From: an uncultured archaeon
GTDB taxonomy: Archaea; Iainarchaeota; Iainarchaeia; Iainarchaeales; JAAZKV01
Length of the DNA stretch: 44,635 bases
Reading direction: 5' to 3'
Assembly: GCA_964550725.1 (NCBI GenBank)
Contig: CAZKAC010000033.1
Coordinates: 1-44,635, forward strand
The notes beneath the pieces were generated by a model that had not been told where the DNA came from, made no database searches, and was given only the letters and a program-made list of their open reading frames with translations. The position numbers were made by a program, and so were the translations under genes. Shown here one piece after another: positions 1 to 44,635 of this stretch (position 1 is its first letter; every line of letters starts with the position of its first letter).

Positions 1-120
1 GATTATGTTACAGAACAAGATGGAAACTTTTTCCAATATAGAAAAATATTAACAACAACAGACACAAACACAAGCCCATACTTACTAGACTATAACATCA
101 CACTAGCAAATTATGATTAA
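1..120 (+). CDS. C-terminal fragment of a CDS cut by the window edge (39 codons then TAA). It is Thr/Asn-rich and possibly extracellular.
   Basis: Frame 1 is open from nt 1 to TAA at 118-120 and reads DYVTEQDGNFFQYRKILTTTDTNTSPYLLDYNITLANYD*. It is too short for the ORF track. No family recognised. Confidence 0.3.
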   Translation, partial: DYVTEQDGNFFQYRKILTTTDTNTSPYLLDYNITLANYD

Positions 121-387
121 TAAATAGGATTAATAAAAAAAATTAAACTTACAAATTATAGTTAATAAAAAATAAACTAATTAGATTATAATTAATTAAT
201 ATTTTTAAAAGTAAAAAAAATATGAAATTGTTAAGTGTGTAAGAATTACTAATTAATCAAAAAATTAATAATAATTTGAATAATTTATTCACGAAAGCCT
301 TAAATACAACAAAGGAATAATCTATTAGAAAAAGAAATAATCTTTTACCTTGATTTTTTTGGGGTAAAAAATTTTGGAGGCTAAAAA

Positions 388-858
388 ATGATTCCAGAGG
401 CAGAATATATACGAAAAGAATTTACGATACGACAAATGGATTTACCTGACTCAGTTAAACTTACAAAAAAATCTTTGTTAAGGTGGTGTTGTCTATCCCT
501 TGGACTCCTTTCTCCTAATGAAAGTAGAGACAAAGCGTTATTAGTTTATGATTCTTTATTTGCTTATTTATTTAAGAAAAAACAATCTCCAACAACTCTT
601 GATTTACAAGAATTTATTAAAGAAAAATCTTCTATTGAAATGAGCGAAAAATTAATTCGCTACCACTTAAACAGATTAATTGATTTGGGAATAATTGTCA
701 GAGACAAAACCAAGTATAAAGTAAATCCTTCTCCTGATTCAGAAAAAAGAAATTCAATTTCAGAATCATTTTCAGCATGGGTAAAAGAACCAACACAAAA
801 AGAATTAAACAAAGTTTCTCTTTCATTAGAAAAACTGCAGGAACTTTATACAAAATAA
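388..858 (+). CDS. Hypothetical protein with a probable winged helix-turn-helix (MarR/ArsR-like) DNA-binding region
   Basis: 156-aa ORF. ATG is preceded by GGAGG (tttggaggctaaaaaATG). The segment EKLIRYHLNRLIDLGIIVRDKTKYKVNP looks like a wHTH recognition helix plus wing. Confidence 0.55.
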   Translation: MIPEAEYIRKEFTIRQMDLPDSVKLTKKSLLRWCCLSLGLLSPNESRDKALLVYDSLFAYLFKKKQSPTTLDLQEFIKEKSSIEMSEKLIRYHLNRLIDLGIIVRDKTKYKVNPSPDSEKRNSISESFSAWVKEPTQKELNKVSLSLEKLQELYTK

Positions 859-921
859 AAGTATTTTATAATTAAAATTAATTCAATTAAAATAATAACC
901 TTTAATTTATAACTAATTAAT

Positions 922-2835
922 TTAAATTAATCTAATTGAATCTAACAATCGTATTGATGTTGTGTTTATTTGAAATTTGTGTGCTAGGTATTTAGAAAAT
1001 TCAATACTTCTTGCGGGTGCTCCGTGATTTACTAAAATTCTTTTTGGTTTTGGTTTTAGTGATCCGACATAATTCACTAGTTGGTTAAAATCTGAGTGTC
1101 CTGAAAATCCATCTAAATTTTCAATTTTCATTTTAACATCAAGTCTTCGTGTTTTTCCTTTATCAGTTATTGGTAATGTTTTTAGCCCCTGTTGCAAATG
1201 TCTCCCCAAAGTTCCTTCAGCCATATATCCTACAATGAGTAAAGTGTTTGCTTGGTTTTCAGCCATTTTATAAAAATAATCTAGTACTGGCCCCCCTTGC
1301 ATCATTCCACTAGTGGTAACTATTATTGCTCCTCCATCTTTTAATATTTTGTCTCTATCTTCACGAGTAGCAGTATTAAATGCTGGACAATCAAAAGGAC
1401 TGTCATTATTTAAAATTCTTCTTTCAAGAGTTTGTCGCATATATTCAGGATACGCTGTATGTATTGCACTTGCTTCCCTAACCATTCCATCAAAATAAAT
1501 TTTATTTTTTTCACCCAATAATCCTTGTTTGTAAAAATTTTCCAAAACAAGTGCTAATTCTTGACCTCTTCCAACTCCAAAAACAGGAACTAATATGTTT
1601 CCACCAAACTGAGTGGTTTCTTGAATTATTTCTAAAAATTTTTGTTCTGTTTCTGTTCTTGATGTTTGGAGTGCATCTTTTGCACCATAAGTACTTTCAA
1701 TAATCATTGTTTCTATTCGTGGATACTTAATGTCAATATTATCAAATAATCTAGTAAATCCATATTTTATATCTCCTGTGTAAACAAGATTGTGTGCACC
1801 TTCTGCAATATTTAAGTGTACTGATGCTGAACCTAAAATGTGCGCTGCATTATGAAAAGTCATTCTAATGTCTGGCGCAATATCAGTTACTTCTCTATAA
1901 TCTCTAGGAATTGTATGAAGCAAAGCATTCTTTACATCTGCTTCAGTATATAATGGTTCAATATCATTTGAAATTGAAACATTGATATAATCAAATTGTA
2001 ACAGAGTCATTAAATCTCTTGTAGGCATTGTTGAATAAATTGGTCCATCAAAACCATATCGATACAAATAAGGAATCATTCCAGAGTGATCAGAATGTGC
2101 ATGTGTAACAATCAACGCATCAAGTTCACTTAATGGAAAATTTAATGAATCAATATAAGGAAGAACGTCGTTTCCAGATTGATTCAATCCCGCATCCATC
2201 AATAATTTTGTTTGTTCAGTATCCACATAAACACTACTTCTTCCAACTTCTCTAAACCCACCAAGAGCAGTTATTCTTGCCCAATTGTGTTGTGAAGTGC
2301 TTTTTGGAGAATAAATTTCTTCTCCAACTTTTAATAAGAATTTTTTTCTTTCATCAGCATTTTTATATAAATAACTTCTAATTTTTCTAAGAATTTCTGA
2401 ATTTGATGTGGGCGCACGCAAAATGTTTGGAGTCCAACCTGTTTGAAGCATTATTCTCTTTGATAATTCTCCACCCTTTCCAATAACAAGTCCTTTTTTT
2501 ACCGCTTCAATTACAACTTCAGAAAATGCATCATTAAAATAAATTTCTTTTACTTCAGCATCTTCAGGAATCATTGCGAGAATTTCTTTCTTTGCTTGTT
2601 CTTTTCCTGCAAATAAACTTTTGTCAGTTCTAATATTAACTCTTTTTTTTAATTCAAAAGCGGTTTTTGAAACATAATTATCTGGTCCAAAAAATTCTCC
2701 AGGATTTTTTGTATAAATTACTACTTCAGGTCCTTCAATTTCTACTTTTGTCACTCCGCACTTATCAGGAATTGTTTTTTTTATTATTTCTTTTATTTGT
2801 TTTAACATATCTATTTCTTGTACCACAATCATCAC
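922..2835 (-). CDS. fttA: Archaeal CPSF1 / FttA: KH-domain beta-CASP metallo-beta-lactamase ribonuclease (transcription termination factor)
   Basis: 637 aa. N-terminal KH-like GxxG (LVIGKGGELSKRI), metallo-beta-lactamase motif HAHSDHSG, and a beta-CASP C-terminal part (DGFSGHSD, VNHG). The first codon of the track ORF is GTG followed by ATG at 2832, so the exact start is uncertain by a few codons. Confidence 0.93.
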   Translation of the reverse strand: MMIVVQEIDMLKQIKEIIKKTIPDKCGVTKVEIEGPEVVIYTKNPGEFFGPDNYVSKTAFELKKRVNIRTDKSLFAGKEQAKKEILAMIPEDAEVKEIYFNDAFSEVVIEAVKKGLVIGKGGELSKRIMLQTGWTPNILRAPTSNSEILRKIRSYLYKNADERKKFLLKVGEEIYSPKSTSQHNWARITALGGFREVGRSSVYVDTEQTKLLMDAGLNQSGNDVLPYIDSLNFPLSELDALIVTHAHSDHSGMIPYLYRYGFDGPIYSTMPTRDLMTLLQFDYINVSISNDIEPLYTEADVKNALLHTIPRDYREVTDIAPDIRMTFHNAAHILGSASVHLNIAEGAHNLVYTGDIKYGFTRLFDNIDIKYPRIETMIIESTYGAKDALQTSRTETEQKFLEIIQETTQFGGNILVPVFGVGRGQELALVLENFYKQGLLGEKNKIYFDGMVREASAIHTAYPEYMRQTLERRILNNDSPFDCPAFNTATREDRDKILKDGGAIIVTTSGMMQGGPVLDYFYKMAENQANTLLIVGYMAEGTLGRHLQQGLKTLPITDKGKTRRLDVKMKIENLDGFSGHSDFNQLVNYVGSLKPKPKRILVNHGAPARSIEFSKYLAHKFQINTTSIRLLDSIRLI

Positions 2836-2953
2836 TTTTTTATATTTTATTTTTTTAATTTAACTACTTTTTAGTTTTTTTATTTGTTAATTAAAATCTT
2901 TTAAATAAGGCAATTAACTACAATTAATTTATTTTTTAAAAGGGGATTTTTTT

Positions 2954-3682
2954 TTAATTGAATTTTATTTTTGCAATTATTTTATCAATTTGAGAACGAT
3001 TAATTTCTCGATAACCATTTTTGTCAATTACTACAACGGTTACGCTTTCTCCACCACTATAAATATCTCTGTGTTTTGCTGCACTAACAGCTTTTACTGC
3101 CAATGCTATTGCTTCATCTTCATTCATTTCTTTTTTGTAAGCATTGTCAAGTGTTGTCATTGCAAATGTTGTTCCTGAACCAGTAATAGCATAATCTTTT
3201 TTTGTTGTCACACACCCAAAAGGAGTTAATTCAAACAATTCAGGCTTATTATTTATTCCCCCAAGAATTGGTTGAAAAACAAAAGGATAATACCTATTAC
3301 CATTCAATACATTTGATAATAATGATGCCATTGCATTAGGAGTCATTTTTGTATCTCTTTCAATTTCATACAAATTTGCTTGTGCACGCATAAATCTAAT
3401 CAATGCTAACGAATCACCTACTGCACCTGCAGTCGTAACCCCAATATTACTAGTAATTTTGTATACTTTGGGCATGTCTTTCTCAGCAATATTTCCTAGC
3501 GTTGCTCTTTGATCAGCAGCTAGTATAACTCCATCTTTGTAAATTATTCCCACAGTAGTAGTTCCTGTCTTTTTATCTTCTAATTCAAGTTTATGTTTTA
3601 CTGGACCTATTGATGCATTAAACATAGTCCTTTCACTAATCAGACTTATTGGTAATCCTTCAACTTCTTTAAAATGATTCAT
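2954..3682 (-). CDS. psmB: Proteasome subunit beta (with propeptide)
   Basis: A ~40-aa propeptide ends in G|TTTVGIIYKDGVILAADQRAT (Ntn-hydrolase Thr1). ITGSGTTFA motif present. Length 242 aa. Confidence 0.93.
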   Translation of the reverse strand: MNHFKEVEGLPISLISERTMFNASIGPVKHKLELEDKKTGTTTVGIIYKDGVILAADQRATLGNIAEKDMPKVYKITSNIGVTTAGAVGDSLALIRFMRAQANLYEIERDTKMTPNAMASLLSNVLNGNRYYPFVFQPILGGINNKPELFELTPFGCVTTKKDYAITGSGTTFAMTTLDNAYKKEMNEDEAIALAVKAVSAAKHRDIYSGGESVTVVVIDKNGYREINRSQIDKIIAKIKFN

Positions 3683-3839
3683 TTAACCACGATATATTTA
3701 TTCCACAAATAGATTTGTGAGCCATTAATACAAATTATTCTCATCACAAATCTTTATAAATCTTGTTTGTTTAGTTTTAAAAACTATTTTTCAAAAAACA
3801 ATTTATTTACTCAACTATTATTTTTTTGATTCTTGTTTT

Positions 3840-4622
3840 TTAATCATTATTTTTTAATTCTTGAGAAGATTTAACTTTTTCTTCATTATTATCTTTTGAT
3901 TTTTTTGTTTTATCTTCTTTAAATAAAATTTTTATCCCTAATTCTTTTCCAAGTATTTCTATTGCATCATTTATTCTTTTTAAATTTTTAAAAGAATCAG
4001 AAGAAAGCGTTATGTATAATTCATCTTTTTTTATTTCTTTTTTTGCACCTGGGATTGATGAATAATATTTATTAAATATTTCTTGAGCAATTTCTTTTTT
4101 ATCATTTATATCTTCTTCTATTTTTATTTCATATTCAATTTCTCGTCCAGATAATGGATGATTAAAATCTACTCTTACTCTTCCTCCACTTACACTTTGT
4201 ACTTTTCCTGTTTGCATATGTCCATTCATTTCACCACGTATAATTAATCCAGGAACGGGATTTATTTTTTGATCAATAAAACTTTTAAGAGGCATAACTA
4301 TTACAAATCGAGAATCTCTTTCTCCAAATGCTTCTTTTGCTGATAAATTAACTATTTTTTTATCACCAGTTTTCATTATTTGTAATTCTTTTTCTACTTT
4401 TGGAAGCATTTCCATTTCTCCCAAAACAATTGTTATCGGACCATATTTTCTTTTTTCATCAAATATACCAAACTTTTTTGCTTCATCTAAATGAGTAGTA
4501 TCAAAGACTCTACCCTCTAATAATTCTTTTCCTGTAAAACTAACCTTCACCATTCTTTTTTTTATTTCTTTTTTTACTTCATCCATTATTTTTTTTGTTG
4601 TTTTAGCTTTTTTTTCAACCAT
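3840..4622 (-). CDS. FKBP-type peptidyl-prolyl cis-trans isomerase (archaeal long / SlyD-like type) with Lys-rich tails
   Basis: VKVSFTGKELLEGRVFDTT and VRVDFNHPLSGREIEYEIKI are typical FKBP core strands, with an insert-in-flap-like segment between them. Confidence 0.8.
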   Translation of the reverse strand: MVEKKAKTTKKIMDEVKKEIKKRMVKVSFTGKELLEGRVFDTTHLDEAKKFGIFDEKRKYGPITIVLGEMEMLPKVEKELQIMKTGDKKIVNLSAKEAFGERDSRFVIVMPLKSFIDQKINPVPGLIIRGEMNGHMQTGKVQSVSGGRVRVDFNHPLSGREIEYEIKIEEDINDKKEIAQEIFNKYYSSIPGAKKEIKKDELYITLSSDSFKNLKRINDAIEILGKELGIKILFKEDKTKKSKDNNEEKVKSSQELKNND

Positions 4623-4740
4623 TCAAAAAACACCTTTCATAAGATTTATTTTAAAAAAAACTGATATACTACAATCAGATAAAAATTATCTATTTAGGAG
4701 TATTTTTAAAGCTTATTAATATGATTTTTATTGAACAATT

Positions 4741-5562
4741 ATGGATAAACAACAAAGTTTAAAGCTTTTAGGAGCAGCAATAGGAATTCTAATGATTACT
4801 AGTATGTTTGCGATGGCATTGCTTTATTCAGACAGAGAAGATGATAGTCAACCAAATTTAAACATTGACCCTAGTTTACAACCAACCACTACAAAATACA
4901 CCGTTAATTTTGATGCAAATGTTTTGAAAGAACTTTCATCATTAAAATTGTTTTCAAAAACTGTTGAGATGGATATTCAAAAAATAGATCGTTCAATAAT
5001 GGCAATTGATGGAATTAGAAATATTCGTTCTAATTTTACTACTCCTGAAGATAAAACATGGATATATACTGCAGAATTAACTATTAAAAAAGATTATTCA
5101 TTAAATGAAATAATTTCAAAAATTCAAGAACTAGAATATTTTGAAGAAATACAACCAGTAAAATATGTTACTATTACTGCACCAAACACTCCAATAATTA
5201 TTACAAACAAAACCCTTGGAATAGACAAAAACTATTCTTTTGAAACAGATACCCTTTCAGCAATTGTAGACATTAATACAATGCCTAAAGATAAAATAAG
5301 TATTTCAGGAAATATGTCATTACAAGGAAACACAATTACTTCACTTGAATTATATGAAATGTTTAATTATAATAATCCCCCTGAATTTGATTTAAATAGT
5401 TTAGTTATTGATACAAATTCTTTAATGAATGATATAGACTCAAATAATCCTAACATAGACTCAAATAATCCTAACATAGACTCAAATGATCCTAACATAG
5501 ACTCAAATGATCCTAACATAGACTCAAATGATCCTAACATAGACTCAAATGATTTTAACTAA
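4741..5562 (+). CDS. N-terminally membrane-anchored protein with a C-terminal heptad tandem repeat (DSN[ND]PNI x6)
   Basis: 273-aa ORF. Single N-terminal hydrophobic helix (LLGAAIGILMITSMFAMALLY). The C-terminus is encoded by a 21-bp tandem repeat. No family recognised. Confidence 0.65.
   Translation: MDKQQSLKLLGAAIGILMITSMFAMALLYSDREDDSQPNLNIDPSLQPTTTKYTVNFDANVLKELSSLKLFSKTVEMDIQKIDRSIMAIDGIRNIRSNFTTPEDKTWIYTAELTIKKDYSLNEIISKIQELEYFEEIQPVKYVTITAPNTPIIITNKTLGIDKNYSFETDTLSAIVDINTMPKDKISISGNMSLQGNTITSLELYEMFNYNNPPEFDLNSLVIDTNSLMNDIDSNNPNIDSNNPNIDSNDPNIDSNDPNIDSNDPNIDSNDFN
5434..5559 (+). repeat. Six tandem copies of a 21-bp unit (atagactcaaatRatcctaac) inside the 3' end of the 4741..5562 CDS
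   Basis: Read directly. Copies start at 5434, 5455, 5476, 5497 and 5518, with a degenerate last copy at 5539. Copies 1-2 carry aat, copies 3-5 gat. The stop codon follows immediately (5560-5562). Confidence 0.95.
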
Positions 5563-5616
5563 AATGACTTGAAATTAATGAATAATTATTATACACTATT
5601 TTTTAATAATTACAAA

Positions 5617-5946
5617 TTATTTGGAGAGTTTTGCTATAGACTCAGCAATATCTCCATCATTTTCTTCAAGAGTTTTTTTAGCTTCTTCTTCTGAAACATT
5701 AGCTTGGTTCGCAACCATTTTTACATCTTCTTCTGGAATCGACGTTTCTTCTTTTGCTTGTCCAGATAAAGTATAGGTTTTTTGTCCTTGCATTTCAATC
5801 ATTTGTACTGAAGGATTTTCAAAAAAAAATTTTTTTCCACTATTTAAAACAATAGTTACTTCTTTAACATCAAGCTCTTCATTTTTGATTCCCATTTGTT
5901 TCATCATTTTTCCCATTTGTCTTGGATTCATTCCACCCGGAAACAT
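5617..5946 (-). CDS. nac: Nascent polypeptide-associated complex protein (archaeal NAC alpha homologue)
   Basis: N-terminus MNPRQMGKMMKQMGI, NAC barrel (VTIVLNSGKKFFFENPSVQMIEMQGQKTY) and a C-terminal UBA-like helix bundle (VSEEEAKKTLEENDGDIAESIAKL). Confidence 0.9.
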   Translation of the reverse strand: MFPGGMNPRQMGKMMKQMGIKNEELDVKEVTIVLNSGKKFFFENPSVQMIEMQGQKTYTLSGQAKEETSIPEEDVKMVANQANVSEEEAKKTLEENDGDIAESIAKLSK

Positions 5947-6055
5947 TCACATCACCAATTATAATAATAATAGTAATCTTTATTTAACTTTTCACAAAAA
6001 TAAGAAAATTTCAACAAAACAACATTTATAAGCATCAATAAGTATTGTTTTTAGT

Positions 6056-6706
6056 ATGTCTGGTAAACAAGGAGTCTTAGCTAATATTTCAGATTTCAAA
6101 AAAAATTTTCCAAACGCTCCAAAAAATGGTGAAAGAATAAATGCTTTAGAACAATATTTTGCAATAGGTGGAGTAATACGTGCACATAAATCAGATAAAG
6201 ATTGGCCAAAAATTACATACCCAAGTTATTTAGTTATTCAAAGAAAACTTTCTGATTTAAAAAATAGTAAACAAATTTATTCCCAAAGATATGCAGCGTG
6301 GAAAAAAAGTTATAATCGCGCATTAAATTACCATAAAAATCATCAAATAAAAAAACTAAAAGAACCATTATATTGGAAACATATGACTCGCATGATGATT
6401 GATTCAGATTATAGAAATGATGCTAATAAAGTTAGTTTACCTGCACATCTTGTATCAGATCCACGATGGAAACCAATGGTAAAAATGTTTGTTACTGATA
6501 TAGAATATAGAAAACAATTAACTGAAACTGTTACCACCTCAATAGTATATAAAAAAAATAAAAAAGTCGCTAAATATGCTGATGAATTAAAAGAATTTAG
6601 AATGAGTGCAAGCAATAAACAAATGGAAGATTTACAAAAAAAACTTGATATCATCGAAAAAACTGAGACTGCTCTTAAAGAATTACAAAAATGGGTAAAA
6701 GAATAA
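6056..6706 (+). CDS. Hypothetical Lys-rich protein with a probable C-terminal coiled coil
   Basis: 216-aa ORF in an AT-rich background. No motif recognised. The C-terminal QMEDLQKKLDIIEKTETALKELQKWVKE is heptad-like. Confidence 0.5.
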   Translation: MSGKQGVLANISDFKKNFPNAPKNGERINALEQYFAIGGVIRAHKSDKDWPKITYPSYLVIQRKLSDLKNSKQIYSQRYAAWKKSYNRALNYHKNHQIKKLKEPLYWKHMTRMMIDSDYRNDANKVSLPAHLVSDPRWKPMVKMFVTDIEYRKQLTETVTTSIVYKKNKKVAKYADELKEFRMSASNKQMEDLQKKLDIIEKTETALKELQKWVKE

Positions 6707-7171
6707 TTCAAAACTAAAAATGTTTCAAAACTAAGAATAACTTCCCCCCCCATAACTCATTTTCAAAAAAAATTTATTTTTCAAACCAATTATTCAACAA
6801 TAATTTCAATTCCTAACAACCACCGGCATGCACGTTCGTTCCTTATTTATAAATAACAAAATGAATATGTATTCAGTTTGATTGGTATCCCCTTTTTTTG
6901 GGGATCCCTTAAAAGGATGTGATAAAATGGTTGAATCAAAATTGTGTAGATTTGTTGAAACAATGGGTAATAGAAAACCAAATTTTTTCTATGTTAGAAT
7001 ATAATTTTTAAAAAAATACAAGGCACAGTTTAAGAATTTGGATAGGTATATAAGAGGTGATTTTTTGGATAAAAATTATTTTACAAATTTAAAAAACGAA
7101 CCCTGGCTAACAGGAAATACTCCTTTAACTCTCAGCCAGAAATTATGTTTATTTTTAAAGGGGGTGTAAAT

Positions 7172-7393
7172 ATGAAACCGATAAAAAAAATAAGTGTTGG
7201 TGGAATAGAAGCTGCTATTTGGGAAAATGCTTCTAAAGAAGGCAATAAATATTTCACAACAACTATGGAAAGAAACTACAAAGATGGTGAAGAGTGGAAA
7301 AAAACAAATTCTTTAAGAACAAGTGACTTACCAAAAGCAATTCTAACACTACAAAAAGCATATGAATTCCAAGCATTAAAAGAAGTTGAATGA
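7172..7393 (+). CDS. Small protein, tentatively a PC4/Sub1/YdbC-like ssDNA-binding fold
   Basis: The ATG at 7172 is preceded by GGGGGTG (aaagggggtgtaaatATG). The track start 7145 adds an unlikely MFIFKGGVN. The pattern ISVGGIEAAIWEN..KYFTTTMERNYKDGEEWKKTNSLRTSDLPKAILTLQKA resembles the strand-strand-helix layout and the E/R-x-Y-x-D-x-GE-W/K-K..SL motif of PC4-like proteins. This is from memory only. Confidence 0.4.
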   Translation: MKPIKKISVGGIEAAIWENASKEGNKYFTTTMERNYKDGEEWKKTNSLRTSDLPKAILTLQKAYEFQALKEVE

Positions 7394-7502
7394 AATAATA
7401 ACCAAAAAATTAGATAAAATACTAGCAAAAATATACTAGTTAATTGTGGATAGGCAACACAAACTATTTATATATTTAGATTTCATTTTTATTAGTGATT
7501 TA

Positions 7503-8312
7503 ATGGAAACTAAAATTTCAATAGTGTATATGGTTGCTGGAATGAGTTCAAGGTTTGGTGGAAAAATAAAGCAGTTTGCTAAAGTTGGCCCAAATGAAGA
7601 AACTTTAATTGAATATTCAATAAACCAAGCAATTAATGCAGGAATAGATAATATTATTTTTATTGTTGGTGAAAAAACTGAAAAACCATTCAGGGAACTA
7701 TTTGGAGATACTTATAAAAAAAAACCAGTGGAATATGCAAAACAAACTTTTGATTCTAACAAAAGAGATAAACCTTGGGGAACTGTTGATGCTTTAATTT
7801 CTGCAAAAAATGTTATTAGTGGCCCTTTTATTGTATGTAATGGAGATGATATTTATGGTGAAAATTCTTTTAGAATACTTATAGATTTTTTAAAAAATGA
7901 TTCTTCTGATTCTGCGACAATTGGATACTTTTTAGGGAAAGTAATTCCTGAAAATGGAAAAACTAATCGAGGAATTTTTGAAATTTTTGGGAATGAAGTT
8001 TTAAAAATAAACGAAGTTTTTGAAATTGAAAAAAATAATTTAGAAGAAAAAAATCTTTCTAAACAAAACATGTGTAGTATGAATCTTTTTGCTCTTCAAA
8101 GTCAAACTCTTAAATATCTTGAAGAAATTCTTGATGAATTTAAAGAAAAACATAAAGGGGATAGAAAAGCAGAATGTTTACTTCCAACTGAATTGAGTAA
8201 ATTGATTGAATGTGGAAAAATAAAAATGAAGATATTTCCAACAAATGATGATTGGTTTGGAGTAACTAATCCAGAAGATGAGGAAAAAATTAAAAATGAA
8301 TTAAAAAAATAA
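7503..8312 (+). CDS. Nucleotidyltransferase (sugar-phosphate NTP-transferase fold, substrate unknown)
   Basis: Gly-rich loop VAGMSSRFGG near the N-terminus, KPWGTVDA and NGDDIYG. The ATG at 7503 is preceded by GTGAT. The track start at 7446 is a non-ATG codon. Confidence 0.7.
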   Translation: METKISIVYMVAGMSSRFGGKIKQFAKVGPNEETLIEYSINQAINAGIDNIIFIVGEKTEKPFRELFGDTYKKKPVEYAKQTFDSNKRDKPWGTVDALISAKNVISGPFIVCNGDDIYGENSFRILIDFLKNDSSDSATIGYFLGKVIPENGKTNRGIFEIFGNEVLKINEVFEIEKNNLEEKNLSKQNMCSMNLFALQSQTLKYLEEILDEFKEKHKGDRKAECLLPTELSKLIECGKIKMKIFPTNDDWFGVTNPEDEEKIKNELKK

Positions 8313-8377
8313 TTATTTTTTTACACCAGCACACACCCCCCCAAATTAATATATACTCTTCTTTGAAAAATATTTTT

Positions 8378-10453
8378 ATGGTTAAAGAAGATGTTTCAAA
8401 AATTGTTTTACAAAAAAATAATTTTTCTGATTTTAATGAAATGCAAAAAATGTGTGTTGAAAAAAATTTTAATACAAGTTTGATTGTTTCTGCCCCAACC
8501 GCAAGCGGAAAAACAATTGTCGCTGAATTGTATATGTTAGAACAAGCTTATAATAACAAAAAAAAAGTTATTTATACTTGTCCTTTACGAGCGTTAGCAT
8601 CAGAACATTACTATGATTTTAAAAAAAAATATCCTGAATTAAAATTTGCTTTATCAACAGGAGATTTGGATTCATCTTCATCTTACTTAAAAAAATTTGA
8701 TATTATTTTTTGTACATATGAAAAACTTTCTTCTTTGCTTAGACACAATGCAGAATGGTTACAACAAGTTGGTTGTTTGATTGTGGATGAAATACATGAA
8801 CTTGATTCTGATAGAGGTCCTGTTTTAGAAATTACTATAACCCAACTCCGCAATTTTTTACCTGAATTAAAAATCCTTGGTTTGAGTGCGACAATACCAA
8901 ATTCTAAAGAACTCGCAAATTGGCTTAATGCAGAATTAGTTGAATCTCAATTTAGACCAGTTAAACTAAAAGAAGGAGTATTACATAATAAAGAAATTTT
9001 ATTTAATGATGGCACAAAAGAGAATGGAACTTTTGAAGAAATTATTGAAAAAAATTTTTCTGAAAACAAACAATTATTAGTTTTTTTGAATTCAAGAAAA
9101 CGCACTGAAGGTACTGCTAAAAAAATGATAATTAACACTCCTCCAAAATTAAATAAAAAAGAAAAAGAAAAATTAGAAAAAGTTTCTAAACAAATAATTT
9201 CTGTACTAGAACAACCAACCGAACAATGTTATTCTCTTGCTGAAATTATAAAAAAAGGGATTGCTTTCCATCATGCTGGATTAATGCAAAAACAAAAGTC
9301 ATTAGTTGAAGAAAATTTTAGAAATGGATTAATTAAAGTTATTTTTGCAACGACAACTCTTTCAGCAGGTATCAATGTTCCGGCTGATGTTGTAATTATT
9401 CCATCACTTTACAGATTCGAAAAATATGGGATGAATTTGATTTCAAAAAGAGAATTTAAACAAATGTCAGGGCGTTCAGGTAGACCAAAATTTTCAACAG
9501 AAGGAAAAAGCATTATTTTTGCAAATAGTGAAATGCAAAGAGATCTTTATTTTAATGAATATATTAATGGAGACTTAGAACCAATACAATCAAGATTAGC
9601 AATCATTCCAATTTTAAGAACACACATTCTTGCTTTAATTGCAACTAACCAAATATATGATATTAAAAGTAGTGAAAAATTTTTTGAAAAAACTTTGTAT
9701 GCAACACAATTACAAGAAATGCCTGAATTATTAGATAATGTAATGGAAATAATCCTATCTTTAGAAAAATTTGGTTTTGTTGAAAAAAAAGAAAATAAAT
9801 TTTTTATAACCCTTGTTGGAAAAAGAGTTTCAGATTTATTCTTAGACCCTGAATCAGCCTATTCACTAATACAAATAATTTCAAATAAAAAACCATTTAC
9901 TAACTTATCATATCTTTTTGCGTGGACAAATTGTTTAGAATTTAGCCCTTGGCTCCAGATACAAAAAAAAATCAAACATTTGATTTGGGAAGATTTAAAT
10001 GAACGCGCATGTGAATTACCTATCAATCAAGAAAAATTATTATATGAACCCGAAGCACTAAACAAATTTTTTTCAGCATTAATGCTTGAACAATGGATTA
10101 ATGAAAGAAAAGAACAAGATCTATTCACAGAGTATGGAGTTGCACCTGGAGCACTATTTGGCAAAAATAGAATTATTGAATGGTTATCATATTCAACAAT
10201 TGAATTATCAAAAGTTCTTGGTTTAAATCATCATTTAATTCCGACAAAAAAATTGTCTAAACGAATTAAATATGGTGTTAAAGAAGAACTTTTAGCATTG
10301 GTTGAATTAAAAGGGATTGGTAGAGCAAGGGCAAGAAAATTATACAATTCAGGAATTACTAAACCTAGTGAAATTAAAAAAAATATTGAAAAAGTAGAAT
10401 TAATCCTTGGAAAAAACGTAGCATTAATACTCTCTAAACAATTAAACAAATAA
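8378..10453 (+). CDS. hel308: Ski2-like DNA helicase Hel308/Hjm
   Basis: Walker A APTASGKT, DEIHE, SAT, HHAGL and QMSGRSGRP. C-terminal helix-hairpin-helix domain LKGIGRARARKLYNSGI. ATG at 8378 (the track start 8363 is TTG). An A/T-rich TATA-like box (aaattaatatatac) lies about 25-30 nt upstream. Confidence 0.9.
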   Translation: MVKEDVSKIVLQKNNFSDFNEMQKMCVEKNFNTSLIVSAPTASGKTIVAELYMLEQAYNNKKKVIYTCPLRALASEHYYDFKKKYPELKFALSTGDLDSSSSYLKKFDIIFCTYEKLSSLLRHNAEWLQQVGCLIVDEIHELDSDRGPVLEITITQLRNFLPELKILGLSATIPNSKELANWLNAELVESQFRPVKLKEGVLHNKEILFNDGTKENGTFEEIIEKNFSENKQLLVFLNSRKRTEGTAKKMIINTPPKLNKKEKEKLEKVSKQIISVLEQPTEQCYSLAEIIKKGIAFHHAGLMQKQKSLVEENFRNGLIKVIFATTTLSAGINVPADVVIIPSLYRFEKYGMNLISKREFKQMSGRSGRPKFSTEGKSIIFANSEMQRDLYFNEYINGDLEPIQSRLAIIPILRTHILALIATNQIYDIKSSEKFFEKTLYATQLQEMPELLDNVMEIILSLEKFGFVEKKENKFFITLVGKRVSDLFLDPESAYSLIQIISNKKPFTNLSYLFAWTNCLEFSPWLQIQKKIKHLIWEDLNERACELPINQEKLLYEPEALNKFFSALMLEQWINERKEQDLFTEYGVAPGALFGKNRIIEWLSYSTIELSKVLGLNHHLIPTKKLSKRIKYGVKEELLALVELKGIGRARARKLYNSGITKPSEIKKNIEKVELILGKNVALILSKQLNK

Positions 10454-10607
10454 TTATTTAATTAATCTCATAATAAAATCCATTATTCAAAATCAATAGC
10501 TAAATAATCAAAAAATTACTTTAAATTTACATCTACAAAGCTTTATTAATTACTTAATTGTTTTAACTTATAAGAATAAGTCATTCTAATAAGAGTTGTG
10601 AAAAACC

Positions 10608-13600
10608 ATGGATTTTCAAGAAATTAAAAACACTGTTATATCAAAAATAAAAGGAATTTATTTTTATTTCGAAGATAAATGGTATTCAACTTTAGATAAA
10701 TTAGACCAACATGTCCCAATTTACAAAGTTATTGATCCAATAGATAAAATAATTCCAAGTTACATTCTTTTTTTATTATTAATTTTATTTTCTTTAATTT
10801 TAACAGGGTATTTTATTTCATTTAGCAATACTTATGATATAAAAATTATAACTCTTGATTCAAAAACAAATCTTGGAATTAGCAATGTGAATGTTTATGG
10901 TTCAATAAATGAAGCTAATTTTGATGAATATAGTGATTCTCATGGAGTATTAGAATTTCCTGTCATGGGCCCCAAAATGAATTTTTTTAATGTATTTATT
11001 AATTTATTTTTTCCAACCGATGTTGAATTTGAATTTTTAGTATCTGCAAAAAAAGATGGTTATATAACTCTAACAAAAGAAAATTTTATTTTAACAAATG
11101 AAATGCTTGAAAATCAATTATTTCTATCCCCAATTTCAGAACAAGTTGATTCTAAAAAAATAAATATTAGATTAGTTGATTCAGTTTCTAAAAACCCAAT
11201 AAAAGATTCAACTGCTTACATAAAATTTAAATGTGATAATGACCCTGCTTTTCAAATAAAAACCATTAATGACTCAGATGATGGTTTTTTAGATGGTAAA
11301 TTTGTATTAAATGCAGATGGATGTGTTTTTAGAATCAATGAGATTGGCGCAAATAATTATGAAACTATTTCTAACTCTTTTCTTGTTTCGCAAGATAGAG
11401 AAATAAGCTTGATTAGATTGAATAATACTAATAAAGGAAGTGTAAAACTGCACGCAGTTGAATTAAATTCATCCCCCAAGAAAAACATTTCAGGAATTTC
11501 AATAAAATTAAATAAAGAACAAAACGATTCATTAACTACTATAAAACAGGGAATAACTGATAATTCAGGAGTTTTAACGTTAACTGATCTTTCACCCGGA
11601 GAATATTTGATAACCACTATAAGTTTAGATGAAAATTCGCCATATATTCCAATCACTCCAAGTGATAATATTACTATTAATGTTATAGCCGGAAATACTC
11701 CAACAGAAGAAACAATTTATTTAACAAAACTAAACCCAAACGCATTAAGAAAAATTTTTGTTAAAATTATTGATTCTAATTCATCTCCTATTCCAAATTC
11801 AAAAATTTCAATTTATTGGTTAAGAAATTCTCAAAACAAACTAATTGCAGATAGTCAAGCGGGGGCAAGTCCAAAATCTACTGATTTAAATGGATTAGTC
11901 ACAATGACTGGATTTACTGCAAATAACGCAGGACAACTAATAGGAGTTGTATATAAACAAGGTTATTTACATAACATATTTGACCCACAATTGTTTGACT
12001 TAAATAGTGGACCTCAAACAATTACTCTCACAAAAGCAAATGAAACAAATTCAGGAAAAGCACAAATTAATGTTTTAGATAATGCAACTGCAAATAGTCA
12101 ATACCCAAAAAAGTTAAGAGGAGCTAATACTACTCTTTATTTAAAATTGCCAAACATGTTACTCGCAAACCAACCAAAAACTATCGAAAGACTTATTATT
12201 GGACAAGATATAACTAATAATTTAGGAGAATCTAAATTCAATAATTTAATTCCGGGAACATATTCTGCAAGTGCTAATTATAAAGAATCAGATTCTGGAA
12301 TTTCTACAAACAAAATCCTTGATGTAAATCAATTAATAATTTTTGATTTAAATATTGATACAAATATTAGTTTTTTAAGAATAAATTTGTTCAATAAAAA
12401 AACTAATGAACAAATAACTAATTCGAATGCAAAAATAAAAATATATACTTTAACAAATCCATCAAATTTAATTAAAACACTTTCTGAAACCATAAGTATA
12501 ACTAATAATCAATTTGAAAGTTTAACATATGATAGTGAAATACGACTCGAAATGATTGCATCAGCACCGGGTTTTGTTTCAACAACAATACAAAACATAA
12601 CTGATTTAGCAACAGGGCCAAATGATTTTAATATTTATTTATATCCTGTTGAAGATTTAGATAAAAATGTAAATATATTTTTTGATACAATATATACTAA
12701 TCTATCTGATATAGAACATGGTTCAAAACCAAATTCTTTTGTTTGGAATGCTAATCAAGATTACTTCGCAAAATTTGATGTTATAATTCATAAAGATGAT
12801 TTTAATTATACTGACTTATTTTCGTTTGTAAGAATTAATGAATTTGGGAACATTAAAGATATTCCAATAATTTGGCCAAGATATTTTTATAACGCTTCAG
12901 ATATATTAACTCAAACTACGATTAATGCTGATTTGGAAGAAGAAAGTATAATTGCAAAATTTCCCCCACACATAGACAATTATTATTTCCCAACAAATAT
13001 TTCAACATTTAAAAATCAAGAAGATGAGGGGGTGCAAGCAATAATTAAATGGAATGGTTTTGAACAAGAATCTCTCAACCCAATGGTTTATACTTTTATT
13101 GTTAAATTTAAATTAAATGAATTTGAAGATGATGATGTTCTTGAATTTAATTACAGAGCAAAAGAAAAACATAATAATAATTCTTCTGAAACTAATTTAG
13201 AATCAACTACTTTTAAACTAGGTGATGCGATTTGTGAAGAAGTTTGTTTTACAATAAATATAAATGGAAAAAATGTTTTAATTAATGGAAATAATTATGC
13301 TAACTTAGTTGGAGAAACCCAACAACTCCAATTAAATGAAAATACTTTTTCAATAAGAGCATATAATGGAACTGATTCAACAACTACTGGAACACTTAAA
13401 GTTTATTCACACCAAGGAACTATATCTTCATTTAATAGAACTGGTTCAGGGAGTCTTAAATTTGTTTCTGAAGATGGTGAAAATGATTTAGTTTTAGCAG
13501 AAACATTATCAATTAATTCAAGAACTAATTCGCAAGCATACCAAAATAAAATTTATCCTTCTCAATTAATGGTTAGTAATTATTTTGTTGTTGAATATTT

Positions 13601-16064
13601 TGTAAACAATACTCCTTATCGTGTCTTTGTTGATACAAGGGTACCTGGAAAAGAACTAAAATTACAAAGAAAAAATAATTTTATTGCAGGATTACAAGAC
13701 CAAGATTACTATAATTTTGTAATCCCAAAATATGGTGATGAAATAGTAAATTTAATTGAAGATACAATAAAAATTTCAGTATATAAAAATTGTGATGAAG
13801 AAAAAAATCCAATATTTGTAGGAACAAATGTTTTATCAGCATCAATTGATTCAACTATTGGAAATAATTATTTTTTTACACAAATTCCAGGAATATATAA
13901 TATTAATAGCGATTGCATAGTTGTTGAAGGCGAGGCTTTAGGTTATCAACCACTTAATGAAACTATTTATGCATCTATTGGAGGATCATTAGATTTGGGG
14001 CTTACTTGTTTAGATATTAGTAGTCCAAAAGGCGATAAAGACATAACTCTTAATTGGAACGATACTACTAATGTAAAAATTTTTAATGGATGTAATGAAA
14101 GTGCATCAGTTTATATCGAAACAGGATTAGTTTGTAATAATTGCAACGAATCAAATAAAATTATTTTAGATGCTGGAGATTCAACTGAATTTGAAATTAC
14201 GGGAATTAATAAAACATATTCTTCAGAAAAAAGATTTTCAGATATTTTAGGATTCTTTCCAGTTTATTTAAAAGCTAAAAAAACATCAGCATCAAGATAT
14301 AAAGAATATACTGTTGCTGATAAATTAAATATCCATTTAGTTAATCCTAATGAATGTTTCGCAATAAGTAAAGATTTGTTTGATTTTATAGAAGATTCTT
14401 CTCCAAAAGACTTTAATATTACTAACAATTGTCAATACGTTGAATTCGAAAATTATTATATTCCAAAAGCAACTCTTAACTCATTTGGTGCAGAAATTAA
14501 AAGCCCTTATGAAATTGATATTGATTCAATTGATTTTGAATGGAAACTTTCTGAAATAGCAGGAACTTATGAAACGACTTATGTTTCTTCTGAGTCTGAA
14601 AAATTTTTATGGCCAACATCAAAAAATCTAATAGAATATCCATCAACACCAGTTGAAGGAAAAGACTATAATTTATATGAAAATTTAGAATTTGATTTAA
14701 GTTATGTTGATGGATTATTAACTAAATTTCAAATTAATTGGACAGACAGAATAGATCCTTCTAAAAGAGACACTAATGTTTTTGGAATAGCAATTGTTGG
14801 AGATATCACTATTAATTTTGAAGATGGAACAAATACAACAATAACTCCAGAATATAATTTTTCTCTCACACCAGCAGTAACTTGTTTATGTGATGGAAAT
14901 AGATCATTAGATACCGCTGGAAATCCTGCTCCATGTTATAAATCAATTAATCTAGATGGGGTATTAATTTCTAATGAATGTGAAATTGGACAACAAAATG
15001 AGGTTGGTAGACAAGATTATTTTAACCCAAACAATCCCTACTATTATGGATTAGTTTATGTAAACATTCCAAGAGAAAATCATAAAAAACCAGTTTCGGT
15101 TACTTTTAACGCATATGGCCCTGCTAATCCTGATGAATTAACAAACATTACAATTATCCCAAAAGCAAAAATAACTACTACTTCCCCTATAATAAATATG
15201 ACTGATGATAGCGAAATAATAGAATTTAATTTGGGTTCTTTTACAATATACCCTATAGAAGGAGTAACCTATATTTTAAGAAATATTAGTTATGGACAAA
15301 CTGCACTGGGCACAAGTTTGCATGAAAAATATTGTATTGCAAAAAAACTTGGACAAGCATGGTATTCTAATAATGACGCAAAAATTTATTGGTTTGAAAA
15401 TGGAATAATTAACCTAGAAAGTAATGAACAAATTTGCACCCAGACTAATAATAGTTTAAATATTTTAGAAACACCATCAACATTAATAAACTATAATCAA
15501 GCACCTAATGAAATAAAACAACAAATGCAATTATATCTAGAAACTAAAAATATTGCAGGAGCATGGGGAACTCCTAACCAATTATTAACTAAAGATGGAA
15601 TAACTAGCATGGACGATCCCACTGATTTCACTAATTATATTGGAGGGTGTGAATACTTAGTTCCACAAAATATTATTATAAATGATGACTCTTGTGAAGA
15701 CGGAACAATAAATGTTATTTGCGAAAATGATTTAACAACAAATGAACTTTCTTGCAAAATTGACGATATATTATCATCAAATATTTTTTTCAGTATTAAC
15801 TATTTAGGCCCTAGAAATCCATCAGTTAATTTAGAAATTGAACAAAATTCAATTAAAGCTAATAAACAAGATAATACAAGTTCCCTTAGTGATGGAGCAG
15901 TTATAATTTGGGCAGAGGGAAAATATTTAAAAGCAAGGTTTATAGGGGATGAAATTAATGAATATAATAATGAACAATTAAAATATATTATTGAAAATAC
16001 GTTTATCAATCAAACTCAATACGGAATAATAAATGTTATTGATTATGTGGATGGAAGAAATTAA
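10608..16064 (+). CDS. Giant (1818 aa) signal-anchored extracellular protein with multiple carboxypeptidase-regulatory-like/Ig-like repeats and a Cys-rich C-terminal two-thirds
   Basis: A ~50-aa cytoplasmic N-terminus (FYFEDKWYSTLDKLD..PIYKVIDPIDK) is followed by one TM helix (ILFLLLILFSLILTGYFISF). At least 6 modules show the pattern hhV.D..t..Pl.n..V.l.......TD..G...h..L.PG.Y (e.g. ITDNSGVLTLTDLSPGEYLITT, TNNLGESKFNNLIPGTYSASA). There are many N-x-S/T sequons and paired Cys (CNESASVYIETGLVCNNCNES, CLCDGNRSLDTAGNPAPC). Confidence 0.85.
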   Translation: MDFQEIKNTVISKIKGIYFYFEDKWYSTLDKLDQHVPIYKVIDPIDKIIPSYILFLLLILFSLILTGYFISFSNTYDIKIITLDSKTNLGISNVNVYGSINEANFDEYSDSHGVLEFPVMGPKMNFFNVFINLFFPTDVEFEFLVSAKKDGYITLTKENFILTNEMLENQLFLSPISEQVDSKKINIRLVDSVSKNPIKDSTAYIKFKCDNDPAFQIKTINDSDDGFLDGKFVLNADGCVFRINEIGANNYETISNSFLVSQDREISLIRLNNTNKGSVKLHAVELNSSPKKNISGISIKLNKEQNDSLTTIKQGITDNSGVLTLTDLSPGEYLITTISLDENSPYIPITPSDNITINVIAGNTPTEETIYLTKLNPNALRKIFVKIIDSNSSPIPNSKISIYWLRNSQNKLIADSQAGASPKSTDLNGLVTMTGFTANNAGQLIGVVYKQGYLHNIFDPQLFDLNSGPQTITLTKANETNSGKAQINVLDNATANSQYPKKLRGANTTLYLKLPNMLLANQPKTIERLIIGQDITNNLGESKFNNLIPGTYSASANYKESDSGISTNKILDVNQLIIFDLNIDTNISFLRINLFNKKTNEQITNSNAKIKIYTLTNPSNLIKTLSETISITNNQFESLTYDSEIRLEMIASAPGFVSTTIQNITDLATGPNDFNIYLYPVEDLDKNVNIFFDTIYTNLSDIEHGSKPNSFVWNANQDYFAKFDVIIHKDDFNYTDLFSFVRINEFGNIKDIPIIWPRYFYNASDILTQTTINADLEEESIIAKFPPHIDNYYFPTNISTFKNQEDEGVQAIIKWNGFEQESLNPMVYTFIVKFKLNEFEDDDVLEFNYRAKEKHNNNSSETNLESTTFKLGDAICEEVCFTININGKNVLINGNNYANLVGETQQLQLNENTFSIRAYNGTDSTTTGTLKVYSHQGTISSFNRTGSGSLKFVSEDGENDLVLAETLSINSRTNSQAYQNKIYPSQLMVSNYFVVEYFVNNTPYRVFVDTRVPGKELKLQRKNNFIAGLQDQDYYNFVIPKYGDEIVNLIEDTIKISVYKNCDEEKNPIFVGTNVLSASIDSTIGNNYFFTQIPGIYNINSDCIVVEGEALGYQPLNETIYASIGGSLDLGLTCLDISSPKGDKDITLNWNDTTNVKIFNGCNESASVYIETGLVCNNCNESNKIILDAGDSTEFEITGINKTYSSEKRFSDILGFFPVYLKAKKTSASRYKEYTVADKLNIHLVNPNECFAISKDLFDFIEDSSPKDFNITNNCQYVEFENYYIPKATLNSFGAEIKSPYEIDIDSIDFEWKLSEIAGTYETTYVSSESEKFLWPTSKNLIEYPSTPVEGKDYNLYENLEFDLSYVDGLLTKFQINWTDRIDPSKRDTNVFGIAIVGDITINFEDGTNTTITPEYNFSLTPAVTCLCDGNRSLDTAGNPAPCYKSINLDGVLISNECEIGQQNEVGRQDYFNPNNPYYYGLVYVNIPRENHKKPVSVTFNAYGPANPDELTNITIIPKAKITTTSPIINMTDDSEIIEFNLGSFTIYPIEGVTYILRNISYGQTALGTSLHEKYCIAKKLGQAWYSNNDAKIYWFENGIINLESNEQICTQTNNSLNILETPSTLINYNQAPNEIKQQMQLYLETKNIAGAWGTPNQLLTKDGITSMDDPTDFTNYIGGCEYLVPQNIIINDDSCEDGTINVICENDLTTNELSCKIDDILSSNIFFSINYLGPRNPSVNLEIEQNSIKANKQDNTSSLSDGAVIIWAEGKYLKARFIGDEINEYNNEQLKYIIENTFINQTQYGIINVIDYVDGRN

Positions 16065-16078
16065 CTTTGGTGAAAAAT

Positions 16079-17770
16079 ATGCGAATTGAAAAAATATTTT
16101 TATTATTAATTTTAATCATGTGTTTTACAACTGTTTTTGGAATTAATCAATCAACCCCATTAGATACTGTTTGGAATGGAAGTATAATTATTGAATTCAC
16201 AAAATCTCAATTTGATTTAAATGAACCAATAAGTGGAAAAATAATTGTTAGAAATGACGAACCATATCCATTGTTTAATGGTCTAATAACAATGCATATT
16301 GCAACAGGAGAATTTAGTTATCCATCACAATTTGATTTACAAAGTAACATTTGTTTAGAAGAAAAAATAACGATTGATTGGATTTTACCTGAAAATAAAA
16401 AAGAATATTCATTTTCATTAAATAATCCAGGAGGTGGAGAATATAGACTTGATACTTATGTAGGAGTAATGAAATCTACTTTAGTTGGATCAAGTGCTAT
16501 AATGCTTTCTCCAATTTCAAAAACATTTAGTGTTTCTGGACCAGAAGAAAAAAGAGCAAAAATTATAAGGAGCCTTACAAAATTTAATCAAGTTGCTGGC
16601 CCGGTTGGATTCCCAACTTCTCCAGAAGACGAAGTTTTGGGACAAGTTTACATTTACAATGATTCAAATATAACTAAAAAAAATATGAAATTAAAAATCT
16701 CAATTTGTGATTGGACAGATTCTTTTTGTGATTCTGTTGAAGAAAAAATATTTGATGTTCCTGATTTAGAATCAACAAAATCAATCCCCCTGGCAGTTTT
16801 ATTAACTACTCCAAAAGAATCATCAGCATATACAATAAACATGGTTTTAGAAAACGAAAAAGAAATTGAATCAATTTATAAAAACAGGTTAATTGTTACT
16901 GGTCCAAGTGGAAAAATTAGAAAAATTTATTTAGATGGATTGAAAACAAAAAATTATTCTACAAATATTTTTATTTCAGGAAGTCCTGACCATTTCACTT
17001 ACCCTAAATTAGAAAATTTTGATTTAACATTAGAATTATTTTTAAATAACAAAAAAATTGAGGATAAAAAAATTAGTATCAATTCGATTGATGTTGAGGA
17101 AGTTCTTTTAAAAAAATTTAGTATTGATTCAAAAAATTTTGATTATGCTTGTATAAAAATAATTAAAGAAGATATTATTTATGATGAAGAGTGTTTACAA
17201 ATACAACTAGATGAAGTTCAAAAAAAATATGATGATTTAATACCAAAAGAACCAATTATTGAATGGAATTATAATGAAACTAATGAAATTTTATCATTTA
17301 AAATAAATAAAGAAAATGAAATGTTAGATGTTAGAGTTTCAATAATTTCTACAGAAAAAACTTTTTATGAAAAAAATATTTCAGAAATACAAGAATATTC
17401 AGAAAATATTTATTTAAAAAAAGACAATTATATATTATTAATAGATGATTTTTCAATCTCTGAACAATTCCAATATGATTTATTATTAAATGTAGAAGAT
17501 AAAACACAAGCAATTTTAGGAGATGTTCCTTATTCTGAAAGAGAACTTTTTGAATGCAACGGAATAATTTGTAATCAAGGTGAGGTTTGCGCAGGAATAA
17601 CTTATAATTCTAACAACGGCCAATGTTGTACAACATATTGTCAACCAATACTTAACCCAATATCCAAGTCAGACTTAATTATTCCAGGAATATTTTGGGT
17701 AGGATTAATATTATTCATAATAGCATTATTTACAGGAAGCAAAGTACTCAAAAAAAAGGGGTTGTTATAA
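16079..17770 (+). CDS. Secreted, C-terminally TM-anchored surface protein with a Cys-knot-like stalk and a PGF-CTERM-like tail
   Basis: The ATG at 16079 is preceded by GGTGA (tttggtgaaaaatATG). Signal peptide MRIEKIFLLLILIMCFTTVFG. Seven Cys occur within 30 aa (CNGIICNQGEVCAGITYNSNNGQCCTTYC). The tail is LIIPGIFWVGLILFIIALFTGSKVLKKKGLL. The gene starts 12 nt after the preceding stop. Confidence 0.8.
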   Translation: MRIEKIFLLLILIMCFTTVFGINQSTPLDTVWNGSIIIEFTKSQFDLNEPISGKIIVRNDEPYPLFNGLITMHIATGEFSYPSQFDLQSNICLEEKITIDWILPENKKEYSFSLNNPGGGEYRLDTYVGVMKSTLVGSSAIMLSPISKTFSVSGPEEKRAKIIRSLTKFNQVAGPVGFPTSPEDEVLGQVYIYNDSNITKKNMKLKISICDWTDSFCDSVEEKIFDVPDLESTKSIPLAVLLTTPKESSAYTINMVLENEKEIESIYKNRLIVTGPSGKIRKIYLDGLKTKNYSTNIFISGSPDHFTYPKLENFDLTLELFLNNKKIEDKKISINSIDVEEVLLKKFSIDSKNFDYACIKIIKEDIIYDEECLQIQLDEVQKKYDDLIPKEPIIEWNYNETNEILSFKINKENEMLDVRVSIISTEKTFYEKNISEIQEYSENIYLKKDNYILLIDDFSISEQFQYDLLLNVEDKTQAILGDVPYSERELFECNGIICNQGEVCAGITYNSNNGQCCTTYCQPILNPISKSDLIIPGIFWVGLILFIIALFTGSKVLKKKGLL

Positions 17771-20346
17771 TGAAACAAAACAGCATTTTTATTATTTTAA
17801 TAATTCTTATTTTATTTAGTATGATTAGTTATGCTAATACTGTAGAACATTGTTTTAGAATAGATATTAAACGAAATGTAAACTCAAATATTTATTCTAG
17901 TGAAGCTGTTTGTGTAGGCGCAGATAATTGTGGGGGATATGATTACATATTTGTTCCCGGTTCAAAATATGGAATTACAGAAATAGGCAAATTTACATAT
18001 GCTTGCCAAAATGGAGCAGGAAGTTCATTAAAAGAATTTGTTGTAATGAAAAATCTTACTAAAAACACAATTCTTGGAACTAATTCACCAACTAATAAAC
18101 CAGGAAATTCAACAGCAAGATATTGTAAAAAAAATAATAATATTTGTTACCTTTCAAACGGAAAACCAATACCCCAATGGCCAAGTTGTTCATCAGGTTC
18201 TTCAAAAATAGGCACTGGAATAAATAATGAAATTTATTATACTTTTAATCAAAATGATTTGGGCGAAAATATTATTACAACAGAATACCCAAGATTACCA
18301 ATTACTGGAGCTTCAATTAATAGCATGTCTTATAATACTCTAAATACTAAAAAAATTCTTGTTGCCAATCCTTCATTTTTAGTTTTAGGCCAAGGCCCTA
18401 AGGTTTTAAACGCAACATTTGAAAATACTGGAAATTATACTCAAGAAGTAATATTTACTTTATTAAACAAATCTTTCTTTGAAAATACATTAGTTGATTA
18501 TAACATTGTTTGTGATAATCCAAAAGTAACTTGTACAATAGATAATTCTTATAAAAATCAAAACTTTAAAATTAAACCTGGAAATGCAATGATAATTAGG
18601 GGAGAGATAACTATTGCTGTTGAAGAATTACCTTTACAATTTACTACTAAACTTGATATTGAATATTCTGCAAAAGGAATAAAAGATTGCCCAGGAACTA
18701 ATAATGGAAATGACATGAATTGTAATATTTCTTCACATCCAACAGTTTTCCAAATAGGTAAACTTGATCAACAAGATTTTCAAGTAGAATTAATAGGATC
18801 TTCTACTCAAACTGCATGTGTTGGACCAGGAGGATTGCTTGGACAAACTGGTGAAAATGTTGCTCCAAAAATTAATATTGAATTTGGAGGGGGAATTGGT
18901 GAAGATGGTAAAAGAATCCAAATAGATGAATGTGATGTTAAAAAAATCCTTGATACTACAGAAGATGGGCGATATGATTCATTTGATACATTAAATGAAA
19001 ATTATGTTTATTGTTCTCAGAAAGAATTTTTAATTGAATTAGCTAGAAAAATTGAAAGAATTGCTGAAATAAAACAAGAAATTGTTGAAATTGGTTTTAC
19101 TCCTCAACTTCAAGAACAACTCTCAAAATTAAGAATTGAAGAAGCAAACCTTCGTTCATTTGAAGCATATATAAGAGAACAAAATTTTGATAATGAATCA
19201 ATTAGTGAATCTATAGATGAATTAAACTTAGAATTGTTTGAAAATATTGGACTTGGCCCTGCATTCACAACTGACAATGATTTATTACAAGATAGATTAT
19301 CTTCACTTTTTAATGGTAGTGAATTTAATACTATCAGTGCTACTGAAGGAAAATATAGAATAACTATTGATTTGAATGATTTGGTAGAAGAAGGATTAGT
19401 TGATACTGGCACTGGGAGCGGTGTTAATTTATTATTTCCAACATTAAACGAATCTGAATTAAATCAAAACTTAAAAATATTATTAAAACTTGAAAAAATT
19501 TCTAACCCTGAATTTGACTGGTTTTTTTACAAACAAGGAAATGAAGATATTTCGGATAATTTTATGAATATTATTACAAATGCTGACGCTGATTTAACAA
19601 ATATGCGAAAAAGAGGAGTTGTTTTAGAATATTTTGATAGTGAAAAAATAAACAATGATGATTATACTGGGAACATATTTGTAACTTATGCAGTCCCTGC
19701 TTTTGTAAAAATAAAAGGTGATTCTCAAGGAGATACAAATGTTTCTTTTATTGTTTCTGGTGATGTTCAAACAGGCTATGGAAATAATGATTATAATTCA
19801 TTTACTTTATGGAGTGGTTTTGCAAGTACTTTAGGAGAAGGATGTTCATCAATTCTTAACCCTACAGGAAAAGATCCTTTACCATTTAGACTTCCAGATG
19901 TAAGAAATAACATTTTAGGAGGTACTGGAATTTCTTTTATGATTGAAGATTATGCACAAGTTACTCCTAATAGTGAAATGTTTTTAGAAACAGTATTTTA
20001 TTTACCAATGAAACCAGATTATTCAACTGGACAAACCGCTAATATTAATTGGAGTGAAAAAGATTTATTCTTTACCAAATCAGGAGTTTGCACAAACCCT
20101 TGTCAAATTAATCCAACTTTAACTAATTATAAAATAGATAATTCTCCAAAAGGATTATTACAAAATATTTTTGACAACATTAAAGATGGAAATATTTGTA
20201 TACACAATAACATAACTGCACAAGGGAATAATTGGAGTATGTTTTGGAATCAAGAAAAAATACTTCAAGATTTAACAGAAGCAAAAATAAATGCACTTAC
20301 AAATTCAGAAGCAACAGAATGTGAATTAACTGTAAAAGTTTCATAA
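17770..20346 (+). CDS. Secreted Cys-rich 858-aa protein, third gene of the surface-protein module
   Basis: The ATG at 17770 overlaps the upstream TAA (taATG) and is preceded by AGGGG. Signal peptide MKQNSIFIILIILILFSMISYA. There are many Cys and N-x-S/T sequons, plus a central helical segment (EFLIELARKIERIAEIKQEIVEIG..LSKLRIEEANLRSFEAYIREQ). The track start 17695 lies inside the previous gene. Confidence 0.8.
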   Translation: MKQNSIFIILIILILFSMISYANTVEHCFRIDIKRNVNSNIYSSEAVCVGADNCGGYDYIFVPGSKYGITEIGKFTYACQNGAGSSLKEFVVMKNLTKNTILGTNSPTNKPGNSTARYCKKNNNICYLSNGKPIPQWPSCSSGSSKIGTGINNEIYYTFNQNDLGENIITTEYPRLPITGASINSMSYNTLNTKKILVANPSFLVLGQGPKVLNATFENTGNYTQEVIFTLLNKSFFENTLVDYNIVCDNPKVTCTIDNSYKNQNFKIKPGNAMIIRGEITIAVEELPLQFTTKLDIEYSAKGIKDCPGTNNGNDMNCNISSHPTVFQIGKLDQQDFQVELIGSSTQTACVGPGGLLGQTGENVAPKINIEFGGGIGEDGKRIQIDECDVKKILDTTEDGRYDSFDTLNENYVYCSQKEFLIELARKIERIAEIKQEIVEIGFTPQLQEQLSKLRIEEANLRSFEAYIREQNFDNESISESIDELNLELFENIGLGPAFTTDNDLLQDRLSSLFNGSEFNTISATEGKYRITIDLNDLVEEGLVDTGTGSGVNLLFPTLNESELNQNLKILLKLEKISNPEFDWFFYKQGNEDISDNFMNIITNADADLTNMRKRGVVLEYFDSEKINNDDYTGNIFVTYAVPAFVKIKGDSQGDTNVSFIVSGDVQTGYGNNDYNSFTLWSGFASTLGEGCSSILNPTGKDPLPFRLPDVRNNILGGTGISFMIEDYAQVTPNSEMFLETVFYLPMKPDYSTGQTANINWSEKDLFFTKSGVCTNPCQINPTLTNYKIDNSPKGLLQNIFDNIKDGNICIHNNITAQGNNWSMFWNQEKILQDLTEAKINALTNSEATECELTVKVS

Positions 20347-20388
20347 AAAAAAATTTATGTTAAAAAAGTTAATTAAATTAAAAAATAA

Positions 20389-21216
20389 TCAATTTGAAAA
20401 CAAGCCCACCCAAATCAAAAATAATGCAATAATTATTAATAAAATTAAAAACCAATTACTCATAAACATATTTGTTAAAGAACTTAAAAATTCTTTTTTT
20501 TTAGTTTTTTCAATTATTTTTTTTGATGTAATAATTGAAACTTTTTTTCCTTTATTTTTAGTAAATTTACCACTTTCAACAAGTAATTCTTTTGTATATT
20601 CTATCCATTTTTTTGGATCCTTTAAATCATTAATTGTTTCTTTTGTTAATTCAACAAATCCTTTTTCTCTTTCAGGAACCTCATCAATCCCATAAACCTT
20701 ACCATCCACTGCGTTTATTTTAATATTAAAAATTCCCTCTTTTACCTCGACAAAAGTTTCATAAAAAGGAATTAATACTTTTTTTACATTTGAAATAACT
20801 ACATTTTCTTTAGGAACATGAAAATATTCCGCAATTTTAAATTGAATAATTTCACTTTGTTCTTTTTTATCAATGGTTGTTTCTTTTTCTTCAAATGGAA
20901 TTAAAGGAGCCTCATTTGAAACATCTTTGATATTTGATTTAACTAAATTTGATAAATCTTTTTCAACAGAAACACTTTCACCATTTAATAACAAAAACCC
21001 ATCAACTGAACTTTCAATAATCTTCTCACCATTAACTTCTTTTTCTTTAAAATAATGATAATTAAACAAAAAATAGGGCACGAGACTTAATTTCAATGTG
21101 GCTATTTTAAATTCGTGCCAATTTTTTTCTTTTATAGAGGACTCTATATCTTTCGCAACTTTTTTTCCTGTTACTTTTAAAGGCAACAGGGGGCTGCCAA
21201 CATACAAAAAATTCAC
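20389..21216 (-). CDS. Tail-anchored membrane protein of unknown function, translationally coupled to sepF
   Basis: 275-codon ORF with no internal ATG until near its end. A GTG start at 21216 overlaps the sepF stop (GTGA). Single C-terminal TM helix (WFLILLIIIALFLIWVGLF). No family recognised. Confidence 0.6.
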   Translation of the reverse strand: MNFLYVGSPLLPLKVTGKKVAKDIESSIKEKNWHEFKIATLKLSLVPYFLFNYHYFKEKEVNGEKIIESSVDGFLLLNGESVSVEKDLSNLVKSNIKDVSNEAPLIPFEEKETTIDKKEQSEIIQFKIAEYFHVPKENVVISNVKKVLIPFYETFVEVKEGIFNIKINAVDGKVYGIDEVPEREKGFVELTKETINDLKDPKKWIEYTKELLVESGKFTKNKGKKVSIITSKKIIEKTKKKEFLSSLTNMFMSNWFLILLIIIALFLIWVGLFSN

Positions 21217-21578
21217 TGTCCTTTTCTTTTAATTATTTTAACTCTTGAAGGAGTAATAAGAATTCGATCTTCAGAAATTCTAGCAATATCCCCATCCATT
21301 TCATCAATTTGTTGTTTAATTAATGAAACAAGTTCTTTCAATTTCAAAGCATTTCTTTTAGAAAGATCACTTATATTAACTAATGCAATATTTCCATTCT
21401 TTACTTCATTAACTATTGCATCTGCATCTGTTTCAACAATTAAATCCATTGGTTTCACAAATGCATCAGCATTATCATATGTTTCTTCTGGTTCTTCATC
21501 AAGAGTATTCAAAAATTCTTCAATATCTACTCCTTCCTCTTTTGCCATTACTTTATTAAATAAACCCAAAAATACCAC
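21213..21578 (-). CDS. sepF: Cell division protein SepF (archaeal FtsZ membrane anchor)
   Basis: N-terminal amphipathic MVFLGLFNKVM, acidic linker, then the SepF/DUF552 core: IALVNISDLSKRNALKLKELVSLIKQQIDEMDGDIARISEDRILITPSRVKI. Confidence 0.8.
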   Translation of the reverse strand: MVFLGLFNKVMAKEEGVDIEEFLNTLDEEPEETYDNADAFVKPMDLIVETDADAIVNEVKNGNIALVNISDLSKRNALKLKELVSLIKQQIDEMDGDIARISEDRILITPSRVKIIKRKGQ

Positions 21579-21956
21579 CCCTTTCCAAATATATAAAATT
21601 CTTGGTAAATATTAGTAATTCTTATACAAAATGTATTTAAACCTAAAGCAAATAGTGTTTTTTAAACAAAAAAAGTTTAATAATAAAAATAATGTAAAAA
21701 ACAAGCAAATCTTACATAAGAACTAACTAAACAATAATAAAAATTTTAAATTTAAAAAAAAATTAAAAAAAATATTGAAAGTTAGAAAACCAAACCCTAA
21801 AGGTATTAATTTCAGATAGCCATACTATTAGTGGAAGTTTAATAGTGGAAGTTCTTTATTGGAATTTACCTATAAAAGTGGTGAGCTCCCTAAAATAGGG
21901 TGTAAAATAAAAAAAAATAATTAATTTAAAAAATTTAACAAATAAGGGGTCTTTAT
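21579..21956. other. Candidate replication origin (oriC) in the sepF-cdc6 intergenic region
   Basis: 378-bp non-coding gap directly upstream of orc1/cdc6. It has an almost pure A/T tract (about 21735-21780: aaattttaaatttaaaaaaaaattaaaaaaaatattgaaa). This is followed by tandem boxes resembling the archaeal mini-ORB core (c)AGTGGAAA. Confidence 0.55.
21827..21868 (+). repeat. Three 14-bp-phased direct repeats: atTAGTGGAAGTTt / aaTAGTGGAAGTTc / ttTATTGGAATTTa (ORB-like boxes)
   Basis: Read directly. TAGTGGAAGTT occurs at 21829-21839 and 21843-21853, with a degenerate copy TATTGGAATTT at 21857-21867. A fourth partial box aAGTGGtGA lies near 21876-21884. Confidence 0.8.
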
Positions 21957-23168
21957 ATGGAAATGAATCTTTTTGAAAAACAATTAACAAAACAATCAGT
22001 TTTTATAAATAAAGATATTATCTCCCCGCACCACATCCCTGAAAGATTACCATTTAGAGAAAAACAAATTGAAGACATTACTCAAGGATTGGCAGCAGTA
22101 GCAAATTCATCCAAACCAAATAATCTTTTTGTATATGGTAAAACGGGCACTGGAAAAACATCAACCGTAAAATTTGTTACCGACCAACTAAGAGAATTTG
22201 TTTCTAAAAGAAGTTTACCTGTACATTCAACATACATTAATTGTAGAAGTCATTCTTCAAAATATAAAGTTTTACTAAAAGCAGTTCGTTCATTTTATCC
22301 AACAAATGATTTTTTGGGATATAGCGCATCTTTTGTTTATGAAAAATTATTAGATTTTACTTCACAAAACTCAGCACACATAATATTAATTCTTGATGAG
22401 ATTGATAAAGTAAAAGACATTGATGAATTAGTTTATTCTTTGAGCAGAGGAAATGATGAATTAGAAAATGGATCTATTACTTTAATTGGAATCTCAAATA
22501 ATTTAATGTTTAAAGATAAACTTGATCCACGTTCTAAAAGTTCATTATGTGAAAGAGAAATGGTTTTTTCTCCTTATAATGCAACTGAACTTAAAGAAAT
22601 TCTTTTTGAAAGATGTGAAAAAGCATTTTGCCCAGGAGCCATTAAAGAATCAGCACTTAGTTTAGCTGCTGCTATTGCTGCTCAAGAATCAGGAGATGCC
22701 AGAACAGCCGTAATGTTGTTACAAAGAGCTGGAGAAATTGCAGATAAAGATCAAGTAACAATTGTTGATGAAGACTATGTTGAAAAGGCAAAAGCTTCGG
22801 TTGAAGAAGAAATTATTTTTTCAATGATTTCTACATTGCCAGAACAACAACAAATGGTTTTATATGCAATGTCTCAAATGACCTTGCAACGAAAAGGATT
22901 GAGAAAAATTAATGGAGAAATTGAAGAAGGCGTTCTTTATAGTGGTGAAATATTTGAAAATTATCTTGAACTTGGCAAAAAAATGGATAAACGCCCAATA
23001 ACCAGTAGATGGTATCGCCAATACATTAATGAACTAGAAATGTATGGTTTGATTTTAGTAACAAGTTCAGGAAAAGGAATTAAAGGACAAACAAGATTAA
23101 TTAAACTAGGATACGATGCTTCAAGAATAAAAGTTGCTTTAGAAAAAGAATTATTTAAAAATTTTTAA
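21957..23168 (+). CDS. cdc6: Orc1/Cdc6 replication initiator (AAA+ ATPase with C-terminal winged helix)
   Basis: Walker A YGKTGTGKTS and Walker B ILILDEIDK. Typical N-terminal L..FREKQI motif (LPFREKQIEDI). Sensor region GDARTAVMLLQRA. C-terminal wH domain. Confidence 0.93.
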   Translation: MEMNLFEKQLTKQSVFINKDIISPHHIPERLPFREKQIEDITQGLAAVANSSKPNNLFVYGKTGTGKTSTVKFVTDQLREFVSKRSLPVHSTYINCRSHSSKYKVLLKAVRSFYPTNDFLGYSASFVYEKLLDFTSQNSAHIILILDEIDKVKDIDELVYSLSRGNDELENGSITLIGISNNLMFKDKLDPRSKSSLCEREMVFSPYNATELKEILFERCEKAFCPGAIKESALSLAAAIAAQESGDARTAVMLLQRAGEIADKDQVTIVDEDYVEKAKASVEEEIIFSMISTLPEQQQMVLYAMSQMTLQRKGLRKINGEIEEGVLYSGEIFENYLELGKKMDKRPITSRWYRQYINELEMYGLILVTSSGKGIKGQTRLIKLGYDASRIKVALEKELFKNF

Positions 23169-23190
23169 TTTTTATATTGTTCAAGAATTT

Positions 23191-23448
23191 CTAGTTTTTA
23201 TAAATTTTTTCAAGCCAAATTTTTTTAAATATGCCCAAACCAAGTGTGGAAAGTAAAAATCCGATTGTTGGAACAATCGCATTTACAAAAGCATTTGGCA
23301 GTCCTGCAACAATAAAGAATGAAACTACAGTAGCATAAGTAATTACTGCGATAACAATCTTTCTTGTTAGAGATGTTTCCCACGCTTTATCAGTTTCAAC
23401 TTTTCTGTTTCTTTTCTTAATTTCCTCAATTTCTTTTTTTATATTCAT
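23191..23448 (-). CDS. Small two-TM membrane protein of unknown function
   Basis: The ATG at 23448 is preceded by GTGATTTTT (the track start is that GTG). Two hydrophobic helices follow a basic N-terminus (IVIAVITYATVVSFFIVAGL, IVPTIGFLLSTLGLGIF). It lies 6 nt downstream of the DP2 stop. Confidence 0.55.
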   Translation of the reverse strand: MNIKKEIEEIKKRNRKVETDKAWETSLTRKIVIAVITYATVVSFFIVAGLPNAFVNAIVPTIGFLLSTLGLGIFKKIWLEKIYKN

Positions 23449-23453
23449 AAAAA

Positions 23454-26400
23454 TCACATAAACTCAAATAAACTTTTTTGCTTAACTTTATCATTATTAA
23501 AAATTGAATCAATCTCTTTTTCAATCATATCTAATCTTTGAATTAAATAAGAACTTAAATTTTCTTGTTTTGCCATATTTTGTGCAATTTTTAAATACTT
23601 TCTTACTGAGCCTTGGTGGATAGTTAGTATGATTGCATTTTTTCCACACTTATAACATTTTCCACTTAAAGGAACACGCCTATATTTTTCGTTACAATTT
23701 GTACATCTAAAAGTTTGCCGTGAAAATGCACGAGCATTACCAATTATATCCGGAAGAAAGTGTGAACCCATTACTTTTTCTAAACAATCTTTTGAATCAA
23801 CCGCCATAATCTTTTTTTGTAATATATTCTGACGCATAATTTTTTCTTCCATTGTTTTTAGTTGAATGTATCTTGAAGTTTTAGGCCCTTCATCAAAAGT
23901 ATCAGTATCATGAGTAAACCCAATCCCAGTATATTGATTATCTTGTCCAATTTTATTTTTTACAATTTCAATATTTTTTAAAAAAGGATCACAAATTTTT
24001 GATGCTTTTTCATAAAAATCTAAAGGATACTCAAAAACAGTTTCCATTTCATGAACCTCATCGTCAATTTCATTAGGTGAAATGATTGTTGAAAATACAA
24101 TTGGAGCATCCATTTTTCCACCATTTCTATTTGCTAAATATTTTTGAGAAAAATTAAGCAATCCATCCATCATTAACATTACTGAATCTTGATCCCCATC
24201 ACAATCATAAATAGCCAAATTACCATGCCCTCCAATAAAATTTTTCTCTTTTTCAACTATCAAATCGAAAACTTTCCCATACCCATTAATTTCTTTTATT
24301 TCTTTCAACTCATCAATAACAAAATCTCCAAAAAAAGAGGTTCTTTTATGAGTGAATGTTTTTTTGTTTAAACTTTTGAAAACTTTTTTCTTTTTTCCGA
24401 ATAATAATTTTCCAATTTTTAAAATATCTGTGGAATACAATCTTATTTCTTGGGAAATATAGTTTATGGGTTTTTTATAATAATTAATTAGTTCCCCTTT
24501 AAGGAGTGTTCTTTTTTGTTCCATTAAATGTGGAAAATATCCTAACTGGTTTAATAAAAAACTCAGTTGATTAATCATTTTTTTGTTAACTGAACTGATT
24601 CTTATAGAATTTTGTGAGATAAATCCATCACCAACAATAAAACCGGCGATTAGTCCGGAAATAAACAAATCATTTGAATTTATTATTTTGGGAGAAATTT
24701 TTTTATTTTTTGCTCTTTTTCCTGATTCAAGAACATCAACAAACAAATCATAAAACACTCTTCCTGAAATAGTTATATAATCTAAAACCATATTTTTTGT
24801 TTTTCTTTTTTCAATTGTTGGTTTTTTACCGATTTTTTCAAAGAAAGAAACTATTTTTTCCGTTATTTCCTTTTCAGCAGATATAAAATTTACTTGATAA
24901 ACATATTTTTTGTTTTTGCCATTATTTGTTGTTCGGGCATAACCATCACTCAAAAATAACCCCACTATTTCCCCAAATTCCTTATCTAAAATTATTTTTA
25001 CAGGAATTCTGGATTTTTGTTTCATATAATATATTTTTTTTGCAAAATGTATTCCGAAATATGAATAAATTTTTTCATATAACTCTAGAGGCAGCGCATC
25101 AAAACTCAACGCGGTGTGAATTGATTTCCCTGATTTGTAATTAATTTTTTTTGCAAAAACACCATACCCTATTTTTAATATTTTTTCATGAACAATTTTT
25201 TTATTGTCTCCGAGAGAGATTCTTAAATTGTTTTTGTTTTCTTTTTTTGAATAAAAATCAAATAAATTTATTTCATTATTTTTTTGAAAAGGAATTTTTT
25301 GTTTTAAAGAAAGTAATTTATCACCAATTGTCAAATCAGAAATTTTTTGGTGAGTAATACAATTATTTTTTAGAACCATTAATTCATGGTCTTTTGTTAA
25401 TTTTAATTCTCTACCATATTTAGTTTTAACTGAAAATATTTTTTTGGGAGATTTTCTGGCAGTTATTCCAGTTATTTTTCTTTTTTCTAATTTTCCTTTT
25501 GAATTGATTGTAAAAGTATTAATGTTATTTAATTCTTCCAATTTTTTTCCTTTCGAGAGGGAACCAATTTCAACAAAACCAATTTTTCCATTTTTCTCAA
25601 CAAGAATTGGTGTTTCAAAAACTAAACAATTCCTCCTTTTTGCACAAACAAAATAAGGATGTCCATAACCAAGCCTTGATTTTGTATAACCAATTACTCT
25701 TGCAGTTACTGCTGCTGATGTGTGCGGAGCTAATCCAAGAACCAATACTCCAATTAAATCATCTTTTGTTTTTGCATTATAGAATGGAGCTAATTTATAA
25801 AATCGTTCTAATTCATCATCAATAAATCTAGATACATTTAACATCCAATCCCCACAAGTTTCATTTACAATTATGTCTTGAGGAAACATTTCAACTATTT
25901 GTTCGGGATCAGTAAGATCTTTTCCAAAAATGTCTTTTAAGTATCCAAACTCACGAGCTTTTTCAATAGTCATATTTATTTCTCTAGGTTTAAAATGAGT
26001 AATTGTAGCATTTAATAATTCAAACCTTGATGTACCATCACGAAAAATATGCACATTATGTCTTGCTCTTAAAATTGCTTTTTCCAAAGGTTCAGTTTCT
26101 TTTATATCAGAAATCATACCTTTTACTCCCTTTACAATTTCTGGCATTGGTACTCTTAAATTATCTTTTGCGATTTCAAACATTTTTCTCAAATTAACTT
26201 CATGTTCCCCCGAAGGAACTGTTTGCGAACCACATTTCATGCATTTTTCACCCGAGACACTTTTACCACAAGTTCTACAATATTGCATTAATTTTGTTCT
26301 CTCCCCACACGCAAGACAATGAGATAAAAAAGTTAATTTATTACATTTAATACATTTATATTCTGCAATATCAATATTTATTTTCCCAGATTCATTATTG

Positions 26401-28286
26401 TGTTCATCAGTTGCTTTATTTATACTTCGTATGTTCCCCCCAGATAAACCAATTGGGAATAACCCATGTGGATTTCCTTTCATTTGCCTTTGTTTTGCCT
26501 GCTCAGGCCTACCCATTCTGCCCCCAATAAAATTTCCTGCTTTGTCTCGAATTATAATCCCACTTACCTCAGACAAATATTCCAAAACATCATCTTTAGA
26601 GCTTTCTTTCTTTTCAATTAAAGAAAATGTTTGAATTATACTTTTTGCAAATTCATCTATAATAATTTTTCCACAATTAATTTTATGAGGCAAACCAATA
26701 GCTTCTAAAAATCTTTTTGTCTCAACTACATTTTCTAATTCTATTTTTTCGTTTTGAATTTTTCCAAACAACAATTTGTTATGTAGCATTCTTATTTCTT
26801 TTTCATTTAATGCTTTATAAAAATGAATATACTTTGGGTGTAAAGGAATACCTCCTTCTTTGGATAATTTAATTGCTTCTTCTTCTCCTACTTTACGAGG
26901 ATTTGAAATAATGTGTTCAACATTACTTAGTTTTAATTTACCATCATCTACTGCTTTTTTTAACTCAAGAACCCACCATTCTTCACAATAACCTGGAGGA
27001 ACTAAAGGATGAGCACTTTTTCTAAAATCACCATAAGACGAAAGTAAATCCCCAATATATAAAATTTTTTTAACATCATTTCTTATTTTTTTTGCATCTT
27101 CAGTACTATTTACTCTCATTACATCCCCATTATGCAATAATACTATTGGACCATCAATTGTAGTACATGGAAAAAATTGTGTTGCTTTTCCTGGTCTTTC
27201 AATTTTTCCGTGTGTACCCACTGCAATAAATTCATCAAATAAAATCATTCCTGCTGGATTGATTGCTTTTGCCATAATCCCAGTATTTCTTGCACGCCCA
27301 TACCTTAACCTAAACCCTCCCCAATGACTAGGATATGCAAGAACTGGTCTTCCAGCAGCTAAACCATCTAATATTTTTTTGTTAGGTTTTATTTCAATTT
27401 TTGTTTCTGTTTTTTCTACTTTAACAATTTGTTCTAAAAAACTCCAATCTAATCCAGCATATTTTTTCGCTTTATCCATAACCCATAATGCTTTGAGAGC
27501 TAAACCTTCAGAAATTACTAATCCAACTCCTCCTCTAATTCTATTTGTAGGCACCCTTTGCAAATCACGATGCACAGAAACTTCAACTTCTTCAGTAGGT
27601 ACTCCATTTACACAAACAGGACAATTTGTTATAATAATTCTTATTTCATCATCTGGAATTTTATATTGTCTAGAAATAATTTCTGTTTGATAAATACCTA
27701 TTTCTTCAACATATCTTTCAACTTCATCTTGAGTAGGTTTATACTTATCTATTCCCAATAATTGCCTTCCATAATCTCCCAAAATCAATGGAATTACTGT
27801 CGATGATCCACCCGCTGCTCTTATTGGCCCCGCAAAATAAATATCAACATATTTTGTACCATCAGGATTTTTATTTATTTCAATCCTTGGCAACCCATCT
27901 AATGGAGCAACAACCACTCCTTCTGTTTGTATTAACAAACAAGCTTTGATTGCAATTTCAAGTCGTTTTGCAGGATCTGGAATAGAACACCATTTTTGTT
28001 CAATAATTTCTTTAAATAATTGAAAATATGTTTCCATCCTATCTGGTTTTTCAAAAATAACTTCACGATATCTTCTCGCTAACCCCGGTAACCCAATTAA
28101 TGTTTCAGCCCTATCTGCTAAATCTACTGCAGGAGTTGTTTCTACAACTACAGTAGTATCTAAACCGGTTGCTTTTGCTTTCTTTGCAATTTCTAATTCT
28201 ATATCAACACGACTTCGTAAATAATCAAAATATTTTTTTATTTCAGGAGTGGAAGGGATAACAACATTTAAGTCCTTTTCAATCAT
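23454..28286 (-). CDS. polC: DNA polymerase II (PolD) large subunit DP2, interrupted by one intein
   Basis: 1610 aa (1135 aa without the intein). DP2-type N-terminus and a Zn-finger cluster CIKCNK..CLACG..CRTCG..CMKCG. The catalytic motif GHPYFVCAKRRN / CDGDQDSVMLMMDGLLNFS is split by the insert. C-terminal Cys4 (CTNCNEKYRRVPLSGKCYKCG). The start ATG overlaps the DP1 stop (ATGA at 28283-28286). Confidence 0.95.
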   Translation of the reverse strand: MIEKDLNVVIPSTPEIKKYFDYLRSRVDIELEIAKKAKATGLDTTVVVETTPAVDLADRAETLIGLPGLARRYREVIFEKPDRMETYFQLFKEIIEQKWCSIPDPAKRLEIAIKACLLIQTEGVVVAPLDGLPRIEINKNPDGTKYVDIYFAGPIRAAGGSSTVIPLILGDYGRQLLGIDKYKPTQDEVERYVEEIGIYQTEIISRQYKIPDDEIRIIITNCPVCVNGVPTEEVEVSVHRDLQRVPTNRIRGGVGLVISEGLALKALWVMDKAKKYAGLDWSFLEQIVKVEKTETKIEIKPNKKILDGLAAGRPVLAYPSHWGGFRLRYGRARNTGIMAKAINPAGMILFDEFIAVGTHGKIERPGKATQFFPCTTIDGPIVLLHNGDVMRVNSTEDAKKIRNDVKKILYIGDLLSSYGDFRKSAHPLVPPGYCEEWWVLELKKAVDDGKLKLSNVEHIISNPRKVGEEEAIKLSKEGGIPLHPKYIHFYKALNEKEIRMLHNKLLFGKIQNEKIELENVVETKRFLEAIGLPHKINCGKIIIDEFAKSIIQTFSLIEKKESSKDDVLEYLSEVSGIIIRDKAGNFIGGRMGRPEQAKQRQMKGNPHGLFPIGLSGGNIRSINKATDEHNNESGKINIDIAEYKCIKCNKLTFLSHCLACGERTKLMQYCRTCGKSVSGEKCMKCGSQTVPSGEHEVNLRKMFEIAKDNLRVPMPEIVKGVKGMISDIKETEPLEKAILRARHNVHIFRDGTSRFELLNATITHFKPREINMTIEKAREFGYLKDIFGKDLTDPEQIVEMFPQDIIVNETCGDWMLNVSRFIDDELERFYKLAPFYNAKTKDDLIGVLVLGLAPHTSAAVTARVIGYTKSRLGYGHPYFVCAKRRNCLVFETPILVEKNGKIGFVEIGSLSKGKKLEELNNINTFTINSKGKLEKRKITGITARKSPKKIFSVKTKYGRELKLTKDHELMVLKNNCITHQKISDLTIGDKLLSLKQKIPFQKNNEINLFDFYSKKENKNNLRISLGDNKKIVHEKILKIGYGVFAKKINYKSGKSIHTALSFDALPLELYEKIYSYFGIHFAKKIYYMKQKSRIPVKIILDKEFGEIVGLFLSDGYARTTNNGKNKKYVYQVNFISAEKEITEKIVSFFEKIGKKPTIEKRKTKNMVLDYITISGRVFYDLFVDVLESGKRAKNKKISPKIINSNDLFISGLIAGFIVGDGFISQNSIRISSVNKKMINQLSFLLNQLGYFPHLMEQKRTLLKGELINYYKKPINYISQEIRLYSTDILKIGKLLFGKKKKVFKSLNKKTFTHKRTSFFGDFVIDELKEIKEINGYGKVFDLIVEKEKNFIGGHGNLAIYDCDGDQDSVMLMMDGLLNFSQKYLANRNGGKMDAPIVFSTIISPNEIDDEVHEMETVFEYPLDFYEKASKICDPFLKNIEIVKNKIGQDNQYTGIGFTHDTDTFDEGPKTSRYIQLKTMEEKIMRQNILQKKIMAVDSKDCLEKVMGSHFLPDIIGNARAFSRQTFRCTNCNEKYRRVPLSGKCYKCGKNAIILTIHQGSVRKYLKIAQNMAKQENLSSYLIQRLDMIEKEIDSIFNNDKVKQKSLFEFM
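24204..25628 (-). mobile_element. Intein (475 aa) with a LAGLIDADG homing-endonuclease domain inside DP2
   Basis: The boundaries were mapped codon by codon. Cys1 is tgt at 25628-25626 (KRRN|CLVFETPILVEKNG). The last residue Asp is gat at 24206-24204, followed by Cys+1 at 24203-24201 (NLAIYD|CDGDQD). Block B is TKDHELMV. There are two LAGLIDADG motifs (IVGLFLSDGYA, LIAGFIVGDGFI). Block F-like is VFDLIVEKEKNFIGG. Confidence 0.9.
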
Positions 28287-29893
28287 TTAGTATCCACCTC
28301 TTTTTCTATCCCCCCTCGCAAAAATTGTATCTCACTAATTTTTCTTGTTTTTAAATTAACTATTGGAAAAATTCCTGGCGTAGGAATATGCCCTATTTTT
28401 CTCTGAAAATCAGTCTGTGCCTCCCAACACCCACCATTAATTATGGTTGTCTGTCGATAATTACAATATCCATTATGATGCATATCTCCAATCCATACAA
28501 AATCAGGAACTTCCTTAATAACCATATAATCTTTATCTTCAGGAACATAAGGATTTCTACCACCATACTTAGGCATCAAATCTCTTTTTCTTAATAACTC
28601 AGCCATCCCCTCATGAGGTTTACTATAATCAAGAAACGAAACACTACTAATCAAATCATGAATACTTGGGCCATGATAAACCAAATTTTTTAATCCTTCA
28701 GTCTCAACCCATGAAGGAGATGAAATAAAATGAAAATTTCTAGCCTTATACAAATTAGGAACAAATTCTTTTGGAATTGCTGGTTGAGGCTCAGCTCTTC
28801 TAACAGCATCGTGTTGGCCTGGGCAAATAAAAATTTGAATATACTCAGGAATTTGTAACATTAATTCTTCAAATTTTGCATATTGTTCATAAATATCTTT
28901 TATTACTAATTCATCTAATTGTCCAGGATAAACTCCAATACCTGCAACATTATCCCCCACTACAAACAAATATTGTAACTTTCCAATTCTTTCCAATTTT
29001 GTCCCACTTAATCCTTTACCATTTAAATAATCTAACCATTTTTGTACAGCTTCTTCTAAAAATTTATTACTCCCAATATGAAAATCACTAGTACATCCTG
29101 AATAAACTTCTTCATTAATTGTCCTTGGATTACCAACTGGAGTATCTGGCCAATAAATTTCTTTTATTATAATAAATTCGTCCCCCACCTTAGCCCCTTT
29201 TATCCCAACTACATTATCCTCTAAAATATGTTCTCCCTTAGCCATCAATTCTTTTTCTTTATTCATTATCAAAGCAACTGCTTTTGTATCCAAATCTTCT
29301 ATCTCAAAAGCAATGTGATTATTTTTTGTAACCCACCGCTTATTAACAATACCAATAACATCAACATTTTCATTTTTAGGTTTTGTTTTTAAACTTTTTA
29401 GAGGAACTGGAGAAAGATTGTGTCTCGTTTTTAACATCGTTGAAAGTAACTCAAACTTACTTCTAAATAATCTTAAAAAATCATCAATTTTTCCTTCTGA
29501 ATGTGAAGAACCAGTAACATCATATTCTTCCATCACTCTAAAATCAGGCGCTCTATCTTTTGCTTGTGCATTAAACCGAGTACTTTTTATTTCAACAGTT
29601 TTTATCGTTCCAGTCAATTTTGTCCTATTAATTTTTTTTTCTAATAATTTAGTATCAACAACTAAAGCTCCCTCGTAAGAAATTTCACTAAGAATATCTT
29701 TCCAATTTTTCTTATCCAAAAGTAAACTAATAGCATCTTTTGAAAGAATTAAACCATTAACCTGTGCAAATTGTACAATTTCATTATCTTGCCCAGTATT
29801 CCAAGAAGCATCTTTAAGAATATCTTGTTTAGTATCTTGCGAAACACAATCAACTATTTTACAATTTTCATTATTTTCTTCCAAAATTCCCAC
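28283..29893 (-). CDS. polB: DNA polymerase II (PolD) small subunit DP1 (Mre11-like 3'-5' exonuclease subunit)
   Basis: Calcineurin-like phosphoesterase motifs (VVGDNVAG, CPGQHDA, GDMHHNG). OB-fold-like region (DVIGIVNKRWVTKNNHIAFEIED). Apparent GTG start at 29893. ATGA overlap with DP2. Confidence 0.92.
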   Translation of the reverse strand: MGILEENNENCKIVDCVSQDTKQDILKDASWNTGQDNEIVQFAQVNGLILSKDAISLLLDKKNWKDILSEISYEGALVVDTKLLEKKINRTKLTGTIKTVEIKSTRFNAQAKDRAPDFRVMEEYDVTGSSHSEGKIDDFLRLFRSKFELLSTMLKTRHNLSPVPLKSLKTKPKNENVDVIGIVNKRWVTKNNHIAFEIEDLDTKAVALIMNKEKELMAKGEHILEDNVVGIKGAKVGDEFIIIKEIYWPDTPVGNPRTINEEVYSGCTSDFHIGSNKFLEEAVQKWLDYLNGKGLSGTKLERIGKLQYLFVVGDNVAGIGVYPGQLDELVIKDIYEQYAKFEELMLQIPEYIQIFICPGQHDAVRRAEPQPAIPKEFVPNLYKARNFHFISSPSWVETEGLKNLVYHGPSIHDLISSVSFLDYSKPHEGMAELLRKRDLMPKYGGRNPYVPEDKDYMVIKEVPDFVWIGDMHHNGYCNYRQTTIINGGCWEAQTDFQRKIGHIPTPGIFPIVNLKTRKISEIQFLRGGIEKEVDTK

Positions 29894-29918
29894 GCCTTTA
29901 TTTACAAGCCAAAACAGA

Positions 29919-29928
29919 TTTAAATAAA
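29919..29928 (-). promoter_or_regulatory. TATA-like box (tttatttaaa on the minus strand) about 26-35 nt upstream of the DP1 GTG start; possible promoter of a leaderless DP1-DP2 transcript
   Basis: The minus-strand sequence reads tgaatTTATTTAAAtctgttttggcttgtaaataaaggcGTG. No SD-like element lies between the box and the start. A/T-rich boxes are frequent in this genome, so specificity is low. Confidence 0.3.
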
Positions 29929-29946
29929 TTCAAAATCAATAATGAA

Positions 29947-30189
29947 TTATTTCATTTTTTCTTTAATTTCTTCAATTAAAGAAATTGCTTGCCAAACGTC
30001 GGTCCTTGTATGTTCAGGAATATTAATATCATTACTTATATCATCAAGAAAATAAACCGCTTCACTTAAAGAAGTAACATTATTTTGCTCAACTTTCCCC
30101 AAGGCTTCCTCTACCTTTGCCCTAATATTTTTAGGCACACTCCTGTCATCAAGAATATCATTCAAAATTTCTTTAATTTCCTCAGTCAT
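29947..30189 (-). CDS. UPF0147-family small helical protein (archaeal, function unknown)
   Basis: The ATG at 30189 is preceded by GGTGGT (tttggtggtagcATG). The motifs DDRSVPKNIRAKVEEA and DISNDINIPEHTRTDVWQAISLIE match my recollection of the UPF0147 family (D.SVPRNIR ... DPN.P.H.RT.IW). Confidence 0.6.
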   Translation of the reverse strand: MTEEIKEILNDILDDRSVPKNIRAKVEEALGKVEQNNVTSLSEAVYFLDDISNDINIPEHTRTDVWQAISLIEEIKEKMK

Positions 30190-30383
30190 GCTACCACCAA
30201 ACCAGCGTCGAACGAACAATTAAATTAAAATCCGTCTGACTCAACTATATAATAAAAATCTGAAATATTTTTAAATAAGAACTATTAATACAAAAATACT
30301 CAATAAATCTAATTAAACAAAACTAATCAAATCAAAAAAAAACCAAAAACAAATTAAATTTTGATTATAAAACTAACTAAACC

Positions 30384-31355
30384 TTAATCATCTGCTAATA
30401 ACTCACTCTTCAAATTATCCAAATTAGGCCCTTCAAGTATCTTTTTTATTCCTTTAAATTTCTGTTCAACCGCTTTAATTTGTTCCAATGTTGAAATGTC
30501 GGTTTTATTTATCGCAATCAAAAATTTTTGTTTAGTAAATAATTTTTTTAACTCATCAAACAAATTTCTTTGTTTTTCTAAATCATCAGTAGGATCAACA
30601 ACAAATACTACTTTACCATCCAAATATTGCAAAGCATTAATAGCTTTCATTTCAATTTTATTCCTCTCATGCAATGGTCTATCTAACAATCCAGGAGTAT
30701 CAATAACTTGTATTTCTAAATGTTTTTTTTCAAGATATCCAATATTCAAACCTTTGGTTGTGAAAGGATACGCAGCAACTTTTACTTTAGACCCAGTAAT
30801 TTTTTTTACTAATGTACTTTTCCCAACATTAGGAAATCCCGCAAAAATTATTGATTCTTCACCCATTCTAACACTAGGCAATTCTCTCATCTTTTTAGCA
30901 GCATCATTATAAACATGAATTGGTCCTTTTAAACTCTTAATCATTGAAGCAATTCTTCCAAAAAATTCGTTAGAAATTTTTTTCGCTTTACCCGATGCCC
31001 CCCGCTCAAATTTCATTTCTTTTAATTTTACAATATACTGAATTTTTTGTTTTTTAATTATTTTCGCAATAGATGATATTTTAGATAATTCTTTTAATGA
31101 TAAATCAACATCAATAACACTGCGCACTAATTCTCTATAAAAAGGAGCCAAATTATCAACACTTGGAAAATCATGCACAACGGTCATCAATGCTTTTTCT
31201 AAATAATTACCAAACTTTTCTATTTTTGCAATTTCTTTTCCTTTCATAGTATAAAAAGGCATTCTTTGTTGAGGATATAACCCTCCAGCTTTTCTTGCTT
31301 GTGCAAAAGCAATATCCAAAAGTTTTTCAGGATCCTCTAAATATTTTAAATTCAT
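30384..31355 (-). CDS. NOG1-type GTP-binding protein (ribosome biogenesis GTPase family)
   Basis: N-terminal NOG1_N-like helical region. G1 GFPNVGKSTLV, G3 DTPGLLDRP, G4 NKTD. ATG at 31355 (the track start is TTG three codons upstream). Confidence 0.8.
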   Translation of the reverse strand: MNLKYLEDPEKLLDIAFAQARKAGGLYPQQRMPFYTMKGKEIAKIEKFGNYLEKALMTVVHDFPSVDNLAPFYRELVRSVIDVDLSLKELSKISSIAKIIKKQKIQYIVKLKEMKFERGASGKAKKISNEFFGRIASMIKSLKGPIHVYNDAAKKMRELPSVRMGEESIIFAGFPNVGKSTLVKKITGSKVKVAAYPFTTKGLNIGYLEKKHLEIQVIDTPGLLDRPLHERNKIEMKAINALQYLDGKVVFVVDPTDDLEKQRNLFDELKKLFTKQKFLIAINKTDISTLEQIKAVEQKFKGIKKILEGPNLDNLKSELLADD

Positions 31356-31391
31356 AAAAATCAACTAATTATTAAAAAACAATATTAAAAA

Positions 31392-31721
31392 TTATTTGTT
31401 AATCTCAGCATTAATTATTTCAACCGCTTTTTTAACGCGTGGTTCTTTACACGCTATATTAAACACTTGTGGAAATTCTATTAAAAGCCTAGTGTATGTG
31501 TTTTTTCCCATCTCACCAAGCCCAGCCCCGTTTTTTATTCGATTTGCTCTAGAAACTAACCAATATTTTGTCGTTTCAATAGTTGCCCTCTTAAGCCTAT
31601 GATTGCTCCAACCAACATATCCCCCAGGTAACCCTTTATGCCTATTCAGACTTTTAAATTTAGATGTTTTTTTTAAAACAACTCCTTTTTTAGGATTATG
31701 CTTATTTTTTATCCCCAACAT
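31392..31721 (-). CDS. Hypothetical basic 109-aa protein
   Basis: An ORF with a Lys/Arg-rich N-terminal half (KNKHNPKKGVVLKKTSKFKSLNRHKG), so possibly nucleic-acid binding. No family recognised. Confidence 0.45.
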   Translation of the reverse strand: MLGIKNKHNPKKGVVLKKTSKFKSLNRHKGLPGGYVGWSNHRLKRATIETTKYWLVSRANRIKNGAGLGEMGKNTYTRLLIEFPQVFNIACKEPRVKKAVEIINAEINK

Positions 31722-31805
31722 AACTTATTTAAGGCTTAGCAGCTTTTTAATGTATACTTATTCAATATATTATACAATGAAGAAAAAAAGAAAGGGGGAA
31801 AATTA

Positions 31806-32852
31806 ATGAAAAACATTTATCTTGGCAATTATAAAAAATATTTAATTTTACCCATAATTGTTAGTATATTTTTTTTAATCGTTACTTTAATTTATCCAGG
31901 AATTCCACAAGGAATTGATTTTACTGGCGGAACAATAATGATTATTCATTCAGAAAATGAACTTTCTGCGCCAGCAATCGAACAAGTATTAAAAAATGAA
32001 TTTGATCTCACAGAACTCACTGTTTCTACAATTTCCTCCCCAACCGGACACGGAGCATGGATACAATATAAAACAGAACCTATAATTTCAAACGCTGAAG
32101 CAGAATTAGTTCTTGCTGAACAAAAATTAAGTAATAAAGAAGAATCCATTATGCACTCTAATAATGTTCTTGAGATTTTCAAAAAAACTCCTGAGAATTT
32201 TTCTAATTCCAAACTTGCATTAATTGCTGCACAAGATGCTCTCACTGAATATAAAGAATTGTCATCAGAAAAAATGATTGCGATAATTTCACAAAAATTA
32301 AATCTTGGTGAAAATATTGAATACCAAAAACGAGAAGTTTCTCCAACACTGGGCTCAACTTTTTATTCATCAGGAATTTGGGTCGCATTATGGTCATTAA
32401 CTTTAGTTGTTTTTGTAATATTCTTATTTTTTAGAAAACTTGTTCCATCAATGGCAATAATTCTTTCGGGAATGTTTGATATTTTAGGTGCACTTGCAGG
32501 AATGGCTTTATTTGGAATACCTCTATCGTTAGTTTCAATACCAGCACTATTAATGCTAATTGGATATTCTGTTGACACAGACATAATGTTAACACATAGA
32601 TTAACTAAAAAAACTTCTCAAAAACCTAGTGAGCGTGCAATAGATTCTATGAAAACTGGTTTAACAATGACTTTTACAACTCTCGCAGCATTAACTTCAA
32701 TGTTAATAGTTTCATATTTTTACCAAATTGAAGTAATTTTTCAAATAGCCGCAATTCTTTTCTTTGGATTATTAGCTGATTTAATCTCAACCTGGTTTAT
32801 GAATGCACCATTATTACTTTGGCATATTGAAAATAAAGGAGGGAAATTATGA
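31806..32852 (+). CDS. secF: Protein-export membrane protein SecF
   Basis: N-terminal TM, then GIDFTGGT. The C-terminal bundle of about 5 TM helices has the typical SecDF pattern (GYSVDTDIMLTHR). Preceded by AGGGGG. The stop overlaps the secD start (ATGA-type, 32849-32852). Confidence 0.85.
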   Translation: MKNIYLGNYKKYLILPIIVSIFFLIVTLIYPGIPQGIDFTGGTIMIIHSENELSAPAIEQVLKNEFDLTELTVSTISSPTGHGAWIQYKTEPIISNAEAELVLAEQKLSNKEESIMHSNNVLEIFKKTPENFSNSKLALIAAQDALTEYKELSSEKMIAIISQKLNLGENIEYQKREVSPTLGSTFYSSGIWVALWSLTLVVFVIFLFFRKLVPSMAIILSGMFDILGALAGMALFGIPLSLVSIPALLMLIGYSVDTDIMLTHRLTKKTSQKPSERAIDSMKTGLTMTFTTLAALTSMLIVSYFYQIEVIFQIAAILFFGLLADLISTWFMNAPLLLWHIENKGGKL

Positions 32853-34444
32853 ATAGGTTAATAAAAAACTGGCAAATTTCTATCCTTGTAATATTTTTAT
32901 TACTTGCAATAACCATTATTTTGGTTAATGGATTAACTCTTGGAATTGATTTTAAAGGAGGAACACTTTATCAAATTGAATTACAAAATGAAGTTTCAAC
33001 AGATGAAATAAATAGAATTTCTTCAATAATAAATCAAAGAATTGACCCCCAAGGATTAAAAGATGCCACAGTTTCACCGGTAGGGGATAAATTTATTGTA
33101 ATACAAATTTCCGAAACAAATCCATCAGAACTTGAAAAAATAGAATCTAGAATAAGACAACAGGGAAAATTTGAATCAACCCTTAATGGAGAACTAGTTT
33201 TTACAGGAGATGAAATTATTACAGTATTAAGAGGCTCTTCAGGATATGGAGTATTTCAAGCAGGACAAAATGTTCAATGGATAATGCCTTTTGTTTTAAG
33301 CGAACAAGCTGCCAAAAGATTCATGGAATCATCTTTCCACCAATGTGATGCAGTTTCTACTACACCTACAGGAAAACCAATTTATGATTGTGAAAAAACA
33401 TATTTCTTTTTAGATAAACCAGATGCATTAATTGTTATTAGTGAGGACCAATATGATATTGATTCAGATTTATTTTATATTGGAGATAGAGCAAAAAATA
33501 TCCCATCCGAATCAGACATTGATGAATTAATAAAAAATTCTCTATTAGACATTCTTGTTTTTAGTTCAATGGAATCTTTAGATGAAAACATTATGAATAA
33601 TGTTTTAGCAAATACAAATAGTGTTATAGTGTCACCCGATATTCCAAAAGAAGCAATTACTTTTTTAGAAAATAAAGGATTCATAGTTACCATACAACCA
33701 ACAATTCAAAATACTCCTTGGATTTGGAAAGTTTTAGGAGTTAGACAAATTATTTCATTAACTGAAGAAGTAACAAATGAAAAAGTATCTGATATTTCTC
33801 AAGCTGAATTAATTACTACCCTAACTATAAGAGGAACAAGAAATAATGTCCAAGAAGCAAGACATGACCTTGAAGAAATAACAATCCTTTTAGAATCAGG
33901 ATCATTACCTACTCCTGTTAAAAGTATTTCAAGAGAAACAATTTCACCATCACTTGGAGAATCATTTTTGTCCAACGTAATAATAATGGGAATTATTGCA
34001 TTAATAGTAGTTGTACTTGTAATTCTTGCGAGATATAGAATACCAAAATTAGCTATCCCAATATTCCTTACTGGATTAAGTGAAGTAATCATAATAATGG
34101 GTTTCTTAGCATTAATAAGAAGACCACTTGATTTAGCTGCTTTCGCTGGACTAATTGCTGCTGTTGGAACAGGAGTTGATTCACAAATATTAATTGCCGA
34201 TGAAATAATACGTGGAGAAAAAGAAGAAGTACACGAATCATTATTAACAAGAGCAAAAAATGCATTGTTTATAATAATGGCTGCCGCTTTAACAACAATT
34301 GGAGTAATGTTACCAATACTATTCTTTTCTTTTGGACTTGGAAAACTTGTTGGTTTTGCATACACAATAATTGCAGGAGCATTAATTGGAATATTTATTA
34401 CAAGACCAGCATTTTCAAAAATTGTTCAAAAAATAATTAAATAA
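32849..34444 (+). CDS. secD: Protein-export membrane protein SecD
   Basis: N-terminal TM, then GIDFKGGT. Large extracytoplasmic domain. C-terminal TM bundle with GTGVDSQILIADE. Preceded by GGAGGG. Confidence 0.85.
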   Translation: MNRLIKNWQISILVIFLLLAITIILVNGLTLGIDFKGGTLYQIELQNEVSTDEINRISSIINQRIDPQGLKDATVSPVGDKFIVIQISETNPSELEKIESRIRQQGKFESTLNGELVFTGDEIITVLRGSSGYGVFQAGQNVQWIMPFVLSEQAAKRFMESSFHQCDAVSTTPTGKPIYDCEKTYFFLDKPDALIVISEDQYDIDSDLFYIGDRAKNIPSESDIDELIKNSLLDILVFSSMESLDENIMNNVLANTNSVIVSPDIPKEAITFLENKGFIVTIQPTIQNTPWIWKVLGVRQIISLTEEVTNEKVSDISQAELITTLTIRGTRNNVQEARHDLEEITILLESGSLPTPVKSISRETISPSLGESFLSNVIIMGIIALIVVVLVILARYRIPKLAIPIFLTGLSEVIIIMGFLALIRRPLDLAAFAGLIAAVGTGVDSQILIADEIIRGEKEEVHESLLTRAKNALFIIMAAALTTIGVMLPILFFSFGLGKLVGFAYTIIAGALIGIFITRPAFSKIVQKIIK

Positions 34445-34453
34445 ATATTTAAT

Positions 34454-35119
34454 TTAAGAAACTAAAGATTTTTCAAACCGTTCCCCAACATGTTTATAAC
34501 CCATTGAAGAAGCTAAAGAACGATACATCATAATCATTCTTTTTTGTATACTCTCTTTTTCTTTATAATATTCATTATTTTTTAATATTCCTGTTCCCAA
34601 AGAAGGATTCTTAAAATAAATCAAACTCTCAGGCAAATCCATAATAACCTTCTTATAACCCTGTCTTTTAGCATGTTCTTCAATAATAGTTAATAAATAA
34701 TTAGGCACAGGCATTCCAACAATACCTTCAAGTTGTTTAATTGATTTAATCTTACCCTTAGTCCCCTGAATAGCTTTAATATGCACAATATTTTTTGCAA
34801 ACCCTATTTTTATTTCAAAATCCCTCTGCCCAAGAGGCCCATGAGGATCATCTCTTTTTTGACTAGAATAAATAGTAACTGCTAATGGAGCTTCCCAAGA
34901 ACTAGTAGTCAAATCAATACGATAATTCCTTTTTGAACTTAAATTTATTACATCAAAAGATTCAATAAATTTCTTACCAAATTTAAGATAAGAATAATAA
35001 CTGTTTCTTCCCTCAGGTCTTCGTTGAATATCTCCCAATAAACGTTTAGTTTTTCTTTTTTTTAACTTTGATTCATTCAATCTAGAAAAAAAATTTCTTA
35101 CTTTTGAATATAATTTCAT
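34454..35119 (-). CDS. Hypothetical 221-aa protein. Its N-terminal ~90 aa are paralogous to the N-terminus of the 35194..35601 ORF.
   Basis: Basic N-terminus (SKLKKRKTKR). Shared blocks with the neighbour: PEG, YGKKFI, KR.Y..D...SS.EAPLA...YSS. The C-terminal half (VHIKAIQGTKG...LLTIIEEHAKRQGYKKVIM) is faintly GNAT-like but unverified. Confidence 0.55.
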   Translation of the reverse strand: MKLYSKVRNFFSRLNESKLKKRKTKRLLGDIQRRPEGRNSYYSYLKFGKKFIESFDVINLSSKRNYRIDLTTSSWEAPLAVTIYSSQKRDDPHGPLGQRDFEIKIGFAKNIVHIKAIQGTKGKIKSIKQLEGIVGMPVPNYLLTIIEEHAKRQGYKKVIMDLPESLIYFKNPSLGTGILKNNEYYKEKESIQKRMIMMYRSLASSMGYKHVGERFEKSLVS

Positions 35120-35193
35120 AATAAATTATATTTTTAAACATATTAAATAAGTATCAGTTTAAATTAAATCAAAATTTTTAACAATTATTTATC

Positions 35194-35341
35194 TCACCAA
35201 GGCACCTTTTTAAGTTTCATTTTATATGCTGCAAAATTAGTCGCCATATGAGCAAACACAGTTACTATTAAAACAATTAAAACAACTTCTAATTCAGGAA
35301 AACGAATCAACATACTTAATAAAAATCCTCCAACCACAAAT
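35194..35341 (-). repeat. Copy B of a ~148-bp segmental duplication (3' end of carS)
   Basis: Hand alignment with 36228..36375 gives 19 mismatches in 147 nt (about 87% identity) and no indels. The similarity stops at the stop codon on one side and at the F-V-V-G-G codons on the other. Confidence 0.9.
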
Positions 35342-35601
35342 CTTGAACTAGAATAAACAGCTATTGCGAGCGGAGCTTCATATGAACTAACTCCAATATC
35401 AACAATATAACTTCGTTTTCCTTTAATTGGGATTGGATTAAAATTGTGGATAAACTTTTTTCCATAATTTAAATAGTCCGAATATTTTTGACCCTCTGGA
35501 TTGAATTTTATTGCACTTAAAAACATTTTTGTTCTATTTCTTCTTTTTTTTCTTTCTCTAATTCCTGAAAAAAAACCAGAAAGTTTCATATTCAGTTTCA
35601 T
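35194..35601 (-). CDS. Chimeric ORF: a ~87-aa N-terminal domain paralogous to the 34454..35119 product, fused in frame to a copy of the last 48 aa (TM segments) of CDP-archaeol synthase
   Basis: The N-part aligns at roughly 50% identity with the neighbour. The C-part FVVGGFLLSMLIRFPELEVVLIVLIVTVFAHMATNFAAYKMKLKKVPW differs at 2 of 48 residues from the CarS C-terminus. It could be a functional fusion or a rearrangement relic. Confidence 0.5.
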   Translation of the reverse strand: MKLNMKLSGFFSGIRERKKRRNRTKMFLSAIKFNPEGQKYSDYLNYGKKFIHNFNPIPIKGKRSYIVDIGVSSYEAPLAIAVYSSSRFVVGGFLLSMLIRFPELEVVLIVLIVTVFAHMATNFAAYKMKLKKVPW

Positions 35602-35642
35602 AAATAAATCATAGACTAATTGTTATTAAATAATAAAGCACA

Positions 35643-36227
35643 TCACAAAAGTTCAGAAAAATCATCTATATTTGTAAATCTTTTGGTACCATAATACCAA
35701 ATTAACAAAATTAATCCACTCATTATATACCATGTAAATATGTGAATGAGTTCTGCATCAAAACCAGCTTTAGCACTTAACAAAACAAGCATTAATCTTG
35801 GGATGTTAAAAAATAACAAAATAATTGTTCCTACCAAAAGCAATACTATTTTTTTCTTAATTTCTGGTTTTTTTAGAGAAAAAATTACTGATGCGAGGAT
35901 GCTAGCACTAACTAAACCTGTGCAGGAGTTAGTTACAATAAATTTATTCCCATTCAAAAAAATAACATTATCCAAAACGAATAACCCTGGTCCGACAAGA
36001 AGGTTGGTAGATGTAGTAGCTGAAATATATGCAAGCCATGAATTAAGCATTGTAAGGTCTAATAAGTTGATGATTGTTGATAGAATAGTAAAAATAACGA
36101 AGAATTTTAATAAAAAAAGCCCTATTTTAATATTATTTTTATTGTTTTCAAATGGTTTAGGATTGTTTGTTTTTTTCTTATTTTTTTTTGAACTTGAGTT
36201 TATTGTTTTTTTTGCTTTTTTAACCAT
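35643..36227 (-). CDS. Exosortase/archaeosortase-family integral membrane protein (short form)
   Basis: Lys-rich N-terminus, then about 5 TM helices. It carries the family's candidate Cys-Arg-His triad in order and spacing: IVTNSCTGLVSASIL, FFNIPRLMLVLL, AELIHIFTWYIMSG. The ATG directly abuts the carS stop (TAAATG). Confidence 0.6.
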   Translation of the reverse strand: MVKKAKKTINSSSKKNKKKTNNPKPFENNKNNIKIGLFLLKFFVIFTILSTIINLLDLTMLNSWLAYISATTSTNLLVGPGLFVLDNVIFLNGNKFIVTNSCTGLVSASILASVIFSLKKPEIKKKIVLLLVGTIILLFFNIPRLMLVLLSAKAGFDAELIHIFTWYIMSGLILLIWYYGTKRFTNIDDFSELL

Positions 36228-36375
36228 TTACCATGGCACCTTTTTTAATTTCATTTTGTATGCTGCAAAATTGGTCGCCATGTGTGCAAACACCGTCACG
36301 ATTAAAATAATTACAACTACCTCTAATTCCGGAAAACGAATCAACATACTTAATAAAAATCCCCCCACTACAAAA
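36228..36375 (-). repeat. Copy A of the ~148-bp segmental duplication (authentic 3' end of carS)
   Basis: See copy B (35194..35341). Confidence 0.9.
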
Positions 36376-36746
36376 TCTAATTGGTCGGCAAGTAACCACA
36401 ATTCTCCACTCTCAAAACCAAGTCTTCGTTTAAAAAAACTTTCAACCAAATCCCCAAACAACGCACCAATCGAAAGTAAAACAATTAACTCAAAATAATT
36501 TGGAATTAATTTAAAAATTCCTGGAAAAATTGTTGCAAAAAAACTTCCCGCAATCAACCCCCCCAATACTCCGCTAAAAAAACCAACCCATGTTTTACCT
36601 TTTCCAAATATTCTTTGTTGTCCGATTTTTTTTCCAAAATCTATTGGAAATTTTCCATGAAAAATAATAGGTGTTGCGTTAGCAAAATACATAGGGATAG
36701 CGTAAAAAACTACAATCAATATTGTTTCTAAACCCAAATCAATCAT
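36228..36746 (-). CDS. carS: CDP-archaeol synthase (CDP-2,3-bis-O-geranylgeranyl-sn-glycerol synthase, DUF46 family)
   Basis: Motifs YFANATP, GKGKTWVGF, GDLVESFFKRRLG and ADQLDFVVGG match the CarS family. The ATG at 36746 is preceded by GTGAT (agtgattaatATG). The track start 36755 is that GTG. Confidence 0.85.
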   Translation of the reverse strand: MIDLGLETILIVVFYAIPMYFANATPIIFHGKFPIDFGKKIGQQRIFGKGKTWVGFFSGVLGGLIAGSFFATIFPGIFKLIPNYFELIVLLSIGALFGDLVESFFKRRLGFESGELWLLADQLDFVVGGFLLSMLIRFPELEVVVIILIVTVFAHMATNFAAYKMKLKKVPW

Positions 36747-36757
36747 ATTAATCACTA

Positions 36758-37456
36758 TTACAAAAATAATAATCCCATTATAAGCGCAAATAATGCTCCT
36801 GATAAACTCCCTAATAGATTTACTTGTGTGTTATTTAATAGCTTTTGCCTCTCAAAAATTGCTCCAAAAATAGAGTCAACTGTTGTTCCCACCAGTCCAG
36901 AACAAATTATGACAACCGAAAGTAAAGGATTTAGATAAATTGAAAAATAAATTAAGCCAATTATTGTTCCACCAAATAATGCAGCTAATTCGCCAAGTAA
37001 TGTTACTCCTCCATCTACTCCTCTTTTACATTTTTTAAGAGTAGTTATCAATATCGGGTCTGATTTTGAATAAAACCCAATTTCTGATGACAATGTATCT
37101 GCCAGGGCTGCTGAAATGGCTCCAAAAAAACCAAGTTCAAATAGTAAAGCTTTTTCGGGAAATATCGGAATAAGAAAGAGCATTAGTAATGCGGGGGAAG
37201 AGTTTCCAATTACATTTTTTATTCCTCTGCGTTCATGTTTTTTTACTGGAAAATTACTGGCAATTTGTCCAACAACAAAAAATGCTACAAATGCAAACAA
37301 ATTCAAAACAGGGTTTGGCCCCCAAGTTATTGATGCAATTCCAACAGCATCAGCAATTAAGATTCCTTCTAAGTCAAGTAACTTTTTTTTGTACGAATAG
37401 ATTGAAAATATTCCTAAGAAAAGGAAAACTATTGCTAATTCAATTTCAGATATCAT
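36758..37456 (-). CDS. DUF92 / TMEM19 / VTE6-like integral membrane protein (putative isoprenoid-phosphate kinase family)
   Basis: Polytopic membrane protein with NVIGNS, AISAALADTLSSEIG and KRGVDGGVTLLGELAALFGG. These match my recollection of DUF92 (A.ADT.ASE.G ... G..GGVS..G). The start abuts the S3Ae stop and the stop lies 2 nt from the carS track start. Confidence 0.6.
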   Translation of the reverse strand: MISEIELAIVFLFLGIFSIYSYKKKLLDLEGILIADAVGIASITWGPNPVLNLFAFVAFFVVGQIASNFPVKKHERRGIKNVIGNSSPALLMLFLIPIFPEKALLFELGFFGAISAALADTLSSEIGFYSKSDPILITTLKKCKRGVDGGVTLLGELAALFGGTIIGLIYFSIYLNPLLSVVIICSGLVGTTVDSIFGAIFERQKLLNNTQVNLLGSLSGALFALIMGLLFL

Positions 37457-38050
37457 TTACTTAGCCTCTATGAATTTTGCTTTTGCAGGAAGCACTTTCT
37501 TCATAAGGCATATTTTTTTAGAATTCTTAAATATATCGTTTGTAATGTTTCCAAATAATAATTCTTTTGCAACATCTTCAAAATCTTTTCCTCTTAAATC
37601 TTTCAAAGCATCAATCATTATTTTTCTAACTCCTGTTTTTTGTTTAGCTGTAGCTTTATTAGAAGTTATTGCTACAAGAGTTATTCGAGCATCACCCTTT
37701 TGAATAGGAACTTTTTCAACAACCGAAATTTTACTAGCTCGTCTTCTAATCATTCTACCTAAACTACCTCTATTCATTTCAAATTTAATAAGCATAGTAT
37801 TAGCATTTTGTCCCTGAACATCATTTACTTTAAAAGTTACTTTAGTATCTCTTTTTGCTCTTTGACCAGTTAATACATCAAGAGTTACACCCATAACTCT
37901 ACCAGAAATATGATGATTTTTTTCACCAGGTATTTCTCCAAGAGCTTTTTTATTAAAAGTCTTAGATGCATTAATAGTAAACCATTTCTTTTTTTTCCAC
38001 TTATCAACAGTCTTTCTTGATCCCGAACTTTTTCCTTTAACATCAGCCAT
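37457..38050 (-). CDS. rps3ae: 30S ribosomal protein S3Ae (eS1)
   Basis: KKKKWFTINASKTFNKKALGE near the N-terminus and length about 197 aa, typical of eS1. The ATG at 38050 is preceded by GTGATTTTT. Confidence 0.88.
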   Translation of the reverse strand: MADVKGKSSGSRKTVDKWKKKKWFTINASKTFNKKALGEIPGEKNHHISGRVMGVTLDVLTGQRAKRDTKVTFKVNDVQGQNANTMLIKFEMNRGSLGRMIRRRASKISVVEKVPIQKGDARITLVAITSNKATAKQKTGVRKIMIDALKDLRGKDFEDVAKELLFGNITNDIFKNSKKICLMKKVLPAKAKFIEAK

Positions 38051-38152
38051 AAAAATCACTTTAACAAATTATTAATTTTCTCCAAAACATTATTACTATT
38101 ACCTTCAAATAAAATATTTTTCCCATTCAAAATTTTTGCCTTAATCTCCATT

Positions 38153-38578
38153 TTATTTCACCAATAATGCTGCTTGTTCTGGACTATAACGCCAATCACT
38201 TGGAAGTCTTCCCTTTTTAGAATAATATTTTCCAAGTCTTCTTATTTTTGAAACAGTAAGTTGATACCCTCTTTTTGCAGAATAATCTTTCTTATTAATA
38301 GTCATGTGATTTTGCAAAGTAACACTTTTTCTAATTAAATTAAGCATATCTTCAGGAATGTCCCCCAACAAGTTATTTTCTTCTAAAACTTTTTGAATAC
38401 TCTTTCCAGTAAATTCATTAAAATCTCTTACCCCATGTTCATCTCTTAAAATTATTCCAATTTGGCTTGGACCATGTCCTGCGTTTGCAAGAGAAACCAC
38501 TTCAGCTTCAGCCGATTTAACATCAAACCCAATAACAGGTTTTGTCTTAATTGTTTCCTTAACCAAATTACTCACCAT
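38153..38578 (-). CDS. rps15: 30S ribosomal protein S15 (uS15 / S13e type)
   Basis: GPSQIGIILRDEHGV, IPEDMLNLIRKSV, SKIRRLGKYYSKKGRLPSDWRYSPEQAALLV. The N-terminal basic ARMH..KRGKSGS segment usual in archaeal S15 is not present. Confidence 0.85.
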   Translation of the reverse strand: MVSNLVKETIKTKPVIGFDVKSAEAEVVSLANAGHGPSQIGIILRDEHGVRDFNEFTGKSIQKVLEENNLLGDIPEDMLNLIRKSVTLQNHMTINKKDYSAKRGYQLTVSKIRRLGKYYSKKGRLPSDWRYSPEQAALLVK

Positions 38579-38818
38579 TCAATTACAATTGATATCTAAC
38601 CTTTCCCCCCAATTATGGCGAAGAAAAGAATACTAAAATTCTAAATTAATTTGTTGAAAAGAAGGTTTATAAAGCTAATTAAAACATTTTTTCAAGCAAT
38701 AAACCCATATTATAAAAAAAAGTAATTTAAAAAATTGTATATCTAAAAAAAAACTATTTTTATACACAAAATTATTTTCTGAACATACTCTTATAATTCA
38801 TTCAAATTTAAATATAAT

Positions 38819-40393
38819 ATGGTTCTTACAATAAAAAATCTTTCAATTACACTTGGGACTAAGGAAATATTTGTTAATGAAAATATTGGAATTGCTGCAG
38901 GAAGCAAAGTTGGATTAATTGGTAGAAATGGAGTTGGAAAAACAACTTTATTGAAAGCGATTTTAAAACAAATACCATATAATGGAACAATTGATTTCCA
39001 TGGAAAAGCTGCTTATTTTTCACAACACATTGGATTAGATAAAACAAAAACTGTGCGTGAAACGATTAATGAAAGTACACAAATACACCACCAAAATGAT
39101 TTCGAAAAAGAAATTATTAAAATAGAAAAACTCCTCGCCAACCCCGAAACTTATAACAATAATGACTATGCAACAAAATTATCAGAAAAATATGTTGAGT
39201 TACAATCAAAAATAAATCAACAAAACATAACCCATTCAACAAGTAAAATCAAATCAATTTTACAACTACTTGAGGTTAAAGAATCTTGGTTAGATCAAAA
39301 AGTAGAAACTTTATCAACAGGCCAAAGAGCAATTATCGCATTAGCTCAAATCTTATCTTCACACGCAGAACTTTTATTATTAGATGAACCAACAAACCAC
39401 CTTGATTTTAAAAGACTAAATATTTTAGAAAAATTTTTACAAGACTTTAAAGGCACAGTAATTATGGTTACTCATGATAGATATTTTTTAGACCAAACTT
39501 GTAACACAATAATAAAAATAGAAAACGGGAAATGGATTAAATACAATAGTAATTATTCAGGATATCTAAAAACACGCGAAATGGAATTTGAAGCACAAAA
39601 AAAAGCATACTTAGTTGAACAAAAATATATTGCAGATGAAAAAGATAAAATTTCTAGAATTGGAACAAGTCCTCAAAAAGTAAAACAAGCAAAATATAGA
39701 ATAAAACATTTAGCAAAAAGAGATCAAATTCAAAAACCTGATTTAGATAAATCTAAATTTACAACAGTAATAGAATCTACTCCAATACGCGCAACAAGAG
39801 TACTAGAATTAATTAATTTAAATGTTGGTTATGTTAAACCATTAATAGAAAATATTAATTTAGAAATAGGCGCTGGTGAAAGATATGTCATAATTGGAGA
39901 AAATGGAATTGGAAAAAGTACCTTATTCAAAACTATTGAAGGAAGATTGCCTGCCCTTTCTGGAAAAGTTATTTTAAATCAAGAAACAAAACTTGGATAT
40001 GTAGATCAAGAATTACAAGACTTAACAAATCACGCAACACTATATGATGAAATATATGCTATGACAAAAGATGTTTATAAAACTCGACAAAACTTATCTT
40101 TAGGTGGTTTTGTTGAAGAAGAAGATGTATATAAACCAATAAAATTACTTTCATTAGGAGAAAAATCAAGACTTAATCTAATAAAAGTTTTATTAAAAAA
40201 ACCAAACTTATTATTATTAGATGAACCAACAAACCATCTTGATATAGATGCTAGAGAAATAATAGAAACTGCTTTTATGAATTATGAAGGAGCTATATTG
40301 GCTGTTTCACACGACAGATATTTCATAAATAAAATTGCTCAAAGAATAATAAAAATTGAAGATAAAAAAATAAAAGAAATGAAAAAAAAATAA
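38819..40393 (+). CDS. ABC-F-type soluble twin-ABC ATPase (no transmembrane domain)
   Basis: Two ABC cassettes. The first has GRNGVGKTT / LSTGQRA / LLLDEPTNHLD; the second has GENGIGKST / LSLGEKSRL / LLLDEPTNHLD. A helical insert (arm) sits in cassette 1. A ~70-aa basic inter-domain linker (YLKTREMEFEAQKKAYLVEQKYI...KVKQAKYRIKHLAKR) resembles the ABCF PtIM. There is no N-terminal FeS domain, so this is not ABCE1. Confidence 0.8.
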   Translation: MVLTIKNLSITLGTKEIFVNENIGIAAGSKVGLIGRNGVGKTTLLKAILKQIPYNGTIDFHGKAAYFSQHIGLDKTKTVRETINESTQIHHQNDFEKEIIKIEKLLANPETYNNNDYATKLSEKYVELQSKINQQNITHSTSKIKSILQLLEVKESWLDQKVETLSTGQRAIIALAQILSSHAELLLLDEPTNHLDFKRLNILEKFLQDFKGTVIMVTHDRYFLDQTCNTIIKIENGKWIKYNSNYSGYLKTREMEFEAQKKAYLVEQKYIADEKDKISRIGTSPQKVKQAKYRIKHLAKRDQIQKPDLDKSKFTTVIESTPIRATRVLELINLNVGYVKPLIENINLEIGAGERYVIIGENGIGKSTLFKTIEGRLPALSGKVILNQETKLGYVDQELQDLTNHATLYDEIYAMTKDVYKTRQNLSLGGFVEEEDVYKPIKLLSLGEKSRLNLIKVLLKKPNLLLLDEPTNHLDIDAREIIETAFMNYEGAILAVSHDRYFINKIAQRIIKIEDKKIKEMKKK

Positions 40394-40512
40394 ATAATTT
40401 TAAACCAATCTATAATCATTTTAGTAGCAAATTAAATGTTTTGAATGAATTATTTTTAAATATTTAAAAAAAAACATAATAAAATTAATTTTACTAAAAT
40501 ATCCCCCAAGCA

Positions 40513-41124
40513 TTAATGATAACGTGCTCGTTTTTCAATTGCCTGCATTTTTTCAATTATTTCTTTATCTGGAGAATAACCTTGCATTACAAATTTCCAA
40601 CCATTCTTTAATGAGGAGTGGGTTGCGTTAAAAGTTTTTTTAAAAACTATTAAGTCTGTTGCTTTATCTTCCGTTTTTTTTGAAAAATAACCCAAACCAA
40701 AATCCACAAAAACAAGTTTATCTTTTATTTTTCCAAAACTTTTACTACATTTAGAATATATTATGTTCGAAGTTGTTAAGTCTCCATGAATTATTCCAAG
40801 AGAATGGATTTTTTTTATTTCTTCACCTGCTTTTTTAGCAAGTAAAGGTTTTTTCTCAATTATTTCTTTTAGTTTTTTTCCTTCAATAAATTCCATTATT
40901 ATTTCTGATTTTTTCTCATCCACAAAATATATTGACGGAACATTAATAATTGTTTGAACAGTTTGAATAAGTTTTGCCTCACTTCGCGTGCGTTTTTTTC
41001 GTATTTGTAAATCTAATTTAAAATCCCTATAATTTTTAGGAACCCTTTTTTTTAAAAGAGCTTTTTTTCCTTCAAACTCAGTTTGGAATAATTCTGCTTC
41101 AGCACCTTTTTTATGAAATTTCAT
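40513..41124 (-). CDS. bud32: Bud32/PRPK-type atypical protein kinase (KEOPS subunit)
   Basis: KGAEAELFQ, KKRVPKNYR, RSEAKLI, HGDLTTSNII and FVDFGLG. The ATG at 41124 gives a 203-aa protein. The track start 41199 adds a hydrophobic extension not typical of Bud32. Confidence 0.88.
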   Translation of the reverse strand: MKFHKKGAEAELFQTEFEGKKALLKKRVPKNYRDFKLDLQIRKKRTRSEAKLIQTVQTIINVPSIYFVDEKKSEIIMEFIEGKKLKEIIEKKPLLAKKAGEEIKKIHSLGIIHGDLTTSNIIYSKCSKSFGKIKDKLVFVDFGLGYFSKKTEDKATDLIVFKKTFNATHSSLKNGWKFVMQGYSPDKEIIEKMQAIEKRARYH

Positions 41125-41185
41125 AATAAGTATTATAACCAATAGTTTAATTAAACATCTTAGTTTATCAAAAAAAAAACTTAGT

Positions 41186-41692
41186 CTAACAAACTTCATT
41201 TATAGAAATTTTTATTTGTTCAGCATTTTGTTTAAATTCTTTTATTGACTCTAACTGGTTTTCTCTCAAATATTTTCTTGAATCCTCACTTAGAGAAGAA
41301 ATTATTTGTTCTGCTTCACTCGCATTTTTTATTACTAAATTTGAATAAGCTATAGAATTTTTTACTCTTATATTATTACAATTTATATTATAAAAATCAA
41401 AACTATTTGATTCTGTCAATGCTAAAACCAAATAATAAAATACTTTTGTCGTAGCAATTTCTGCATCAATTATTTGAACAGTTTCTCCAAACATAATTTT
41501 CCCCCTAAATTCTGAAAGTTCATTTAAATAAGAATTTAAACTTTGTTGATTAGCTAAAAAACCATTTTCCACCCCATAATTTAACTGAATTGCTTTAAAT
41601 TCTTCTAAATCTTTAGAATTATTTAAACTAGGAATAGCCACACACCCAAAAAACAAACTTAAACAAATTAACAAAATAATAATATTTTTCAT
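41186..41692 (-). CDS. Putative secreted lipoprotein of unknown function
   Basis: Signal peptide with a lipobox-like end, MKNIIILLICLSLFFGC. The remainder is predicted helical. No family recognised. Confidence 0.55.
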   Translation of the reverse strand: MKNIIILLICLSLFFGCVAIPSLNNSKDLEEFKAIQLNYGVENGFLANQQSLNSYLNELSEFRGKIMFGETVQIIDAEIATTKVFYYLVLALTESNSFDFYNINCNNIRVKNSIAYSNLVIKNASEAEQIISSLSEDSRKYLRENQLESIKEFKQNAEQIKISINEVC

Positions 41693-41725
41693 AACAATAA
41701 TATGAATTAATTACTATTAAACCTT

Positions 41726-41760
41726 TTGTTATAACAAGGCTTTGTTTATTAACTTAGGCT
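41726..41760 (+). repeat. Left terminal inverted repeat (overlaps the transposase stop codon)
   Basis: See the mobile element entry. The transposase TAA is at 41754-41756, inside the repeat. Confidence 0.7.
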
Positions 41761-42935
41761 TTTAATACAATTTTTTGGGTTTCATAGGCTTTTGTATATA
41801 AAGCCTGTTCTAAATTTAATTCATAATAAGCAGAAATTAAACAACATAAATTATGACAAATTATTTTGCATAGAATTTCGTTTACATTGGCAGTATAATT
41901 TTTTGTCATTAGGTTTGAACCGAACTTTCGCTTAATCATTGAGAATGTTGTTTCTACGTTTGAACGCTTATGGTATCGTTCAAAGTATTCTTGTGGATGT
42001 TCTTTGAAGTAAAGCCACATTTTTCGCCACACTAAACCATTATTTCCACCAGTTACATTTGATTTGAACGGAATATATGGTATTGCACCAAGTTTAACAG
42101 TTTCTTCTAAATTTTGCCTTGACAAATAAGCCATATCAGCACTAACTTCTTTCCTCTTAAAATTAATAGCCGTCTTTTGAATTAAAGGCAAATAATTAAC
42201 TGTATCAGAACTTCCAACACCTTGTTGGTCTGTTATCAATACACTTGTTACAATGTTTGTTTTTGTTCCAACTGTTAAGTGGCATTTTCTGTAAATCTTT
42301 TTTTCTTTTTCTTCATTCCACTTGTAATCAAACCAACGACCAAAAACACTTGTAGAAAAACCAGAAGCATCAACACTAAACTGTTCTTCAACTTCTCTTA
42401 ATGGCAAGCCACTGGTTTCAACAATCTTTTTCAAAATATCAGTTAAACGAGAATCATTAAAATATTTCATCAATGTTGTGAAACAAGGAATTGTTTCAAT
42501 ACAATTCAACTCTTTTAAAAGTTTTAAATCTGAGATTGTTCTTCTTGAAGAATTTTTAATATAATTCTTCATAACCATACAATAAAGCACATCACGAATA
42601 TTTGCTGTTGGTCTTCCAGTTCTTTGTAAAGGCTCAAACTCAAAGATCTCCAAAACATTATTTAATAATTGTAAAAACAATTGTTTCTCATTTAATTGTG
42701 CTAAATTATAAGCTGACCAATCTATTACTGGTAAAGGTTGTTCTTGATAAACAAACTTTGACGGTTCGTAAGTGTCGGCTATGTGTTGTTTTTTTGATAA
42801 AAATTTGTAGTTGCAATTTTTACAAGCGTATTGTTGTCGCCAAAGAGTTTTTTTTGTGTTAAACACTTTGCCTCTTTTAACTATTTTTTCTGAACCGCAA
42901 CGGAAACACTTAAACTCTTTTTCCACATTAACCAC
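41754..42935 (-). CDS. DDE transposase of the IS4/IS5 superfamily with an N-terminal zinc ribbon
   Basis: N-terminal CFRCGS...CKNCNYKF. Candidate DDE residues are in VDASGFST, VSADMAYLS and SNVETTF. There is an exact Y-x2-R-x3-E-x6-K signature (YHKRSNVETTFSMIK). The apparent start is GTG at 42935. Confidence 0.8.
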   Translation of the reverse strand: MVNVEKEFKCFRCGSEKIVKRGKVFNTKKTLWRQQYACKNCNYKFLSKKQHIADTYEPSKFVYQEQPLPVIDWSAYNLAQLNEKQLFLQLLNNVLEIFEFEPLQRTGRPTANIRDVLYCMVMKNYIKNSSRRTISDLKLLKELNCIETIPCFTTLMKYFNDSRLTDILKKIVETSGLPLREVEEQFSVDASGFSTSVFGRWFDYKWNEEKEKKIYRKCHLTVGTKTNIVTSVLITDQQGVGSSDTVNYLPLIQKTAINFKRKEVSADMAYLSRQNLEETVKLGAIPYIPFKSNVTGGNNGLVWRKMWLYFKEHPQEYFERYHKRSNVETTFSMIKRKFGSNLMTKNYTANVNEILCKIICHNLCCLISAYYELNLEQALYTKAYETQKIVLKA

Positions 42936-43037
42936 TTATAACTATTCGTACGATATATTATAATTTAGTGTCATTCTCTTTATAAAGCTTCACTTTATTC
43001 GTACGCTTTTCACTTAACTATAAATATAAGTTCGTAC
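42931..43037 (+). promoter_or_regulatory. Three direct copies of a CACTT-(n)-ATTCGTAC motif in the divergent transposase / abrB-like intergenic region; candidate operator sites
   Basis: TTCGTACG occurs at 42945-42952 (within the perfect 8-nt palindrome TCGTACGA) and at 42998-43005. TTCGTAC occurs at 43031-43037. Each is preceded by CACTT (42933, 42991, 43011). Confidence 0.45.
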
Positions 43038-43067
43038 TATAAAATAACTAATAAAGGAGTTAATCGT

Positions 43068-43301
43068 ATGAATCAAAGAGAAATACTTAATAGTGTATCC
43101 GAAGAAAAGTTCAATCAAGAAGAAGAAAACGCAACACTATCTCATGATGGAAAACAATTTCTAATAAGAATACCAAAAGTAATAGCCGAAATAAAAAAAA
43201 TGAAAAAAGGCGACCAAATAAAATTCCACATAAAAATAGCAGAAAAACCAATGCCGACAGAAGAATCAGAATTAACAATTGAATATGTGAGAAAAAAATG
43301 A
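43068..43301 (+). CDS. AbrB/SpoVT-like (swapped-hairpin) small DNA-binding protein
   Basis: The ATG is preceded by AGGAG. The segment GKQFLIRIPKVIAEIKKMKKGDQIKFHI fits the AbrB-type pattern (..hRIPK.h...h.h..GD.h.h). Confidence 0.55.
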   Translation: MNQREILNSVSEEKFNQEEENATLSHDGKQFLIRIPKVIAEIKKMKKGDQIKFHIKIAEKPMPTEESELTIEYVRKK

Positions 43302-43510
43302 GTAATAACGATTACAAATCAACTATTAGAAAGCTTTTACAAGCACAAAGACGACCACTATCAACCAAAAGAATAGCAACAAAAACAAATATGGCATGGC
43401 CAACAGCAAAAAAATATTTAAACCAAATGAAAAAACAAGGAACACTCACAGCATACAAAAGTAGCAACCGAATCTTTTGGCAACCAACGAAAAAAAGAAA
43501 AGATTGGTAG
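43298..43510 (+). CDS. Small winged-helix DNA-binding protein
   Basis: ATGA overlap with the upstream gene. RPLSTKRIATKTNMAWPTAKKYLNQMKKQGTLTAY is a typical HTH plus wing. Confidence 0.5.
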   Translation: MSNNDYKSTIRKLLQAQRRPLSTKRIATKTNMAWPTAKKYLNQMKKQGTLTAYKSSNRIFWQPTKKRKDW

Positions 43511-43534
43511 ATTTTGGCTACCAATTTAGTTTAA

Positions 43535-44245
43535 TTAATTAGGTAATGATGGTGGGCCAGTTGCTGTTGAACCATAATTTAAGTAACAATCGTTTGCTAC
43601 TTTAACAACCATTACAATTCCAATATCTTCTTCTCTAAATTCATTTTCAAGATTTTTTCGATATTGTGCTTCTTGGGAACTACTTGGGTAAAACCATTTT
43701 TGATTTTCTGAATCCCAAAAATTGAATCCGGTTAAAGAACAATTAGAAAACAAATAATTATTTTTTACTCCTAACATATATGGATTAATTGCTAAAAAGT
43801 TCCACCCTTGAATAAGTTTTGCATATTTTTGATTTGTTTCAATTGAGGGCAAAGTATTTTTTTTACCAGCAGTAGTCCAAGTTTTACAATTTCCATTTGA
43901 ATGAACCCATGCTGCACCAGTAATTAAACCATTAACTGAATTTTGACTATCTGCCACTATTGTTAATGAGGGTGAACCAATATATTTTTTTTGACTTGCA
44001 TCATAAAAATATTGTTGTGGATATTTTTGGTGCCACCCAGTATTATTATTTAAATAATAACATTCACTTCTTTCAGAGTCTGAAAGTTCATTTGCAATAG
44101 TTGGTGGGGTGCCTGTTCCAATAGGAACTAAATTCCAACCTTCTTTTAAGTTTATTTCATAAGTTCCTGTTGTTGAATCATAATTTGCAAAAACAACTGA
44201 ACTTACTAATAAAACTAATCCTAAAATCATTAATATTTTCTTCAT
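43535..44245 (-). CDS. Secreted protein with two GWN-motif beta-rich modules. It ends in PPSLPN.
   Basis: The ATG is preceded by AGGAGG. Signal peptide MKKILMILGLVLLVSSVVFA. Internal repeat of LKEGWNLVPI / LIQGWNFLAI. Four Cys. Confidence 0.65.
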   Translation of the reverse strand: MKKILMILGLVLLVSSVVFANYDSTTGTYEINLKEGWNLVPIGTGTPPTIANELSDSERSECYYLNNNTGWHQKYPQQYFYDASQKKYIGSPSLTIVADSQNSVNGLITGAAWVHSNGNCKTWTTAGKKNTLPSIETNQKYAKLIQGWNFLAINPYMLGVKNNYLFSNCSLTGFNFWDSENQKWFYPSSSQEAQYRKNLENEFREEDIGIVMVVKVANDCYLNYGSTATGPPSLPN

Positions 44246-44259
44246 TTTTCATTCCTCCT

Positions 44260-44457
44260 TTATTCTGGCAGTGCTGGTGGCATTGGTGTTTCGTCTCCAG
44301 TTCCTGCTCCATTATTTGTATTATTTGTGTTGTCTGGTTGTGTTACAACATTTCCTGAACCATTATTTGTGTTATCAGTGTTTGTTGTTTCTGTGCAACC
44401 AAACATTAAACCAATTGCAACAAAGCAAATTAGCAAAACAATAATTATTTTCTTCAT
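44260..44457 (-). CDS. Small lipoprotein-like low-complexity (Asn/Thr/Gly) protein. It ends in PPALPE.
   Basis: The ATG at 44457 is preceded by GGAGG (the track start is TTG). Signal/lipobox-like MKKIIIVLLICFVAIGLMFGC, followed by a TNTDNTNNGSG...NTNNTNNGAGTG tract. Confidence 0.5.
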   Translation of the reverse strand: MKKIIIVLLICFVAIGLMFGCTETTNTDNTNNGSGNVVTQPDNTNNTNNGAGTGDETPMPPALPE

Positions 44458-44540
44458 GCTTAAAGCCTCCAATTTATATTATTTTAATGCTAAAATACTA
44501 TAAAAACATTTGTTTTAAAAAAAATGAATTTATGTACACA

Positions 44541-44580
44541 AGCCTAAGTTTCAGAGTTTATGAACAAAGCCTTATAACAA
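44541..44580 (-). repeat. Right terminal inverted repeat, partner of 41726-41760
   Basis: See the mobile element entry. It lies in non-coding DNA upstream of the 44260..44457 gene. Confidence 0.7.
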
Positions 44581-44635
44581 TAAAATACCATTATTAAAAA
44601 ACCTATTTACTTATTCTAAAAAAATATTTTTATTA

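Follow-up and report, generated by a model that had tools for sequence, protein, structure and literature searches.

A chimeric open reading frame ending in a carS 3' fragment, in an uncultured Iainarchaeales archaeon, looks like a strain-level rearrangement scar

The DNA analysed here (the window) is a 44,635-nt stretch of contig CAZKAC010000033.1 (assembly GCA_964550725.1) from an uncultured archaeon of the Iainarchaeales. One locus in it brings carS, a gene of lipid activation, together with a gene of the archaeosortase family and a GNAT-like gene that is dimorphic; the two forms of the latter are called X and Y below. The alleles of the carS 3' end are called a and b. Its features, by position in the window, are the following.

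36758-37456, minus strand: DUF92 gene
36228-36755, minus strand: full-length carS, CDP-archaeol synthase (PF01864, 134.9 bits)
36228-36374, minus strand: 3' end of the resident carS, a allele; the other copy of the repeat
35643-36227, minus strand: archaeosortase-family gene, 194 aa, its start overlapping the carS stop
35194-35601, minus strand: chimeric ORF, 135 aa, X stub plus carS tail
35341-35601, minus strand: X 5' stub, 87 codons, with X's own start and upstream region
35194-35340, minus strand: carS 3' fragment, b allele, 48 codons plus TGA stop; the C-terminal third of the chimeric ORF
35120-35193, minus strand: 74-nt spacer from the fragment's stop to the start of Y, which moves with the b fragment and Y
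34454-35119, minus strand: gene Y, 221 aa, GNAT-like single domain of an uncharacterised family
beyond gene Y, plus strand, convergent: SecD and SecF

The resident carS matches the NCBIfam model NF003114 at 172.3 bits (cutoff 148) and the PDB structure 5GUF at E = 1.5e-25. The gene that follows it carries the TIGR04178 signature above the curated cutoff (33.3 bits against 23) and matches PF09721 at 28.3 bits against 25.7; its best subfamily-like matches, ArtE and ArtD, are both far under their own cutoffs. The chimeric ORF lies downstream of this archaeosortase-family gene, as the original prediction had it. A small archaeosortase-family gene also adjoins carS in relatives whose CarS identity goes down to about 55% (L010, L011, L013-L015 and L090), and the usual order at the locus is DUF92 - carS - sortase - SecD(-). 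Among relatives, those at 54-59% CarS identity (one of them a “Candidatus ainarchaeum” MAG) have DUF92 - carS - sortase - SecD without an X/Y gene, and the order is carS - sortase - SecD in L011, L013-L015 and L090. The closer relative L006, with a SecD 80% identical to that of the window, has a sortase gene, a single X/Y homologue and SecD. The adjacency of carS and the sortase gene possibly ties the supply of CDP-archaeol to sortase-type lipid anchoring, and may merit a separate look.

A repeat search of the window finds one direct repeat (35196-35340 and 36230-36374, 88% identity, spacing 1034 nt). In an ungapped comparison the similarity starts sharply at TTTGT (35340 and 36374) and stops at the stop codon, with both flanks dissimilar. 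The sortase gene sits within the 1034-nt unit (35341-36374) that the direct repeats bracket. The search thus recovers what had been noticed from the letters, namely that the tail of the ORF (35194-35340) repeats the last 48 codons and the stop of carS (36228-36374). An exact recount also agrees with the earlier hand count of 19 differences in 147 nt (the TAA/TGA stop included), with 15 codons differing only synonymously and two carrying conservative replacements (V/L and I/V). The dN/dS of the two 147-nt copies, proposed as a check on the original prediction, was computed by the Nei-Gojobori method over 49 codons, among them the non-homologous junction codon; the differences are almost all synonymous (dS 0.78, dN 0.052, omega 0.067). 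By our own arithmetic from the codon table, omega is about 0.03-0.04 when the junction codon is left out. Under neutrality, the probability of so few replacements between the copies is about 1e-6.

The chimeric ORF is intact and in frame. It joins X codon 87 to carS codon -48 at 35340/35341 (junction peptide VYSSSRFVVGGF), and the joined sequences have at most AGA (3 nt) of microhomology at that point. Seven assemblies that come from different samples have this same junction (the window, L001-L004, L150 and L144), and the predicted in-frame chimera of a truncated neighbour-family copy and a second carS 3' end is thereby borne out. The fusion sequence is identical in six contigs from several samples, and four JGI contigs from four samples encode the identical 135-aa protein. 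L150 spans the whole fusion ORF with one synonymous difference, and the older contig L144 covers the ORF up to 35245, ending inside the repeat. Three other older, independent contigs (L007, L008 and L009) start at window positions 35165, 35152 and 35155, inside the 74-nt spacer and 33-46 nt upstream of the Y start codon; these breaks suggest a graph branch or population heterogeneity just 3' of the repeat. A k-mer protein search recovered the fusion as one exact sequence only, and it is absent from a sister strain (strain B, below), from contig L147 and from all more distant relatives examined. The synteny comparison in relatives suggested with the original prediction therefore has a divided outcome, as the adjacency of carS and sortase is kept and the fusion is never found. 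The prediction had also named observations in related genomes that would tell against it, and close relatives go part of the way in that direction: they have the intact gene and no fusion.

The tail of the fusion is a genuine piece of CarS. In Pfam, the CarS-like profile is matched at positions 125-175 (of 175) by fusion residues 85-135, and the final 48 residues form a true CarS C-terminus that aligns to about residues 127-174 of Aeropyrum pernix CarS (5GUF), i.e. most of alpha4 plus alpha5. The A. pernix enzyme has five transmembrane helices; the ends of alpha1-alpha4, together with two cytoplasmic loops, form its CTP/Mg2+ cavity, for which alpha5 serves only as a cover (PMC9385802). Unlike CarS, the fusion has neither alpha1-alpha3 nor the two loops of the cavity, so the fragment cannot be catalytic and is no enzyme. 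Against the whole-protein model NF003114 it scores 40.1 bits where the cutoff is 148, and it is aligned at profile positions 123-172 only. The structure prediction of the fusion that had been suggested was run with AF2 and gave a mixed answer: the C-terminal helices are modelled at pLDDT 58-91, and residues 37-91 are below 50, a low value that is weak evidence since the alignment used was forced, shallow and mixed.

The N-terminal part belongs to a family of which the window holds a complete member in gene Y. Paralogy between the first ~87 residues of the fusion and the start of the 221-aa neighbour had been predicted correctly; the identity measured over 87-88 aa is 45%, somewhat under the ~50% first given. 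The family comprises 168 distant homologues of about 220 aa, aligned over approximately residues 40-218, and has no match in Pfam, NCBIfam or PDB sequence searches; an ATP-grasp hint (E = 0.042) was below the cutoff and was dropped. An AF2 model of Y from a deep alignment is a single alpha/beta domain (pLDDT 93.6, pTM 0.88), with strands at 58-119 and helices to 205. The top 50 Foldseek matches of Y in the PDB are all GNAT or p300 acetyltransferases, though the matches are weak (E ~0.02, TM 0.3-0.48). GNATs carry a CoA-binding motif between a strand and a helix. In the X/Y family, Q118-G119 is nearly invariant and lies between a strand and a helix, and presumably corresponds to that putative motif.

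The fusion keeps X residues 1-87, that is the N-terminal helices and the first three strands. It has no Q118-G119, and so does not contain the complete X/Y domain (~40-218). The original prediction saw in the fusion a soluble domain that had captured a membrane anchor, and this does not hold up, since the N-terminal part is 87 residues of a GNAT-like domain of about 220 aa, cut in the middle of the sheet. As modelled, the fusion is a broken domain joined to a broken enzyme.

The source of the X stub is seen in strain B, a sister genotype represented by contigs L140-L143 and L005 from five samples of the same sample series. A protein search with the fusion finds a 216-aa protein (P0002, on L005) that is 100% identical to the fusion's N-terminal part; L140-L143 carry a 220-aa form (P0018). 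The order in strain B is DUF92 - carS - sortase (193 aa) - intact X - SecD, with neither the fusion nor Y. From 35725 down to exactly 35341 (385 nt), window and strain B DNA agree at every position; this stretch takes in the first 87 codons of the fusion, the intergenic region ahead of them and the sortase 3' end. Past 35341, strain B has about 125 nt that are missing from the window, and near-identity resumes at about 34730. Outside 36392-34730, the two differ at about 0.1% of sites (about one per kilobase), and are therefore conspecific strains.

X and Y proteins are 46% identical over their first ~91 residues and 99% identical over the last 86. The diverged allele segment of gene Y runs from 35119 to about 34730, where its DNA is, by our own estimate from the alignment, only some 60-65% identical to X; below ~34730 the two are nearly the same. 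The N-terminal identity of X and Y (46%) is lower than that of either to the L006 orthologue (51-57%). We take X/Y to be a gene that is dimorphic within one population, its 5' half exchanged between lineages. The sortase gene has a variable stretch as well. Compared with L140-L143, its differences at 35751-36030 lie in tight patches (36030-35988, including a 3-nt indel, and 35843-35826) with identical stretches between them, and L143 is a recombinant within the gene, with the strain B pattern in the first patch and the window pattern in the second. This patchiness, together with the mixture in L143, indicates frequent recombination of short tracts, and by this pattern and the graded b tracts described below the carS - sortase - X/Y locus is demonstrably mosaic.

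The carS fragment can likewise be traced to a complete gene. The full-length carS of strain B (P0015) ends in exactly the 48 residues of the fusion, and the fragment differs from the strain B carS end (four contigs, L140-L143) at two of 147 positions (145/147 identical): a synonymous CCA/CCT and the stop, TAA/TGA. It does not differ at all (0/147) from the carS end of L147 (JGI 3300077564), sharing both the CCT codon and the TGA stop. This 32.9-kb contig has the order DUF92 - carS - 74-nt spacer - Y - SecD; at 2408-3666, the spacer and Y follow directly upon a full-length carS, and there is neither a sortase gene nor an X stub. From 35340 downwards, the window is matched by the carS end, stop, spacer and Y of L147 with 3 mismatches in 3891 nt, and L147 as a whole equals the window minus 36229-35344. 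At 36392, 36387 and 36384 it has the bases of strain B (T, T, T), where all fusion-bearing contigs that cover these sites have C; these bases speak against a simple origin of L147 by deletion from the fusion genotypes observed. No recorded contig from L147's sample carries X, the fusion or a window-type sortase gene. As a single contig, L147 could be a chimera of strain B and window sequence assembled via a 140-nt identical run, or could be a derivative by deletion between the repeats instead of a parent.

These matches show the fragment to be the native b allele of carS, a complete and functional gene in circulation within this population. Given 145/147 identity to strain B and 147/147 to L147, the synonymous differences separate two full-length carS alleles, and the 18 coding differences between the copies in the window are those of b versus a, having accrued in full-length enzymes and not in the fusion. 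The changes specific to the fragment lineage amount to at most one synonymous change (CCA to CCT) plus the stop change, and to none by comparison with L147, too few to speak for or against selection on the fusion copy. The claim that selection or repeated conversion keeps the fusion's copy intact was based on the comparison within the window, and falls away when the fragment is only 2/147 (strain B) or 0/147 (L147) from a full-length carS. The few replacements between the window copies would reflect purifying selection on two alleles of the complete enzyme.

Taken together, these comparisons make it probable that illegitimate recombination, at a locus that is mosaic and varies between strains, left the 135-aa ORF behind as a scar. 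In the proposed course of events, closely related DPANN-type archaeal strains would exchange DNA at the carS - sortase - X/Y locus, with two arrangements in circulation: carS - sortase - X - SecD (the strain B type) and carS(b allele) - 74-nt spacer - Y - SecD (the L147 type, without the sortase gene). The window would then consist of the former up to X codon 87, and of the latter from carS codon -48 on. The right side would have been resolved through ordinary homology in the shared 3' part of X/Y, and the left junction would be non-homologous, with at most AGA in common, an outcome like that of homology-facilitated illegitimate recombination (HFIR). With an in-frame join by chance, the promoter and start of X would drive 87 codons of truncated domain into the CarS tail, of which the last one and a half to two helices would be read. 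The prior for an in-frame join is one in three, and a special explanation is unneeded. We infer the parental genotypes and the direction of the event from the haplotypes, and likewise that the fusion product has no selected function. Counting against the scar, the fusion ORF is intact and in frame, has a start and an upstream region, and is near-identical across contigs; its product may be expressed and tolerated, or even useful.

HFIR has been described in Acinetobacter, Streptococcus pneumoniae, Pseudomonas stutzeri and E. coli conjugation (PMC3240628; references in PMC5361080), and has been proposed for allele displacement at polymorphic loci, where orphan fragments are left (PMC5361080). 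The window resembles such events in having one end in homology, where identity to strain B resumes (~34730), and the other end in 0-3 nt of microhomology, and in the net insertion of foreign or allelic DNA next to a leftover of the resident gene. As for the parents, the X type is present on five contigs, and carS - spacer - Y is present on the single contig L147, with the alternatives of derivative or chimera given above. The described cases are bacterial and experimentally shown, unlike the present one, which is read from the haplotypes of an uncultured archaeon; the “parents” here are also conspecific strains, so that donor and recipient are indistinguishable. There is a further likeness to Rhs/CDI toxin tips and T6SS effector-immunity arrays (PMC5361080), which also have a strain-variable gene with a conserved and a diverged part, and in which the arrival of a new allele leaves the stub of the old allele adjoining. 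In contrast to those systems, the variable part is here N-terminal and the stub is a 5' fragment with a promoter, and X/Y, with its GNAT-like fold, has no sign of a toxin, immunity or secretion function.

The resident carS end has a history of its own. Between 36392 and 36246 some 20 differences from strain B, almost all of them synonymous, form an island in a carS background that is ~99.9% identical to strain B. The GC3 of the a allele is 19/48 (0.40), against 0.153 in the neighbouring genes (p = 4e-5), and the differences in the island have an AT-to-GC bias of 11:3; the b allele, with 10/48, is typical of the background. The resident a allele looks like a tract that came in from a relative richer in GC; it thus appears to be the fusion that keeps the native sequence and the end of the resident gene that looks overwritten. 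Scans of genomes and metagenomes with CarS for a donor of the a allele returned only relatives of at most 59% identity, the best named one being the “Candidatus ainarchaeum” MAG (55%); the nearest CarS proteins have five or more residue differences in the segment, and none of them can be the donor. The island almost coincides with the repeat, a coincidence that a simple two-parent model explains only weakly. It may be that an illegitimate join is to be expected only where homology is poor, or that diverged repeats are favoured, as identical ones would delete the sortase gene.

The fusion-bearing contigs differ in their resident repeat: the window is a throughout, L004 is a with one b site, L001 is b at the first four sites, and L144 is b throughout, retaining an a-type base at 36392, just outside the repeat. 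These graded b tracts are best read as gene conversion from the fusion copy to the resident copy, bounded by the repeat; they could also be assembly noise between the two copies. L144 (JGI 3300001533) has, at 6001-6505, a 14-nt deletion corresponding to window 36375-36388; its end falls exactly on the boundary of the repeat, and the resulting frameshift splits carS into ORFs of 134 and 49 aa. This is either a real inactivating variant, a by-product of recombination or a misassembly of the repeat.

Other explanations of the ORF have to be set against this evidence. That it is an assembly artefact, in which reads of two strains or of two repeat copies were joined into a chimera, might be thought of because the samples contain several near-identical strains and because breaks in old assemblies fall within the repeat or beside it (L144 inside it, L007-L009 shortly before the Y start). 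Assembly collapse or chimerism had been named at the outset as what would undo the original prediction. Yet a junction common to seven assemblies from different samples and years is not a one-off assembly chimera, and with no more than 3 nt shared at the junction there is no k-mer path across it, so that no assembler could make the join without real reads containing it; an artefact is exceedingly improbable. A route within one genome is a more serious candidate, and is still unlikely. Here a tandem duplication of the 1034-nt unit [carS 3' - sortase - X 5'] in a strain-B-like genome would give the intermediate carS - sortase - X5'::carS3' - sortase - X, after which the second sortase gene would be deleted and the second X 5' part replaced by the Y allele; L147 would be a later product, formed when the two direct repeats recombined. 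Three points favour this route: the layout matches a tandem-duplication junction exactly, with a period of 1034 nt; each half of the fusion has strain-B-type sequence; and direct repeats are expected to delete the sortase gene between them, giving an L147-like product. Known junction ORFs of tandem or segmental duplications are alike in that a direct repeat brackets a gene and unrelated genes form an in-frame hybrid. What differs from those is that the second unit is no copy, as Y follows and there is no second sortase gene. Simple tandem duplication as the whole story is rejected on these grounds, the stub being 100% identical to strain B X and the 5' part of Y only about 60-65%. The longer route needs at least three further events, and the strain-B-type bases noted above make L147 no simple deletion derivative of the observed fusion genotypes. 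Moreover, the 74-nt spacer has no significant sortase remnant: its alignment scores with the start and end of the sortase gene, 25 and 43, are inside the range of shuffles (21.4 +/- 4.1 and 35.8 +/- 5.2), and derivation of the spacer from either end was rejected.

The original prediction amounted to a functional small membrane protein, in which a soluble module uses CarS helices as an anchor or docking element and both copies are selected or converted. In its favour, seven assemblies have the ORF intact and in frame, omega between the window copies is about 0.03-0.07, the C-terminal helices are modelled at pLDDT 58-91, and there are signs of conversion between the repeat copies. The low omega, however, is fully explained by two full-length carS alleles. 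The fusion is absent from the sister strain, L147 and all relatives, its N-terminal part is cut in mid-sheet and lacks the region of the conserved Q-G motif, and its CarS part is without alpha1-alpha3 and the active-site loops, scoring 40 against the NCBIfam CarS cutoff of 148. We consider this reading quite improbable. It is a long shot, too, that the fusion product is made and matters with CarS alpha4-alpha5 as a tether for the stub, and that the foreign-looking recoding of the a allele was favoured as keeping the repeats from recombining. If that were true, an N-terminal helical stub would be tethered next to CarS or the archaeosortase, and divergence of the repeats would itself be selected, preventing deletion of the sortase gene and the fusion.

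At a locus prone to recombination, the ORF looks like the ordinary scar of a strain-level rearrangement and not like a membrane protein newly under selection; no new kind of protein or system is revealed. For an uncultured archaeon of DPANN type with very AT-rich DNA, it is a small, clean case of illegitimate recombination and of mosaicism between strains. It also carries a caution, in that a very low dN/dS between two copies within one genome does not equal selection on both if one of the copies came from the functional gene of another lineage; here, the population context settles the matter.

Two further observations concern the contigs that bear the fusion. L144 lacks about 74 nt that are present at window 38765-38837, and at its end (1-1067) it carries a DDE_Tnp_1 transposase gene, lying upstream of sequence with 99.98% identity to window 42820-38838. 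At 11935-15063, L001 encodes a DNA polymerase II large subunit (DP2) with an intein that has a LAGLIDADG domain in Pfam.

Follow-up and report, generated by a model that had tools for sequence, protein, structure and literature searches.

The window, i.e. the whole 44,635-nucleotide (44.6-kb) stretch of DNA that was analysed, belongs to a DPANN archaeon of the Iainarchaeota and carries on its minus strand a string of four open reading frames (ORFs). They encode ribosomal protein S3Ae, a DUF92 protein, CarS and a 194-aa archaeosortase-family protein (the sortase below), and are separated by 0, 2–11 and 0 nt as read from the sequence. The string and its surroundings comprise the following features:

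31806..34444, plus strand: SecF (31806-32852) and SecD (32849-34444), PF02355 and PF07549, convergent with the sortase string
35194..35601, minus strand: strain-specific chimeric ORF, 135 aa, with a 145-nt direct repeat
35643..36227, minus strand: sortase-like ORF, small archaeosortase-family protein, 194 aa
35924-35922, 35798-35796 and 35744-35742, minus strand: sortase catalytic codons for Cys102, Arg144 and His162, respectively, checked in the sequence
36228..36755 (GTG start) or 36228-36746 (ATG start), minus strand: CarS, CDP-archaeol synthase
36237..36240, minus strand: SD-like GGTG in the CarS 3' end, 9 nt 5' of the sortase ATG, read from the sequence
36758..37456, minus strand: DUF92/TIGR00297-family integral membrane protein, PF01940
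37457..38059, minus strand: ribosomal protein S3Ae, PF01015, GTG start as called
38153..38578, minus strand: ribosomal protein S15, PF00312 and PF08069

The S3Ae TAA (37459-37457) directly adjoins the DUF92 ATG at 37456, and an SD-like GAGG (37468-37465) lies 8-9 nt 5' of this internal start. The DUF92 TAA (36760-36758) is followed by 'tagtgattaat', with GTGAT at 36755-36751, and then by the CarS ATG at 36746. The CarS TAA (36230-36228) directly adjoins the sortase ATG at 36227. Re-reading of these junctions bore out the four packed minus-strand genes described earlier from the sequence alone (the sequence-only reading). The gap-free spacing from which the same reading argued is typical of this genome: 7 of the 21 other same-strand junctions in the window, by ORF coordinates, are also at most 2 nt long or overlapping. 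Three successive tight junctions are unremarkable by themselves because the genome is compact throughout, and the tight spacing exceeds chance only weakly. It is the retention of the CarS-sortase adjacency among relatives that does exceed chance.

All four proteins match Pfam models above cut-off. The sequence-only reading had proposed searches with TIGR04178, PF01864 and PF01940, and each of the three profiles scored above its cut-off. S3Ae matches PF01015 with E=7.5e-41; its true start is likely the ATG at 38050, and in related strains the protein is called at 197 aa. The DUF92 protein matches PF01940 (E=9.6e-47, 159.9 bits against a cut-off of 27.5) and stays under the cut-off of TIGR00297 (137.9 vs 205.85 bits). 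CarS matches PF01864 with E=3.7e-39 and the equivalog model NF003114 with 172.3 bits (cut-off 148), while the profile of the CarS clade aligns end to end with Aeropyrum pernix CarS (PDB 5GUF, E=3.6e-36, residues 12-174). The probable start of CarS is the ATG at 36746, giving 172 aa. Family membership predicts the function of a CTP:archaetidic acid cytidylyltransferase for this protein. The product of the CarS family, CDP-archaeol, is the activated compound from which all polar lipids of archaea derive.

The 194-aa protein passes both PF09721 (28.3 bits, cut-off 25.7) and TIGR04178 (33.3 bits, cut-off 23), the latter being matched by all 19 members of the aligned clade. Cys102, Arg144 and His162 are invariant in the alignment of 19 homologues, as are N141, G104 and W166; the identity of these homologues to the query is 41-58% for all except one. 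The archaeosortase-like character proposed for this protein is thereby upheld. A Lys-rich N-terminal tail of ~35 aa precedes ~5 TM helices. The AF2 model (pLDDT 81, pTM 0.73) contains a small beta hairpin and five long helices (27-55, 59-76, 105-117, 123-153 and 158-185), consistent with a polytopic integral membrane protein. Comparison with solved structures gave zero matches at both the fold and the sequence level, and hence no solved relative of the sortase was found in the PDB.

None of the subtype cut-offs is reached by the sortase: it scores 36.6 bits with ArtE (cut-off 95), 35.5 with ArtD (125) and 26.1 with pacearchaeosortase (80). The ArtD and pacearchaeosortase models are matched below cut-off by 19/19 clade members, and the best clade-wide subtype E-value, 2.9e-15 with ArtD, is far short of the 125-bit cut-off. 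The clade is confined to Iainarchaeota: all named sources are Iainarchaeum or Diapherotrites, both for the 67 homologues and for the 29 GTDB species representatives from a genome scan with an 8-sequence alignment. Its members are short, ~158-195 aa. On these profile and alignment data, the protein is assigned to a new, lineage-specific archaeosortase, a verdict made from sequence comparison.

Adjacency was counted in 101 non-redundant related loci of the Iainarchaeota lineage, where the conservation anticipated for carS and the archaeosortase proved near-universal. The sortase is preceded by CarS in 75 of 76 loci, and CarS, sampled independently of the sortase, is followed by it in 73 of 78, a tightness comparable with that of SecD-SecF (50/51). 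The distance from the CarS stop to the sortase start has a median of ~1.5 nt, 81 of 94 values falling within -30..+10; in database gene calls it is 0, 0, -7, +5, +68, +1, +5, +102 and -4. Hence the three points at which the sequence-only reading was most exposed, i.e. the profile matches, the catalytic triad and the conserved adjacency, all held.

Adjacency alone is no proof of shared function, since S15-S3Ae (59/59 loci) and S3Ae-DUF92 (67/68) are retained equally well without an obvious functional link. The pair might simply lie in a slow-rearranging housekeeping region (ribosomal proteins, SecDF, NOG1, PolD), with the sortase processing surface proteins independently of CarS. The whole block Bud32-S15-S3Ae-DUF92-CarS-sortase-SecDF-NOG1 is indeed conserved across the clade as a ~12-kb region syntenic throughout, and the window has many tight junctions. 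However, the CarS-sortase joint outlasts both of its flanks: DUF92 is kept next to CarS in merely 49/74 loci, and the sortase next to SecD in 50/58. The pair survives the ~1-kb insertion that separates DUF92 from CarS in the remaining 25/74 loci, as well as an inversion of SecDF-NOG1 (L025). It is also intact in L037, where the genes downstream are replaced by a cis-prenyltransferase and AliA/AliB, and in the window and L001, where a 220-aa gene is inserted beside it. The typical abutment or overlap of the CarS stop and the sortase start, together with an independent experimental tie of archaeosortase activity to CDP-archaeol-derived lipids (PMC7157517), further speaks against conserved order devoid of function, which is considered rather unlikely.

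The explanation favoured overall, with somewhat better than even confidence, is that two genes, carS and the small archaeosortase gene that follows it, make up the conserved functional unit and serve to anchor surface proteins to lipid. Co-transcription and translational coupling of the two genes are most likely: the carS stop directly adjoins or overlaps the sortase start, and the GGTG within the 3' end of carS is a candidate coupling signal. CarS would supply CDP-archaeol, and the sortase would be a membrane transpeptidase working through its Cys/Arg/His triad. If it acts as ArtA does, surface proteins exported by Sec would lose a tripartite signal at their C-terminal end, and the C-terminus exposed by this cleavage would be linked to an archaeol-based lipid made from CDP-archaeol. 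The connection of archaeosortases with such lipids, also suggested by the sequence-only reading, has experimental precedent: artA is syntenic with pssA and pssD, and PssA/PssD are required for cleavage and lipidation by ArtA (PMC7157517). Counted against this explanation is the fact that a transpeptidase requires an amine acceptor, and CDP-archaeol itself has none obvious.

As substrates of this pair, secreted proteins rich in Cys are proposed, with a C-terminal module that has [IV]-P-D-[NY], a TM helix and a K/R tail at its end. Fourteen distinct C-terminal tails of this kind, with [IV]PD[NY], a TM helix and a basic (KKR) end, were found on signal-peptide proteins of 13 related loci. In several relatives these secreted, Cys-rich proteins are encoded some kilobases upstream of the sortase gene, and co-location and architecture make them likely sortase substrates. 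In the alignment of the C-terminal module (PDN), the sole invariant positions are four Cys residues and the P-D of the motif. The PDN proteins have a homologous C-terminal domain in common, and conservation of the motif is therefore partly due to common descent. The curated CTERM signal models gave zero matches with the tails (the best, Loki-CTERM, reached 12.8 bits vs 19.9). A word-indexed protein search with the module returned only two matches, the 5-mer index making this search uninformative.

Within the 44.6-kb window itself, no protein has the [IV]PD[NY] tail. Two ORFs of the window were considered as candidates; the first is not counted as a substrate, and the second was rejected. The first (16067-17770, 567 aa) has the sole tripartite tail of the window. 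In an exhaustive search, the motif kept among its close homologues was [IV]P[LF]I[LF]W, not PDN; distant homologues have a plain C-terminal TM anchor, and the product is probably a tail-anchored surface protein. The second (43535-44245), ending in '...CYLNYGSTATGPPSLPN' before its stop codon, was considered as a truncated PDN protein. Its alignment with the PDN proteins is unconvincing, and there is nothing TM-like past the stop.

A stronger form of the favoured explanation may be entertained only tentatively. According to it, CarS and the mini-archaeosortase work as one dedicated machine, possibly in physical association, and channel freshly activated archaeol to the C-terminal anchoring of '[IV]PDN-CTERM' surface proteins, which might then represent a previously undescribed class.

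The genes upstream of the pair are better explained as a unit apart. DUF92 goes with S3Ae (58/58 and 67/68 loci), and in the gene-called cases of its separation from CarS (L006, L037 and L038) what intervenes is a gene for an S49/NfeD protease on the opposite strand. As part of the favoured explanation, and with the same slight preference, S15-S3Ae-DUF92 would be a separate, older syntenic unit that runs gap-free into carS in this strain by chance.

The sequence-only reading had instead joined DUF92, as a polyprenyl-phosphate-kinase-like protein, to CarS and the sortase in a dedicated protein-lipidation pathway, possibly for lipid salvage in a reduced genome. The three genes are contiguous on one strand here, in most loci no more than ~2 kb separates DUF92 from CarS, and the DUF92 family is that of the plant phytyl-phosphate kinase VTE6, although kinase activity is known for plant VTE6 only (PMC10849223). 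This module did not stand: besides the attachment of DUF92 to S3Ae and its separation from CarS, the S3Ae-DUF92-CarS backbone occurs without the sortase in L114, and CarS without DUF92 in L105, L111 and L117. The literature search found no report on the function of archaeal DUF92. Homology of DUF92 and CarS within a shared CTP-dependent superfamily was unsupported at the given profile depth (hhalign probability 1.8%). The premise of a reduced genome lacking lipid synthesis is itself doubtful, given that Iainarchaeota are reported to carry genes of the MVA pathway and to be possibly free-living (PMC10936187). A three-enzyme pathway is accordingly held to be improbable.

There is similarly little likelihood that the sortase is a processing protease or transpeptidase with a non-lipid acceptor (e.g. 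a glycan or an envelope protein), or merely releases C-terminally anchored proteins. In favour of such a role, evidence on the acceptor across exosortase and archaeosortase subtypes is partial and confined to ArtA, and the subtype is very small (158-195 aa vs about 300 aa in ArtA); against it, the coupling of the sortase to the key lipid-activating enzyme CarS is conserved and lipid-related genes adjoin the pair in L037.

The paired sortase resembles several known systems without coinciding with any of them. The small NCBIfam archaeosortases ArtD (TIGR04175), ArtE (TIGR04124), pacearchaeosortase (NF033505) and heimdallarchaeosortase (NF045528) are likewise about 150-200 aa long and restricted to single lineages, and theirs are the best-scoring subtype models for the sortase. 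In contrast to them, the present clade stays under every subtype cut-off, and its candidate signal fits no curated CTERM model. Linkage to CarS is not known for any of the four.

With ArtA of Haloferax volcanii (PMC7157517), the sortase shares the TIGR04178 superfamily and the Cys/Arg/His residues, a tripartite C-terminal substrate signal (a candidate one here) and the physical linkage of the sortase gene to one for polar-lipid synthesis by way of CDP-archaeol. The more specific link to ArtA and PGF-CTERM drawn in the sequence-only reading found no support. The sortase is ~100 aa shorter and reaches only 19.5 bits with the ArtA model TIGR04125 (cut-off 75), which just 5/19 clade members match at all. 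An NCBIfam scan that covered 15 proteins of the window and 7 of related loci gave zero matches to PGF-CTERM, and the likely signal is [IV]PD[NY] instead of PGF. Unlike in the ArtA system, the linked gene is carS, one step upstream of PssA, and the two genes abut or overlap almost universally across a phylum-level lineage, whereas the artA-pssA-pssD synteny comes from one genus, Methanosarcina (PMC7157517). The host is a DPANN archaeon and that of ArtA a euryarchaeon. Bacterial exosortases share the enzyme superfamily and the motif logic of PEP-CTERM ([IV]-P-acidic-x, a TM helix and an Arg/Lys cluster); they differ from the archaeal protein in having 8 TM helices and in being linked to loci for exopolysaccharides instead of genes for lipid activation (PMC6098224).

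At present, lipid attachment by archaeosortases is still a model, based on a single organism, H. volcanii, and on a single case of synteny, that of artA-pssA-pssD in Methanosarcina. To this, a DPANN phylum adds a further linkage that is independent and much closer: in essentially all of its genomes that carry the sortase, the gene follows carS. This linkage strengthens the case for archaeosortase dependence on the CDP-archaeol pathway. It also corrects an over-reading by placing DUF92 and S3Ae outside the module. A minimal enzyme of ~160-190 aa and a candidate new sorting signal provide material for experiments. The findings bear on cell-surface construction in ultrasmall archaea, which is relevant to attachment to hosts or substrates. 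If the dedicated machine existed, no archaeosortase system would have been defined in DPANN before it, and it would lend independent genomic support, outside Euryarchaeota, to archaeosortases as lipid-attaching transpeptidases. The shortest members of the clade (~160 aa) would be among the smallest enzymes of the superfamily and therefore attractive for structural work.

Downstream of the pair lies the strain-specific chimeric ORF (35194..35601), which is probably a pseudogene. Its first ~87 aa correspond to the 5' end of the 220-aa gene that lies downstream and are fused to a second CarS 3' tail; comparison with strain L001 supports this structure. The duplication is visible as the direct repeat 35196-35340/36230-36374, 88% identical over 145 nt. 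A run search found the sequence in DNA metagenome runs only. Independent Logan contigs from runs X1/X2 cross the chimera junction, which is absent in X3/X4; because of these contigs, an assembly chimera was rejected as the source of the duplicated CarS tail.

Four minus-strand ORFs of the window and their junctions lie where a sequence-only reading had placed them, as the ORF map and the sequence itself show:

37457-38059, minus, S3Ae, listed from GTG; the likely start is the ATG at 38050, which agrees with 197-aa gene calls in the sister strain
36758-37456, minus, DUF92 ORF
36228-36755 (GTG start) or from the ATG at 36746, minus, CarS (CDP-archaeol synthase)
35643-36227, minus, sortase, 194-aa ORF

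The S3Ae TAA (37459-37457) is followed without a gap by the DUF92 ATG at 37456, and the CarS TAA (36230-36228) by the sortase ATG at 36227; between the DUF92 TAA (36760-36758) and the CarS ATG at 36746 stands 'tagtgattaat'. SD-like motifs occur 8-9 nt 5' of two internal starts (GAGG 37468-37465 and GGTG 36240-36237), and GTGAT (36755-36751) lies directly 5' of the CarS ATG. The window is very compact (28% GC). By ORF coordinates, seven of its 21 other same-strand junctions are likewise ≤2 nt or overlapping, so the tight spacing by itself is weak evidence.

Pfam and NCBIfam profiles confirmed the proposed families of the sortase, CarS and DUF92 (PF01940, E=9.6e-47), and likewise that of S3Ae (PF01015, E=7.5e-41). 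DUF92 scored 137.9 bits against TIGR00297, below the cut-off of 205.85. CarS matches PF01864 (E=3.7e-39) and exceeds the NF003114 equivalog cut-off (172.3 against 148), and the alignment of its clade profile to the A. pernix CarS structure (5GUF) is full-length (E=3.6e-36). The sortase passes Pfam Exosortase_EpsH (28.3 against 25.7) and also TIGR04178, the signature of the exosortase/archaeosortase superfamily (33.3 against 23). It falls below every NCBIfam subtype cut-off, including ArtE (36.6/95), ArtD (35.5/125), XrtX (31.8/170) and pacearchaeosortase (26.1/80); none of 19 members of its clade reaches any of them. Identity with archaeosortase A, the PGF-CTERM enzyme, is ruled out by a score of 19.5 bits against the ArtA cut-off of 75.

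When the sortase is aligned with 18 homologues, at just 41-58% identity with one exception, the Cys102, Arg144 and His162 triad is invariant, as are Asn141, Gly104 and Trp166. The AlphaFold model (pLDDT 81) contains five long helices, and no solved structure resembling the sortase was found by sequence or by fold. Judged from the profile scores, the invariant triad and the model, the sortase is a true archaeosortase-family enzyme; its small subtype is uncurated and distinct from ArtA. Its residues 1-35 (window 36122-36227) form a Lys/Asn-rich N-terminal extension of low model confidence, which differs in length across the clade and is missing in the 158-162-aa members.

All 67 sortase homologues found, and all 29 species-representative genomes matched by the sortase profile, belong to uncultured archaea. 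Where names are given, these are Candidatus Iainarchaeum (including Ca. Iainarchaeum andersonii SCGC AAA011-E11), 'ainarchaeum' or Diapherotrites. The window sequence was found in DNA metagenomes only, from freshwater, aquatic and sediment samples. Automated pipelines already label the homologues 'exosortase/archaeosortase family protein'; a literature search returned nothing linking an archaeosortase to CarS adjacency and no archaeosortase system described in Iainarchaeota. The sortase appears to be a new lineage-specific archaeosortase; its linkage to CarS is new and unusually tight, and it comes with a candidate for a new sorting signal.

Gene calls around nine sortase homologues, combined with tblastn/HMM maps of 118 loci, gave a conserved block in the order Bud32, S15, S3Ae, DUF92, CarS, sortase, then convergent SecD-SecF, then NOG1.

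Adjacency retention of neighbouring pairs in 101 non-redundant loci
Bud32 to S15: kept in 43/54
S15 to S3Ae: kept in 59/59
S3Ae to DUF92: kept in 67/68
DUF92 to CarS: kept in 49/74
CarS to sortase: kept in 73/78
sortase to SecD: kept in 50/58
SecD to SecF: kept in 50/51
SecF to NOG1: kept in 41/50

These counts show S15-S3Ae-DUF92 and CarS-sortase as the two tight units of the block, with a weak joint between DUF92 and CarS. The CarS-sortase adjacency noticed in the window is kept in relatives in both directions, CarS preceding the sortase in 75 of the 76 sortase-bearing loci; in the sole exception, L036, the upstream region is odd and poor in ORFs. From CarS stop to sortase start the median distance is about 1.5 nt, and 81 of 94 loci fall within -30 to +10, the sortase starts having been chosen heuristically; database gene calls give 0, 0, -7, +5, +68, +1, +5, +102 and -4. 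The pair is kept despite inversion of SecDF-NOG1 in L025, despite insertion of a 220-aa gene downstream in the window's own lineage, and in L037, where a cis-prenyltransferase and an AliA/AliB gene replace the downstream genes. The latter two (L037:5001-7671, 3' of the pair) are PF01255, on the opposite strand, and PF01889, a family of archaeal lipoprotein lipidation, which groups lipid and surface-lipidation genes in a small neighbourhood at this locus.

CarS without a following sortase was found in five loci. In L114, S3Ae-DUF92-CarS runs directly into SecD, so this backbone exists without the sortase. In L105, L111 and L117, CarS has unrelated surroundings (KaiC/RadB-like, ERCC4, OST3-like), and in L103 a nucleotidyltransferase/HEPN pair is inserted after CarS, followed by the contig end. 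At the other end of the block, an ABC-F ATPase gene (window 38819-40393, opposite strand) separates S15 from Bud32; of the loci with gene calls, the window and L001, its sister strain, are the only ones that have it, Bud32 adjoining S15 in the others.

DUF92 had been counted in the lipidation module with CarS and the sortase, and plant VTE6, a phytyl-phosphate kinase, does belong to the DUF92 family (PMC10849223). Its constant attachment to S3Ae and frequent separation from CarS argue against such membership. In a large subclade about 1 kb is inserted between DUF92 and CarS; in every locus of the subclade that has gene calls, the insert is an S49/NfeD protease gene on the opposite strand. It breaks any DUF92-CarS co-transcription in the loci having it. 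This membrane protease-type gene lies at L006:4488-5393, L037:4017-4958 and L038:3965-4933; about 20 further loci have the 1-kb insert. Profile comparison detected no homology between DUF92 and CarS, and the literature search returned no functional data on archaeal DUF92. The premise of a reduced genome is also doubtful: MVA-pathway genes are reported in Iainarchaeota, which are perhaps free-living (PMC10936187).

The pair has withstood a rearrangement immediately downstream, where one ORF is chimeric:

35194-35601, minus, 135 aa, 5' end of the downstream 220-aa gene joined to a second CarS 3' tail

The repeats behind it are 35196-35340 and 36230-36374. The window matches L001 (sortase 93% identical) collinearly, at 98.6%, over the stretch that starts at S15, takes in the sortase and reaches 260 nt into the 220-aa gene. 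Beyond this point the window carries the second CarS tail, 99.3% identical to that of L001 and only 88% to the window's own, followed by a complete, divergent (87%) copy of the 220-aa gene. The exact junction is bridged by Logan contigs from two runs; a strain lacking it is present in two further runs. The independent contigs establish the chimera as a real, strain-specific mosaic rearrangement, which left CarS and the sortase intact.

The precedent for a mechanism is the work on ArtA, PssA and PssD in H. volcanii. [quoted passage not shown] CarS stands one step before PssA in this scheme. The analysis establishes the identities of the enzymes, the catalytic residues and an abutting CarS-sortase pair that relatives conserve. 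Beyond this, by analogy, CarS and the sortase would be co-transcribed and translationally coupled, and the sortase would cleave PDN-type signals, the cleaved protein being attached to a lipid derived from CDP-archaeol.

These signals emerged from a scan of all related loci for a C-terminal TM helix followed by a basic tail. The recurrent form, [IV]-P-D-[NY], about 20 hydrophobic residues and KKR(I), accounts for 14 distinct tails on proteins that begin with a signal peptide. These were seen in only 13 loci of one subclade, with those of the sortase-centred loci L004-L035 located 3-6 kb upstream of the sortase:

L004:1586-2086, PDN protein
L008:2226-4175, PDN protein
L010:1149-4601, PDN protein
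L014:1692-2165, PDN protein
L020:223-1287, PDN protein
L035:2007-2495 and 3089-4798, PDN proteins
also L039, L063, L065, L067 and L074

Common to them are a C-terminal domain (about 90 aa) and Cys-rich repeats, joined to varied N-terminal parts. Across the module alignment (16-38% identity to the reference, apart from a single pair at 67%) nothing is invariant except four Cys and the motif's Pro-Asp; its Asn is nearly so. No curated sorting-signal model matched the tails, the best being Loki-CTERM (12.8 bits against 19.9). In architecture they are closer to PEP-CTERM than to PGF-CTERM. This architecture is that expected of a cognate sortase signal, which is circumstantial, and the tail is apparently an uncurated C-terminal sorting signal.

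No PDN-tail protein was found in the 44,635 nt of the window. Its only tripartite tail, 'IIPGIFWVGLIL...KVLKKKGLL' of ORF 16067-17770, is of a different type: in its family, close members keep the motif [IV]P[LF]I[LF]W and distant ones have a plain tail anchor. A DDE transposase (PF01609, 393 aa) beside a pair of small ORFs (77 and 70 aa) that overlap on the plus strand occupies 41754-42935 and 43068-43510, probably a mobile element sitting where relatives have PDN-tail genes.

Three large secreted or surface ORFs stand in a row at 10608-20346: one of 1818 aa with a SpaA/prealbumin-like domain, one of 883 aa with no family match, and the tail-anchored 567-aa ORF at 16067-17770, Cys-rich ('CCxxxC') ahead of its anchor. 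The adjacent secreted proteins at 43535-44245 and 44260-44472, one with a lipobox-like LMFGC, have near-identical extreme C-termini (...PPSLPN* and ...PPALPE*), and neither is followed by a TM helix. At 20389-21578, SepF (21213-21578) and a 275-aa ORF with one C-terminal TM helix share 4 nt; the two may form a cell-division membrane-anchor pair. The PolD large subunit (DP2, 1610 aa, 23454-28286) contains an intein with a LAGLIDADG homing-endonuclease domain, and a secreted 273-aa ORF (4741-5562) ends in tandem 'NPNIDSND' repeats.

Follow-up and report, generated by a model that had tools for sequence, protein, structure and literature searches.

We found that positions 41738-44571 of the window (the whole 44,635-nucleotide stretch of archaeal DNA that was analysed) very probably form one non-composite transposon, or "transporter IS," which is 2,834 bp long and carries an IS5-family DDE transposase together with four other genes. 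We scanned all 44.6 kb of the window, which is 28% GC and comes from a probably DPANN-type archaeon, and compared the element with related loci (designated L001, L003, and so on). The features of the element and its edges are as follows.

41729-41737, no strand: left copy of the target-site duplication, TTATAACAA; the identical 9-mer abuts both termini and is also present in L097, L098, and L100.
41738-41755, plus strand: transposase-proximal terminal inverted repeat, GGCTTTGTTTATTAACTT; the limit of homology in L001, L003, L004, and L103.
41754-42935, minus strand: DDE transposase of 393 aa with an N-terminal four-Cys zinc ribbon; Pfam DDE_Tnp_1, E 2.9e-16.
41787-41802, plus strand: proximal subterminal box, GGCTTTTGTATATAAA; the end motif is repeated here, within the 3' coding region of the transposase.
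42936-43067, no strand: divergent control region separating the 77-aa gene from the transposase gene; mean column identity 81%.
43068-43301, plus strand: small protein of 77 aa, possibly AbrB/MazE-like; a conserved companion of the transposase.
43298-43510, plus strand: winged-helix-like protein of 70 aa; overlap of its start with the 77-aa stop (ATGA).
43535-44245, minus strand: cargo gene 1, a 236-aa protein with an N-terminal hydrophobic, signal-like segment (from the open reading frame and its translation).
44260-44457, minus strand: cargo gene 2, a 65-aa protein with a lipobox-like N terminus (..LMFGC) and an Asn/Thr-rich repeat (from the open reading frame).
44529-44544, minus strand: distal subterminal box, GGCTTGTGTACATAAA (read inward); a 14/16 match to the proximal box.
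44554-44571, minus strand: distal (cargo-side) terminal inverted repeat, GGCTTTGTTCATAAACTC (read inward); the limit of homology in L001, L004, and L103.
44572-44580, no strand: right copy of the target-site duplication, TTATAACAA; the identical 9-mer abuts the terminus.

An earlier note on this DNA had placed imperfect inverted repeats at the two edges of a possible mobile unit spanning 41726-44580. Every item in its sequence description was found where it had been placed, and the inverted repeats are present, but its TTGTTATAA block belongs to the target-site duplication and lies outside the element. In a repeat search of 41500-44635, the best inverted repeat paired 41724-41754 with 44555-44585 (31 nt, ungapped, 81% complementary). 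The ends of the element are imperfect inverted repeats (15/18) that open with GGCTTTGTT, and each has a subterminal copy of the motif inside it. Across the whole 44.6-kb window, GGCTTTGTT occurs once per strand, at 41738 and, as the reverse complement, at 44563-44571. In alignments with independent copies, homology runs out at ...AACAAAGCC, and we therefore place the termini at 41738 and 44571. The 9-mer TTATAACAA is a perfect direct repeat abutting both termini (41729-41737 and 44572-44580); because it sits in a palindrome, TTGTTATAACAA, the TTGTTATAA block looks inverted. Three of the loci (L097, L098, and L100) are other assemblies of the window locus, with the same insertion and the same duplication.

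The proximal terminal repeat overlaps the stop codon of the transposase gene (41754-41756), and a further partial copy of the end motif, GGCTTTTAATACAA, lies at 41757-41770. The proximal subterminal box has a counterpart at a similar offset in L001, L004, and L010, and a more degenerate one in L012, L015, and L017. The distal subterminal box is kept in L001 and L004, and equivalent second copies are present in L010, L012, and L015.

Direct evidence that the entire unit moves comes from contig L103, which carries the same 2,834 bp (98.4% identical, gapless) with homology ending exactly at both termini. This insertion lies at a different site and has its own perfect 9-bp duplication, GGAATTATT. 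Comparison of L103 and L104 with the window shows that the complete unit, its four passengers included, has inserted at a minimum of two distinct sites. The suggestion that the entire segment of about 2.85 kb is mobile, transposase and four passengers together, is thus borne out by this second site and by the ends and duplications of the relatives, with the boundaries corrected from 41726-44580 to 41738-44571. The 90% cluster of the transposase has 21 members, mostly on contigs of 2.4-3.9 kb; such lengths correspond to roughly one element, the pattern that a repeat causing assembly breaks should produce.

We also looked for an empty site. Logan contigs from four shallow runs (about 5x) span both junctions and include no joint that bypasses the element, and an exact-protein look-up with the flanking 168-aa protein gave no match. 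In two relatives, L001 and L095, both ends are present and a matching duplication is absent. Both lie on short, low-coverage contigs that likely join the flanks of different copies and so are not counter-evidence; the distal flank of L095 matches the proximal flank of L102 as a duplication. The element is an exactly delimited archaeal transposon and is apparently active.

The identification of the 393-aa protein as a DDE transposase is confirmed by its Pfam match and by its DDE and YREK residues. C10, C13, C38, C41, D189, D267, E328, Y321, R324, and K335 are invariant in 40 homologues, and the catalytic and zinc-ribbon residues are intact in the window transposase. Its best plasmid tblastn matches are IS903 and IS903B. 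The D, D, and E residues and the Y(2)R(3)E(6)K signature align with those of the IS903 transposase (23% identity, pairwise E 1e-11), and the window protein is likewise of the DDE_Tnp_1 (IS4/IS5) type, as in IS903, but overall identity to IS903 is only 22-26% and the window protein has an added N-terminal zinc ribbon. The best NCBIfam model is transpos_IS5_2, which we take to stand for the IS903 group; the score (118.1 bits) falls below the cut-off of 140.

The ends also resemble those of IS903. In a copy of IS903 on a Klebsiella plasmid, the inverted repeat reads GGCTTTGTTGAATAAATC and the duplication is 9 bp; the first 9 nt of that repeat are identical to GGCTTTGTT, with which the window ends open, and GGCTTTGTTGAATAAATC, GGCTTTGTTTATTAACTT, and GGCTTTGTTCATAAACTC all start with GGC. 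A 9-bp target duplication is shared by the IS903 group, the window element (TTATAACAA), and L103 (GGAATTATT), and 9-bp repeats were present in all of eight IS903-group members from Paracoccus (PMC3281130). In contrast, IS903-group elements are about 1,050 bp long (roughly 950-1,150) with one open reading frame and a single repeat of 15-27 bp, whereas the window element has 2,834 bp, five genes, and subterminal second boxes.

Next to the transposase gene, the control region contains three GTACGAA boxes, all on the minus strand (42945-42951, 42998-43004, and 43031-43037), and a TATA-like sequence, AAGCTTTATAAA, at about 42979-42990. Two of the boxes and the TATA-like block are covered by all seven alignment rows and are invariant in them, and the third box is kept in all six rows that span it; the alignment takes in L010, whose transposase shares just 64% identity. 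Of the 4 occurrences of GTACGAA in the window, against 1.2 expected, three are in the control region.

The 77-aa gene adjoins the transposase gene in L001, L002, L004, L005, L006, L010, and L017, and the 70-aa gene accompanies it in all close relatives. For the 77-aa protein, we found no match among Pfam or NCBIfam families, and a PDB profile search for an AbrB-like fold returned chance matches only. Comparison with the MazE-like companions of sister elements gave an hhalign probability of 26%. An AF2 model (pLDDT 55) has a beta-beta-alpha-beta-beta order compatible with the swapped-hairpin family of AbrB, MazE, and SpoVT, and Foldseek matched MazE and C56 of pSSVi only at non-significant E values (1.5-3.9). 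The "AbrB-like" label in the earlier note is therefore kept as a hint, given the weakness of the hhalign, AF2, and Foldseek results. The companion label, "wHTH," for the 70-aa protein is backed by several concordant helix-turn-helix matches in Pfam, all just below their cut-offs: DUF7342 (28.8 bits, cut-off 31.6), HTH_IclR (20.1, cut-off 22), and HTH_24 (19.9, cut-off 21.9). From their position and conservation, we infer that the two proteins may act as regulators.

Instead of regulating transposition, the pair might form a toxin-antitoxin or addiction module that stabilizes the element. Both genes are small, overlap by 4 nt, and adjoin the transposase gene, and the companions in sister elements weakly match MazE_antitoxin. 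A precedent comes from the Tn3 family. Its textbook hallmarks (a transposase of about 1,000 aa, inverted repeats of 38 bp, duplications of 5 bp, and a resolvase or res site) are all absent from the window element. Those Tn3-family transposons that bear toxin-antitoxin pairs are nonetheless likewise non-composite and cargo-carrying, and they have the pair at the equivalent place, as a two-gene module sharing the divergent control region of the transposase (PMC7157771). Against this, neither protein matches a toxin family in Pfam or NCBIfam, the second protein is helix-turn-helix-like, and L012 and L013 carry the MazE-like gene alone, without a partner. Operator-like boxes flanking a shared promoter fit either role. 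We consider the addiction-module explanation unlikely and favor a role in regulation.

A cargo slot extends from the stop codon of the 70-aa gene (43510) to about 44520, some 50 nt short of the distal end. Cargo gene 1 has no Pfam or NCBIfam family above threshold; only 9 other database clusters match it, at no more than 40% identity, and none is named. Cargo gene 2 contains an internal 46-nt repeat (44298-44394) and is also called as a 65-aa gene in L097-L100 and in L103. In backbones that are about 90% identical, the slot is occupied by two secreted proteins (the window), two membrane proteins (L095), or two larger secreted proteins (L004).

Six relatives have the same architecture with other cargo, and each has a perfect 9-bp duplication: L004 (4,064 bp, CTTTTTGAG), L010 (3,540 bp, ATTAGTATA), L012 (6,523 bp, TTATTTTAT), L013 (2,260 bp, CTAAAAAAA), L015 (4,497 bp), and L017 (8,571 bp). 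In scans of genome contigs, a single-protein query gave no match and an alignment query worked. Our survey covered 97 related transposase copies, against 6,304 homologues scored, and 48 of the 97 could be delimited. These 48 elements are 1.8-11.6 kb long, and all have the 9-bp repeat (46 perfect, 2 with one mismatch); none has a transposase-only form. Restriction-modification genes are frequent as cargo in the surveyed relatives.

This variation in cargo among otherwise similar backbones could also be explained by an unstable transposable module, in which a one-ended IS mobilizes its neighbors by means of a fortuitous or duplicated surrogate end and captures cargo in one-off events. In L013, the distal end looks duplicated: it repeats 56 nt of the proximal end perfectly, 3' coding sequence of the transposase included. 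However, the distal end has a conserved structure of its own, with a terminal box and a subterminal box at a spacing unlike that of the proximal end, and about 50 nt of it are kept among elements with different cargo. Moreover, the same cargo set moved intact to the second site in L103, and an internal end beside the transposase was found in 0 of the 48 delimited elements. As an account of the element today, the one-ended model is improbable; it may instead account for how the family arose.

Still less probable is an IS of about 1.2-1.3 kb (about 41738-42990) that holds the transposase alone, with 44554-44571 as a solo end and the four genes as ordinary neighbors. Canonical IS903-group elements, at about 1,050 bp with one open reading frame, would favor such a unit, as would the 8/9 match at 42936-42944 that the earlier note had pointed out. 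This match is to TTGTTATAA, however, and so resembles the target duplication and not the end motif. As the earlier note had reported, there is no partner inverted repeat next to the 5' end of the transposase gene in the window, and we found no convincing one in the 97 related copies, none of which ends at about 42944 with its own inverted repeat. The 9-bp duplication brackets the 2,834-bp unit, and the presence of all five genes elsewhere in L103, with their own duplication, refutes both the short element and the "solo end" alternative for the right repeat. The sequence at 44541-44580 consistently lies at the cargo-side end of such elements, and it is therefore not an unrelated intergenic repeat.

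We also applied a generic test (a 9/9 direct repeat plus an inverted repeat of at least 13/18), which gave 13 hits in the window compared with about 4.5 in Markov simulations; the pair at the ends of the element was the top hit (15/18). Because several chance hits occur in a window of 28% GC, this test is not specific alone, and specificity comes from the G/C-containing terminal 9-mer, the anchoring at the 3' end of the transposase gene, and the exact match of the homology limits at other loci. With the proximal end fixed, we estimate a chance probability of about 1e-6 from base composition. A chance match in AT-rich DNA, to which those hits would lend some color, or an immobile conserved syntenic block of related strains, is a negligible prospect given that the terminal 9-mer is unique on each strand, that homology limits match the termini to the base in five independent loci, and that the flanks differ among copies.

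For the single transporter IS that we favor, a mechanism can be proposed. The transposase would bind the terminal and subterminal box at each end, probably with the help of the zinc ribbon, pair the ends across 2.8 kb, and cut at the GG termini. The ends would then be joined to a target cut with a 9-bp stagger, as for IS903, and gap repair would produce the 9-bp duplication. The 77-aa and 70-aa proteins, presumably transcribed divergently from the transposase, may bind the three GTACGAA boxes (putative operators) around the TATA-like element and thereby set the level of the transposase and of themselves.

Transporter ISs (tIS) are exemplified by members of the IS1595 and IS66 families. In the ISfinder concept, a tIS is an IS derivative that carries passenger genes (PMC9330008). 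The window element likewise has a single IS-type transposase with passengers within one repeat pair and one target duplication; it differs in its conserved regulator-like module and in that carrying cargo is apparently the rule for the whole clade of its transposase. In composite transposons such as Tn903, IS903-type ends also bracket cargo, but a complete IS lies on each side, whereas the window element has one transposase open reading frame and, on its cargo side, an end sequence of only about 50 nt. The aloposons of Heimdallarchaeia are also cargo-carrying mobile elements of archaea; their integration sites are tRNA genes, and giant tandem genes are their defining feature (PMC8813620). We rejected them as relatives: they are unrelated and do not share the logic of terminal inverted repeats and a 9-bp duplication. 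A search of the published literature found no IS903-related tIS, no tIS in DPANN archaea, and no archaeal cargo transposon of this type.

We tentatively propose, with somewhat less than even confidence, that the element is one of a large unclassified IS903-related clade that is obligately cargo-bearing, with an exchangeable slot and two-box ends, and that includes a zinc-ribbon subclade with its own small DNA-binding regulators. The clade may extend across DPANN and methanogenic archaea, Dehalococcoidia, Pyrinomonadaceae, and Acidimicrobiia, and its passengers may be surface or membrane proteins or restriction-modification genes in every delimitable member.

The window element is a transporter IS, or small unit transposon. 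What had been described as an accessory island with cargo at the window edge does consist of transposon passengers, with edges at 41738 and 44571, and annotation should mark the four "island" genes as transposon cargo within these boundaries. According to a 2019 survey of integrated elements in archaea (PMC6563490), passenger-gene transposons were undetected there; the family seen here would fill that gap. It also shows that 2-11 kb can be moved routinely by an IS903-type transposase. If the clade is real, it would constitute a separate family of small unit transposons and a means by which DDE transposons transfer cargo in archaea. The genomes of DPANN archaea are tiny, and the cells rely on cell-surface contact with their hosts. 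A transposon that shuffles secreted and membrane proteins (and, in its relatives, restriction-modification genes) would be a concrete vehicle for exchange in these organisms.

In a repeat search of 41500-44635, the longest inverted repeat pairs 41724-41754 with 44555-44585 (81% complementary over 31 ungapped nt), and all of the blocks that the earlier note had named as an inverted repeat are present in the sequence. GGCTTTGTT has just two sites in the 44,635-nt window, one per strand: one is at 41738 and the other, at 44563-44571, reads AACAAAGCC. When five ends were aligned (the two of the window element, the two of the related contig L001, and the transposase end of L003), all reached ...TAAGTT..T.AACAAAGCC and diverged directly beyond. 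The termini of the element are 41738 and 44571, its size is 2,834 bp, and its terminal inverted repeats, read inward as GGCTTTGTTTATTAACTT and GGCTTTGTTCATAAACTC, match at 15/18 positions. Outside both termini lies a direct 9-base repeat, TTATAACAA (41729-41737 and 44572-44580), which is a target-site duplication and stands outside the inverted repeat. The block TTGTTATAA, previously counted as part of the inverted repeat, is this 9-bp duplication in direct orientation; the palindromic left flank TTGTTATAACAA made it look inverted.

Features of the window element
41754-42935, minus strand: transposase, 393 aa, Pfam DDE_Tnp_1
41787-41802: proximal (transposase-side) subterminal motif copy, GGCTTTTGTATATAAA, 49 nt from the terminus
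43068-43301: 77-aa companion gene, ATGA overlap with the 70-aa gene
43298-43510: 70-aa companion gene, ATGA overlap with the 77-aa gene
43535-44245: cargo gene 1, 236-aa protein
44260-44457: cargo gene 2, 65-aa protein
44529-44544: distal (cargo-side) subterminal motif copy, inward GGCTTGTGTACATAAA, 27 nt from the terminus

The two subterminal boxes agree at 14/16 positions, and equivalent second copies are also found in more distant relatives. In sequencing run X4, a 385-nt Logan contig (~31x) matches only the distal 43 nt (44529-44571) and ends exactly at 44571; the depth of the window locus itself is ~4x, so that sample also contains the cargo-side end in a context of higher abundance.

We fetched the contigs of close transposase homologues for comparison with the window. 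One contig from another metagenome, L103, matches it at 98.4% identity, gap-free, over exactly 41738-44571, and has unrelated flanks with its own perfect 9-bp duplication, GGAATTATT; its right flank is shared by L104. The suggestion that the whole ~2.85-kb segment is the mobile unit is thus borne out by a second site with its own duplication and by relatives of the same layout: distal end, variable cargo, small gene(s), divergent transposase and proximal end, each with a perfect 9-bp duplication (L015 lacks a called small companion gene between cargo and transposase). As the earlier note had observed, no inverted repeat lies close to the transposase 5' end, and this holds both in the window and in 97 related copies.

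Relatives with perfect 9-bp duplications (transposase identity; element size; duplication)
L004: 93%; 4,064 bp; CTTTTTGAG
L010: 64%; 3,540 bp; ATTAGTATA
L015: 59%; 4,497 bp; GAAAGCCGG
L012: 57%; 6,523 bp; TTATTTTAT
L013: 57%; 2,260 bp; CTAAAAAAA
L017: 43%; 8,571 bp; GTTCTCGCC

Three other assemblies of this chromosomal locus (L097, L098 and L100) carry the window insertion with the same duplication, and independent Logan contigs cover both window junctions. No empty site was found, either by look-up with the flanking 168-aa protein or among Logan contigs. The window is an entire 44,635-nt contig and ends 64 nt beyond the element. Of the 21 members of the transposase 90% cluster, most are on contigs of 2.4-3.9 kb, close to the length of one element, which is what a repeat that breaks assemblies should give. 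L001 and L095, which are short, low-coverage contigs, have both ends without a matching duplication. Because the distal flank of L095, TACCCATAA, is the reverse complement of the proximal flank of another locus, L102 (TTATGGGTA), these contigs are probably joins between halves of different insertions. In L099, element and proximal flank are those of the window (99.6% identity), but the distal flank is another one, starting with the very first base beyond the terminus (L099 1-195 compared with L097 5480-5674); L099 is either a chimera, a second copy that the assembler collapsed, or a product of recombination between copies. L002 461-1348 (JGI 3300001335) matches window 42450-43395, with 100% identity up to transposase codon 165, beyond which the reading frame runs on into a Mur_ligase_C domain; the contig is a chimera of the assembly or else a truncated copy that has been rearranged.

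The element occupies a divergent intergenic region of ~280 nt (window 41693-41737, L097 5450-5674), upstream of a 168-aa lipoprotein-like gene (41186-41692) whose start is 36 nt away; a 303-aa gene lies 225 nt away on the other side. The insertion could possibly alter how the 168-aa gene is expressed; outward promoters are reported in IS903-group ends (PMC3281130).

Homology between the window and L004 ends exactly past the wHTH stop codon (43509/43510) and restarts at 44522, 50 nt from the distal terminus, and L095 has the same cargo-slot limits. Three backbones of ~90% identity carry three different cargo sets.

Cargo sets
Set 1 (window, L001, L103): 236-aa and 65-aa secreted proteins
Set 2 (L094, L095): 134-aa and 184-aa membrane proteins
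Set 3 (L004): 201-aa lipoprotein-like protein and 511-aa Cys-rich protein with an HExxH motif (by sequence only)

Both window cargo proteins have hydrophobic or lipobox-like N-termini, and neither belongs to a recognizable family in Pfam, NCBIfam or the database clusters. Within the 65-aa gene, two 46-nt direct repeats (44298-44394), 51 nt apart and 76% identical, code for a repeated peptide rich in Asn, Thr and Gly.

The 77-aa and 70-aa genes accompany the transposase in L001, L002, L004, L005, L006, L010 and L017. The 70-aa protein, earlier called wHTH, gave hits to DUF7342, HTH_IclR and HTH_24, each slightly below threshold. For the 77-aa protein, earlier called AbrB-like, there is no Pfam or NCBIfam match, and it has only 14 database clusters (74-92% identity). 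Sister elements encode at the equivalent place a 52-60-aa protein with a weak MazE_antitoxin match; profile-profile comparison of the two groups gave a probability of only 26%. The AF2 model of the 77-aa protein (pLDDT 55) has the order beta-beta-alpha-beta-beta, which is compatible, and MazE and pSSVi C56 rank high among the Foldseek matches, neither significantly. The AbrB-like assignment is reasonable as a hint but is not established.

The 132-nt region between the transposase and 77-aa genes is conserved above the genes themselves (mean column identity 81%, L010 included). All seven aligned sequences have two GTACGAA boxes and AAGCTTTATAAA unchanged, a third box is conserved in all six that span it, and 3/4 GTACGAA sites in the window fall within this region. 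It would act as a shared divergent promoter under the control of the two small proteins. As a lesser alternative, the pair might be a toxin-antitoxin module like those described for Tn3-family transposons (PMC7157771).

The transposase has thousands of homologues, many in DPANN archaea. Invariant in 40 of them are C10, C13, C38 and C41 (a zinc ribbon) and D189, D267 and E328 with Y321, R324 and K335 (Y(2)R(3)E(6)K). The top NCBIfam model is transpos_IS5_2 (118 bits, under the cut-off of 140), and the top matches in 72,556 plasmids are IS903 and IS903B (22-26% identity). An IS903 copy on a Klebsiella plasmid has ends GGCTTTGTTGAATAAATC, of which the first nine bases are those of the window element, and a 9-bp duplication, ACCTTTCGA; its catalytic D, D, E and YREK residues align pairwise with ours. 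Together, the shared end bases, 9-bp duplication and aligned residues argue that chemistry and end/target geometry are IS903-like. Unlike IS903, the window element has a zinc ribbon, two-box ends, and a different size and gene content; it falls outside the IS903 group in two respects, compact single-gene structure and curated score. All eight IS903-group members in a table of captured Paracoccus ISs are ~1,050 bp with 9-bp repeats (PMC3281130).

The element is not a composite transposon, Tn3-like or an aloposon. Some transporter ISs (tIS; IS derivatives with passenger genes) of other families are known. Functionally the window element resembles IS903, and it falls within the tIS definition (PMC9330008). 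According to a 2019 survey, passenger-gene transposons had not been detected in archaea (PMC6563490), and a literature search, with ISfinder outside it, found no description of this family.

Scanning one genome per species with the 40-sequence alignment gave 80 loci. Using our own script (GGCTTTG-type end, inverted-repeat match of at least 13/18, 9-bp flanking repeat), we delimited 48 elements among 97 transposase copies (1,802-11,562 bp, median 4.5 kb), none of them transposase-only. About half of the 97 were not delimited: many are at contig ends, and ~20 have full flanks, where the ends may be degraded, >10 kb away or of another type. In Pyrinomonadaceae, related elements are stacked end to end (L024 2275-11359, L055 7360-14472, L047 241-5696) with only a 9-10-nt target between them (CCCTAAGGTG, CACCGGCTGG, CTGCCTCTG) and further element ends abutting outside, an arrangement that suggests repeated insertion into the same target beside a resident copy. 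L003 1-5195 (transposase 72% identical, proximal end as in the window) has NYN, N6_N4_Mtase and ResIII genes upstream, with no 77-aa or wHTH companion called there and no distal end within 4 kb; it is possibly a longer element that carries defence genes. L013 has perfect 56-nt inverted repeats (392-447 and 2596-2651) that take in the last transposase codons; the end on the cargo side looks as if recently duplicated from that on the transposase side, a possible hint at the origin of such ends.

Hosts include Woesearchaeota, Pacearchaeota, Aenigmatarchaeota, Nanoarchaeota, Methanosarcinales and Methanoperedens among archaea, and also Dehalococcoidia, Pyrinomonadaceae and Acidimicrobiia; recurring cargo includes N6_Mtase/Eco57I, PD-(D/E)XK nucleases, C5 and N4/N6 DNA methylases, and Vsr. 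It is quite possible, and we propose it tentatively, that these elements form a family of IS903-related transposons whose members are obligately cargo-bearing and occur in both archaea and bacteria.
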